DNA of 32,000 nucleotides. It comes from Buchnera aphidicola (Neophyllaphis podocarpi). GTDB lineage: Bacteria > Pseudomonadota > Gammaproteobacteria > Enterobacterales > Enterobacteriaceae. This document shows positions 1 through 32,000 of this stretch, in pieces; position 1 is the stretch's first letter; the number at the start of each line of letters is the position of its first letter. The stretch is taken from positions 210,001 to 242,000 of the forward strand of contig NZ_OZ060386.1 of NCBI RefSeq assembly GCF_964059055.1. Reading direction: 5' to 3'. The position numbers were made by a program, and so were the translations under genes. Under the pieces are notes generated by a model that was given only the letters and a program-made list of their open reading frames with translations, ran no database searches and was not told the DNA's origin.

Positions 1-1046
1 TGCTTAGACAAAAAAGAAAAATATTTGTTCTGTTTTTCCATTATAGTCTTTTTATGAGACTGATTATTGAATATTTTTATATTTTGATTTTTTTCTACTC
101 CTATTCCAGTAGCTACTACTGTTACTCTTAATTCATCATCTATTTCTGTATCTAATGAAGTTCCAATAACAACAGTTGCATCATCTGAAGAAAATGTTCT
201 AATAATATTACCTATCGTTTCAAATTCTTCTAAACGCAAGTTTAATCCGGATGTAATATTAACTAAAACTCCTTTTGCCCCAGATAAATCAATATCTTCT
301 AGAAGTGGGCTGGATATAGCCATTTCTGCTGCTTCTTCTGCTCTTTTATCACCCTTTGATATTCCTGATCCCATCATAGCATAACCCATTTCAGACATTA
401 CTGTTCTAACATCTGCAAAATCTACGTTCATTAATCCCGGTTTTGTTATTAATTCAGCTATACTTTGAACTGCATCTTTTAAAACATTATTTACAGTACA
501 AAAAGCATCTATTAATGATGTACCTTTTCCTAATACTTTTAATAATTTATCATTAGGTATAATAATTAAAGAATCAACATATTTAGATAATTCATTAATA
601 CCTTGTTCTGCAAATAATGTTCTTTTTTTTCCCTCAAAACTAAAAGGTTTGGTTACTACTGCTACTGTTAATATTCCTAAATTTTTTGCTATTTCAGCTA
701 TTATTGGAGCTGCTCCTGTTCCTGTACCTCCCCCCATACCTGCAGCGATAAAAATCATATCTGCTCCTTCTAAAGATGATTTGATTTCCTCTTTATTTTC
801 TTCAGCAGCTGTGCGTCCTATTTCCGGATTAGCTCCTGCCCCTAACCCTTTTGTTAAATTATTTCCTATCTGAATAGTATTTTTTACTCCTATTTTTATT
901 AAAGCTTGAGAATCTGTATTTATTGCAAAAAAATCTACACCTTCTATTTGTTCTTTAACCATGTATTCAACAGCATTTCCCCCTCCTCCTCCAATGCCAA
1001 TAACCTTAATGATAGCCTCATTTGTTTGTTCTTTAGATTCAATCAT
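1..1046 (-). CDS. ftsZ: Cell division GTPase FtsZ, 5' part (348 codons); 3' end lies beyond the window start
   Basis: Absent from the ORF track because there is no stop in the window. Hand translation from ATG 1046..1044 gives [30 protein letters not shown]. The tubulin signature [10 protein letters not shown] is the antisense of the 649..873 shadow [20 protein letters not shown] lies at about 90-140. The frame stays open to base 3. Confidence 0.97.
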
Positions 1047-1086
1047 ATATTTATATATTCCTAATTTTTTATAAATTTTAGATATA

Positions 1087-2343
1087 TTAAAATTCTTTTT
1101 TTAACCATTGATATATGTATTTTAAATAACTATTAAAATTTTTTATATTTTTGTTATTTATTTTGTTGTTTATTCTATTTATTCTTCCGTAATGAAGTAA
1201 ACCTACTGGTGTTGAATATATTGGATCTTTTATTATTTCTGTTAATCCTTTAATTTTTATAGGACATCCTATTCTAATATTTTTATTAGAAAATATTTTT
1301 TTTGCACATGGTACTAGATATTTAATCTTAGATCCTCCTCCGGTTAATACAATACTTAAAGAAATTTTTTTGTTTATTTGATATTCTAAAATATCTTTAA
1401 TAGCACTTATTTCTACGTTAACTAATTGCAATAATTCTATATATCTTGCTTCAATTACTTGAAATAATTCGTATTTTAAAATTGGTTTTATATCTTTATT
1501 TTTTAATTTTATAAATTTAATTTTTTCTTGTTTTTCAATATTTTTATGAATACAAGATCCATAATTTATTTTTATAAATTCTGCATCATTTTTTAATAAG
1601 TTAAAAGCATAAGATATATCGTCTGTAACTATATTTCCAGCATAAGGTATAACTTTATTATATTGTATTACCTCATTTACAAAAATAGTAATATCTATAG
1701 TACCTCCTCCTATATCAATAACGCATACACCAAATTTTTTTTCTTCTTCTGTTATAACTGCATAACTTGAAGCTATTCCAGAAAAAATTAACTTATTTAT
1801 TGTAATATTACATTTTTCTATAGATTTTATAATATTTTTAGCTAGATTATTGTCACATGTTGTTAAATGCACATTAGCTTGCATTCTTATTCCAGATAAA
1901 CCTATTGGATTTTTTATTCCATTTTGATCATCTATAGTATATTCTTGAGGTATTACATGTATTACTTTTTTTTTATTGCTAATTTTAACAGATTGAGCAA
2001 TGTATATTACATTTTCTACATCTTCTTTGTTAACTTCTTCATTAGAAATTGCTACTATTCCTCTTTCGTTTTGACAATTTATATTTTTTCCGGATATTGA
2101 TACAAACAAAGAAGATATATTACATTTAGCTATATTTTCGGCATTAGTAATTGCTATTTTAATACATTTTGTTACAGATTCTAAATCTACAATTTCTCCT
2201 CTGATAACTCCTTTTGAATTACAATTTCCTATACCTATTATATTGATACTTTTTTCATCTAATATTTCTCCTACTAAGACAGTAATTTTGTTAGTACCAA
2301 TATCTAAACTAACTATTAGTTCTCTATCTGTAGGTTTTTTCAT
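1087..2343 (-). CDS. ftsA: Cell division protein FtsA (actin-like ATPase)
   Basis: 418-aa ORF, colinear with E. coli FtsA (420 aa). Matches include [68 protein letters not shown] and the C-terminal WLKKEF membrane helix. Confidence 0.97.
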
Positions 2344-2353
2344 ATATGTTAAC

Positions 2354-3078
2354 CTATTTTAAAAATTTATTTAATTTTTGATACTTTACAGCTATTCCAT
2401 AATTATAACGTAAATCTATATATACAATTTTTTTCTTATAATATATTTCTTCTTTATGTAGTATAGGCCAAATTATTATTAAATTTTTTAATTTTTCAAT
2501 TTTGTCTTTATTACCTATTTCTATTATAATGTTTGAGTTAGTTATTAATTTGCATGAGTATCTTGTTTTCATGTAAAATTCTTTTATCTTTATTCTTTTA
2601 TCTTCTAATATTTTATTAATTTTTTTATATATTACTAATATTTCAGTTTGCTTATTTTTTAATCCATATATTTTAGGAAGGTTATTTTTTATTTGATATA
2701 TTTTAGGTATATAAAATATTTTAGCATTTACATCTATCATGTAGATATCATTCCAATAAGCAATAGGTTCATATAAAATCAGATTTATTTTTAAATTATT
2801 GTCTATTGTTTTTATTTTAATATTTTTTATCCACTCAATATTTTTTAATTTATTTTTTATATAATCTAAGTTATTTTCTATATTTATACTATAATTTATT
2901 AATTTTTCTGTAGTTTTTTTAGTTTCATATTGATTTATATATTTATTATTGTTTAAAACAATTATTTCTGATATTTTATATTTAAAGTATTTATCACATT
3001 TTATATATATTTCTTTAAATAAAAAAAATATTAATATTATTAATATAGATATCAAAAAAATTTTTTTTTAATTATCAT
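2354..3078 (-). CDS. ftsQ: Cell division protein FtsQ, interrupted near the 5' end: ATG at 3078 is out of frame with the body across an A9 tract; the uninterrupted frame is 2354..3055 (TTG start)
   Basis: The 233-aa ORF starts inside the TM helix. Its C-terminal part KIKEFYMKTRYSCKLITNSNIIIEIGNKD...IVYIDLRYNYGIAVKY aligns to E. coli FtsQ [29 protein letters not shown]...ISYVDLRYDSGAAVGW. It sits between ddlB and ftsA as in E. coli. Upstream, ATG ATA ATT A9 T7 GA would read MIIKKKIFLISIL with one extra A. Confidence 0.85.
3061..3069 (-). other. A9 homopolymer (T9 on plus strand) separating the ftsQ ATG from its reading frame; candidate slippage site
   Basis: Counted directly. Plus strand 3051-3070 is atcaaaaaaa ttttttttta. 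The ATG frame ends at TGA 3054..3052. The body frame has TAA at 3070..3068. Confidence 0.8.
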
Positions 3079-3096
3079 TTTATTTTTACTATATTT

Positions 3097-4017
3097 TCAC
3101 TTATTTAAGTTAGCTGATGTTAAAATTTTTAAAATTAATTCTTTAAATTCTATACCTGCTTTCTTTGCAGCTAAAGGGAATAGACTATCATTTGTCATTC
3201 CCGGAATAGTATTTGCTTCTAATAACCATATTTTATTATTATTATCTATTATCAAGTCTATTCTACCAAATCCTGTACAACCTAAAATATTCCAGGCTTT
3301 TTTTACTATTTTTTTTATTTTTTTTTCTTTTTTTATATCTAAACCACAAGGACATATATATTTTGTATTTTTTGATATGTATTTTGCGCTATAATCATAA
3401 AATAAATTTCTTGAATATATTTTAATTATAGGTAAAATATTATTTTCTAAGATTGATACGGTATATTCTTTGCCTTCAATAAAAGGTTCAATGATTATAG
3501 ATTTATATTTACTTAAAGCTTTTTTAATTTTGTTTTTTATTTCTTTACTATCTTTAACTATTATTGAACCTATACTAGAACCTTCATTATTAGGTTTTAT
3601 AAATAATTTTGTCCCTAACTTTATTTTTATTTTTTCTATATCTAATTTTTTTTTTGTAATATTATTTATATGTATGTACTTTGATACAGGTAGATTATAT
3701 CCTTTCCATATTAATTTAGTTCTTATTTTGTCCATTGCTATTGCAGATGACATTACTCCGCTTCCTGTATAAGGAATTTTTAAAGATTCTAAAATAGATT
3801 GAATTATTCCGTCTTCTCCATTTTTTCCATGTAATGCTATAAAAACTTTTGTGAATCCCTCATTTTTTAGTTTAAATATTGGAAAATTAATTGTATCTAT
3901 TGCATAAGCATTAATTCCTAATTTTATTAGTTCTTTTAGAACATTTTTTCCAGACAGTAAAGATATATTTCTTTCTAATGAATTACCTCCTAATAATACA
4001 GCAATCTTTTCACTCAT
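3097..4017 (-). CDS. ddlB: D-alanine--D-alanine ligase
   Basis: The ORF track gives 3097..4035 (MLEVIKMSEK...). I prefer the second ATG at 4017: MSEKIAVLLGG aligns with the E. coli DdlB N-terminus MTDKIAVLLGG, giving 306 aa as in E. coli, and AGAGGT lies 8 nt upstream. Other matches are HGKNGEDG, YTGSGVMSSAIAMDK and LLEANTIPGMT. It ends in TGA. Confidence 0.95.
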   Translation of the reverse strand: MSEKIAVLLGGNSLERNISLLSGKNVLKELIKLGINAYAIDTINFPIFKLKNEGFTKVFIALHGKNGEDGIIQSILESLKIPYTGSGVMSSAIAMDKIRTKLIWKGYNLPVSKYIHINNITKKKLDIEKIKIKLGTKLFIKPNNEGSSIGSIIVKDSKEIKNKIKKALSKYKSIIIEPFIEGKEYTVSILENNILPIIKIYSRNLFYDYSAKYISKNTKYICPCGLDIKKEKKIKKIVKKAWNILGCTGFGRIDLIIDNNNKIWLLEANTIPGMTNDSLFPLAAKKAGIEFKELILKILTSANLNK

Positions 4018-4036
4018 TTTTATTACCTCTAGCATT

Positions 4037-5464
4037 CTAACTTTTTGATTTATATTTATAAAATAGTTTTAGGATTTTATTTAAATCACCAGCTCCTTGT
4101 GTGATAATAACACTATTATTACATAATATTTTTTTTAAATAGATAATTATTTCATTGTTATTATTAATAGCAATAGATTTATTAATATTTTTTTTATTTA
4201 TTGCTTTACTTAGTATTTTATTATTTATTTTATTTATTTTTTTTTCTCCTGATGAAAATATATTTAAAATTAATATTTTATCAGCTTTTAGCAATTCTTT
4301 AACAAATTGATTAAAAAGATTTTTAGTTCTTGTATATCTATGAGGTTGAAATATCATTATAATTTTTCTATTAGGCCATCCATTTTTAACGGTAATTATA
4401 TTTTCTCTAATAGCTGTAGGATGATGCCCGTAATCATCAATGATGATTACATTGAAAAATTTTTTGTTAATGTTTTGAAAAATAAATTTACCTATAATTT
4501 CAAATCTTCTTTTTGTACCTTTATAGTTTTTTAATGCTTTAATTATATATTTATCTTTGATTTTTTCTTGTTTTGATATTGCTATAGCGGCAGTTGCATT
4601 TAATGCATTATGTTTACCTGGTAAATTTACAGATACATTCATCGTTTTATCATTTTTAATTGATAATTTAAAAAATCCTATTTGTTTTTTTTGTTTGTAA
4701 CTAATTATTCTTAAATCTGCATTCTTATTAAATCCATAAGTAATAATTTTAGATTTTATTTTTTTTATTTTATTTTGAATTATTTTATTGTCTAAACATG
4801 CTATAACATATCCATCTTTAGGAATATTATTTGCAAATTTTATAAAAGTTTCTTGTAATTTGTTAAAATTTCCTTTGTATTCATGTAAGTGATCTGTATC
4901 TATGTTTGTTATAACTATATTTTTTGGTTTTAAATTTAATAATGATGCATCACTTTCGTCTGCTTCGACTATTATATTAGAATCTTTTCCTGTTGCAGAA
5001 TACTTTCCTATTAATTTTACTAATCCTCCATTAACTAAATTAGGTCTAAATCCCCCTTCGTAATATATACTAAAAATCATACTAGTAGTAGTAGTTTTAC
5101 CATGTGTTCCTGTTATTGCTATACTATTACTTACCATTTTTATAATTTCTGATAAAATTTCTGATCTATGTAATATTTTAATACCATATTTTTTTGCTGT
5201 GGTTAGCTCTATATTATTTTTTTTTATAGCACTAGAAAATACAACAATATCTGGATTATTAATATTTAATTTAGAGTGAATATTATATATTTTTACTCCT
5301 AGTTTTTTTAGATATCTTGTTATTTTGCTTTGTTTTATATCTGATCCACTAATTTTGTATTTTTTTTCTGCTAATATAGTTGCGATACTTCCCATCCCAG
5401 TACCACCAATTCCTATAAAATGAATTTTTTTAGTATTCTTTAATAATAATTTTTTTGTTTTCAT
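4037..5464 (-). CDS. murC: UDP-N-acetylmuramate--L-alanine ligase
   Basis: 475 aa. Matches to E. coli MurC: IHFIGIGGTGMGSIA, ITGTHGKTTTTSM, EADESDASLL, DDYGHHPT and QPHRYTRT. Confidence 0.97.
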   Translation of the reverse strand: MKTKKLLLKNTKKIHFIGIGGTGMGSIATILAEKKYKISGSDIKQSKITRYLKKLGVKIYNIHSKLNINNPDIVVFSSAIKKNNIELTTAKKYGIKILHRSEILSEIIKMVSNSIAITGTHGKTTTTSMIFSIYYEGGFRPNLVNGGLVKLIGKYSATGKDSNIIVEADESDASLLNLKPKNIVITNIDTDHLHEYKGNFNKLQETFIKFANNIPKDGYVIACLDNKIIQNKIKKIKSKIITYGFNKNADLRIISYKQKKQIGFFKLSIKNDKTMNVSVNLPGKHNALNATAAIAISKQEKIKDKYIIKALKNYKGTKRRFEIIGKFIFQNINKKFFNVIIIDDYGHHPTAIRENIITVKNGWPNRKIIMIFQPHRYTRTKNLFNQFVKELLKADKILILNIFSSGEKKINKINNKILSKAINKKNINKSIAINNNNEIIIYLKKILCNNSVIITQGAGDLNKILKLFYKYKSKS

Positions 5465-5473
5465 GAAAATATT

Positions 5474-6528
5474 TTATAAATCATTAATTAAATTAAAAAT
5501 TTTTTTAGTAGAATTTTTGAAATCAATTTTTTGTGATTTACATATCATTCTTACAATTTCTTTTCTATTCCAAATTTTTAAAATTTCTAAAATTTTCTTT
5601 ACAGATAAGTTTTTTTCGCTTATAATTTTTGCAATTCCCATTTTTTTTAAAATTAATGCATTAAAATATTGTTGTTTATCTTTATGATTATAAGGTATAA
5701 GTATTGATGGTAAATTTATACTTAATATTTCACTTACTGTTAATGCTCCTGATCTACCAATAATCATATCTGTCCATTCATAAGCTTCATCTATGTTTTT
5801 TATAAAATTAACTATTTGATGTTGAAATAATTTATTTTTTAAGTATATTTTTTTTATTCTAAAAAAATCTTTATTTCCAGTTTGATGTAATATTTTGATA
5901 TTGTTTTTAAGTTTTTTTGCTACTTCAACTATAACATTATTTAGTATAATAGATCCTTGACTTCCTCCTAATATCAATATTCGAATTTTTCCTTTTCTTT
6001 TTTGAAATCTTTTAAGAGGTTTATTTATATTTAATATTTCTTCTCTTATCGGATTTCCCACAATATAAGCATTGTTTAAAGTATTAGAAAAAGCTTGCAT
6101 ATTTATATTGGAAATTTTTGATAATATTTTGTTAGTTATTCCTGCCACTGTATTTTGTTCATGTACTAACAAGGGAATTTTACATATTTTTGCAGCTATT
6201 CCTACTGGTCCAGATACATAACCACCCATAACTAATATTACTTTAGGTGAAATTTTTTTAATTATTTTTATAGATTGATAACAAGCATATAAAATTTTTA
6301 TAGGAGATAATATCAATGTTTTGATTTTTTTTCCTACAATACCTTCAATATTTATAAAAAATATTTTTATTCCATATTTCGGAATCATTTTAGATTCTAT
6401 GCCATTTTTTGTGCCAATCCATATTACTTGCCAATTATTTTTTTTGAAATATTTTGCTAAGGTAATACCGGGAAATACATGTCCTCCAGAACCTCCTGCC
6501 GCTATTAAAATTTTTTTTTATTCATCAT
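5474..6528 (-). CDS. murG: Lipid II glycosyltransferase MurG, interrupted at codon 4-7: ATG ATG at 6528 is out of frame with the body across an A9 tract; the ORF-track ORF (5474..6388) lacks the N-terminal G-loop
   Basis: The body frame is open from 6517 and reads ILIAAGGSGGHVFPGITLAKYFKKNNWQVIWIGTKNGIESKMIPKYGIKI. This aligns to E. coli MurG [22 protein letters not shown]...LVPKHGIEI. The rest matches HEQN, GGSQG, GRSGALTVSE and HKDKQQYFNA. AGAAGG lies 8 nt upstream of ATG 6528. Confidence 0.93.
6511..6519 (-). other. A9 homopolymer (T9 on plus strand) separating the murG ATG from its reading frame; candidate slippage site
   Basis: Plus strand 6501-6530 is gctattaaaa ttttttttta ttcatcatta. 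The ATG frame gives MMNKKKF then TAA (6507..6505). The body frame has TAA at 6520..6518. Confidence 0.8.
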
Positions 6529-6550
6529 TATAGACCTTCTTAATTTTTAT

Positions 6551-7693
6551 TTATATAAAATAATTTTTTATTTTGTTTTCAAAATCTATTCTTAATAGCC
6601 AAAATATAGCAATTGATGTTATAATAAGGCTAGAACCTCCATAACTAATCAAAGGTAATGTCAATCCTTTAGTTGGTAAAATTCCAGTTACTACTCCTAT
6701 ATTAATAATAGTTTGTACATATAACCAAATGCTAATTGATATTGCAAGAAATCCTGAGAAAATTTCTTGGTTTTTTAATGCAATTTTTCCTATATACATA
6801 GCATTTATTGCTATTTTTATAATTATTGATAAAACAAATAAAGTGCCTACATAACCAAGTTCTTCAGCTATAATAGAATAAATGAAATCAGTGTTAGATT
6901 CTGGCAGATATTCTAGTTTTTGTATAGAGTTACCTAAACCTACACCAAATATATGCCCTCTACCAAAAGCTATAAAAGATTGTATAATTTGGTAACCATT
7001 TCCAAAGGGATCTTTCCATGGATCTATAAATGATATAATTCTTTTAATTCTATATGGAGTGTAAATAATTGTAGGTACTATTGTAATAATACATAATACT
7101 ATCATCAATATAAAATTTTTTAATTTAAATCCTGCAAGGAATAATAATACTAAAGTAGTAGTTAATAATATAATCACAGTTCCTAAATCTGGTTGAGATA
7201 TTATTAAATATGATAATATTATTAATATGAAAATAGGTTTATAGAAATTCCATGGTGTTTTATTTATTGTTTTAATATTTTTTTTTAAATAGCTAGATAA
7301 ATAACAAAAAAGTGAAATTTTAGATATTTCAGATGGTTGAAAATTTATAAATCCTATATTTACCCATCTAGATGAACCATTGACTGAATTTCCAAGTATT
7401 GAAACAATAAATAGTAGTATAATAGATAGAATTAAAATTTTTTTACTATGATAATCCCAAAATATCATAGGTATACGTAAAAATATTAATGATAAACTTA
7501 ATGCTATACATATATATAAAAAATGTCTTTCTAGAAAAAAAAAATAATTGTTATATAAATTTTTTCCTATATTTATAGACGTAGAAAATACCATAATTAA
7601 TCCAATTACATATAAACTAATTAGTGACCATAATAAGTCATAGTTATACATATTTTTTATTTTTTTTTTATATAATTTTGTTTTTTTTGTCAT
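6551..7693 (-). CDS. ftsW: Peptidoglycan glycosyltransferase / lipid II-handling SEDS protein FtsW
   Basis: 380 aa. Matches to E. coli FtsW: QPSEISKISLFCYL, QPDLGT, NPW-type DPWKDPFGNGYQIIQSFIAFGRG, LPESNTDFIYSIIAEELGY and PTKGLTLPLISYGGSS. The start could instead be the internal ATG at 7651, which would remove the 26-nt overlap with murD. Confidence 0.95.
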   Translation of the reverse strand: MTKKTKLYKKKIKNMYNYDLLWSLISLYVIGLIMVFSTSINIGKNLYNNYFFFLERHFLYICIALSLSLIFLRIPMIFWDYHSKKILILSIILLFIVSILGNSVNGSSRWVNIGFINFQPSEISKISLFCYLSSYLKKNIKTINKTPWNFYKPIFILIILSYLIISQPDLGTVIILLTTTLVLLFLAGFKLKNFILMIVLCIITIVPTIIYTPYRIKRIISFIDPWKDPFGNGYQIIQSFIAFGRGHIFGVGLGNSIQKLEYLPESNTDFIYSIIAEELGYVGTLFVLSIIIKIAINAMYIGKIALKNQEIFSGFLAISISIWLYVQTIINIGVVTGILPTKGLTLPLISYGGSSLIITSIAIFWLLRIDFENKIKNYFI

Positions 7694-9008
7694 AAAAATT
7701 TTTTACTAACTTAATAAACATATTACCTCTATGTTTAAAATTTAAAAATTGATCTGTGCTAGCACAGGCTGGTGATAATAATACTGTGTCTCCACTTTTA
7801 ACTTGTATAAATATATCTCTCATTGCTTCTTTTAGATTTTTATATTTTTTAGTTTTTTTTGGGAGAATTTTTGCTATTTTATTTTTATCTTTTCCAAAAC
7901 AATATATTGTTATAGAATTATGTTCTAGATATTTTTTTAATTCTAAAAAATTAGTGTTTTTTCCATCTCCTCCAAGCAGTATTCTGATTTTAGATTTTGT
8001 ATTCAAATCTTTAATTGCAGCTTTAGTGCTCCCTATATTTGTTGCTTTTGAATCATTTATCCATTTTATTCCATCTTTATGACATATTAATTCAAATCTA
8101 TGTTTTAATCCTTTAAAGTTTACTAATTCTTTTTCAACTTTTTTTATTGGTATATTTAAAATATTTACTATTGCTATAGCTATCATTGCATTTATATGAT
8201 TATGTAAGTTTTTTAATTTCATTCTACTTACATTAAATAATTTTATATTTTTATTATATATCCATAATTTATTTTTATGTTTTTTTAAATAATAATCTGC
8301 ATTTTCTGAATTAAAACTAATTTTTTTACTTGTTATATTTTTATTTGGGTATGTTAATTTATCTTCTAAATTAAAAAGACATATTTCAGCATTATTATAT
8401 ATTTTATTTTTAATGTTAGAGTATTCTTGTATATTTTCATTATATCTATCCATGTGATCTCTACTTAAATTTATTATAATTGATATCTTTGTTTTTAATT
8501 TTTTAGTTGATTCGAGTTGAAAACTAGAAATTTCTAAAATTAATATATCAAAATTATCTTCTATAATATTAAGTACTGGAAATCCTATATTTCCTCCTAT
8601 TGTAACTCTATATTTTGATTTTTTTAACATGTTTAACAACATAGTAGATACAGTACTTTTTCCATTTGATCCTGTTATAGCTATAATACTTAATTTAGTT
8701 TCTCGACAGAATAACTCAATATCTCCAATAATTTCAATTCCTAATTTTTCAGCTAAGTTAAATATAGGATTTTTTAAATTTATTCCAGGGCTTACAACTA
8801 TAATATTAGCGTCTAATATCCATTTTTTATTTATTTCACCTAAATAATACTCAATATTTTTTGGTATTTTTTTTAATTCTTTATTTATATATGTTTTCTC
8901 ATCTAACACCTTTGGTATAATATTTTTTCTTAAAAAAAATTTTATACAGGACATTCCTGTTTTTCCTATCCCTATAATAACTATATTTTTATCTTTGTAA
9001 TTTTGCAT
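7668..9008 (-). CDS. murD: UDP-N-acetylmuramoylalanine--D-glutamate ligase
   Basis: 446 aa. Matches to E. coli MurD: MQNYKDKNIVIIGIGKTGMSC, GDIELFCRE, ITGSNGKSTV, ELSSFQLE, WINDSKATN and LLSPACAS.DQF.NF..RG. Confidence 0.97.
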   Translation of the reverse strand: MQNYKDKNIVIIGIGKTGMSCIKFFLRKNIIPKVLDEKTYINKELKKIPKNIEYYLGEINKKWILDANIIVVSPGINLKNPIFNLAEKLGIEIIGDIELFCRETKLSIIAITGSNGKSTVSTMLLNMLKKSKYRVTIGGNIGFPVLNIIEDNFDILILEISSFQLESTKKLKTKISIIINLSRDHMDRYNENIQEYSNIKNKIYNNAEICLFNLEDKLTYPNKNITSKKISFNSENADYYLKKHKNKLWIYNKNIKLFNVSRMKLKNLHNHINAMIAIAIVNILNIPIKKVEKELVNFKGLKHRFELICHKDGIKWINDSKATNIGSTKAAIKDLNTKSKIRILLGGDGKNTNFLELKKYLEHNSITIYCFGKDKNKIAKILPKKTKKYKNLKEAMRDIFIQVKSGDTVLLSPACASTDQFLNFKHRGNMFIKLVKNFYDKKNKII

Positions 9009-9019
9009 TATTTAAATAC

Positions 9020-10090
9020 TCATAATGATATAATTCCAATTAAAAATAGTAATAAAGATATAATCCAAAGTCTAACTGTAATTTTGGATTCTTTGTATCC
9101 TTTAATTTCATAGTGATGGTGTATAGGAGCCATATTAAAAATACGTATTTTAAATATTTTAAAACAAATAACTTGTATTATTACTGAAATAGTTTCTATT
9201 ACCAAAACTCCGCCGATAATTATTAATAATATTTCTTGGTGTAGTAATAAAGCAATGATTCCTATAGTTCCACCTAAAGATAATGATCCTATATCTCCCA
9301 TAAATATTTCTGCTGGATAAGTATTAAACCACAAAAAAACTATTCCTGACCCTATAAGTGATGTACAAAATATAATCAATTCACCTGCATTACATATATA
9401 TTGTAAATTGAAATAATTTGATAAATCAATGTTCCCGCTAATAAAGGATATTATAGCAAATATTGTAGCAATTAGAATAACAGGTATTATTGCTAAACCA
9501 TCTAAACCATCTGTGATATTAACACTATTACTAGTTCCTACAATTACAAAATACATTATAATTAAATAAATCCAATTAATTTTAAAATTTATATTTTTTA
9601 TGAATGGAATAGGTAATTCATGTTTTTGATTTATACAATCGATAAATACAAAATATATTATTATAAGAGATATTATTGATAAAAATAAATATTTATATTT
9701 TGCAGTTATACCTTTGGAATTTTTTTTTGTTATTTTATAATAATCATCTATTAATCCAATTATTCCATAACTTATTAATATATATAAAATATACCATATA
9801 TAATTATTTAATAAATCTGACCAAATAATTACAGATATAATAGTTGAAATTATTATAGTTATTCCTCCCATAGTAGGAGTATTTTTTTTGTTATAATGAG
9901 ATGATGGTCCTTCATATCTTATTACTTGATTAAATTGTAAATTACTAAATAATTTTATTATATGTTTTGTTATATACACAGAAAATATTATTGAAGTTAT
10001 AAAACTACATATAGATCTGAAAATTATATAAGTAACAAATTTGTATTTTATATCTAAACAATCTAAATTTTCTATTATTCACATTAACAT
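9020..10090 (-). CDS. mraY: Phospho-N-acetylmuramoyl-pentapeptide transferase MraY with an in-frame TGA at codon 4 (10081..10079); the ORF-track ORF 9020..9979 (GTG) lacks the first TM helix
   Basis: Hand translation from ATG 10090 gives M L M * IIENLDCLDIKYKFVTYIIFRSICSFITSIIFSVYITKHIIKLFSNLQFNQVIRYEGP. This aligns without gaps to E. coli [62 protein letters not shown]. The rest matches TPTMGG, DDY.K, NLTDGLDGLA, MGD.GSL.LGG and APIHHHYE. There is no ATG, GTG or TTG between the TGA and 9979. Confidence 0.92.
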
Positions 10091-11442
10091 GTTATTTTCT
10101 CTTGTATTTTACCTAGAATTTTTTCCATTTTTGAATTACGAGAACCTTTTATTAAAACTATAATATTTTTTTTATGCATGATTAATTTTTTTACTTTATT
10201 AACAAGTTCCTCATGTGTATAAAAATGTTGTCCTTGTTTATTTTGTTTACTGATATGTTGACTTAATTTTCCTATACTAAATATTCTATTAATTTTAGAA
10301 TTTTTGATTTTATTTCCTATAAATTTATGATAATAAGTTGATTTATCACCTAATTCATGCATATCTCCTGTTATTATTATTTTATATCCATTAATTGAAT
10401 TTAAAAAATTTATTGCTGCATTCATAGATCCTATATTCGCATTATAAGTATCGTCAATAAGATATTTTTTTTTGCTTAATTTAATTATTTTTAGTCTTCC
10501 TGTTATTTGTTTTAATTTTGTGATTGTATTTTTTATTTTTTTTAATGGTAAATTCATACAACTAACAATAGCTGTTGCTGCAAGTATATTAGATATATTA
10601 TGGGTTCCCAGTAAAGGAACTTTTATAGGTATCTTATTTTTTCTTGTATTTAAATTGAATTTTAGTCCTTTTGTACTTATATAAATATTATCTGCAAAAA
10701 AATCAGCTTTTCTTTTTATGGAAAAACATAAGACTTTTTTGTCTTTTATTGATTTATTCCATATTTTCCATTTATTACTGTCAGAATTTATTATAATAAT
10801 TCCTTTTTCATCTAAATTTGAAAATATTTCCTGTTTTGCTTTAGCTACTCCATTTATTGATTTAAAACCTTTTAAATGAGCATAATGTATATTATTTATT
10901 AAAACTATGTTTGGTTTTATAATTTTATTAATATATTTTATTTCTCCTGGATTATTAGCTCCTACTTCAATTACTGCATATTTATGATGTTCTTTTAATT
11001 TTAGTAACGTTATAGATACTCCAATCTTATTATTTAAATTTTTTGGTGTAAAAATTGTTTTTCCTTTTTTTTTTAATATTTTTGCAGTTATTTCTTTTAC
11101 TGAAGTTTTTCCAGATGATCCTGTTAATGCTATTAATGTAACATTTGTTGTTTTTCGTAACCATGAAGCTATTTCTTCTAATGCTTTTGATGTGTTTGTT
11201 ACTAATATTTGAGGTATATTATATTGTACTTCCTTTTCTATTAATAATCCTTGAGCTCCCTTAATTATTGCTTCATTGATAAAATGGTGAGCATTAAAAT
11301 TATTACCTACTAAGGCTATAAACAAAGATCCTAGTGTTATTTTTTTGCTATTTATTATAATATTATCAATTTCAGTATATATATTATTAATTATTTTACC
11401 CGATGTGATTTTTGCTATTTTATTTAAGGATATTTTTATCAT
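10084..11442 (-). CDS. murF: UDP-N-acetylmuramoyl-tripeptide--D-alanyl-D-alanine ligase
   Basis: 452 aa, the same length as E. coli MurF. Matches: LTGSSGKTSVKE, NLNN.IGV, DDTYNAN, KGSR and the C-terminus ...ITC (E. coli ...GTC). Confidence 0.97.
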   Translation of the reverse strand: MIKISLNKIAKITSGKIINNIYTEIDNIIINSKKITLGSLFIALVGNNFNAHHFINEAIIKGAQGLLIEKEVQYNIPQILVTNTSKALEEIASWLRKTTNVTLIALTGSSGKTSVKEITAKILKKKGKTIFTPKNLNNKIGVSITLLKLKEHHKYAVIEVGANNPGEIKYINKIIKPNIVLINNIHYAHLKGFKSINGVAKAKQEIFSNLDEKGIIIINSDSNKWKIWNKSIKDKKVLCFSIKRKADFFADNIYISTKGLKFNLNTRKNKIPIKVPLLGTHNISNILAATAIVSCMNLPLKKIKNTITKLKQITGRLKIIKLSKKKYLIDDTYNANIGSMNAAINFLNSINGYKIIITGDMHELGDKSTYYHKFIGNKIKNSKINRIFSIGKLSQHISKQNKQGQHFYTHEELVNKVKKLIMHKKNIIVLIKGSRNSKMEKILGKIQEKITC

Positions 11443-12925
11443 ATAATTTTTTATTTAATATTTTTAATACGGTTTCTTCATCTGAATATTTTATTTTATT
11501 TTTTCCTATCATTTGGTAATTTTCACTTCCTTTTCCTGCTATTAAGATGATATCATTCATACTTGAATTATTTACAGCAACTTTTATAGCCTTTTTCCTA
11601 TCAGGAATTACATAAGCTTTTTTTGGATTTGTAAAACCATCCAAGATATCTTTTATTATTTTATTTGGGTTTTCTGTTCTTGGATTATCATTTGTTATAA
11701 ATACTTTATTTGATAGTTTTTCTGCTATTTTTCCCATTATAGGTCTTTTTGTTTTATCTCTATCTCCGCCGCAACCAAAAATACATGTTAGTTTTTTTTT
11801 TGAATATATTGAATTTATTATTTTTATTACTTTATTTAATGCATCTGGAGTATGAGCATAATCAATTATTATTTTAGGTTTATTTGATACATAAATTTGT
11901 TGCATTCGTCCTATTATAGGTTTTATTTTTTCTACTGTTAATATAATAGAAGATAAAGAATATCCCAAAGATAATAAAGCAGCCATAGATAACAATATAT
12001 TAACTACATTAAAATTTCCTATTAAATTAACTGATATATCCCCATTTCCCCAGCTTGAATTAAAATCAATGATACTTCTAGTATTCTCATGCTTAACTTT
12101 TTTTGCATATATCCATCTTTCTCCATATTTACATTTTAAATTTGTAGTAGCAATATAAATTTTATTTCTTGATTTTATTTTTTTAAACCAATTCATTCCT
12201 ATTTTAGTGCTTATATTTATAATTGGATTTTCAATTTTATGATCAGAAAATAGTTTCCATTTTGTTTTTTCATATTTTTTCATATTTTTATGATAGTCTA
12301 AATGATCTCTACTTATATTTGTAAATATTCCTACTTTAAATGGTATGCTAGATACTCTATATTGATCCAATGCATGTGATGATATTTCTATAGCAACTGT
12401 GTTAACTCTATTTTTTAGAAAAAAATTTAAATAAGACTGTATATCAATAGCTGAATCTGTTGTATTAATAGTTTCTATTAATTTTCCGTATAATCCATTT
12501 CCTAATGTTCCTATAACAGCACTTTTATCTCCTAACAAATTAATCCATTGTGAAATTAATTGAGTTACACTTGTTTTACCATTGGTTCCTGTTACACCTA
12601 TTATATTTAATCTATTTGATGGATTGTTATAAAAATTTCCTGCTATCTTTGATATTTTTTTTCTTATATTTTTTATATAAATAATAGGTATTTTGTTTAT
12701 ATATTTTATTTTTTTATTTTTTACTTTAGACCATGAAATTACAGCATTAGCACCTTTATTTATTGCTTCTTTTATAAATTTATTCGCATCTATTTTATTA
12801 CCTTTTATTGCTATAAATAAATCTTTTTTTTTTATATTTTTACTATTTATTTTTATATTTCTTATAAGAATTTTTCTTAATTGATAATTATTTATTCCTA
12901 ATAATTTATTTAATTTTATATTCAT
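11420..12925 (-). CDS. murE: UDP-N-acetylmuramoyl-L-alanyl-D-glutamate--2,6-diaminopimelate ligase
   Basis: 501 aa. Matches to E. coli MurE: GVTGTNGKTS, SRDHLDYH, DYAHTPDAL, GCGGDRDK.KRP and the DNPR meso-DAP specificity motif (TNDNPRTE). It overlaps the murF start by 23 nt. Confidence 0.97.
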   Translation of the reverse strand: MNIKLNKLLGINNYQLRKILIRNIKINSKNIKKKDLFIAIKGNKIDANKFIKEAINKGANAVISWSKVKNKKIKYINKIPIIYIKNIRKKISKIAGNFYNNPSNRLNIIGVTGTNGKTSVTQLISQWINLLGDKSAVIGTLGNGLYGKLIETINTTDSAIDIQSYLNFFLKNRVNTVAIEISSHALDQYRVSSIPFKVGIFTNISRDHLDYHKNMKKYEKTKWKLFSDHKIENPIINISTKIGMNWFKKIKSRNKIYIATTNLKCKYGERWIYAKKVKHENTRSIIDFNSSWGNGDISVNLIGNFNVVNILLSMAALLSLGYSLSSIILTVEKIKPIIGRMQQIYVSNKPKIIIDYAHTPDALNKVIKIINSIYSKKKLTCIFGCGGDRDKTKRPIMGKIAEKLSNKVFITNDNPRTENPNKIIKDILDGFTNPKKAYVIPDRKKAIKVAVNNSSMNDIILIAGKGSENYQMIGKNKIKYSDEETVLKILNKKLYDKNILK

Positions 12926-12954
12926 ATAATAATTTAAAATTTAAGATAAGATTT

Positions 12955-14654
12955 TTAGTTGTCTGGTTTTGTATTAGTTAATTTTAATATATTACTCATA
13001 ATTTCGCTAAATATGGGAGCTGAAACTAAACCTCCATAATATTTTCCTTGGCTAGGTTCATTTATCATAATTACTAATGCAAATTTAGGGTTTCTTGATG
13101 GAGCTATACCAGCTGTATATGCTATATATTTATTTATATATTTTTTGTTTGTTCCAACTTTTTTTACTGTACCAGTTTTTACTGCTACATGATAACCTTT
13201 TACTGCAGCTTTTACCCCGCTTCCTCCGGTAGTAGTCACGCTTTCCATCATTCTTATAACTTTTTTTATTATTTCTTTTGGAAAAATTTGTTTTTCATTT
13301 TTTTTGTTTTTTAATTTCAAGATTGATACAGGACGAAAAATGCCATAGCTTCCTATAGTAGAATATAATTGTGCTACTTGTAATGGAGTTACCATTAATC
13401 CATATCCAAAAGAAAATGTTGCTTTTTCTAGCTCACTAGGATGAACATGTTTATATAATACTCCTTTTCTTTCTCCTACTAATCCTATGTTAGTTAATTT
13501 ACCTAATCCAAATTCATAATATGTATTTTTAAGTAATATTGAAGGCATAGATAAAGATATTCTAGATACTCCAACATTACTTGATTTTTTTATTATGTCT
13601 TTAGCATTTAATTGTTCATATGTATTTAAATCTTTAATTTTATACCCTTGTAATTTAAAAGGCATTGTATTTAAAATAGAATTTTCTTTAATTAAACCTA
13701 TTTGTAGCGCTTTCATTATTACTATTGGTTTAACTATAGAACCTGGTTCAAATAAATCAGTAATTGCTGTATCTCTTATAGTTGAAATGTTTTTAATATT
13801 ACTGACATTATTAGGGTTAAATGAAGGGGAATTTACTATAGATAGAATTTCTCCTGTTTTTATATCTATTAAAATTGCTGTACCTGATTTTGCTTTATTT
13901 TTTTCTACTGCTTTATTTAATATTTCATATGTAATATTTTGAAATTTTTTATCTATACTTAGTATTATATCTATAGATTTAGTTTTGCTTTTTACTAATA
14001 TGTTTTCTATTATATTGCCTTTTCCATCTTTTATGACTTTTCTTATTCCATATTTTCCTTCTAGTAATTTATTAAAACTTTTTTCTACTCCTTCTATACC
14101 TTTTCCATCAATATCTGTAAATCCTACAAGTTGAGCGGCTACTTTACCTGATGGATAATATCTACGATATTCTTCTATAGAATGAATACCTGGTATCCTT
14201 AATTTTTCAATATAATCAGTAATTTCTAATGGTATTTGTCTTGCTATGTATATAAATCTTTTTGTTTTATTTTTTTGAATTTTTTTTATTATTGAGTTAA
14301 TATCTATTGATAGAATATCTGCTAGTGCATTCCATCTTATATCTTTTTTGATAATATTTTTTTTTTCTATGTTTTTAGGATCTACCCATATTCCTTTTAC
14401 TGGTACACTAATAGCTAAAGGTTTTCCGTTTCTATCACTTATTGTACCTCTTATTACCTTTGTATTTTTAAATCTTAAAAATCTAGCATTTCCTTCTTTT
14501 ATTAATTTATTAGTATCAATAATTTGTAAGAATGTTATTCTTATTACAATTAACAATATGAGAAACATAATTAAATAATTTATAAAATTGAAGCGCCATT
14601 TTGTATATATAAAAAATTTTTTTTTCTGTATATTTTTTCTTTTAAGTTATTCAT
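12955..14654 (-). CDS. ftsI: Division-specific transpeptidase FtsI (PBP3), interrupted at codons 10-13: ATG at 14654 is out of frame with the body across an A9 tract; the ORF-track ORF is 12955..14568
   Basis: The body frame is open from 14646 and reads ...KKKFFIYTKWRFNFINYLIMFLILLIVIRITFLQII, aligning to E. coli FtsI ...ANFISWRFALLCGCILLALAFLLGRVAWLQVI. Downstream matches are RRYYPSG, GIEGVEKSF, the active-site SxxK as PGSIVKP, SSNVG, KTGT and YYGG.VSAP.F. Confidence 0.93.
14617..14625 (-). other. A9 homopolymer (T9 on plus strand) separating the ftsI ATG from its reading frame; candidate slippage site
   Basis: Plus strand 14611-14630 is aaaaaatttt tttttctgta. The ATG frame gives MNNLKEKIYRKKNFLYIQNGASIL then TAA (14582..14580). 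The body frame has TAA at 14649..14647. Confidence 0.8.
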
Positions 14655-14699
14655 AATTTTTTCTATATTTTAATGTTCAAATATTATGTTTTCTTGTTT

Positions 14700-14981
14700 T
14701 TAATTCATTAATTTCATTTGTAATTTTAAAATTGAAATTTGTTTTATTTTTATACTTGTATTAAATGTATTTAATTCTATACTTAAGTTTCTTAATTCAA
14801 TATTTAATTTTCTATTTTCTAAGATTAATTTTTCTTTTTTTTGTACTAATGAATGAGTTTGGTATATTATTATTACAACTAAAATAGCAGATAAAATTAC
14901 CGAAATTAATAATAAAATTTTCGCTAGATGATTATTATATAAGTCATATATAATAAATTTTACTAAATCTTTATTTTTCAT
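14700..14981 (-). CDS. ftsL: Cell division protein FtsL
   Basis: 93 aa, single TM plus coiled coil. LILENRKLNIELRNLSIE and ILKLQMK match E. coli FtsL LVLERDALDIEWRNLILE and EKLQMQ. It sits between rsmH and ftsI. Confidence 0.9.
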   Translation of the reverse strand: MKNKDLVKFIIYDLYNNHLAKILLLISVILSAILVVIIIYQTHSLVQKKEKLILENRKLNIELRNLSIELNTFNTSIKIKQISILKLQMKLMN

Positions 14982-14982
14982 A

Positions 14983-15921
14983 TTATTTGTTTAATTCAGC
15001 TACTCTTAATATTGCGCTGCGTGCTCGTATATTATTTTGAATTTCATTTTTACTTGGAAATATTCTCCCAATAATTTTTAATATTTTAGGATTTATTTTA
15101 TCTAATTGTATTTTTGTTAGAGGAATATCTTTAGGTAAATTAATTTGTTTGCTATTATTAATCATAAAATGTTTAATAATTCTATCTTCTAAAGAATGAA
15201 AACTAATAGTTAATATTCTTCCTTTATTTTTTAAAATTTTTAAAGAATCTTTTAAAGCAATCTTTATATCTGACAACTCATTATTAATAAAAATTCTAAT
15301 AGCCTGAAAGCTTCTTGTAGCAGGATTTTTATTCTGATATTTTTTAGGAGTAGATTTTTTGATTATTTCAACTAGTTCTTTTGTATATTTGATTGGAGAA
15401 ATTTTATTTTTTTTAACAATAGCTTTTGCTATTTTTTTTGCATATCTTTCTTCTCCTAATTTTTTAAGAACTTGACTTATTTCTTTTTCGCTACTTTTTT
15501 GTAACCATTCTGCTGCTGTAATACCTTTTGTGTTATTCATTCTCATATCTAAATAACTATTTCTTAAAAATGAAAAACCTCTGTTTTTATCTGCAATTTG
15601 CATTGAAGACATACCAAGATCTAATATTATACCATCTATTTTTTTTATAATATTAAATTTTATTGCATATTTTAATATCATTGCGAATGATCCATGTATT
15701 ACTTTTATTCGGTGATCTTTAATTCTTTTTGCAATTTCAATTGCTTTAGGATCTTTATCTATAACAAATATTCTTCCATATTCATTTAATTTATTTAAAA
15801 TTTTATTAGTGTGACCGCCGCAACCGAAAGTTCCGTCTATATAAATTCCATTTTTTTTTATTTTTAAATTTTCTATAGTTTCATTTAACAATACTGTTAT
15901 ATGTTGTGATTTATTTTTCAT
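14983..15921 (-). CDS. rsmH: 16S rRNA (cytosine1402-N4)-methyltransferase RsmH (MraW)
   Basis: 312 aa (E. coli 313). Matches: HITVLLNE, YIDGTFGCGGH, DLGMSS.Q, GFSF, ISFHSLEDR and RARSAILR. Confidence 0.96.
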   Translation of the reverse strand: MKNKSQHITVLLNETIENLKIKKNGIYIDGTFGCGGHTNKILNKLNEYGRIFVIDKDPKAIEIAKRIKDHRIKVIHGSFAMILKYAIKFNIIKKIDGIILDLGMSSMQIADKNRGFSFLRNSYLDMRMNNTKGITAAEWLQKSSEKEISQVLKKLGEERYAKKIAKAIVKKNKISPIKYTKELVEIIKKSTPKKYQNKNPATRSFQAIRIFINNELSDIKIALKDSLKILKNKGRILTISFHSLEDRIIKHFMINNSKQINLPKDIPLTKIQLDKINPKILKIIGRIFPSKNEIQNNIRARSAILRVAELNK

Positions 15922-15951
15922 TTAGCTATAATTTATTTTTTGATTTATACT

Positions 15952-16428
15952 TTATCCGCGTGTTATTCCTATAATTCCTGAACGTACTATTTCAATTACA
16001 TCTGATATTTCTCTAATAATTTTTAAAAAAGCATCTAATTTATTACTATTACCAGAAAGTTGAACAGTGTAAATATTAGATGTTACATCTACTATATTAC
16101 CTCTAAAAATTTCTGTGTTACTTTTTATTTCTTCTCTGATGTTTTCATTTGTTTTAATTTTTACTAACATTATTTCTCTTTCTACATATTCTCCTTGGCT
16201 AAAGTTTTGTATTCTTAAAACGTCAATTAGTTTATGCAATTGTTTTTCTATTTGTTCTAATACTTGAATTTTACCTACAGTTAATATAGTTATTCTTGAC
16301 ATAGTAGGATCTTCTGTTGGAGCTACAGTCATGCTTTCTATATTATATCCTCTTTGTGAGAATAGTCCTATAACTCTAGATAATGCTCCTGATTCGTTTT
16401 CTAGAAGTATTGATAAAACTCTCTTCAT
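15952..16428 (-). CDS. ilvH: Acetolactate synthase III small (regulatory) subunit
   Basis: 158 aa. [42 protein letters not shown] is nearly identical to the E. coli IlvH N-terminus. AAGGGGA lies upstream of the ATG. Confidence 0.97.
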
Positions 16429-16443
16429 TTTTCCCCTTATTTT

Positions 16444-18150
16444 TTAGGATCTTAGTCTCATTTCGTTCATTCCGCCTTCTTTAATTTGCATTGGATAAAC
16501 ATGTTCAGAAGGATCTATAATAATATCTAAAAATACCAAGTTTCCTTTTTTTAATTCTGATATTGCTTTTTTTATTTTATTATTTATTTCTTCTTTTTTA
16601 GAAATTAATATTCCTATATGTCCATATGATTCTGCAAGTTTTATAAAATTAGGTAAAGATTTCATATATGAGTGTGAATGACGACCTGAATAAATTATAT
16701 CTTGCCACTGTTTTACCATTCCAAGAGAACTATTATTTAAATTTACAATTAATACTGGTATTTTATATTGCATTGCTGTAGATAGTTCTTGTATGTTCAT
16801 TTGAATACTTCCATCACCAGTAATGCAAACTACTGTTTCATTTGGTAAAGCCAGTTTAACTCCTAATGCTGCTGGTAAACCAAATCCCATAGTTCCTAAG
16901 CCCCCAGAGTTTATCCATCTTCTAGGTTTATTAAATTTATAGTATAAAGCAGCAAACATTTGATGTTGGCCTACATCTGATGTTAAAAAGGCTTTTCCTT
17001 TAGTTATTTTCCAAATAGTTTCTATAATTAATTGTGGTTTGATTTTTTTGCTATTGGTATTATACTTTAAACTATTTATATCTTTCCATTTTTTTATTTG
17101 ATTCCACCATTGAGATAAATCTTGTTTCTTGTTTTCACTTTTTTTTAATATTTTTATCATTTTTTGTAATATTAATTTTGCATCACCGACTATAGGAATG
17201 TCAGATTTTATTGTTTTTGATATTGATGTTGGATCTATATCTATATGTAGTATAGTTGCATTAGGACAGTATTTTTCTATATTATTTGTTGTTCTATCAT
17301 CAAATCTTGCTCCTATTGCAAATATAGTGTCTGCATTATGCATTGTCATATTAGCTTCATATGTACCATGCATACCTAACATAGATAAATTTTGTTTATG
17401 TGTTCCTGGAAACGAACCTAAAGCCATTAATGAAGTAGTAACTGGAATATTTAACATTTCTGCTATTATTTTTAATTCATTATGACAATTTGATATTATA
17501 ACTCCTCCTCCAGCATAGATAATTGGTTTTTTAGAATTTATCAAAATTTTCAATGCTTTTTGTATTTGTCTGCTATGTCCTTTAACTTTAGGGTTATATG
17601 ACCTGATATTTACATTTTTAGGCCAAATATAATCTTGTGTATTTAAAGAGCTTAATATATCTTTAGGAATATCTATAACAACTGGTCCTGGTCTTCCTGT
17701 AGATGATAACCAAAAAGCTTTTTTAAATATTACAGGTATATCACTTGTTTTTTTTACTAAAAAACTATGCTTTACTATTGGTCTAGATATTCCTATCATG
17801 TCACACTCTTGAAAAGCATCGTATCCAATTAATGAAGATGATACTTGTCCTGAAATTACAACCATAGGAACTGAATCCATGTAAGCAGTAGCTATTCCTG
17901 TAATTGCATTTGTTGCTCCTGGTCCAGATGTAACTAATACAACTCCTATTTTACCTGTAGCTCTAGCATATCCATCTGCCATATGAGTTGCACCTTGTTC
18001 ATGTCGTACTAATATATGTTTTATTCCACCAATTCTTTTAATAGCATCATATATGTCTAATACTGCACCTCCAGGATAGCCAAAAATATGTTTAATTCCT
18101 TGATCTATAAGTGATTTAACTACCATTTCAGCACCGCATAATTGTGTCAT
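16444..18150 (-). CDS. ilvI: Acetolactate synthase III large (catalytic) subunit
   Basis: 568 aa. [46 protein letters not shown], the ThDP motif [12 protein letters not shown] and HVYPM match E. coli IlvI. Confidence 0.97.
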
Positions 18151-18184
18151 ATATATTCCTATTTCTATAATTTAATATATTATT

Positions 18185-18214
18185 CATATAAAGATTATAC
18201 ATAATCTTTATATG
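18185..18214. repeat. Perfect 14-bp inverted repeat with a 2-nt spacer (CATATAAAGATTAT-ac-ATAATCTTTATATG), 35-64 nt upstream of the ilvI start
   Basis: Read directly; arms are 18185-18198 and 18201-18214. On the plus strand it is followed by a T-rich run (tttttatttaagttatttttt). Confidence 0.6.
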
Positions 18215-18478
18215 TTTTTATTTAAGTTATTTTTTATTAATTTTTTGTTTTTTGTTATTTTTTTTTATAAATGATATTATTTTATATTAATAAATTTTTA
18301 TCTTAAATTAGTATTTATTAAAATGTTTATTTTTAATTTATATAAAATACTATGTTAATTTTATTTATCTTTTTTATTTTAATAAAATAATTTGTGTGTA
18401 TTTTATATAATAGATTATGAATATTTTTATAATGTAAAAGATTTCTGATATTTTATTATAACATGAGACAATCAACTA

Positions 18479-19939
18479 ATGAAGAAAATAAATTTAGTAT
18501 TAAAAAGTTTTACTTCAATAATTTTATTTATGTTAGGTTCTTTTTTATTTATGTTTCAAGCTGTTTATGCTTCTTCATCATATAATAATTCTTTTTATAC
18601 CAATGACTTACCTACTTTAGCTCCTATGTTAGAAAAGGTTATGCCTGCAGTTATTAGTATTAATATTGATGGGCGAGCTTCTTTGTATGCTCATAATAGT
18701 CATTTATCTCCTTCTAATTCTAAATCTTTTTTTGGAGAAAATTCACCATTCTGTCAGGATGGATCTCCATTTCAAGGATCACCTTTATGTCAAGGAAATG
18801 GAAATCATAGTTCTACTCAAGAGAGATTTAGAGCTTTAGGTTCTGGTGTTATTATTGATGCAGTAAAAGGATATGCTGTTACTAATAATCATGTAATTGA
18901 AAATGCTGTTAAAATTCAGGTTCAACTTAATGATGCTCGTCACTGTGATGCTCAAATTTTAGTTCAAGATTCTAGATCTGATATAGCGTTAATTAAATTA
19001 AATGATTGTAATAATCTTACTTCTATAAAAATAGCAGATTCTAATTCTGTAAGAGTTGGAGATTATGCAGTTGCTATAGGTAATCCTTATGGGTTAGGTG
19101 AAACCGTGACATCTGGAATTATTTCTGCTTTAGGTAGAAGCGGATTGAATATTGAAAATTATGAAAATTTTATTCAAACTGATGCTGCTATTAATAGAGG
19201 AAATTCAGGAGGAGCTTTAATTAATTTAAACGGAGAACTAATAGGAATAAATACAGCTATTTTAGCTCCTGACGGTGGTAATATTGGTATTGGTTTTGCT
19301 ATACCTGGAAATATTGTAAATAATTTGGTTAAACAAATGGTTTCTTTTGGTAAAGTAAAACGTGGTGAATTGGGTATAATGGGTACTGAATTAAATTCTG
19401 AATTAGCTAAAGTTATGCAAATTGATGCACATAGAGGTGCTTTTGTTAGCCAAGTATTACCAAAATCAGAAGCTGATAGATCTGGCATTAAAGCTGGTGA
19501 TGTGATAGTTGAATTAAATAGAAAAAAAATATATAGTTTTTCTGCGTTACGTGCAGATATAGGTTCTTTACCTGTAGGTACAAAGATAGAATTAGGATTA
19601 TTACGTAGTAATGGTAGGATAGAATATATTAATCTTACTTTACAAAAATCTGGTAATGTTGTAGTCAAGGAACAAATAATAGATAAATATAACAGTATAG
19701 AGGGCGCTGATTTTATAGAGTTTAAAATAAATGGAAAAAATATAGTAAAAACTATTGAAGTTAAATATGAATCTAAAGCATATCGCATAGGATTAAGAAA
19801 AGATGATATTATTTTATCTATTAATAAAATAAAAATTTCTAATCTTAAAATTCTTCGTAATCTTCTTCATACTAAACCATCTGTTTTAGCTATTCATGTT
19901 CAACGTGGTTCAAATACACTTTATTTATTATTACAGTAA
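18479..19939 (+). CDS. degP: Periplasmic serine endoprotease/chaperone DegP (HtrA), two PDZ domains
   Basis: 486 aa with a signal peptide (...FQAVYA/SS). The catalytic triad contexts are conserved: TNNHV, RSDIALIK and GNSGGALINLNGELIGINTAILAPDGGNIGIGFAIP. LPTLAPMLEKVMPAVISINI and the end RGSNTLYLLLQ match E. coli DegP. Confidence 0.97.
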   Translation: MKKINLVLKSFTSIILFMLGSFLFMFQAVYASSSYNNSFYTNDLPTLAPMLEKVMPAVISINIDGRASLYAHNSHLSPSNSKSFFGENSPFCQDGSPFQGSPLCQGNGNHSSTQERFRALGSGVIIDAVKGYAVTNNHVIENAVKIQVQLNDARHCDAQILVQDSRSDIALIKLNDCNNLTSIKIADSNSVRVGDYAVAIGNPYGLGETVTSGIISALGRSGLNIENYENFIQTDAAINRGNSGGALINLNGELIGINTAILAPDGGNIGIGFAIPGNIVNNLVKQMVSFGKVKRGELGIMGTELNSELAKVMQIDAHRGAFVSQVLPKSEADRSGIKAGDVIVELNRKKIYSFSALRADIGSLPVGTKIELGLLRSNGRIEYINLTLQKSGNVVVKEQIIDKYNSIEGADFIEFKINGKNIVKTIEVKYESKAYRIGLRKDDIILSINKIKISNLKILRNLLHTKPSVLAIHVQRGSNTLYLLLQ

Positions 19940-19947
19940 AAATATTA

Positions 19948-19989
19948 ATATTCAACCTCTCATATTTATGAGAGGTTGAATATTTTTTT
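19948..19989. terminator. Bidirectional rho-independent terminator between convergent degP and dapD
   Basis: The stem ATATTCAACCTCTCATA (19948-19964) pairs with TATGAGAGGTTGAATAT (19967-19983). It is followed by T7 (19983-19989) on the plus strand, with an A/T-rich tail on the other side. It is the only G+C-containing long hairpin I saw in the window. Confidence 0.85.
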
Positions 19990-20007
19990 ATTTTTAATAT
20001 TTATTTT

Positions 20008-20832
20008 TTAATCAATGCTTCTTAATAGTTTATTTATTCCAACTTTACTTAAAGTTTTTAAATCTACTTTTTTAACAATAATTGCACTGTACAAGCTATA
20101 TTCATTATTTTTTGAAGGAATATTACCTGGTACTACTACTGATCCAGATGGTACTATACCATAATATATTTTTTTATCTTCTCTATCATATATCTTAGTG
20201 CTTTTTCCTATATAAACTCCCATTGATATAACAGATCCTTTTTTTATTATTACTCCTTCTACTATTTCAGATCTAGCACCTATAAAACAATTATCTTCTA
20301 TAATTGTAGGATTAGATTGCAAAGGTTCTAATACACCTCCTATACCTACTCCTCCTGATATATGTACATTTTTTCCTATTTGCGCACACGAACCTATAGT
20401 TGCCCAGGTGTCAATCATGCTACCTTCATCAATATATGCTCCTATATTTACATAAGAAGGCATTAATATGCTTTTTTTTCCTATAAAAGATCCAAATCTA
20501 GCAGTTGCTGGAGGTACTATTCTTATTTCTTCTTCTATGAATTTTTCTTTATTATATTCATTGAATTTTAATGGTATTTTATCAAAAAATAAATTTTCTG
20601 ACCCTTTTATAACTTTGTTTTTTTTAATTTTAAAATATAATAATATAGCTTTTTTAATCCATTCATTAGTAGTCCATATACCTTGATTTTTCTCTGATAC
20701 CCTAATTATTCCTGAATTTAATAACGAAATTACTTTATAAATTTTTTCTTTATCTATATTTTTGATTGATTTTGTATTTATATTTTCAATATTTTTAAAT
20801 TGATGTTCAATATTTTTTTTTAGTTCTATCAT
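20008..20832 (-). CDS. dapD: Tetrahydrodipicolinate N-succinyltransferase
   Basis: The ORF track gives 20008..20844 ([10 protein letters not shown]). Starting at MIELKK gives 274 aa, matching E. coli DapD (MQQLQNIIE...). [67 protein letters not shown] is nearly identical to E. coli. Confidence 0.95.
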
Positions 20833-20880
20833 TTTTAATACCATTTTTAGATTAAAGTTAATATTTAATTTTATTATTAA

Positions 20881-21663
20881 TTAATTTCTAATAATTTTAT
20901 TTATTGTATCTGTTTTATTTAAAGTTAATATTTCACAACCTTCTTCAGTAACTAATATAGTATGTTCATATTGAGCTGATAAACTTTTATCTTTTGTTAT
21001 TACTGTCCATCCATCTTCTATACATTTAGTTTGTGGTTTACCTGAATTTATCATAGGTTCAATTGTAAATGTCATACCTGGTTTTAATATTAATCCATTA
21101 TCATGTGTTTCATAATGTAAAACTTGAGGATATTCATGAAAAAATTTTCCTATTCCATGTCCGCAGTATTCTTTTACAATAGAAAATTTTGTATTTGCAA
21201 TGTAATTTTGTATTGATTTACCAATTTTATTTAACCTAATTCCTGGTTTTATTATTTTTATTGCTTCATATAGACTTTTTTTTGTTTTTTCACATAATTT
21301 TTTTCCTAGTTTGTTATATTCTCCTACAACAAACATTTTAGATGTATCTCCATGATATCCATTTTTTATTACTGTAATATCGATATTTATTATATCTCCT
21401 ATTTTTAGCACTTGTTTATTACTAGGAATTCCATGGCATACTACTTCATTTACAGAAGTACATATTGATTTAGGAAAACCTTTATAACCTAAACATGCTG
21501 ATTTTGCTTTTTGTTCCATTATAAGTTTATTACAGATATTATTTATTCTTTCGGTTGTAATTCCTGGTTCTATATATTTTTCAATTTTATCTATTATTAC
21601 TGCTGCGCATTTACCAGCAATACGCATTTTTTTTATTTCTTGCTTTGTTTTAATAATATTCAT
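20881..21663 (-). CDS. map: Methionine aminopeptidase (type I)
   Basis: 260 aa. Matches to E. coli Map: EVVCHGIP, DITVIKNGYHGDTSKMF, EYCGHGIG, TFTIEPM and SAQYEHT. Confidence 0.97.
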   Translation of the reverse strand: MNIIKTKQEIKKMRIAGKCAAVIIDKIEKYIEPGITTERINNICNKLIMEQKAKSACLGYKGFPKSICTSVNEVVCHGIPSNKQVLKIGDIINIDITVIKNGYHGDTSKMFVVGEYNKLGKKLCEKTKKSLYEAIKIIKPGIRLNKIGKSIQNYIANTKFSIVKEYCGHGIGKFFHEYPQVLHYETHDNGLILKPGMTFTIEPMINSGKPQTKCIEDGWTVITKDKSLSAQYEHTILVTEEGCEILTLNKTDTINKIIRN

Positions 21664-21776
21664 TATATTTTTATATTAACTAATAAAAGTTTACATTTAT
21701 GTGTTATAGAATGTATTCTATTTAATAAAATTACATTTTATTATAAAATAACTATTTTTATAATAATTAAATCATA

Positions 21777-21785
21777 TGATATAAT
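21777..21785 (+). promoter_or_regulatory. Possible extended -10 element (TGaTATAAT) for rpsB-tsf
   Basis: TG at 21777-78 and TATAAT at 21780-85, 22 nt upstream of the rpsB ATG. TATAAT-like strings are frequent by chance in DNA this A+T-rich, so support is weak. Confidence 0.25.
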
Positions 21786-21807
21786 CAATTTATTTTTGGG
21801 GTAATAA

Positions 21808-22521
21808 ATGTTAACAGTTTCAATGAGAGATATGCTTCAAGCTGGTGTGCATTTTGGACATCAAACTCGTTATTGGAATCCAAAAATGAAACCTTTCATT
21901 TTTGGTTCAAGAAATAAAGTTCATATTATTAATTTAGAAAAAACACTTCCTATGTTTAATATTGCTTTAAAAAATTTAAATAAAATTTCTTTAAAAAAAG
22001 GAAAAATTTTATTTGTTGGCACAAAACGTTCTGCTAGAAAATTAATTAAAGATACAGCACTTCGTTGTAATCAATTTTATGTAAATCATCGTTGGTTAGG
22101 AGGTATGTTAACAAATTGGAAAACAGTTCGTCAGTCTATAAATAGGTTGAAAGATTTAGAATTACAATTACAGAATGGCACTGTTGATAAATTGACAAAA
22201 AAGGAAGCATTGTTACATTCAAGAGAATTAATAAAACTAGAAAATAGTTTAGGTGGTATTAAATCTATGGGTGGATTACCAGATGCTGTATTTGTTATAG
22301 ATGCTGAACATGAACATATAGCAATTAAAGAATCTAATAATTTAGGAATATTAGTTTTTTCTGTTGTAGATACTAATTCTAGTCCTGATGGAGTAGATTT
22401 TATAATTCCAGGAAATGATGATGCTATAAGATCAATAGAATTATATTTAAATGCTGTATCGAACGCAATAACTTTTAATGTTAATAATAAAAAAACAAAT
22501 TCTACTAATGTAGTGATTTAG
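21808..22521 (+). CDS. rpsB: 30S ribosomal protein S2
   Basis: 237 aa. [43 protein letters not shown] is nearly identical to E. coli S2. GGGG lies 6 nt upstream of the ATG. Confidence 0.98.
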
Positions 22522-22555
22522 ATTTTAATATTTTTTAATTTTTTATTTAAATATC

Positions 22556-22590
22556 ATGAAATAAGTTGTTTTAACTTCAGCTTATTTCAT
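22556..22590 (+). promoter_or_regulatory. Hairpin in the rpsB-tsf spacer (possible attenuator or processing structure)
   Basis: ATGAAATAAGTTG (22556-68) pairs with CAGCTTATTTCAT (22578-90). That is 13 pairs including one G-U, with a 9-nt loop. No clean T-run follows, so it is not a canonical terminator. Confidence 0.4.
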
Positions 22591-22633
22591 ATTAAATTTA
22601 TAAAATTTTATATATTAAACAAAGGAAATTATA

Positions 22634-23449
22634 ATGAAAAATATTACAGTTAATTTGATTAAGAAATTAAGAAATATTACAGGAATAAGTATTTTAGATT
22701 GCAAATATGCTTTGGTAAAATCTAAAGGAGATATTAATCTTGCTATAGATAATTTACGTAAGTCTGGAATTGTTAAAGCTCAAAATAGATCTATATATAA
22801 TACAAATGAAGGAGCTATTTTTGTTTGTGTTAAAGATAATATTGGTGTTTTAGTTGAATTAAATTGTGAAACAGATTTTGTTGCTAAAAACATTGATTTT
22901 ATTTCTTTTGGTAATAAAATTGTTAATTACATTATTAATAATAATTTTATTAAATTAACTAATTTAAAAGAAACCTTTAAAAATAAAATCAGTTTATTAA
23001 TATCTAAATTTGGTGAGAATATAAATATAAAACGCTTTAAATTATTAAAAGGTGATTACATAGATTATTATTTGCATAATAATAATAAAATAGGAGTTTT
23101 ATTATTAGTTGATAAATTTAATAGTGATCCTAATAAAATAAAATTTATAAAAAATATTACAATGCATATTGCGGCTAGTAATCCTATTTCTATATATTCA
23201 AATGATATACCAAATAAAATTATTGATAAAGAAATCGAAATTCAAAAATCTCTAGCAATTAAAATATCTGACAATCCTAAGATAATAAAACAAATAGTTG
23301 ACGGTAGAATCAAAAAGTTTATTAATTCATTAACATTATGTAAACAGAAATTTATTTTCGATACTAGTAAAAATGTTGAATGGTTTTTAAAAAATTATGA
23401 AATAAATTTAAAAAAATTTATTAGATTTGAAATTAATAATAAAAGTTAG
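22634..23449 (+). CDS. tsf: Elongation factor Ts
   Basis: 271 aa. Matches: LIKKLRNITGISILDCKYAL...GDINLAIDNLRKSG, ELNCETDFVAKN, MHIAASNP and the IRFE end. AGGA lies upstream. Confidence 0.95.
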   Translation: MKNITVNLIKKLRNITGISILDCKYALVKSKGDINLAIDNLRKSGIVKAQNRSIYNTNEGAIFVCVKDNIGVLVELNCETDFVAKNIDFISFGNKIVNYIINNNFIKLTNLKETFKNKISLLISKFGENINIKRFKLLKGDYIDYYLHNNNKIGVLLLVDKFNSDPNKIKFIKNITMHIAASNPISIYSNDIPNKIIDKEIEIQKSLAIKISDNPKIIKQIVDGRIKKFINSLTLCKQKFIFDTSKNVEWFLKNYEINLKKFIRFEINNKS

Positions 23450-23484
23450 TATTTAATTCTTTATATAATTTATAGAAATACTTT

Positions 23485-24213
23485 ATGCATACTAAAATTA
23501 AGCCTATATATAAACGTGTTTTATTAAAAATTAGCGGCGAGTCTTTACAAGGGAAAAAAGATTTTGGAATAGATTCTACTTTTCTTAATCGTATAATTAA
23601 AGAAATCAAAATTTTAATTAGTTTTGGTATTCAAATAGCAATTGTGATTGGTGGTGGTAATTTATTTAGAGGATCTTGTTTTTCAAATTTAGGGATTAAT
23701 CGTATATTTGCAGATAATATAGGTATGTTATCAACTATAATAAATGGTTTAGCTATACATGGTTTTATGAGTAAATTTTCAATTAATTCTTATTTAATGT
23801 CCTCGTTTTGTATACCAAGTATATGTGAAGTTTATAATCGTGAAAAAGCAATTAAATTAATAAGTAATAACTCTTTAGTAATTTTTGCTGGAGGAATAGG
23901 AAATCCTTTATTTACCACTGATTCTGCAGCATGTTTAAGAGCTATTGAAACTGATTCAGAGATTGTTTTAAAAGCTACTAATGTTAATGGGGTATATTCA
24001 GATGATCCTAAAAAAAATTCAAATGCTATTTTTTATGATAGTATTAGATATAAAGATGTAATAAATAACAAATTAAAAATTATGGATTCTTGTTCTTTAA
24101 TATTAGCTCGTGATTATAATTTACCTATTAGGGTATTTAACATTAATAAACATATGTCTATATATAAAGCTGCAATAGGCATTAAAGAAGGTACTTTAAT
24201 TTATGACAGATAA
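23485..24213 (+). CDS. pyrH: Uridylate (UMP) kinase
   Basis: 242 aa (E. coli 241). Matches: KPIYKRVLLKISGESLQG, GIQIAIVIGGGNLFRG, GNPLFTTDSAACLRAIE, LKATNVNGVYSDDP and LPIRVFN. Confidence 0.97.
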   Translation: MHTKIKPIYKRVLLKISGESLQGKKDFGIDSTFLNRIIKEIKILISFGIQIAIVIGGGNLFRGSCFSNLGINRIFADNIGMLSTIINGLAIHGFMSKFSINSYLMSSFCIPSICEVYNREKAIKLISNNSLVIFAGGIGNPLFTTDSAACLRAIETDSEIVLKATNVNGVYSDDPKKNSNAIFYDSIRYKDVINNKLKIMDSCSLILARDYNLPIRVFNINKHMSIYKAAIGIKEGTLIYDR

Positions 24214-24257
24214 TTAAATATTAGTACTTTTAATTTTTTTGGATGAGAAATTTAAAA

Positions 24258-24818
24258 ATGATTAACAATATTATAAATAAAAATTCTATAAAAATGCAAA
24301 AATGTATTAAGGTTTTTAAATCTAATTTAAATAAAATTAATACTGGTAGAGCTTCTACTTTATTAATTGAAAATCTCATGGTTGATTATTATAATGTTAT
24401 GACTCCGTTAAAGCAAATTTCTAATATTACTGTTGAGAATGCTAATCTTTTAAAAATTACTGTTTTTGATAATTCTATAGTTAAAAGTATTGAAAAAAGT
24501 ATTTTATCTTCTGAATTAAATTTAAATCCTATATCTAAAACTAATAATTGTATTTTAGTTCCTATACCTTTATTAACAGAAGATCGTCGAATAAACTTAA
24601 TTAAAATAATTCAAAGGTATGCAGAAAAAACTAGGATTTGTATAAGAAATATTAGAAAAATATCTAAAGATAAAATTAAATTATTATTAAAAAATAAGGA
24701 AATTAGTTTAGATCAAGATCGTTATGCAGAAAATAAAATTCAAACATTAACTGATGATTATATATCAGAAACTGAAATTATTTTATCTAAAAAAAAATTA
24801 GAAATTAAAAAAGTATAA
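24258..24818 (+). CDS. frr: Ribosome recycling factor
   Basis: The ORF track starts at 24243 (MRNLKM...). Starting at ATG 24258 gives 186 aa against 185 in E. coli and aligns M..KC...FK......I.TGRAS. Other matches are LNLNP, VPIPLLTEDRR and KEIS.D. Confidence 0.93.
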   Translation: MINNIINKNSIKMQKCIKVFKSNLNKINTGRASTLLIENLMVDYYNVMTPLKQISNITVENANLLKITVFDNSIVKSIEKSILSSELNLNPISKTNNCILVPIPLLTEDRRINLIKIIQRYAEKTRICIRNIRKISKDKIKLLLKNKEISLDQDRYAENKIQTLTDDYISETEIILSKKKLEIKKV

Positions 24819-24891
24819 TAATATTATATAAATAAATTTTATGTTTTAATACATAATTATCTAATTATAATTTTAAATTAAAAGTATTTTT

Positions 24892-26082
24892 ATGATTCAA
24901 TTAACTATTCTTGGTTCTACTGGTTCTGTTGGAATAAATACTTTATTGGTAATAAAAAGATATCCAGATTTATTTAAAATCAAAGCTTTAGTAGCTGGTA
25001 AAAATGTTGATGTTATGTTAAATCAATGTTTAGAATTCAATCCTGAATTAATTTCAATGAAAGAAGAAAAATATGCTAAATTATTACGACAAAAATTAAA
25101 ATCGTTTAATTTAAAAGTTCAAGTATTATCAGGAATTAAATCAGCTTGTGATTTAGCATCTTTAAATGAAGTTGATACAGTTATTTCTGCTATTGTGGGT
25201 ATTCAGGGTCTTATGCCTACTTTTTGCGCTATTAAAGCAGGAAAAACTATATTATTAGCTAATAAAGAATCTTTGATTGTTTGCGGGCAATTATTTATGC
25301 GAGAGTTATCTGTTAGCGGAGCTAAATTATTACCAATTGATAGCGAACATAGTGCTATTTTTCAGAATTTACCTAAAAAAGTCCAAGAAAAATTAGGTTT
25401 TGCTGATCTTAAAAAAAATGGAATTAAATCAATTATTTTAACAGGTTCAGGAGGTCCTTTTTTGAAAACTCCATTAGAAGAATTTTCTAATATTTTACCT
25501 GAGCATGCTATATCTCATCCAAATTGGAAAATGGGTAAAAAAATTTCTGTAGATTCTGCAACTATGATGAATAAAGGTTTAGAATATATTGAAGCTAGAT
25601 TGTTATTCAATGCTTCAGATTCAGAAATAGAAATAGTTATTCATCCTCAGTCAATAGTTCATTCCATGGTATGCTACTTTGATGGTAGTATATTGGCCCA
25701 TTTAGGAGCTAAAGATATGAGAATACCTATATCTTATGCTCTTACATGGCCTAATAGAATTTATTCTGGATCTGATTATTTGAATATATCTTCTATAAAA
25801 AATTTGTCTTTTTATCCTCCTGATTTTACCAGATATCCTTGTTTAAAATTAGCAATTGAAACATTTATTGAAGGACAGTCAGCAATAATCATATTGAATG
25901 CAGCTAATGAGATAGCTGTAGAAGCATTTTTAAGGAAAAAGATTAGTTTTAATTCTATTTATAAATTAAATAAATCTGTAGTTATGTCTTTTTCATATCC
26001 AGAACCTAAATCTATTGAAGATATTCTAGAAATTGATAGAAGAGCTCGTATTATAGCTTTAAATAAAATAAGTTTATTTTAG
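24892..26082 (+). CDS. dxr: 1-deoxy-D-xylulose 5-phosphate reductoisomerase
   Basis: 396 aa. Matches to E. coli Dxr: LTILGSTGS.G, LVAGKNV, ILLANKESL, P.DSEHSAIFQ, LTGSGGPF, HPNW.MG.KISVDSATMMNKGLE.IEA and HPQS.VHSMV. Confidence 0.97.
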   Translation: MIQLTILGSTGSVGINTLLVIKRYPDLFKIKALVAGKNVDVMLNQCLEFNPELISMKEEKYAKLLRQKLKSFNLKVQVLSGIKSACDLASLNEVDTVISAIVGIQGLMPTFCAIKAGKTILLANKESLIVCGQLFMRELSVSGAKLLPIDSEHSAIFQNLPKKVQEKLGFADLKKNGIKSIILTGSGGPFLKTPLEEFSNILPEHAISHPNWKMGKKISVDSATMMNKGLEYIEARLLFNASDSEIEIVIHPQSIVHSMVCYFDGSILAHLGAKDMRIPISYALTWPNRIYSGSDYLNISSIKNLSFYPPDFTRYPCLKLAIETFIEGQSAIIILNAANEIAVEAFLRKKISFNSIYKLNKSVVMSFSYPEPKSIEDILEIDRRARIIALNKISLF

Positions 26083-26147
26083 TATTTAGGAAAAAATATT
26101 TATTTTTTGTATATAACTTTTAATCAACATACATAGAAAAATTATCT

Positions 26148-26888
26148 ATGAATTATATTTATAACTCCAAAAAAAAATTTGATTTTATAAAAAATAATAT
26201 TAATCATATTGCAATTATTATGGATGGCAATAGAAGATGGGCTATTAATAAGAATAAATCTTATATTGATGGTCATAAAGCTGGTGTTAAAGCTGTAAAA
26301 AAAATTATTAAATATTCTATTATTTGTAATTTAAAAGTGTTGACTTTGTATGCTTTTAGTAGTGAAAATTTAAATAGATCTAAACAAGAAGTCGAATCTT
26401 TAATAAATTTGTTTTTAGTGGTTTTAAATTCTGATTTAGATATTTTATATAAAAATAATATAAAATTAAGAATCATTGGTGATATTAGTTTGTTTGGTTC
26501 TTTCTTTAAAAATAGTATTTTACATGCACATGAATTAACAAAACTTAATACTGGATTATTACTTAATATTGCAATTAATTATGGAGGAAGATGGGATATT
26601 ATTCAAGGAATAAAAAAACTTATATCTAAAATTAAGTATAAAAAAATATCCTCAGAAAGTATTAATGAAAACTATTTATCTAAATTTTTATGTATTGATA
26701 GCAAAATTCCAGTTGATTTAGTTATTAGAACTGGAGGAGAATATAGAATTAGTAATTTTATGTTATGGCAAATTGCATATTCTGAGTTGTATTTTACAAA
26801 TACATTATGGCCTGATTTTAATGAACATAGTTTTCAACTAGCTATTAAAGAATTTTTAAAACGTGATAGACGTTTTGGTGGTAGTTAA
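26148..26888 (+). CDS. uppS: Undecaprenyl diphosphate synthase
   Basis: 246 aa. Matches to E. coli UppS: HIAIIMDGN.RWA, GH.AG, LTLYAFSSEN.NR, NYGGRWDI, DLVIRTGGE.RISNF.LWQ.AY.E.YF and RFGG. Confidence 0.96.
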   Translation: MNYIYNSKKKFDFIKNNINHIAIIMDGNRRWAINKNKSYIDGHKAGVKAVKKIIKYSIICNLKVLTLYAFSSENLNRSKQEVESLINLFLVVLNSDLDILYKNNIKLRIIGDISLFGSFFKNSILHAHELTKLNTGLLLNIAINYGGRWDIIQGIKKLISKIKYKKISSESINENYLSKFLCIDSKIPVDLVIRTGGEYRISNFMLWQIAYSELYFTNTLWPDFNEHSFQLAIKEFLKRDRRFGGS

Positions 26889-26996
26889 ATAATTATTATA
26901 ATTTTAATTACTAAAATTAAAATTTTAACAATATTTGATAAAAATATTATTTTTAATGTATGATAAGTTCATTATTTTTAAAAATAAAATTATTAT

Positions 26997-29408
26997 ATGA
27001 TAATTAAATTAATTTTTTTAGTTTTGTTTTTTTTAATTTTTTGTGTATATAGTTATGGATTTACTTATTATAAGATTATTTTTAAAGGATTAAATTTAGC
27101 TTCTAGTGAAAAAATTTATAGAATAATTACAAATAATCAAATTAATAAAATATCTAATGTTAATATTAAAAAAAGTATATTTAAGTTATTTAATACTAGT
27201 TATTTTGAAAAAATTGATGTTTTTGTTGACAAAAATAAAATTTTTTTTAATTTTAAAGAACATCCTATTATTGATGATATTCACTATATTGATAATAGAT
27301 ATGTTAATTCTAAATATATTAATAATATTGCTAATAATTTAGGTATTAATGTTAATTTTTTTTTAAATCCAAGAGTTTTATTTTTATTTAAAAAAAAATT
27401 AGAAGATTTATATAAAAGATTAGGAAGTTATAACACTGTAGTTAAAATATTTTATTCTTACAAATCTACTAATCATATAATTTTAAAAATCGTATTTTTT
27501 GAAAAGAAATTATTATCTTTTGATAAAATTTTTTTTTCTAAAAAAAATATAGTTCAATTAAATAAAAATTTTTCTTATTGTAATTTAAAAAATAGTTTAG
27601 ATTTTTTATCTATTTTTGATAGATTTTATTGTAAATTTAATCCTAGTTCATTTATAAATTATTTAAATTTATTACAGAGTTATTTTTTTAATCATGGATA
27701 TATAAATTTTAATCTAAATTATATAAAAAGTAATTATATAGAAAGTAGAAATAAAATTTCAATTTTACTTGATTTAAAACAAGGAAAAAGATTTAGAATA
27801 TCTAAATTTTTTTTACATATTTATCCTGATATTTTTTATGATTATATATCAAATATTATTTTGATTAATTCTGGTGAAGTATTCAATTATAAAAAAATTC
27901 TTTGCATTAATAAAAAAATTGCAGAATTTTTAAAAAATAATGGTTATATAAACTATTCCTTAGATTTATATCCTATAATTAATTATAAAGATAAAACAGT
28001 TGAATTACATTTTAATATAATTACAAATAATCGTTATCTAGTAAATAACATTTATTATGTTAATAATAATTATATTAAAAATCAAACTTTAAATTTGATT
28101 CTTAGTCAAAAACAGAAAAAATGGTATAGAGAAAACTTAATTATTTCAGATAAAAATCATCTTCTTAGTTCAGAATATTTTGATAATTTAGATATTAAAA
28201 TAAAAAAATCTCCTAATTCATTAAATAAAATCGACTTATTTTTTTATTTTAAAGAAAAAAACAATAATTTATTAAATTTTGGAGTTAGTTATGGTAGCTC
28301 TAGTAATGTTAGTTTGAATTTAAATTTAATCAAAAAAAAAATATTTAAAACAGAGCATATTTTAAATATAAACAATATTAAAAATATTAACGAATCTAAT
28401 GGTGAAATATCTATTTTTAATCCTTATTTATTCAAATATTTAAAAAGCATAAAAAGTATTTTTTTTTACAAACATAAGAATAATGATCCATTAAAATTAC
28501 CTGATTATTTTAATAATACTTATGGATCAAATTTCATTTTTGAAATTTTTAATAAGAAAAAACATTCATTTTTTTTAAATTTAGAATATTTGCATGATTT
28601 TAATTCTAAAAATTTTTCTCAATTTTTTATATGGAATGATTTTAATTTATATAATAATTTTATAAATACTACTAAATATCATAATTATTCTTTTGATAGT
28701 TTTTTTATAAAATTTTTATGGAATTTTAATAATTTTGATAATTTGATATTTCCTAAGATAGGTAGTAGTATCTTTTTTAAAAGTAAATTTGTTATTCCTT
28801 TATATAATACATGTTACTTTAAATCTGTTTTAGAAATTAAAAACTATATTCCTTTTAATATAAATAAAAATTTTATATTATTTAATAACATAAAATTAGG
28901 ATTTGGTAATTCTTTATATAACAGTCACTATCCATTTAATGAAAGTTTTTATTTAAAAACCTCTAATTCTGTAAGAAATTTAAATTATAACAGTATCTTT
29001 TATAAATTACATTCTACACATGATTACTATTTAAAATATTCTGAATATAACAATAATTTTTTAAATAAATTTAATAATATAACCGGAGGTAATACTTTTT
29101 TTTTAACAAATTCTGAAATGATATTTCCTGTACCTTTTTTAAATAATTCTTATATTGATAATTTAAGAATGTCTATTTTTTTAGATTTAGGTAATATCTG
29201 GAATGTTAATTTATTAAATACATTGAAATATTTTAGTAAAAGTATTACTGCTAATAAATATCAAAATATATATAATTTACATGTTACAACTGGAATATCT
29301 GTAAAATTTTTATCTCCAATAGGTATTATGACATTTTCATTCGGATATCCTTTGTATAAACAAACTGGTGATTCTATTGAATTTTTTAAATTAAATTTAG
29401 AAAAATAA
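26997..29408 (+). CDS. bamA: Outer membrane protein assembly factor BamA (Omp85 family), highly diverged
   Basis: 803 aa against 810 in E. coli, with a signal peptide. Position after uppS is conserved. Recognisable islands are KEHPII (KERPTI), FGVSYGSS (FGIGYGTESG), PFNESFY....S.VR, TGGN, MSIFLDLGNIWN (TSFFWDMGTVWD) and the C-terminal GISVKFLSPIGIMTFSFGYPL ([21 protein letters not shown]). Elsewhere similarity is swamped by N/K/I/F/Y bias. Confidence 0.9.
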   Translation: MIIKLIFLVLFFLIFCVYSYGFTYYKIIFKGLNLASSEKIYRIITNNQINKISNVNIKKSIFKLFNTSYFEKIDVFVDKNKIFFNFKEHPIIDDIHYIDNRYVNSKYINNIANNLGINVNFFLNPRVLFLFKKKLEDLYKRLGSYNTVVKIFYSYKSTNHIILKIVFFEKKLLSFDKIFFSKKNIVQLNKNFSYCNLKNSLDFLSIFDRFYCKFNPSSFINYLNLLQSYFFNHGYINFNLNYIKSNYIESRNKISILLDLKQGKRFRISKFFLHIYPDIFYDYISNIILINSGEVFNYKKILCINKKIAEFLKNNGYINYSLDLYPIINYKDKTVELHFNIITNNRYLVNNIYYVNNNYIKNQTLNLILSQKQKKWYRENLIISDKNHLLSSEYFDNLDIKIKKSPNSLNKIDLFFYFKEKNNNLLNFGVSYGSSSNVSLNLNLIKKKIFKTEHILNINNIKNINESNGEISIFNPYLFKYLKSIKSIFFYKHKNNDPLKLPDYFNNTYGSNFIFEIFNKKKHSFFLNLEYLHDFNSKNFSQFFIWNDFNLYNNFINTTKYHNYSFDSFFIKFLWNFNNFDNLIFPKIGSSIFFKSKFVIPLYNTCYFKSVLEIKNYIPFNINKNFILFNNIKLGFGNSLYNSHYPFNESFYLKTSNSVRNLNYNSIFYKLHSTHDYYLKYSEYNNNFLNKFNNITGGNTFFLTNSEMIFPVPFLNNSYIDNLRMSIFLDLGNIWNVNLLNTLKYFSKSITANKYQNIYNLHVTTGISVKFLSPIGIMTFSFGYPLYKQTGDSIEFFKLNLEK

Positions 29409-29445
29409 CTATAAAAAAATTTTAAAATTTTTTAGGAAAAATATT

Positions 29446-29892
29446 TTGAATACTAATATTAATAAATTAACATTTAAAGAAATTTTAAATTTGTTACCTC
29501 ATAGATATCCTTTTTTATTAGTAGATAAAATAATAAAGATAGTAAAGTATAAGTATATTAAAACTATAAAAAATGTTTCATTTAATGAGCCTTTTTTTAA
29601 TGGGCATTTTCCTGGTGATCCTATTTTTCCCGGTGTATTATTAATAGAATCTATGGCGCAAACAGCAGGAATTTTGGCTGTTGCTAGTATGTCTAAGTTA
29701 GAACATAAAGATTTATATCATTTAGTTGGCGTTGATAAAGCTCGTTTTAAAAATCCTGTATTTCCAGGAGATCAAATAACAACAGAGGTATATTACAAAA
29801 AATATAAAAGAAAAATTATACTTTTTAAATCAATATCTAAAGTAAATGAAAAAATAATTTGTAAAGCAAATATTATGTGCATGAAAAAATAA
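29446..29892 (+). CDS. fabZ: 3-hydroxyacyl-ACP dehydratase FabZ (TTG start)
   Basis: 148 aa. ILNLLPHRYPFLLVDKI, NEPFFNGHFPG.PIFPGVLLIESMAQ and VD.ARFK.PV.PGDQ match E. coli FabZ. TTG at 29446 is the only plausible start, as there is no in-frame ATG until mid-protein. AGGA lies 8 nt upstream. Confidence 0.95.
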   Translation: MNTNINKLTFKEILNLLPHRYPFLLVDKIIKIVKYKYIKTIKNVSFNEPFFNGHFPGDPIFPGVLLIESMAQTAGILAVASMSKLEHKDLYHLVGVDKARFKNPVFPGDQITTEVYYKKYKRKIILFKSISKVNEKIICKANIMCMKK

Positions 29893-30050
29893 TCTAAAAT
29901 TTATAATATTTTTTATTAATACATTCAGCATATTTGTTATTAAATTTAATTTAAAACACGTTATTTTATATAGTTTTATTTCAATTTAAATATTTTTAAA
30001 AGTTTTAAATTTTAATAAAAAATTTTTTTATTTTTTATAGGTATAATATA

Positions 30051-30650
30051 ATGTTTAAATTAATTTATAAAAATTATAATTTAATTGCAGGTGTAGATGA
30101 AGTTGGTTGTGGCGCATTAGCAGGACCAGTTGTTGCCGCTGCTGTAATTTTAAACGAAAAATTTAAAATACATGGATTAAAAGATTCTAAAAAAATTTCT
30201 ATCAAAAATCGTTTATATATTAGTAAAGAAATTAAAAAAAAATCTTTAGATTGGCATATAGGAGTTGCTAATGCTCAAGAAGTAGATAAATTTAACATTT
30301 TAAACGCTAGAATGATAGCTATGAAAAGAGCTATTTTAGGTCTTAACTTAAAACCTAGTTATATATTTATTGATGGTAATAAATCTCCAAATATTTCTAT
30401 TCCTATTCATTGCGTTGTTAATGGTGATAATATTATCAAAGAGATTAGCGCAGCTTCTATTATAGCTAAAGTTATACGTGATAGTAAATTAAATAAAATT
30501 CATTCATATTTTCCTGAATATAATTTTAATAAAAACAAAGGTTACCCAACTAAAGATCATATATTAGCTATTCGTAAGTTTGGTGTAACTAATTTACATC
30601 GTTTAAGTTTTTCTCCTATGTCTAGTTTTATACACATTGATCACAAATAA
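30051..30650 (+). CDS. rnhB: Ribonuclease HII
   Basis: 199 aa (E. coli 198). Matches: IAGVDEVGCGALAGPVVAAAVIL, GL.DSKK.S, DGN, ISAASI.AKV.RD and KGYPT..H. Confidence 0.96.
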   Translation: MFKLIYKNYNLIAGVDEVGCGALAGPVVAAAVILNEKFKIHGLKDSKKISIKNRLYISKEIKKKSLDWHIGVANAQEVDKFNILNARMIAMKRAILGLNLKPSYIFIDGNKSPNISIPIHCVVNGDNIIKEISAASIIAKVIRDSKLNKIHSYFPEYNFNKNKGYPTKDHILAIRKFGVTNLHRLSFSPMSSFIHIDHK

Positions 30651-30672
30651 AGTTATTTTGAGATTTTGTTAA

Positions 30673-32000
30673 ATGAAAAATCCTAAATTTATTCACTTAC
30701 GCGTACATAGTGACTATTCTTTAATTAATGGTTTATCTAAACCTGAATCGATAATAAATAAAGCTGTTGAAATTGGAATGCCTGCTATTGCTTTAAATGA
30801 TTTATTTAATTTGTCGGGGATAATTAAATTTTATCGTCATGCTCATATCATGGGCATTAAACCTATTATAGGTGTAGATTTTAAAGTTTATAATAAATTG
30901 TTAAAAAATACTGTATATTTAACTATATTAGCCATAAATAGCATAGGGTATAAGAATATTATTTCGTTAACATCAGAAGCTTATAATAATATCGTTCAAT
31001 TTAAAGACCCTACTATTAAATACAGCGACTTAGTAAAATATAATCAAGGTTTAATTATACTTTCTGGAGGTATATATGGAGATATAGGAAAAAGCATTTT
31101 AATAAAAAATAAACATTTTATAAATCTTTTTTTAGAATTTTATAAAAAATACTTTTTAAATTTTTATTATATAGATATATCTAGAATTAATCGTAAACAT
31201 GAAGTTCAATATTTTAATGATATAATTTATTATGCATTAAAATATAAAATTCCTTTAGTAGCTACAAATGAAGTATGCTTTTTAAATAAAAACGATTTTA
31301 GCATACATCAAATTAAAGTAAAAATACAAGAAAATTCTTCTTTAAACTTATCAAAATCTTTTTATGATTATACTGAAAACCAGTTTATGAAAACAGAAAA
31401 AGAAATGTTAGATTTGTTTTCAGATATACCTGAATCTTTACAAAATAGTGTAGAAATAGCTAAAAGATGTAATTTAATAATACCTTTATATAATCATTTT
31501 TTACCTATATTTCCTACTAAAAATATTAGTAATAAAAATTTTTTAGTAAAAAAAGCTAAAAAAGGTTTAATTAATAGATTTAAAAATTCTTTAAATATAG
31601 GTAATAATAAAGATTTATATTTAAAATATTTTAATAGATTAAATTATGAGCTAAAAGTAATAAATAAAATGGGATTTTCCAGTTATTTTTTGGTTGTAAT
31701 GGAATTTATAAAATGGTCTAAATATAATAATATTCCTGTTGGTCCTGGTAGAGGTTCTGGTGCAGGTTCACTAGTAGCATATGCATTGGAGATTACTGAA
31801 ATAGATCCTATTTACTTTGATTTATTATTTGAGCGTTTTTTAAATTTAGAAAGAACTTTTATGCCTGATTTTGATATTGATTTTTGTATGGATAGAAGAG
31901 ATGAAGTAATAGATCATGTTTCTAAGGTATATGGCAGAGAATCTGTATCTCAAATTGTTACTTTTGGTACTATGGCAGCAAAAGCAGTAATTAGAGACGT
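30673..32000 (+). CDS. dnaE: DNA polymerase III alpha subunit, 5' part (442 codons); continues beyond the window end
   Basis: Absent from the ORF track because there is no stop in the window. Hand translation from ATG 30673 gives [24 protein letters not shown] (E. coli [23 protein letters not shown]). Near the end it reads [47 protein letters not shown]...[13 protein letters not shown]. Confidence 0.97.

Follow-up and report, generated by a model that had tools for sequence, protein, structure and literature searches.

Three division and envelope genes of the dcw cluster in Buchnera aphidicola (Neophyllaphis podocarpi), ftsQ, murG, and ftsI, lose their reading frame within a few codons of the start, each at an A9 tract that runs directly into a stretch of T. 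The question is whether such genes are wrongly sequenced, are dead, or are still expressed as full-length proteins despite the broken frame. We analyzed a 32,000-nucleotide stretch (the window) of the 559,180-bp genome, which has ~22% GC (78% A+T), and compared it with two other Neophyllaphis Buchnera lineages, L001 (CP135042.1, 99.5% identical) and L002 (CP135039.1, 95.8% identical). Two further genomes, L085 and L086, which share 83% identity with each other, belong to another, distant Buchnera clade. dN/dS ratios were computed between the window and L002, with a binomial test against neutrality. The features concerned are listed in Table 1.

Table 1. Positions of the genes, tracts, and start region discussed in the text, in window coordinates
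Feature	Position	Strand	Remarks
ftsQ	2354..3078	-	Ancestral ATG 3078-3076; frame past the tract open for 233 codons from TTG 3055
ftsQ A9 tract, codons 4-6	3061..3069	-	Followed by T7 at 3054-3060
murG	5474..6528	-	ATG ATG start at 6528-6523; Shine-Dalgarno AAGAAGG upstream at 6541-6535
murG A9 tract, codons 4-6	6511..6519	-	Followed by T4; frame-0 stop TAA at 6507-6505
ftsW A10 tract, codons 9-12	7660..7669	-	In frame; control, an unbroken 5'-proximal tract
mraY start, ATG TTA ATG TGA	10079..10090	-	In-frame TGA at codon 4
murE A10 tract, codons 31-34	12824..12833	-	In frame in the window; strain-variable
ftsI	12955..14654	-	ATG at 14654-14652; catalytic motifs SIVK, SSN, and KTG intact
ftsI A9 tract, codons 10-13	14617..14625	-	Followed by T6 at 14611-14616

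The sequence confirms that the A9T7 of ftsQ, the A9T4 of murG, and the A9T6 of ftsI are each one base short. The start of ftsQ (ATG ATA ATT A9 T7 GA) encodes MIIKKKFF and a stop, that of murG (ATG ATG AAT A9 TTTTAA) encodes MMNKKKF and a stop, and that of ftsI (ATG...AGA A9 T6) leads into a 24-amino-acid peptide. With one base added, the products read MIIKKKIFLISIL... (241 amino acids [aa]), MMNKKKILIAAGGSGGHVFP... (351 aa), and ...RKKKFFIYTKWRF... (566 aa), respectively. According to the original prediction, the correction was always one A and the site always within the first 12 codons; an A does restore the frames, but so does one T added to the adjoining T-run in every case, and the codon limit holds for ftsQ and murG and is missed by one codon in ftsI. 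The predicted origin of the tracts, in N-terminal tails rich in Lys (AAA) and the Phe/Ile-rich segments behind them, is correct. Downstream, 233 (ftsQ), 345 (murG), and 553 (ftsI) codons are open, and the restored N-termini match in-frame relatives on both flanks of the tracts (MNSKKIIIIAGG, ...KEKRKKKIIYINWRF, and, in L002, MIIKKKHFFLIS). The G-loop of MurG (GGSGGH) is encoded directly past the A9 tract, and the Shine-Dalgarno sequence ahead of the upstream murG ATG is conserved across lineages. The depositor proteins bridge the shift at all three sites, under an annotation policy set out for this genome in bioRxiv 10.1101/2022.08.28.505559. The depositor FtsQ (CAL4320934.1, 241 aa) is exactly the +1-base product, compared with 233 aa in RefSeq; MurG has 350 aa in the depositor model versus 345 aa from an ATT start in the PGAP/RefSeq model; and FtsI has 566 aa, with the shift bridged via the T-run, versus 537 aa in RefSeq.

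The base missing from each of these poly(A)/poly(T) runs is a real deficit and has been inherited. The three lineages (window, L001, and L002) share the murG A9T4, and none of them has ftsI in frame: its tract is A9T6 in the window and in L001 and A9T8 in L002, with equal total length. For these two genes the out-of-frame state is thus conserved across strains, the point that the original prediction had proposed to check. It is not for ftsQ, which is in frame in L002 (A9-CA-T9). In L001 the ftsQ tract is A10T9, one base short after loss of the interrupting C, and the window tract is four bases short, in the same phase as that of L001. The three lineages differ by 11 indels, every one within an A/T run, and most tracts of at least 9 nt, in-frame ones included, are unchanged in length over this divergence. 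Exceptions include murE, where L001 has A9 and hence a frameshift (PGAP models 464 aa there versus 501), and the ftsW tract, which is 3 nt shorter and interrupted in L002.

The dN/dS ratios of murG (0.17, P = 1e-9 against neutrality) and ftsI (0.13, P = 2e-16) fall within the range of intact neighbors (0.05 to 0.29). Judged from these sequence comparisons, murG and ftsI are still functional genes that acquired the shift before the three lineages split; being under purifying selection despite a shared frameshift, they are therefore still expressed via some bypass. ftsQ has the same pattern, but its constraint appears relaxed and its loss may be under way: its dN/dS against L002 is 0.58, indistinguishable from neutral (P = 0.19), and the distant L085 and L086 lack the gene. 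A fourth 5'-proximal lesion, the TGA in mraY, lies outside any homopolymer and is kept in all three lineages. The affected codon 4 is Trp in Escherichia coli and in another Buchnera, both annotations give a MraY of 352 aa from the ATA directly after the TGA, and the gene is under strong purifying selection (dN/dS = 0.18 versus L002). A general recoding of UGA as Trp was considered for this codon but rejected; translation table 11 leaves every other open reading frame (ORF) of the window intact.

The window contains 29 A/T runs of at least 9 nt, of which 28 are coding, with 3 out of frame and 25 in frame, in line with the "well over 20" anticipated. Eight are A10/T10 runs, all in frame, and 10-mers are therefore called correctly; two of the A10 runs that had been listed were misplaced by 4 and 10 nt and lie at 11792-11801 and 12824-12833. 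By relative gene position, the three out-of-frame tracts are the three lowest of the 28 (P = 1/3276 = 3e-4), and a location within the first 12 codons was found for 3/3 out-of-frame tracts versus 3/25 in-frame tracts (Fisher P = 0.006). The 5' clustering noticed in the original prediction is thus significant in this window (P = 0.0003 to 0.006), but it is no general rule. Part of it is explained by the base rate, as 6 of the 28 tracts fall in the first 3% of the gene. When both clades are pooled the enrichment is modest (P about 0.01 to 0.02), and the distant clade alone has none (P = 0.29). There, A10 frameshifts in murE (at ~0.34 of gene length) and murF (~0.53) are conserved at 83% identity, and murC is broken at ~0.20 of gene length. 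These mid-gene cases also speak against the idea that frameshifts are tolerated only at 5' ends, whereas the need for some bypass holds for murG and ftsI, with purifying selection and the shift in all lineages.

We infer that RNA polymerase slips on the A9, or on the adjoining T-run, and that the one base added in a minority of messages would permit synthesis of the full-length protein; this is probably the main route. The same protein would result from an unassisted -1 slip of the ribosome on A_AAA_AAA, which may add to the output. A point against slippage is tract length, since nine A residues are close to the minimum for which efficient slipping is reported. The 5' siting would have two reasons: long A-runs are concentrated at 5' ends, and, as we infer, a break there may yield only a harmless peptide of 7 to 24 aa, often with a restart codon near. 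For the whole account, comprising inherited deficits, production of full-length MurG and FtsI by RNA polymerase slippage, and this explanation of the siting, we estimate a probability of about 0.7. Bacterial RNA polymerase is known to slip on runs of 9 A/T (PMC5009743), and in frameshifted Buchnera and Blochmannia genes slippage gives full-length transcripts, about 30%, as summarized in PMC3017870 (citing Tamas 2008 and Wernegreen 2010).

The bacterium is itself an AT-rich, reduced-genome endosymbiont from a group with documented poly(A) frameshift rescue. The frameshifts of Tamas et al. (2008, PNAS) and Wernegreen et al. (2010, MBE), as described in PMC3017870 and bioRxiv 10.1101/2022.08.28.505559, likewise involve a one-base indel in an A/T run of at least 9 nt, in AT-rich insect endosymbionts and in genes without other damage. 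By the same descriptions, the slippage-rescued genes resemble ours in that the shift is conserved between related strains and the genes remain under purifying selection and are annotated as functional; slippage was shown experimentally there, whereas the present cases are known from sequence. The present tracts also differ in that none extends past codon 13 and a T-run follows every one, and ftsQ here looks relaxed rather than maintained.

Indels in Blochmannia (Williams and Wernegreen 2013, PMC3622351) occur only in homopolymers, as here, and frameshifting indels survive where damage is small or where they are paired within 20 bp and net 3 nt. The ftsQ difference between the window and L001 (A+1, T+2) fits this paired pattern, and the 3'-terminal indels that L002 shows in ftsL and ftsQ resemble Blochmannia ones. 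The bias described in that study is toward 3' ends, together with compensation, and a 5'-end class is not mentioned in its text as searched.

Two other systems invite comparison. All three sites have A_AAA_AAA in the 0-frame register, like programmed -1 ribosomal frameshifting sites (dnaX and IS elements, A_AAA_AAG/A; PMC5009743), and a -1 slip yields the same protein as a +1-A transcript. Unlike those sites, they have no suitably placed upstream Shine-Dalgarno-like stimulator and no second functional product, and no downstream stimulatory hairpin or pseudoknot was found, as the 71 nt past each tract fold no better than shuffles (z = -0.02, +0.09, and +1.59). Phase-variable (contingency) genes of pathogens also have their frame set by a homopolymer close to the 5' end, and the murE and ftsQ tracts do vary in length among close strains. 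In contrast to contingency loci, these are essential housekeeping genes of a clonal intracellular symbiont, and murG and ftsI are fixed at the "off" length in all three lineages yet under selection, with no on/off switching.

The alternative that survives best requires no slippage. The mini-ORF of 7 to 24 codons would be translated and ribosomes would restart nearby, at TTG 3055 in ftsQ, ATT 6511 or ATA 6505 in murG, and ATG 14568 in ftsI, giving products short of the first few residues. The RefSeq models start exactly at such codons, and mraY, with its TGA followed by ATA and no homopolymer, has the same layout and has kept its purifying selection. Restart is plausible for ftsQ, where the mini-ORF stop TGA (3054-3052) overlaps TTG (3055-3053) in TTGA, and for ftsI, where an ATG (14568-14566) lies 11 nt past the mini-ORF stop (14582-14580), and these codons count against the slippage account. 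In murG, the downstream frame offers the near-cognate codons ATT (6511-6509) and ATA (6505-6503), the latter overlapped by the stop (TAATA), but ATT and ATA are very weak initiators in E. coli, and at 78% A+T such codons arise near any site by chance. The next in-frame murG ATG is at 6388, and starting there would lose the G-loop. An FtsI beginning at M30 would lack the cytoplasmic tail, part of the membrane helix, and the conserved WRF motif. Between tract and ATG, all three lineages keep the correct frame free of stops. Moreover, reinitiation cannot rescue the mid-gene murE and murF frameshifts of L085 and L086, which are conserved nevertheless. Overall, we regard this reading as possible but unlikely.

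It is considerably more doubtful that the out-of-frame A9 tracts are selected attenuators, actively maintained to hold division and envelope proteins low. The out-of-frame state of murG and ftsI persists over about 4% divergence, an independent poly(A) frameshift (A11) is present near the 5' end of ftsI in L085, and the ftsQ change between the window and L001 nets 3 nt and keeps the phase; selection was also argued to maintain such frameshifts in Blochmannia (Wernegreen 2010, as cited in PMC3017870). However, most in-frame tracts of at least 9 nt are equally length-stable, so the persistence of A9 is the null expectation and needs no selection, which leaves the suggested role as an expression dampener unsupported. 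A net change of 3 nt has a 1-in-3 chance, L002 has ftsQ in frame, and the murE tract switches between A10 and A9 in strains that are nearly identical. A regulatory element beside the tracts was looked for by folding the downstream sequence, and none was seen. Given the small effective population size of Buchnera, fixation of mildly harmful lesions is expected.

A reading of the genes as incipient pseudogenes, inactive and simply not yet further damaged, is very improbable, even though envelope gene loss is known in Buchnera lineages and the neutral-like dN/dS of ftsQ and its absence from L085 and L086 would suit it. It would also agree with the occurrence of all four lesions (ftsQ, murG, ftsI, and mraY) in 12 dcw genes and of none in 17 other window genes (hand count; hypergeometric P about 0.02). 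Against it, murG, ftsI, and mraY have been under strong purifying selection since the lesion arose, catalytic motifs are intact, and frames of 233 to 553 codons are open although about 9% of random codons are stops here. For murG and ftsI, whose ratios of 0.17 and 0.13 do not fit neutral evolution, it is effectively refuted.

Sequencing or assembly miscalls are scarcely credible, as the original prediction had suspected. Confusion of A9 with A10 is a well-known type of error, and the murE and ftsQ strain differences do sit in tracts, but error is rejected because several genomes agree on tract lengths: murG and ftsI show an identical A9 in three genomes, which by their accession series (CAL.../559,180 bp and CP1350xx) appear to stem from two or more submissions. 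In addition, reassembly by Logan of the reads SRR29340286 and SRR29340287 reproduces every tract in the CP135042.1 and CP135039.1 records with zero gap columns, A10 runs elsewhere are in frame, and the L001 ftsQ lesion is a lost interrupting C and no length miscall.

A further idea, which we hold to be rather improbable, is that extreme-5' poly(A) frameshifts might be preferentially retained in Buchnera, as they would leave a tiny peptide instead of a truncated, possibly dominant-negative membrane protein and would allow both slippage and restart. If so, the Lys tails at the N-termini of bitopic division proteins (FtsI, FtsQ, and FtsW) would be a recurrent, possibly tunable weak point. The independent 5' A11 lesions in ftsI of L085 and ftsW of L086 are consistent with preferential 5' retention.

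Poly(A) frameshifts presumably bypassed by polymerase slippage form a well-documented class, and the depositors annotated all three genes accordingly. The possible 5' positional bias is the only new angle, a weak one that the mid-gene cases in the L085/L086 clade contradict. The main relevance is to annotation, given the disparity between RefSeq and depositor models of FtsQ, MurG, and FtsI. The ftsQ, murG, and ftsI frameshifts are no errors, and the genes, ftsQ with less certainty, are not dead; the lesions add three or four further conserved cases to the known class of phenotypically corrected frameshifts.

The dcw cluster lies on the minus strand of the window (G+C, ~22%) in the order ftsZ, ftsA, ftsQ, ddl, murC, murG, ftsW, murD, mraY, murF, murE, ftsI, ftsL, rsmH, and reading that strand bears out the original prediction that ftsQ, murG, and ftsI are each broken at a 5' A9 tract. 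With one base inserted, FtsQ becomes a 241-residue protein with a membrane segment at its N terminus, MurG a 351-residue protein that starts MMNKKKILIAAGGSGGHVFP and includes the nucleotide-binding G-loop, and FtsI a 566-residue protein that has its membrane helix and the conserved WRF motif, with SxxK, SxN, and KTG all intact. The correction had been described as always one additional A; an extra A does restore the frames, but an extra T in the adjoining T-run mends all three genes equally well and is therefore another possible correction.

Features of the window and of comparison loci (window coordinates unless a locus is named)
Feature	Position	Strand	Description
ftsQ tract	3061-3069	minus	ATG ATA ATT A9 T7 GA; MIIKKKFF, stop
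murG tract	6511-6519	minus	ATG ATG AAT A9 TTTTAA; MMNKKKF, stop
ftsI tract	14617-14625	minus	ATG AAT AAC TTA AAA GAA AAA ATA TAC AGA A9 T6; 24-residue peptide
A10 tract	11792-11801		corrected position
murE A10 tract	12824-12833		codons 31-34; corrected position
mraY start	10079-10090	minus	ATG TTA ATG TGA ATA...; TGA in frame
L002 ftsL deletion	14700-14716		2 nt, near 3' end; 80 aa vs 93 aa
L002 ftsQ insertion	2366-2393		2 nt, near 3' end
Spacers, uppS-bamA-fabZ-rnhB-dnaE and rsmH-ilvH	26888-26997, 29408-29446, 29892-30051, 15921-15952		very short
murE A10 frameshift	L085 4131, L086 4117		~0.34 of gene length
murF A10 frameshift	L085 5828, L086 5814		~0.53 of gene length
ddl-ftsA spacer	L085 13499-13846, L086 13483-13844		~350 bp; ftsQ missing

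Two other Neophyllaphis Buchnera genomes, L001 (CP135042.1; 99.5% identity to the window over 16.5 kb) and L002 (CP135039.1; 95.8% identity), share the murG tract A9T4, which is thus present in three of three lineages. For ftsI, the window and L001 both have A9T6, and L002 has A9T8 of equal total length; this shared tract phase places murG and ftsI out of frame in all three genomes. Logan reassemblies (SRR29340286 and SRR29340287) match the L001 and L002 records with zero mismatches and zero gaps, so that every tract length is reproduced. The murE A10 tract is A9 in L001, with an identical reassembly, and murE is consequently frameshifted there (464 aa in PGAP versus 501), which makes it the fourth gene of the operon with a tract lesion, and a very recent one. 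The window and L002 are both labeled Neophyllaphis podocarpi, whereas the window is much nearer to L001, labeled N. varicolor, which suggests host misidentification or a cryptic host species.

Nei-Gojobori dN/dS between the window and L002, in the frames downstream of the lesions, was 0.17 for murG, 0.13 for ftsI, and 0.18 for mraY, compared with 0.05 to 0.29 for intact neighbors, with a synonymous excess in each (P = 1e-9, 2e-16, and 1e-8, respectively). Because the lesions are common to both genomes, purifying selection has acted on the three genes with the lesions in place. Judged from these substitution patterns, murG, ftsI, and mraY must be expressed despite their lesions. The in-frame TGA at the mraY start stands where E. 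coli (MLVW) and a distant Buchnera, L086 (MLIW), have Trp, and it is kept in 3/3 Neophyllaphis lineages. Both annotations start MraY at the ATA directly after it; UGA read-through by tRNA-Trp, AUA restart, or a non-canonical start could be involved.

For ftsQ, dN/dS was 0.58 (6 synonymous and 17 nonsynonymous changes; P = 0.19 against neutrality). The gene is in frame in L002, as A9-CA-T9 (MIIKKKHFFLIS); the tract is A10T9 in L001, where the interrupting C is lost, and A9T7 in the window, another 3 nt shorter. Since two distant Buchnera loci, L085 (OZ060383.1) and L086 (Logan, SRR17658160), are missing ftsQ, the gene may be dispensable and decaying in the Neophyllaphis lineage. Blochmannia indels are biased to 3' ends and show compensatory patterns (PMC3622351), and both the net 3-nt change of the ftsQ tract and the 3' indels of L002 ftsL and ftsQ resemble this. 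These frameshifting 3' indels are tolerated, matching the bias reported for Blochmannia.

Transcriptional slippage on poly(A) would be the most likely expression route of the frameshifted genes. Bacterial RNA polymerase slips on 9-nt A or T runs (PMC5009743), and frameshifted poly(A) genes of Buchnera and Blochmannia yield a mixed mRNA pool with ~30% full-length transcripts; frameshifts of this type can be conserved from one species to another (PMC3017870, which cites Tamas 2008 and Wernegreen 2010). Reinitiation after the mini-ORF is a real alternative for ftsQ, in which stop and start overlap (TTGA), and for ftsI, in which an ATG lies 11 nt past the stop; it is weaker for murG, in which only an ATT or ATA start keeps the essential G-loop and a conserved Shine-Dalgarno sequence precedes the upstream ATG. 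The ribosomal equivalent would be a -1 shift. All three sites present A_AAA_AAA in the matching register, and an unassisted slip is possible there; no RNA structure was found downstream of any of the three tracts (z = -0.02, +0.09, and +1.59), so programmed -1 frameshifting is not indicated. Nothing supports actively maintained expression dampeners, as had been proposed: most tracts of either frame status are constant in length over this divergence, and the length-changing ones (murE A10/A9 and ftsQ) switched state between close strains. Sequencing error is effectively excluded by the three-lineage agreement, the reassemblies, and eight in-frame 10-mers within the window, which indicate that long runs are not generally under-called.

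A/T runs of at least 9 nt number 29 in the window, 28 of them coding (25 in frame and 3 out of frame); two A10 positions given in the original prediction were slightly off. When the 28 are ranked by relative position from the gene start, the broken tracts take the first three places (0.009, 0.012, and 0.017; P = 1/3276), and 3/3 out-of-frame tracts versus 3/25 in-frame tracts lie within the first 12 codons (Fisher P = 0.006). In-frame 5' tracts are found in ftsW (A10, codon 9), dapD (A9, codon 8), and uppS (A9, codon 8). A general 5' pile-up of tracts explains part of the lesion pattern, the first 3% of gene length holding 6/28 window tracts. The corresponding counts are 7/25 in L085 and 4/25 in L086, against a uniform expectation of <1, and this concentration reflects Lys-rich N termini in these three AT-rich genomes.

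The idea that frameshifts are tolerated only at 5' ends fails in the distant clade, where L085 and L086 (83% identity) both have murE and murF frameshifted at mid-gene A10 tracts; these frameshifts are old, conserved, and of a kind known from Blochmannia. Further lesions occur in murC (at ~0.20; L086) and at 5' A11 tracts of ftsI (L085) and ftsW (L086). Annotated L085 genes of 1697, 1523, and 1376 nt for 565, 507, and 458 aa indicate that its depositor bridged frameshifts as well. A pooled test compared nine independent events with 68 tracts that are in frame: the opening 3% of gene length contained 5/9 of the events and 12/68 of the tracts (Fisher P = 0.02; Mann-Whitney P = 0.013). No positional bias was seen when the distant clade was taken by itself (P = 0.29). 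The 5' enrichment of out-of-frame tracts is modest at most, and a survival filter could be its cause, in that such breaks would give peptides that are short and harmless and would have restart codons close by.

Elsewhere, the very short spacers of the gene orders uppS-bamA-fabZ-rnhB-dnaE and rsmH-ilvH show that cdsA/rseP, skp/lpxD, lpxA/lpxB, and mraZ are absent; bamA is kept and is itself extremely AT-rich (GC, ~17%).

All three frameshifts were already bridged in the depositor's records of FtsQ (CAL4320934.1; 241 aa, identical to the +1-base product), MurG (CAL4320991.1; 350 aa), and FtsI (CAL4321112.1; 566 aa, corrected within the T-run, ...YRKKNFFIY...). RefSeq models are shorter (FtsQ, 233 aa from TTG; MurG, 345 aa from ATT; FtsI, 537 aa from ATG). 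Repaired MurG as a query matched one Buchnera protein at 99% identity and all others at ≤56%; by exact protein look-up, the window encodes the proteins of Buchnera aphidicola (Neophyllaphis podocarpi), with a genome of 559,180 bp. This genome seems to come from an aphid symbiosis survey including Neophyllaphidinae Buchnera, in which genes frameshifted at A/T homopolymers were given functional annotations on the precedent of Tamas et al. 2008 (bioRxiv 10.1101/2022.08.28.505559). In Buchnera, slippage-tolerated poly(A) frameshifts form a known class that has already been annotated, and the window lesions are a further example of it, of low novelty; the points that keep some interest are the unusual start of mraY and the possibility that 5' position acts as a filter.

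Follow-up and report, generated by a model that had tools for sequence, protein, structure and literature searches.

We asked how the MurG protein of Buchnera aphidicola from a Neophyllaphis aphid could be made from a gene whose ribosome-loading signal and start codons lie in one reading frame and whose coding sequence lies in another. The window, by which we mean the whole stretch of 32,000 nucleotides that was analysed (G+C content 22.4%), carries the dcw cluster on its minus strand (ftsA, ftsQ, ddl, murC, murG, ftsW, murD, mraY, murF, murE, ftsI, ftsL, and rsmH). On this strand, the 5' region of murG reads AAGAAGG tctata ATG ATG AAT AAAAAAAAA TTT TAA, with AAGAAGG being among the strongest SD-like motifs at the 28 gene starts inspected (Table 1). 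The stop-free MurG frame starts within the A9 tract, after a TAA at 6520-6518, where it reads AAA AAA ATT(6511) TTA ATA GCG GCA GGA GGT TCT GGA GGA CAT, and its translation (KK-ILIAAGGSGGHVFPG) stays open as far as the stop at 5476-5474. No ATG, GTG, or TTG occurs in the MurG frame upstream of ATG 6388, which lies 41 codons past ATT 6511, while the stop of the short upstream frame overlaps the ATA at 6505 (TAATA) and sits 4 nt past ATT 6511. The first-pass annotation of this DNA had described the MurG frame as one A short at the A9 tract and the SD-like signal and ATG as being out of frame with MurG; the minus-strand sequence agrees with both statements, and every coordinate given for the tract was correct.

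Table 1. Features of the murG 5' region and reading frames in the window.
Feature	Position	Strand	Description
SD-like AAGAAGG	6535..6541	-	Upstream of ATG 6528 by 6 nt and of ATG 6525 by 9 nt
Tandem ATG ATG	6523..6528	-	ATG 6528-6526 and ATG 6525-6523; 0 frame, out of frame with MurG
Mini-ORF MMNKKKF* (MNKKKF* from ATG 6525)	6505..6528	-	Predicted unslipped product; stop TAA 6507-6505
A9 tract, sense strand (T9 on plus strand)	6511..6519	-	Frame-break site, putative slippage site
Slippery heptamer A_AAA_AAA	6517-6511	-	0 frame of ATG 6525, inside A9
MurG frame, 345 codons	5474..6511	-	ATT 6511 to TAA 5476-5474; GT28 N and C domains
G-loop 1 GGSGGH codons	6479..6496	-	Equivalent to E. coli G14-H19 by alignment to 1F0K
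First canonical start in MurG frame, ATG 6388	6386..6388	-	ORF 5474..6388, 304 aa, without G-loop 1

We compared the window with the genomes CP135042 (L006, Buchnera of Neophyllaphis varicolor) and CP135039 (L007, Buchnera of N. podocarpi), both derived from NovaSeq 2x150 data assembled with MEGAHIT (PMC11193766), and with the Logan re-assemblies of SRR29340286 (L008) and SRR29340287 (L009). Across the 120 bases compared around the tract, all five sequences (5/5) carry A9 followed by TTTT. Identity to the window was 99.5% for L006 and 95.8% over 16.5 kb for L007, and because L007 differs at several bases near the tract (AAGAAGG to AGGAAGC, ATGATG to ATAATG, and GCGGCAGGA to ACAGCAGGG), its sequence is independent of that of the window. 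L007 has an SD-like AGGAAG at the matching place, the SD-like motif and the 0-frame ATG are conserved in both lineages, and the ATT, the ATA, and the 0-frame heptamer A_AAA_AAA are conserved across the compared strains. Since the first ATG reads ATA in L007, the conserved murG start is the second ATG, at 6525; the earlier placement of the start at ATG 6528 was right in that this ATG is present with an SD-like motif before it, but it is not the conserved start. A genomic tract of A10 or A7 had been named in the first-pass annotation as evidence that would count against its reading, and the related genomes and independent re-assemblies all proved to have A9 when the assemblies were compared. That the break is an assembly error thus appears very unlikely. 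The host labels of these genomes conflict, with the ENA genome labelled "N. podocarpi" being 99.5% identical to the "N. varicolor" genome and 95.8% identical to the other "N. podocarpi" genome.

Runs of nine A residues numbered 37, compared with 29 +/- 9 in dinucleotide shuffles, such that A9 as such occurs no more than expected by chance. Tracts of at least nine bases number 29 in the 32 kb, and only those of murG and ftsQ lie at a frame break, with a long frame opening inside the tract; the other 27 of 29 are associated with no frame break, and nearly all are read in frame within long open frames. Because 13 of 18 tracts of at least nine bases are unchanged in the three strains, and because nine bases would usually remain unchanged anyway at 4.2% divergence, the conserved length of the murG tract carries no statistical weight. 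It makes no case for selection on the tract itself, and we rejected this idea. When metagenome contigs were searched for the locus with an A run of variable length, 0 matches were obtained.

Adding one A to the tract yields a 350-aa protein, MNKKKILIAAGGSGGH..., read from ATG 6525. This repaired MurG matched PF03033 (2.8e-38, 131.6 bits, cut-off 26.2) and PF04101 (7.9e-32, 111 bits, cut-off 22), and residues 4-347 aligned to E. coli MurG 1F0K with E = 3.1e-96. In this alignment, K4 falls on K7, so that K4-K5-I-L-I-A-A-G-G-S-G-G-H lies on the E. coli stretch from K7 onward, and all catalytic motifs were kept in both the domain search and the alignment. The repaired N-terminus is also colinear with those of more distant Buchnera MurG proteins (~55% identity), which start MNSKKIIIIAGGSGGH or MHSKKIIIIAGGSGGH; together with the 1F0K alignment, this bears out the earlier claim that an A10 tract would give an N-terminus colinear with orthologues. 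Since the genes for these other Buchnera proteins have shorter A runs and are in frame (ATG CAT TCA AAA AAA ATT in L010 and ATG AAT TCT AAA AGA ATA in L011), the Neophyllaphis lineage would first have lengthened its N-terminal Lys-coding A run and then dropped one base. A search of genome contigs with the repaired MurG recovered only distant relatives (29-35% identity) and no close Buchnera. As a separate observation, the 346-aa MurG of Myzus persicae G002 (P0048), with MAGGSGGH, may be a parallel case.

The GGSGGH motif forms part of the products expected from slippage, -1 frameshifting, and initiation at the ATT, and it is absent from the 304-aa ORF beginning at ATG 6388, in agreement with the earlier statement that a start at this codon would remove the G-loop. 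The description of this loop as nucleotide-binding is, in contrast, probably incorrect: in the MurG structure papers, G-loop 1 of the N-domain reportedly binds the diphosphate of lipid I and not the nucleotide donor.

Relative to L007, murG has a dN/dS of 0.167 (dS = 0.158), with 22 of its 51 substitutions being nonsynonymous compared with the ~80% expected neutrally (binomial p = 7e-9). Values for the neighbouring dcw genes range from 0.03 (ftsL) to 0.29 (murE), leaving out ftsQ (0.57, on few sites). None of the ten indel blocks in the 16.5 kb falls in murG. Likewise, no new stop was found in murG beyond the frameshift, even though ~6% of random substitutions would create one and, with 51 substitutions, a neutral history would escape a stop in only ~4% of cases. 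Because both lineages carry the frameshift, it is older than their split. An uninterrupted gene in relatives combined with signs of murG decay had also been named as evidence against the earlier reading; instead, the relatives share the break, and a dN/dS of 0.17 with neither stops nor further indels was found. By these measures, murG appears to be under ordinary purifying selection rather than decaying, which would require that a protein including the MurG frame be made. It is solely from this selective constraint that we infer the production of full-length MurG.

We consider it probable that murG is functional, that it bears an old one-base deletion in the Lys-coding poly(A) run at codons 3-5, and that RNA polymerase slippage is the main means of its rescue. 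Ribosomes would load at AAGAAGG and initiate at ATG 6525, and unedited A9 mRNA would give MNKKKF* only. Backward slippage of RNA polymerase on the T9 template, whose length equals that of the RNA:DNA hybrid, would add one A in a fraction of transcripts, and the same initiation on A10 mRNA would then give the full-length protein of 350 aa. A -1 slip of tRNA-Lys on A_AAA_AAA would produce an identical protein and may contribute, such that transcriptional slippage and a -1 ribosomal slip are inseparable by sequence; a tract interrupted as AAAAAGAAA should abolish slippage by both polymerase and ribosome. Whereas the break, its sharing among strains, the selection, and the colinearity are observed, correction at the level of transcription is what we infer.

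What murG needs is the addition of one A, and no slippage event is commoner. At long poly(A) runs, 12-50% of the transcripts of frameshifted Buchnera cell-wall genes are corrected, according to the summaries of Tamas et al. (2008) in PMC5009743 and PMC3017870. Of 157 insertions arising during transcription in Buchnera, 151 were in homopolymer runs, all of A or T, and most were of a single base, with the insertion rate climbing exponentially with run length (PMC5574713). Nine bases correspond to the RNA:DNA hybrid's length and are a typical slippage-prone length in bacteria (PMC1088944). It is because this route is documented in Buchnera, because of these data on poly(A) runs, and because nine bases is a slippage-prone length that we favour transcriptional slippage. 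In the same window, ftsQ has the same lesion as murG and the same annotated fix.

The correction could instead be translational, with ribosomes from ATG 6525 slipping -1 on A_AAA_AAA and continuing ATT TTA ATA to give MNKKKILIAAGG, but we regard this as unlikely to be the main route. The 0-frame heptamer is present and conserved; however, no downstream stimulatory structure is predicted, since the minimum free energy of the region 6545-6440 (-11.7 kcal/mol) was no better than the mean of shuffled sequences (-14.7 kcal/mol, z = +1.03), and 173 of 200 shuffles of this region folded at least as well. The only SD-like motif is the initiation SD at 6541-6535, which is 17 nt upstream of the heptamer, in contrast with the internal SD that stimulates frameshifting in dnaX from ~10 nt upstream. 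AAA-AAA does promote -1 frameshifting in E. coli (PMC1851650), and iterated AAA codons make ribosomes lose frame (PMC4363877). In the latter study, however, Koutmou et al. obtained little sliding product at A9 or A10 in reconstituted E. coli translation, with sliding being robust only from A11 (PMC4363877). The review by Atkins makes the case that corrective frameshifting lets endosymbionts tolerate indels (PMC5009743), yet the mechanism that it gives as experimentally documented in Buchnera is transcriptional.

Still less probable is that no recoding occurs and that translation begins at ATT 6511, as in the PGAP/RefSeq model of 345 aa (MLIAAGG...), or at ATA 6505, perhaps when ribosomes that have finished the mini-ORF re-initiate. 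PGAP gives this model in all three genomes (P0001, P0121, and P0123), both codons are conserved, and the mini-ORF stop lies within reach of each, overlapping the ATA and following the ATT by only 4 nt. A protein begun at the ATT would still contain strand beta1 and G-loop 1, the non-conserved MNKKK being all that is missing, so it is predicted to be active, and mraY in the same cluster is likewise without a canonical start past its TGA. On the other hand, E. coli initiates translation very poorly at ATT and ATA, in other Buchnera the ancestral N-terminus passes through the Lys codons, and the ATT, which is the nominal PGAP start, is explained equally well if it encodes Ile in the slippage product. 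Upstream of ATT 6511, the nearest 25 nt read ggtctataatgatgaataaaaaaaa, with the sole SD-like motif being 23 nt away and spaced for ATG 6525. Because most genes in this genome have no SD motif, which itself speaks for the non-canonical starts, the position of the SD is weak evidence against a start at the ATT; it weakens this explanation but does no more.

Other genes of the dcw cluster also carry lesions. The ftsQ tract is out of frame and needs one additional nucleotide in both the window (A9T7) and L006 (A10T9), while L007 is in frame (A9-CA-T9), so this break is younger. At 12824-12833, the window and L007 have an A10 tract in murE, which is A9 in L006, where PGAP gives a 464-aa protein. 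The start of mraY reads ATG TTA ATG TGA ATA ATA GAA, placing a TGA exactly at Trp4; M1, L2, W4, and E7 of MraY are invariant in seven sequences. This TGA is conserved in all three strains, an SD-like motif precedes the ATG, and PGAP starts the gene at an ATA past the stop. The earlier statement that every other lipid II gene in the window is intact is therefore not quite right, given this in-frame TGA at codon 4 of mraY. A change of code from UGA to Trp was rejected. Because ddl and mraY still end in TGA and internal TGA codons are absent from the window's other genes, leaky read-through of the UGA by tRNA-Trp or non-canonical re-initiation appears likelier than a code change.

We also considered whether the A9 breaks of murG and ftsQ (codons 3-6), the murE tract polymorphism, and the mraY UGA might be selected attenuators that keep peptidoglycan and division output low or tunable, and we find this improbable. 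If it were true, attenuators placed right after start codons and acting through polymerase slippage and stop leakiness would replace lost transcriptional regulation.

It is very improbable that murG is a non-functional pseudogene in early decay in a lineage that is losing peptidoglycan synthesis. Gene erosion in endosymbionts usually begins with poly(A) indels (PMC3017870), and other dcw genes of the clade show early lesions (ftsQ, murE in CP135042, and TGA codon 4 of mraY). However, the frameshift is older than the lineage split, and yet the constraint described above persists without a stop or further indel, the catalytic motifs are all kept, and the rest of the mur/fts cluster is at similar constraint. 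Just as improbable is that the break stems from miscalling of the homopolymer or is confined to the consensus, with an A10 subpopulation among the genome copies of the polyploid Buchnera cell supplying MurG: although homopolymers are error-prone and mutable, and the 99.5%-identical strains differ at the murE (A10 vs A9) and ftsQ (A9T7 vs A10T9) tracts, A9 is shared by three genomes, which come from two laboratories, and by both independent re-assemblies, two of the genomes come from Illumina data with low indel error at 9-mers, and the curated depositor annotation left A9 in the DNA and corrected the protein only.

That correction is visible among the existing protein records, in which the 90% protein cluster of MurG has six entries and the nearest proteins are Buchnera aphidicola MurG. 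Half of the cluster (3/6) consists of PGAP-style entries of 345 aa with the ATT start (MLIAAGG...), from CP135042, CP135039, and the window's own contig of 559,180 bp; two of the six are Logan gene calls with downstream starts, of 304 aa (P0124, ATG 6388) and 328 aa (TTG). The remaining entry, CAL4320991.1 (ENA, P0122), is a 350-aa protein, MNKKKILIAAGG..., whose MNKKK start corresponds to the second ATG, and it has the window's V at the single position where CP135042 has L. This protein is obtainable from the A9 DNA only by adding one A at the tract and reading from the second ATG, and it is most simply read as the conceptual, slippage-corrected translation of the window's own contig. Similarly, CAL4320934.1 (FtsQ, 241 aa, MIIKKKIFLISIL..., Buchnera aphidicola (Neophyllaphis podocarpi)) equals the window ftsQ once its A9 is extended by one A. 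The depositors' policy is to annotate genes with a frameshift in an A/T homopolymer as functional, after Tamas et al. 2008, heeding conservation in related strains (bioRxiv 10.1101/2022.08.28.505559). Since they list the product with one A added under this stated policy, the murG frameshift is already recognised in the public record, and our literature search on murG, Buchnera, and frameshift found no specific discussion of murG in Neophyllaphis Buchnera. For annotation, the locus shows automatic pipelines giving three differing and probably wrong MurG models (ATT, 345 aa; ATG 6388, 304 aa; TTG, 328 aa). It also adds one more conserved example to the established rule that a long poly(A) run with a one-base indel is not, taken alone, a sign of lost function in AT-rich endosymbionts, and it supports the retention of peptidoglycan (lipid II) synthesis in Neophyllaphis Buchnera.

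Among known systems, murG is a textbook member of the class described in Buchnera and Blochmannia by Tamas et al. (2008, PNAS) and Wernegreen et al. (2010, MBE), and it comes from the organism and the functional category in which this class was first shown. As in the published cases (PMC5009743, PMC3017870), a single-base indel lies in a sense A run of at least nine, the ORF is otherwise intact, and the frameshift is kept between related symbionts under purifying selection; the Buchnera cases of Tamas et al. include cell-wall genes of the same functional class (PMC5009743). In murG, the indel is in an A9, adding one A brings ATG 6525 into the MurG frame, the rest of the gene is intact, and the break is conserved. 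It differs from these cases in that its tract lies at codons 3-5, just past the start, and that the unslipped product would be a peptide of only 6-7 residues.

The comparison with ATT-initiated E. coli genes (infC and pcnB) extends to the ATT opening the longest stop-free MurG frame in which the G-loop is retained, but the murG ATT has no SD at initiation distance, and a well-placed SD and ATG lie in the other frame. With E. coli dnaX (A_AAA_AAG), murG shares a tandem-Lys heptamer read by a single tRNA-Lys(UUU), at which a -1 shift gives the required frame; unlike dnaX, it has no predicted downstream hairpin, its only SD-like motif is the initiation SD rather than one spaced as an internal stimulator, and AAA rather than AAG occupies the A site. 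A programmed -1 site of the dnaX type is unsupported, as the heptamer is present but the stimulatory fold is not. In Thermus thermophilus dnaX and IS transposases (Baranov et al. 2005), a sense A9 run likewise leads to mixed mRNA and a product in the alternative frame (PMC1088944). Those systems are programmed and make two useful products in a set ratio, whereas only the shifted product of murG would be useful, and by this comparison the murG case resembles damage that is tolerated more than a switch that was designed.

The ftsQ gene opens in the window with ATG ATA ATT A9 T7, which translates as MIIKKKFF*, and a single extra A restores the frame; the protein so obtained, the +1-A product, is the one given in the depositors' ENA record (CAL4320934.1, 241 aa). 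This lesion is of the same kind as the murG lesion. The ftsQ tract of CP135042 (Buchnera, host label N. varicolor), A10T9, is likewise out of frame, and that of CP135039 (host label N. podocarpi), A9-CA-T9, is in frame. Since ftsQ remains in frame in CP135039, the ftsQ break is younger than the murG break, which is common to all three genomes. The dN/dS of ftsQ (0.57) lies above those of neighbouring genes, although this value rests on few sites.

Tract length also varies in murE, with A10 in the window and CP135039 versus A9 in CP135042, whose PGAP-annotated MurE is shortened from 501 to 464 aa. CP135042 is 99.5% identical to the window, and its A9 tract reflects either a frameshift of very recent date or, in this one assembly, a polymorphism or an error in tract length. 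A/T runs of at least 9 nucleotides number 29 over both strands of the 32-kb window (1-32000), or ~1 per gene, and about 24 of the 29 are coding-strand poly(A). Few gene starts in the window have a recognisable Shine-Dalgarno motif, and the AAGAAGG of murG ranks among the best of them.

Coordinates of the features in the window and the two related genomes
Feature	Window	CP135042	CP135039	Strand in window
ftsQ 5' end	3078-3040 (A9 at 3069-3061)			minus
mraY 5' end	10090-10073	about 6422-6440	about 6425-6443	minus
murE N-terminal poly(A) tract	12824-12833 (A10)	about 3680		minus
Sense-strand poly(T) runs (five)	7535-7544 in ftsW; four in 26988-29408 frame			

The 5' codons of mraY, ATG TTA ATG TGA ATA ATA GAA, translate as M L M * I I E, placing an in-frame TGA (10081-10079) at the invariant Trp4 of MraY (MLxW...E motif). 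All three Neophyllaphis Buchnera genomes retain this TGA, PGAP places the start codon at the ATA directly 3' of it, and the dN/dS of mraY (0.18) indicates purifying selection. A change of genetic code is disfavoured because TGA terminates both ddl and mraY and because no gene of the window other than mraY contains an internal TGA. Taken together, these data suggest that tRNA-Trp reads through the UGA or that translation re-initiates at a non-canonical start.

Across the whole window, host labels are inconsistent among the three genomes. ENA gives the window's genome the label Buchnera aphidicola (Neophyllaphis podocarpi); this genome shares 99.5% identity with CP135042 (N. varicolor) but only 95.8% with CP135039 (N. 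podocarpi). This conflict points to one data set in which the host was misidentified or cryptic species are involved.

Elsewhere in Buchnera, the annotated MurG of str. G002 from Myzus persicae (P0048, 346 aa) starts at an internal Met (MAGGSGGH...), whereas the MurG proteins of other Buchnera begin about 8 residues earlier and continue through a Lys-Lys run. The G002 entry may reflect a further poly(A) frameshift at the N-terminus, or its start may have been mis-called.

What the first reader, a model, noticed from the sequence alone, without database searches (positions are those of the whole stretch)
10073..10090. mraY has an in-frame TGA at codon 4, exactly where E. coli MraY has tryptophan
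The minus strand reads ATG TTA ATG TGA ATA ATA GAA AAT TTA GAT ..., i.e. M L M * I I E N L D .... An ungapped alignment to E. coli [10 protein letters not shown]... holds for more than 60 residues (Y21, F24-R25, I27, S29, T32, GP at 61-62). It places the TGA on Trp4, which looks like a TGG to TGA transition in the direction of the A+T mutational bias.

Downstream there is no ATG, GTG or TTG for 34 codons, yet this stretch, the first TM helix, is clearly conserved. It is therefore presumably still translated.

Possible explanations:
- low-level UGA readthrough by tRNA-Trp, the known intermediate on the route to UGA=Trp reassignment in tiny A+T-rich genomes
- initiation at ATA or ATT just after the stop
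- a base-call error

TGA is otherwise rare as a stop here: 2 of about 27 genes, namely ddlB and mraY itself. Reading through those would add 15 codons to ddlB and 4 to mraY.
Basis: partly seen in the sequence, partly recalled or inferred. Interest (0 to 1): 0.65.

Follow-up and report, generated by a model that had tools for sequence, protein, structure and literature searches.

The report
Conserved early stop codon in Buchnera mraY
The cell-wall gene mraY of an aphid's bacterial symbiont (Buchnera of Neophyllaphis) has a real, inherited stop codon at its fourth codon yet is still kept by selection, so the protein must be made by restarting just after the stop or by occasionally reading through it; this looks like ordinary genome decay, not a change of genetic code.

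Summary
On the minus strand, 10090..10079 reads ATG TTA ATG TGA. The TGA aligns with Trp4 (TGG) of E. coli MraY. Another Buchnera carries ATG TTA ATG TGG, one G-to-A transition away.

It is not a base-call error. The same TGA is present in three distinct Neophyllaphis Buchnera genomes from two aphid species.

mraY is still under purifying selection: dN/dS is 0.18, like its neighbours. One lineage has no ATG, GTG or TTG before codon 74, so the gene must be expressed despite the stop.

The window gives no sign of UGA=Trp recoding. All 66 other Trp codons in 27 genes are TGG. TGA ends 2 of the 27 genes, and both stops are conserved between the aphid species. Position 4 is also not an essential Trp; most aphidine Buchnera have F, L or M there.

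The only Trp codon lying within the first 10 codons of any gene is the one that became TGA. This favours a rescue that works only near the 5' end. I think (re)initiation at the ATA directly after the stop is most likely; this is also NCBI's annotated start. Readthrough of UGA-A by tRNA-Trp is the main rival.

I could not reach prfB or trnW of this genome.

The parts
10099..10103 (-). Weak Shine-Dalgarno-like AAGAG inside the murF 3' end. It lies 8 nt upstream of ATG 10090. The N. podocarpi strain has AAGGAG and E. coli has GGAG at the same spacing.
10088..10090 (-). Ancestral mraY start codon ATG (codon 1). It overlaps the last murF codons as ACATGTTAA, the same arrangement as in E. coli.
10084..10086 (-). 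murF stop codon TAA. It forms TAATG with mraY codon 3.
10082..10084 (-). In-frame ATG (mraY codon 3), followed directly by the TGA. For ribosomes restarting after murF this is a start-stop pair.
10079..10081 (-). In-frame TGA at mraY codon 4, aligned with Trp4 (TGG) of E. coli and of another Buchnera. The next base is A. Conserved in three Neophyllaphis Buchnera genomes.
10073..10078 (-). ATA ATA (codons 5-6). ATA 10078-10076 is the start codon used for the public 352-aa protein (MIENLD...). It is the candidate near-cognate (re)initiation site.
9980..10078 (-). Codons 5-37, encoding the N-terminal segment and first transmembrane helix. It is open, contains no ATG, GTG or TTG, and still matches E. 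coli residues E7, R25, I27 and S29.
9977..9979 (-). GTG (codon 38), the first canonical start after the TGA. It is ATC in N. podocarpi Buchnera, so it cannot be the general start.
9020..10078 (-). mraY body (352 codons plus TGA stop at 9022-9020). It is a full-length homologue of E. coli MraY and is under purifying selection.

Best explanation
The window comes from Buchnera aphidicola of a Neophyllaphis aphid (about 559 kb genome, 22% G+C in this window).

In the common ancestor of the N. podocarpi and N. varicolor symbionts, the Trp4 codon of mraY mutated from TGG to TGA. This is a G-to-A change in the direction of the A+T bias, and it became fixed. These steps are shown.

The gene is not dead. 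It has stayed open and under purifying selection since then, so MraY is still made (shown by inference from dN/dS).

The following mechanism is inferred, not shown. Ribosomes arrive by translating murF or by binding at the old SD/ATG. They terminate at the murF TAA or at the TGA after a 1- or 3-residue peptide. A small fraction then (re)initiate with fMet-tRNA on the near-cognate AUA directly after the stop, at codon 5. The product lacks only the four non-essential N-terminal residues.

A low yield is tolerable for three reasons. MraY is a low-abundance enzyme. Peptidoglycan synthesis is dispensable enough to have been lost in many Buchnera lineages. Ile codons, which are near-cognate starts, make up 24% of the gene.

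No change of the genetic code is involved.
For: - Real and inherited: the same TGA is in CP135039, CP135042, two Logan assemblies and the window genome. The window differs from CP135042 by 0.5% and from CP135039 at dS about 0.14.
- Ancestral TGG: E. coli has ATG TTA GTT TGG and a 644-kb Buchnera has ATG TTA ATG TGG. TGG is at codon 4 in 48 of 67 gammaproteobacterial loci.
- Still functional: mraY dN/dS is 0.18, against 0.03-0.29 for 14 of the 15 other genes compared (ftsQ 0.57). In the body, 16.5 non-synonymous changes were observed against about 110 expected under neutrality.
- No canonical start is available: none in codons 5-37, and GTG-38 is absent in N. podocarpi.
- The first residues are dispensable. 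Position 4 is F, L or M in most aphidine Buchnera and E, Y, L or F in other Gammaproteobacteria. Homology to Aquifex and Clostridium MraY starts only at residues 16 and 22.
- Position specificity: none of the 66 TGG codons in the 27 genes lies within the first 10 codons; the earliest is codon 22. The one Trp position that is start-proximal is the one that became TGA, 1/1 against 0/66. Rescue limited to the 5' end predicts this; position-independent readthrough does not.
- Other start-proximal lesions in the same cluster are tolerated: murG, ftsQ and murE.
- AUA initiates at 1-2% of AUG in E. coli (bioRxiv 10.1101/063800).
- NCBI annotates this ATA as the start in all three genomes.
Against: - There is no direct evidence for the N-terminus of the protein. 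The public ATA start is an annotation choice, not a measurement.
- AUA is a poor start codon. Two canonical AUGs lie 3 and 9 nt upstream and would compete for restarting ribosomes.
- The SD-like motif is placed for ATG 10090 and is about 20 nt from the ATA.
- The UGA-A context is the one reported to favour tRNA-Trp readthrough (PMC10540940). Readthrough would explain equally well why the gene survives.
- An early stop is also the least harmful place for a leaky stop, so the position argument is not decisive.
- Codons 5-37 show 4 non-synonymous and 1 synonymous change between the two host species (ratio about 1). The numbers are too small to interpret (Fisher p = 0.15).
Confidence: 0.5

Rival explanations
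1. Leaky decoding. Ribosomes start at the ancestral ATG 10090 (or ATG 10084), and a small fraction of them read UGA-A with the normal tRNA-Trp(CCA). This gives full-length MLMW... MraY while RF2 remains functional. It is the same situation proposed for in-frame UGAs in Providencia siddallii strains that keep prfB and trnW(CCA).
For: - The TGA sits exactly on the ancestral Trp codon, and the next base is A. A 3' A is reported to favour UGA readthrough by tRNA-Trp (Engelberg-Kulka 1981 and Kopelowitz 1992, as cited in PMC10540940).
- The SD-like motif and the ATG are kept at the ancestral spacing.
- There is precedent in another reduced gammaproteobacterial symbiont that uses code 11.
Against: - No other in-frame TGA occurs among 66 Trp codons in 27 genes, although G-to-A is the favoured mutation. 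The only case lies where a restart can also rescue.
- The ATG and SD are held in place by the overlapping murF coding sequence anyway.
- Trp is not required at position 4.
- The genuine TGA stops of ddlB and erpA are also followed by A and are conserved, so this context is not avoided at real stops.
Confidence: 0.3
2. Onset of genome-wide UGA-to-Trp reassignment. RF2 is lost, damaged or weakened, or tRNA-Trp is altered (UCA anticodon or a Hirsh-type D-arm change). UGA would then be read as Trp fairly efficiently throughout this Buchnera lineage.
For: - The genome is small and A+T-rich (22% G+C in this window).
- The TGA is on a Trp codon.
- Such transitions are known in other insect and leech symbionts.
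- prfB and trnW of this genome could not be inspected.
Against: - 66 of 67 Trp positions in the window are TGG.
- TGA terminates ddlB and mraY in both host species, and also erpA. That is about 10% of stops.
- prfB is scored present in all 47 Buchnera genomes visible in Table S2 of PMC11193766.
- Buchnera is treated as code 11 in recent surveys.
Confidence: 0.05
3. mraY is an early-stage pseudogene. The nonsense codon abolishes expression and the intact remainder simply has not decayed yet. Peptidoglycan synthesis would be on its way out, as in many other Buchnera.
For: - mraY and other mur genes are absent from many Buchnera lineages, such as Cinara, Hormaphidinae and Drepanosiphum (Table S2 of PMC11193766).
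- Neighbouring murG, ftsQ and (in one strain) murE also carry 5' lesions.
- ftsQ has dN/dS 0.57.
Against: - Since the split of the two host species (dS about 0.14), the mraY body has dN/dS 0.15, with 16.5 non-synonymous changes against about 110 expected if neutral.
- It has no further stop or indel in any of three genomes.
- All invariant catalytic residues are kept.
Confidence: 0.08
4. Only a shorter product starting at GTG 9979 (codon 38) or further downstream is made, lacking the first transmembrane helix.
For: - GTG 9979 is the first canonical start after the stop in the window and in CP135042.
- The Logan gene callers chose it.
- The substitution pattern in codons 5-37 looks relaxed.
Against: - The GTG is ATC in N. 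podocarpi Buchnera. There the next canonical start is Met74, inside the conserved TPTMGG motif.
- No SD-like motif precedes the GTG.
- Codons 5-37 remain open and keep residues that are invariant across E. coli, Blochmannia and Buchnera.
Confidence: 0.04
5. Sequencing or assembly error: the true codon is TGG.
For: None found.
Against: The TGA is identical in three distinct genomes and in two independent read assemblies from two host species. The site is not in a homopolymer.
Confidence: 0.01

Closest known systems
[quoted passage not shown] 2023, PMC10540940)
   Same: Both are reduced, A+T-rich gammaproteobacterial symbionts. Both have TGG-to-TGA at a Trp codon in a gene that otherwise looks functional. 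Both have A after the UGA. In both, TGA is still used as a stop elsewhere.
   Different: There, about nine genes are affected and the UGAs are internal, so only readthrough can rescue them. Here a single case was found among 27 genes. It is at codon 4, where a restart immediately downstream gives an almost full-length protein.
Translational reinitiation after early nonsense mutations (classical lacI and phage T4 rIIB restarts; my own knowledge, not checked here)
   Same: A stop codon lies within the first few codons of a gene. Ribosomes that terminate resume at a nearby in-frame initiation codon, giving a slightly shortened, active protein.
   Different: The classical restarts use AUG, GUG or UUG. 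Here the only nearby in-frame candidates are near-cognate AUA/AUU codons, and nothing has been measured.
Natural non-canonical start codons (AUU of E. coli infC and pcnB; AUA/AUU/AUC allowed in translation table 11)
   Same: An Ile codon is used as an initiator at a low rate, 1-2% of AUG for AUA in E. coli.
   Different: infC's AUU is a conserved regulatory device. Here the ATA is simply the ordinary codon 5 (Leu5 in E. coli) that happens to follow a new stop.
Poly(A)-tract frameshifts rescued by transcriptional slippage in Buchnera and Blochmannia (Tamas et al. 2008, as cited in PMC10540940)
   Same: It is the same organism group and the same principle: a disabling mutation is fixed by drift, and the gene is kept alive by low-fidelity expression. 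The neighbouring murG shows this type of lesion.
   Different: The mraY lesion is a base substitution creating a stop, not an indel in a homopolymer. Slippage cannot repair it.
UGA=Trp reassigned symbionts (Hodgkinia, Zinderia, Nasuia, Stammera, P. siddallii PSAC; code 4)
   Same: UGA sits on an ancestral Trp codon in a tiny A+T-biased genome.
   Different: In those genomes 20-70% of genes carry Trp-UGA and prfB is lost or broken. Here it is 1 of 27 genes, and TGA stops are conserved.

Membership tests
MraY (phospho-N-acetylmuramoyl-pentapeptide transferase, Pfam PF00953) | Full-length sequence homology to characterised MraY | tested here: met
   phmmer against PDB: E. coli MraY 8g01, E = 9e-117, residues 1-355 aligned to 1-356. 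Aquifex 4j72 gives 4e-76. PF00953 is precomputed for the window protein.
MraY (phospho-N-acetylmuramoyl-pentapeptide transferase, Pfam PF00953) | Conserved catalytic motifs (DD, NxxNxxDGxDGL, HHH) | tested here: met
   D115, D116, N188, N191, D194-G195-L196-D197-G198-L199 and H324-H326 are invariant in the alignment with E. coli, Blochmannia and Buchnera.
MraY (phospho-N-acetylmuramoyl-pentapeptide transferase, Pfam PF00953) | dcw-cluster synteny murF-mraY-murD with the murF/mraY overlap | tested here: met
   Gene order in the window and in E. coli K-12. The ATGTTA(A/G) overlap is conserved.
Genomes with UGA reassigned to Trp (genetic code 4) | Many in-frame UGAs at conserved Trp positions across genes | tested here: not met
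   1 TGA against 66 TGG in 27 genes of the window.
Genomes with UGA reassigned to Trp (genetic code 4) | UGA no longer used as a stop codon | tested here: not met
   ddlB and mraY end in TGA in the window and in N. podocarpi Buchnera. erpA also ends in TGA.
Genomes with UGA reassigned to Trp (genetic code 4) | Loss or inactivation of prfB (RF2) | not testable with these tools
   prfB is outside the window and I found no way to fetch it from this genome. It is scored present in all 47 other Buchnera visible in Table S2 of PMC11193766; the Neophyllaphis columns are cut off.
Genomes with UGA reassigned to Trp (genetic code 4) | tRNA-Trp with UCA anticodon or a readthrough-promoting change | not testable with these tools
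   No tRNA gene is present in the window or in the 21-kb locus L086.
Readthrough-dependent UGA genes in code-11 symbionts (P. siddallii PSOF/PSLP type) | In-frame UGA on an ancestral Trp codon in a gene under purifying selection, with 3' A | tested here: met
Readthrough-dependent UGA genes in code-11 symbionts (P. siddallii PSOF/PSLP type) | The stop is internal, so no downstream restart could give a functional protein | tested here: not met
   The stop is at codon 4. A product starting at codon 5 lacks only four poorly conserved residues.
Restart after an early nonsense codon | Nonsense codon within the first few codons, with an in-frame initiation codon close downstream | tested here: inconclusive
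   The stop at codon 4 is met. Only near-cognate ATA/ATT codons follow, with no ATG, GTG or TTG for 33 codons. AUA works at 1-2% of AUG in E. coli.
Restart after an early nonsense codon | An N-terminally shortened protein is actually produced | not testable with these tools
   This needs proteomics or a reporter assay. There is only indirect support from dN/dS 0.18.
Poly(A) slippage-rescued genes of Buchnera | Frameshift inside a long A/T homopolymer | tested here: not met
   The mraY lesion is a substitution in ATGTGAATA, with no homopolymer. The feature is met by neighbouring murG.

The most novel reading that the evidence does not exclude
The Neophyllaphis lineage of Buchnera is at the very first step of UGA-to-Trp reassignment. 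UGA would already be decoded as Trp often enough, through weakened RF2 or an altered tRNA-Trp, to keep an envelope gene alive, and further Trp-UGA codons would exist elsewhere in the genome. This would be the first such case in Buchnera, the best-studied insect symbiont, and it would be caught with only one or a few codons converted.
Probability: 0.07. Interest if true: 0.7.

Novelty: new member of a known kind. Interest (0 to 1): 0.3.

Why it matters
The finding is a clean natural example of how a drift-ridden, A+T-biased symbiont tolerates a nonsense mutation in a gene it still needs. It shows that 5'-proximal lesions are the ones that survive.

It has practical value for annotation. The ATA (mraY) and ATT (murG) starts in the public records are workarounds for lesions, not evidence of unusual start-codon usage.

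It also gives a well-defined test case for the two competing first steps discussed for codon reassignment: readthrough against escape by restart. The sequence context is only 12 nt long and can be moved into an E. coli reporter.

If readthrough were shown, or more Trp-UGA codons found, it would extend the 'pre-reassignment' state described in Providencia siddallii to Buchnera.

Tried and rejected
- prfB and trnW of this genome: I found no route to them. Those loci served only as background for codon 4.
- Supplementary Table S2 of PMC11193766 is stored with only 47 of 90 columns, and the Neophyllaphis columns are missing.
- Extending the window: look-ups with the window's ftsA and rnhB products found nothing on record.
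- No tRNA gene is present in the window or in L086.
- An RNA element at the junction is rejected. There was no Rfam hit in the window. The 131-nt junction folds no better than shuffles, z = +0.7.
- Selenocysteine is rejected: no SECIS-like structure was found. From general knowledge, Buchnera has no sel genes.
- Slippage or frameshift repair of mraY is rejected, because the site has no homopolymer.
- The SD analysis is of limited use. Many genes in the window have no detectable SD.
- The 313-aa JGI MraY (P0151) looked like a second truncated Buchnera MraY. It is only a gene-caller start choice; its DNA has an intact ATG TTA ATG TGG.
- The murG row used a wrong frame and should be ignored. The murG frame was read.

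Full report
**What is there.** On the minus strand the window reads ATG(10090-10088) TTA ATG(10084-10082) TGA(10081-10079) ATA(10078-10076) ATA GAA AAT TTA GAT. This translates to M L M * I I E N L D. The murF stop TAA (10086-10084) lies inside this string, giving ACATGTTAATG. E. coli K-12 has the same overlap...ACA TGT TAG for murF and ATG TTA GTT TGG CTG for mraY.

With W placed at the stop, the protein aligns to E. coli MraY (PDB 8g01, N-terminus MLVWLAEHL) from residue 1. The alignment is ungapped for about 150 residues and has E = 9e-117. After it there is no ATG, GTG or TTG for 33 codons, and GTG 9979 is codon 38.

**Where it comes from.** The window's own MraY is in the public protein collection as a 352-aa product starting MIENLD. 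That means it is annotated from the ATA directly after the TGA, on a 559,180-bp contig. Its cluster mates are MraY of Buchnera aphidicola from Neophyllaphis aphids. CP135039 is the N. podocarpi symbiont and CP135042 the N. varicolor symbiont (Sci Data 2024, PMC11193766). The window has 22% G+C.

**Not an error.** The 12-nt string with the TGA is identical in CP135039, CP135042, two Logan read assemblies and the window. The window differs from CP135042 at 38 of 7059 positions, so it is a third genome. CP135039 is diverged at dS about 0.14. By parsimony the TGA predates the split of the two host species.

**Ancestral state.** A 644-kb Buchnera from a JGI aphid metagenome reads ATG TTA ATG TGG TTT, exactly one G-to-A transition from the window. 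In 67 full-length gammaproteobacterial loci, codon 4 is TGG in 48 and E, Y, L or F in the rest. Among aphidine Buchnera, position 4 is W in about eight sequences and F, L or M in most. The codon was therefore TGG, but Trp at this position is not required. Homology to Aquifex and Clostridium MraY begins only at residues 16 and 22.

**The gene is alive.** Between the window and N. podocarpi Buchnera, mraY has dN/dS 0.18. Fourteen of the 15 other genes compared have 0.03-0.29, and ftsQ has 0.57. In the body (codon 38 onward) there are 16.5 non-synonymous changes, where about 110 would be expected under neutrality. There are no further stops or indels in any genome, and all catalytic motifs are intact.

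In N. podocarpi Buchnera, GTG-38 is ATC. The next canonical start is Met74, inside the TPTMGG motif. Translation must therefore get past or start just after the TGA. Codons 5-37 show 4 non-synonymous and 1 synonymous change, which is too few to interpret (Fisher p = 0.15).

**Not a code change, as far as the window shows.**
- The 27 genes contain 66 TGG codons and no other in-frame TGA.
- TGA ends ddlB and mraY in both host species, and also erpA just outside the window.
- prfB is scored present in all 47 Buchnera visible in Table S2 of PMC11193766, though the Neophyllaphis columns are not held.
- I could not fetch prfB or trnW from this genome. No tRNA gene lies in the window or in L086.

**Mechanism.** Two routes can give a functional protein.

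(a) (Re)initiation at AUA codon 5, after termination at the murF UAA or at the UGA. AUA initiates at 1-2% of AUG in E. coli, and this is the annotated start.

(b) Readthrough of UGA-A by tRNA-Trp. The 3' A is the context reported to favour it, and the same explanation was proposed for Providencia siddallii strains that keep prfB and trnW-CCA (PMC10540940).

The SD-like motif is AAGAG in the window and AAGGAG in N. podocarpi. It lies 8 nt before ATG 10090 and about 20 nt from the ATA. This fits (b), or a restart after a mini-ORF, better than direct binding at the ATA. However, many genes here have no SD at all.

What tips me towards (a) is position. No TGG in the 27 genes lies within the first 10 codons. 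The single start-proximal Trp codon is the one that became TGA, 1/1 against 0/66. The same cluster also tolerates other start-proximal lesions, described below. This argument is weakened by the fact that an early leaky stop is also the least costly kind. I put (a) at about 0.5 and (b) at about 0.3. Both may contribute.

**Comparison with known cases.** The nearest described case is the set of in-frame UGAs in P. siddallii PSOF and PSLP. The difference is that those are internal and number about nine per genome. The classical analogue of route (a) is reinitiation after early nonsense mutations in lacI and T4 rIIB (my own knowledge). The finding is a new instance of a known kind of event, and I found no description of it in the papers searched.

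**Other lesions seen in the cluster.**
- murG has its SD and ATGATG start (6528-6523) in a different frame from the body. The two are separated by an A9 tract (6519-6511); A10 would join them. This is conserved in both host species and annotated from ATT.
- ftsQ in the window has a 4-nt deletion after an A9 tract and restarts at TTG 3055.
- murE carries an A10 tract (12833-12824) that is A9, and therefore frameshifted, in CP135042.

Noticed in passing
window 6503-6540, minus strand (murG 5' end): The murG body (starting KKILIAAGGSGGH) has no canonical start. A good SD (AGAAGG, 6540-6535) and ATG ATG (6528-6523) lie in another frame and are separated from the body by an A9 tract (6519-6511). 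A10 would make one ORF, MMNKKKILIAAGG. The same A9 is present in N. podocarpi and N. varicolor Buchnera, where NCBI annotates an ATT start (345 aa). It looks like the Buchnera poly(A) frameshift rescued by transcriptional slippage.
   Followed up: partly
window 3053-3078, minus strand (ftsQ 5' end): Relative to N. podocarpi Buchnera, the window lacks 4 nt (CATT) just after an A9 tract (3069-3061). This puts the ftsQ ATG (3078-3076) out of frame, and the ORF resumes at TTG 3055. ftsQ also has the highest dN/dS in the cluster (0.57).
   Followed up: partly
window 12824-12833, minus strand (murE codons about 31-34); L002 position about 247: The A10 tract in murE is A9 in CP135042 and in its Logan assembly. 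This frameshifts murE there, and NCBI calls a 464-aa product instead of 501 aa. It is either a strain polymorphism at a slippery tract or a homopolymer miscall.
   Followed up: partly
window 15921-15952: The dcw cluster here runs rsmH to ftsZ, with ilvH and ilvI directly upstream of rsmH. No mraZ ORF lies between them.
   Followed up: no
Table S2 of PMC11193766 (not a window coordinate): mraY, murG and other peptidoglycan genes are scored absent in many Buchnera lineages (Cinara, Hormaphidinae, Drepanosiphum, Greenidea and others). prfB is scored present in all 47 visible genomes. The pathway is therefore dispensable in some lineages, which is the background for the tolerated 5' lesions seen here.
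   Followed up: partly
L087 1-885 (JGI Buchnera contig, murF): murF is called as two pieces (272+ aa and 194 aa). The second piece ends in a different frame from the usual TGT TAA, next to an A8 run before the mraY ATG. This is possibly another homopolymer frameshift or an assembly error.
   Followed up: no
window 3055-3099, minus strand (after the ddlB stop): The first in-frame stop after the ddlB TGA is another TGA, 15 codons on, and a TAA follows 4 codons later.
   Followed up: yes

Follow-up and report, generated by a model that had tools for sequence, protein, structure and literature searches.

A conserved one-base deficit at an A9 tract in Buchnera ftsI and its possible correction by transcriptional slippage

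The stretch of DNA analysed here, hereafter the window, comprises 32,000 nucleotides of Buchnera aphidicola (Neophyllaphis podocarpi) (contig NZ_OZ060386.1, positions 210,001 to 242,000 of the forward strand). Its G+C content is about 22%, and its minus strand carries the gene order ilvI-ilvH-rsmH-ftsL-ftsI-murE-murF-mraY-murD-ftsW-murG-murC-ddlB-ftsQ-ftsA. The ftsI gene sits between ftsL and murE, in the dcw cluster, and its body is one frame off (−1) from its own ATG, the break being located at a run of nine A residues. The features of the locus, in window coordinates, are the following.

14652..14654, minus strand: ancestral ftsI start codon ATG, the same in 5/5 assemblies; the encoded peptide MNNLKEKI is like the MYKKEKI of other Buchnera FtsI.
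14580..14654, minus strand: dead-end frame opened by ATG 14654, 24 codons (MNNLKEKIYRKKNFLYIQNGASIL), with the stop TAA at 14582-14580.
14647..14649, minus strand: TAA closing the FtsI body frame on its upstream side; the frame switch is needed between this TAA and 14583.
12955..14646, minus strand: FtsI (PBP3) body frame, 563 codons and a stop, beginning LKRKNIQKKKFFIYTKWRFNFINYLIMFL; PBP-dimer and transpeptidase domains, dN/dS 0.13.
14633..14638, minus strand: A6 tract, a shorter alternative site for a frame-restoring +1 A, from direct reading of the sequence.
14617..14625, minus strand: A9 tract (T9 on the plus strand), the place where the frame most probably breaks and where it would be corrected.
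14611..14616, minus strand: T6 tract adjoining A9 downstream, at which the frames are joined (..RKKN/FFIY..) in the public 566-aa annotation.
14542..14598, minus strand: WRF codons TGG CGC TTC (14598-14590) and membrane anchor, FNFINYLIMFLILLIVI, in the body frame.
14566..14568, minus strand: ATG inside the gene, corresponding to Met30 of the 566-aa protein; candidate reinitiation site.

The A9 tract, which lies 29 nt from the start codon and upstream of the membrane anchor, reads AGA AAA AAA AAT in the frame of the ATG and CAG AAA AAA AAA in the frame of the body. One A added to it gives a 566-aa FtsI that starts MNNLKEKIYRKKKFFIYTKWRF and continues across the junction as ...IYRKKKFFIYTKW...; one A added to A6, or one T added to T6, likewise restores the frame, and all three tracts fall within the 64-nt interval 14646-14583 in which the switch must occur. 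The first ATG, GTG or TTG of the body frame, and the sole canonical one in this upstream region, is ATG 14568, located 11 nt past the stop of the dead-end frame. Translation from this codon, as in Prodigal- and PGAP-type calls, gives a protein of 537 aa that begins MFLILLIVIRITFLQII. On these points an earlier reading of the locus, made from its letters and open reading frames (the sequence-only reading), was accurate: the coordinates of the 24-codon dead end hold on the minus strand, the body frame is bounded by the TAA at 14649-14647 and includes WRF, and both the length of the corrected product and the positions of A9 and of the A6 alternative were reproduced. So was the status of ATG 14568 as the only canonical in-frame start, its place in the middle of the anchor being borne out by alignment.

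The frame break was compared with that in two relatives, CP135042 (labelled N. varicolor, 99.4% nucleotide identity) and CP135039 (labelled N. podocarpi, 95.9%), as well as in the Logan assemblies of SRR29340286, the counterpart of CP135042, and of SRR29340287. CP135039 and CP135042 are Illumina NovaSeq assemblies (PMC11193766), and the window genome is a separate submission. Counting the window genome along with the four others, which derive from two samples, there are five assemblies, obtained by two laboratories from three samples and representing two lineages about 4% apart. The sequence ...ACAG-A9-TTTTTT... is present with an identical frame relation in all four other assemblies, and A9 is accordingly found in 5/5. 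A genomic A10, which the sequence-only reading had named as the observation that would speak against it, is absent from the window genome, CP135042, CP135039 and both Logan assemblies. For practical purposes, an error of sequencing or assembly at A9 is ruled out by this recurrence. The break is thus genomic and common to two lineages, and it is probably ancestral, that is, older than the split between them (dS about 0.15); the tract being hypermutable, parallel recent A10-to-A9 events in both lineages are a less probable alternative. The nearest database protein is 96% identical and has likewise been called from the internal ATG. A search of contigs with the 537-aa protein retrieved Lys/Asn-rich, low-complexity matches at 23-31% identity from Clostridia, Saccharimonadales and similar sources, and no Buchnera loci.

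The product of the gene is matched over its full length by the NCBIfam FtsI profile NF011685, with 727 bits as compared with a curated cut-off of 737, and the match begins at body-frame residue 8, upstream of ATG 14568. It is also matched by PF03717 (PBP-dimer) and PF00905 (transpeptidase), and the catalytic motifs SIVK (SxxK), SSN (SxN) and KTG are all intact. Nei-Gojobori estimates from the comparison of the window with CP135039 (dS 0.15) gave a dN/dS of 0.13 for the ftsI body (Sd 47.5, Nd 25.5; binomial p = 1e-15 for omega < 1). The corresponding values are 0.03-0.29 for 19 neighbouring genes, and about 1.1 and 1.5 for the two wrong frames of ftsI. No indel separates the 1.66-kb body from that of CP135039, as against 53 substitutions and 18 gap positions in the spacers (885 nt), and no internal stop occurs over the 553 codons compared. 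The gene is under purifying selection like its intact neighbours.

These observations bear directly on the possibility that the division and cell-wall cluster is decaying and that ftsI is an early-stage pseudogene whose product is no longer useful. Such decay, which peptidoglycan genes have undergone in other Buchnera lineages, would be in keeping with the variable peptidoglycan gene content of Buchnera (PMC9116674) and with the 5′ defects of several neighbours: murG and ftsQ are broken at A9, codon 4 of mraY is a TGA, ftsL of CP135039 stops prematurely and murE of CP135042 has lost its frame. The low dN/dS of ftsI, the absence of indels and the intact motifs nevertheless argue that it is not a decaying pseudogene, and two of the affected neighbours are similarly constrained, with dN/dS values of 0.17 for murG and 0.18 for mraY. 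We therefore reject a decaying pseudogene, except in the event that the break is very recent and arose independently in both lineages, and early decay of the cluster as a whole strikes us as very doubtful. The mraY stop does not reflect a general reassignment of TGA to Trp, since TGA ends 2/27 genes and Trp is encoded 64 times by TGG. As to the apparently intact mraY (352 aa) and murG (345 aa) of the sister genomes at NCBI, they result from the choice of ATA and ATT, respectively, as start codons, the sequence itself being unchanged.

Three further tracts near the 5′ ends of genes of the cluster resemble that of ftsI.

6511..6528, minus strand: 5′ end of murG, ATG ATG AAT followed by A9 (6519-6511) and then TTT TAA, with the body (KK)ILIAAGGSGGH in the −1 frame; A9 in all lineages.
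3061..3078, minus strand: 5′ end of ftsQ, ATG ATA ATT followed by A9 (3069-3061) and T7, with the body in the −1 frame.
12824..12833, minus strand: 5′ A10 tract of murE, in frame in the window and in CP135039; shortened to A9, and thus out of frame, in CP135042 and in its independent Logan counterpart.

Each of the ftsI, murG, ftsQ and murE breaks is mended by one added A. In all lineages, the murG context is AAGAAGG-N7-ATG ATG AAT A9 TTT TAA, with the body (KK)ILIAAGGSGGHVFPG in the −1 frame. The 41 codons from A9 to the first canonical ATG of that frame, which include GGSGGH, have accumulated 6 synonymous and 3 non-synonymous changes; because these codons evolve under constraint, translation of murG would have to enter the body frame at or beside A9. 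The ftsQ break recurs in CP135042, as A10 T9, and the gene is intact in CP135039 (ATG ATA ATT A9 CA T9; 237 aa, MIIKKKHFFLIS). Since the intact gene begins at the same ATG, this upstream ATG is the true start. For murE, the switch between A10 and A9 took place at an overall divergence of only 0.6% (window compared with CP135042).

Of the 29 A/T runs of at least 9 nt in the window, 28 are intragenic, and 23 of these 28 are poly(A) in the sense strand. Although only 5.3% of 67-nt segments contain a run of at least this length, A9 is the site of each of the window's three frame breaks (ftsI, murG and ftsQ), a coincidence that is not attributable to chance. The tracts of ftsI and ftsQ specify a cluster of lysines ahead of the membrane anchor, which explains why the break is positioned between the ATG and the transmembrane segment.

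The N-terminal bitopic anchor and WRF of FtsI are encoded in the body frame and become linked to the start codon only after frame correction. When the corrected protein is aligned with FtsI sequences from other Buchnera, Serratia symbiotica and Pantoea, its W20-R21-F22 proves invariant, and the N-terminus MNNLKEKI specified by the ATG frame resembles the M-x-x-K-E-K-I / MYKKEKI of Buchnera. The 38 nt from the ATG through A9 are identical in the two lineages (dS 0.15), and the next 48 nt differ at two positions, each of which replaces an amino acid of the body frame (I to L, T to K), with no synonymous change. As compared with 0.06 changes per site in the spacers, these counts (0/38 and 2/48 nt) point in the right direction but, coming from 28 codons, are not significant alone. 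The contention of the sequence-only reading that the upstream codons are still under selection is thus sustained as regards conservation of the region, and lacks statistical support as regards selection on the 28 codons taken by themselves.

Alternatively, a functional FtsI of 537 aa may be produced from ATG 14568, either by termination and reinitiation or by independent initiation, in which case it would be devoid of the cytoplasmic tail, of WRF and of the first half of the anchor. The position of this codon so close behind the dead-end stop, its status as the only canonical start of the body frame and its conservation in both lineages are all in favour of such an event, and purifying selection on the body is equally compatible with it. 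Moreover, hydrophobicity persists at the N-terminus of the 537-aa protein (Kyte-Doolittle mean over 19 residues of 2.16, as compared with 2.82 for the corrected FtsI), so that an association of this protein with the membrane is possible. What does differ in hydropathy is the uninterrupted apolar stretch, which is reduced from 17 to 9 residues; the short product also lacks the positively charged N-terminal flank and the invariant WRF. In E. coli, the transmembrane helix of FtsI is a determinant of septal localisation (Wissel et al. 2005, as reported in a citing paper), and in the cryo-EM structure of FtsWIQBL (PMC7614612), whose membrane domain shows 13 resolved transmembrane helices, this helix is one of them. 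The Met encoded by ATG 14568 falls halfway along the anchor, at a position that is not conserved in other FtsI. Initiation at the equivalent ATG of murG would remove the GGSGGH loop, although the codons concerned are constrained. No Shine-Dalgarno sequence precedes ATG 14568, but its strength is near zero at ATG 14654 too, as in many genes of the window, and this feature is uninformative. Initiation at the internal ATG, which the sequence-only reading also put forward, is the strongest competitor of slippage, but we regard it as an unlikely source of functional FtsI.

The explanation that we favour is that ftsI is functional by virtue of transcriptional slippage, the addition of one A at A9 restoring the 566-aa protein; we give it a probability of about one half. 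According to this model, the gene would carry a fixed one-base deficit, with A9 where an in-frame gene needs A10, and the tract would leave the true start codon, along with 12 codons, cut off from the remainder of ftsI. RNA polymerase may slip backward on the T9 template, the mRNA thereby gaining one A, and a fraction of expression events would then regain the frame at the tract and yield a 566-aa FtsI with a complete cytoplasmic tail, WRF and transmembrane anchor. Successive lysine codons (KKK) in a genome of 22% G+C may make the tract a hotspot of replication slippage, which would account for the origin of the break, and the same tract would be a hotspot of transcription slippage, which would account for its being tolerated. 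We infer that the break would be rescued, and that the rescue would take place at the tract and at the level of RNA.

Precedents for the postulated event come from Buchnera itself. Tamas et al. (2008 PNAS), as summarized in PMC5009743 and also in PMC3017870, found that slippage at long poly(A) runs corrects 12-50% of the transcripts of frameshifted cell-wall genes. Among insertions arising during Buchnera transcription, 151/157 were located in homopolymeric runs, those within runs being all in A or T runs; 80% were of a single nucleotide (almost all +1 in A/T runs), and insertion became exponentially more frequent as the runs lengthened, up to a length of 11 (PMC5574713). Slippage is favoured for ftsI because the event needed, a +1 A insertion, is of the type common in Buchnera A/T runs. 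The same transcriptome-wide study, on the other hand, detected no transcription error restoring a broken frame (PMC5574713), which counts against the model that we favour.

The 566-aa protein, or a ..RKKNFFIY.. variant of it, could also be made from unedited A9 mRNA if ribosomes shifted by −1 on A-AAA-AAA (or A-AAU-UUU). In the frame of the ATG, the tract indeed reads AG A-AAA-AAA AAU, a canonical X-XXY-YYZ sequence decoded by tRNA-Lys, and since the product would be identical to that of transcriptional slippage, the comparative evidence fits both equally. The downstream region shows no stimulatory structure (MFE −2.6 kcal/mol, z = +2.1, with 199/200 shuffles folding at least as well), there is no Shine-Dalgarno-like (GGAG-like) stimulator upstream of the tract (...AAAGAAAAAATATACAG), and the experimental precedent in Buchnera is transcriptional. 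A ribosomal shift at ftsI consequently appears rather improbable. Finally, translation might begin ahead of the anchor at a non-canonical codon of the body frame, such as ATA 14631-14629 or ATA 14610-14608, with no slippage at all. The frame is open from 14646 and contains these ATA codons, and the gene calls in sister genomes do start at ATT for murG and at ATA for mraY. Such calls are software choices and do not constitute evidence, and a good ATG followed by an orthologue-like N-terminus is located 20-40 nt upstream in the other frame. In enterobacteria, initiation at ATA or ATT is very weak. Initiation of this kind is, in our opinion, highly improbable.

Correction at poly(A) tracts has already been described for Buchnera and Blochmannia, and the present instance is already annotated in this genome. 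The cell-wall genes of Buchnera and the histidine gene of Blochmannia considered by Tamas et al. (2008), as presented in PMC5009743 and PMC3017870, resemble ftsI, the former also in genus and in functional class, cell wall and division: a 1-nt indel in a sense poly(A) run of at least 9 nt interrupts a gene that is otherwise intact, the break is kept between strains and there is no rate acceleration. At ftsI, likewise, a 1-nt indel lies in A9, the rest of the gene is intact, the break is conserved in two lineages 4% apart, and selection is as in intact genes. The ftsI case differs in the gene and the host lineage concerned and in the short distance between tract and start, which keeps reinitiation in contention. 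In Blochmannia, homopolymer frameshifts described as ancient and as kept by selection (Wernegreen et al. 2010 MBE), with examples in dnaX, dnaG and other genes of B. vafer (PMC3017870), are similar in that the shift is common to diverged lineages and the genes are under purifying selection; with only two close lineages (dS 0.15) at hand for ftsI, the term 'ancient' is not established for its break. In the Buchnera of Periphyllus and other Chaitophorinae, pheA has a conserved poly(A) interruption (10.1101/2022.08.28.505559); the inference and the annotation practice are alike, and they come from the group whose policy agrees with the 566-aa FtsI entry, pheA being a host-provisioning gene and ftsI a division gene. 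The programmed −1 shift of the dnaX type (A-AAA-AAG with stimulators) has in common with ftsI a slippery heptamer of lysine codons and the need for −1; it differs in that ftsI has neither a hairpin nor a Shine-Dalgarno-like stimulator, and in that the shift would restore a single essential product rather than generate a second one.

The public record for the window genome, CAL4321112.1 ('Peptidoglycan D,D-transpeptidase FtsI', 566 aa, MNNLKEKIYRKKNFFIYTKWRF), joins the two frames at the A9/T6 boundary. This is consistent with the policy of Manzano-Marin et al., by which genes interrupted at A/T homopolymers are annotated as functional, following Tamas et al. (2008). PGAP-style calls in the sister genomes give instead a 'penicillin-binding transpeptidase domain-containing protein' of 537 or 524 aa.

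One might go further and speculate that the A9 breaks of ftsI, murG and ftsQ, together with the murE toggle, form a selected, shared throttle, although this seems to us scarcely credible. If it were true, divisome and peptidoglycan enzymes would all be held at a low level fixed by how often polymerase slips at A9, and division and wall synthesis would thereby be tied to transcription conditions in the bacteriocyte; none of the present observations calls for such a role. The ftsI locus is more soberly viewed as one more case of a known phenomenon, with an internal control in ftsQ and murE, and it opens no new question. Automatic calls of 537 or 524 aa, or the dropping of such genes as pseudogenes, would wrongly suggest a Buchnera without proper FtsI, MurG and FtsQ. 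The comparative evidence indicates that ftsI, murG and ftsQ are maintained, which matters chiefly for annotation and for metabolic and cell-biological inference.

A 5′ break like that of ftsI is found in murG, whose body, bearing the GGSGGH motif, lies in the -1 frame relative to the ATG frame. The features of the window considered here are the following.

6505-6528, minus strand: murG 5′ break, ATG ATG AAT, A9 (6519-6511), TTT TAA
10079-10090, minus strand: mraY start with an early stop, ATG TTA ATG TGA ATA ATA GAA..., read as MLM*IIENL
3055-3078, minus strand: ftsQ 5′ break, A9 (3069-3061) followed by T7
12824-12833: murE 5′ tract, A10, in frame
14700-14981: ftsL, 93 aa
15922-15951: ilvH-rsmH spacer, 30 nt only

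The layout of the murG break is common to all lineages compared. The murG body has a dN/dS of 0.17, and the 41 codons upstream of its first canonical ATG hold 6 synonymous versus 3 non-synonymous changes. The mraY TGA is likewise present in both lineages, that of the window and CP135042 and that of CP135039, and notwithstanding this shared codon the dN/dS of the mraY body is 0.18. The E. coli protein, which begins MLVWLAEHL, has its Trp at the position of this TGA; elsewhere here TGA is an ordinary stop, ending 2 of 27 genes. Read-through and restart at ATA are candidate ways past it.

The DNA at both defects is the same in the two NCBI genomes as in the window. In the recorded gene calls of CP135042 (its locus L012, 14490 and 18057) and CP135039 (its locus L014, 14452 and 18016), the start codon of mraY is ATA and that of murG is ATT, in each case immediately 3′ of the defect. 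It is because the starts are called past the defect that mraY (352 aa) and murG (345 aa) appear intact in these genomes.

Other loci vary between genomes. In CP135042 ftsQ is also broken, with a tract of A10 T9; in CP135039 (L014, 21456) it is unbroken, with A9 CA T9, and encodes a protein of 237 aa, MIIKKKHFFLIS. In the CP135039 lineage (L014; L010, the Logan assembly of SRR29340287, about 4916-4918), ftsL is 80 aa rather than 93 aa long, because a CAA codon 13 codons short of the end has become TAA. The dcw cluster lacks mraZ at its head, since just 30 nt separate ilvH from rsmH.

The host labels of these genomes conflict. For the window's genome, the 566-aa FtsI entry carries the label Neophyllaphis podocarpi; the window is, however, 99.4% identical to CP135042, labelled N. 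varicolor, and only 95.9% to CP135039, labelled N. podocarpi.

In CP135039 the murE tract is A10 and in frame, as in the window. Despite its 99.4% identity to the window, CP135042 has A9 and a broken frame (L012, about 11740), and A9 is also found in L013, an independent Logan assembly of its reads (SRR29340286). A difference of this kind between such closely similar genomes implies that tract length flips over very short time scales.
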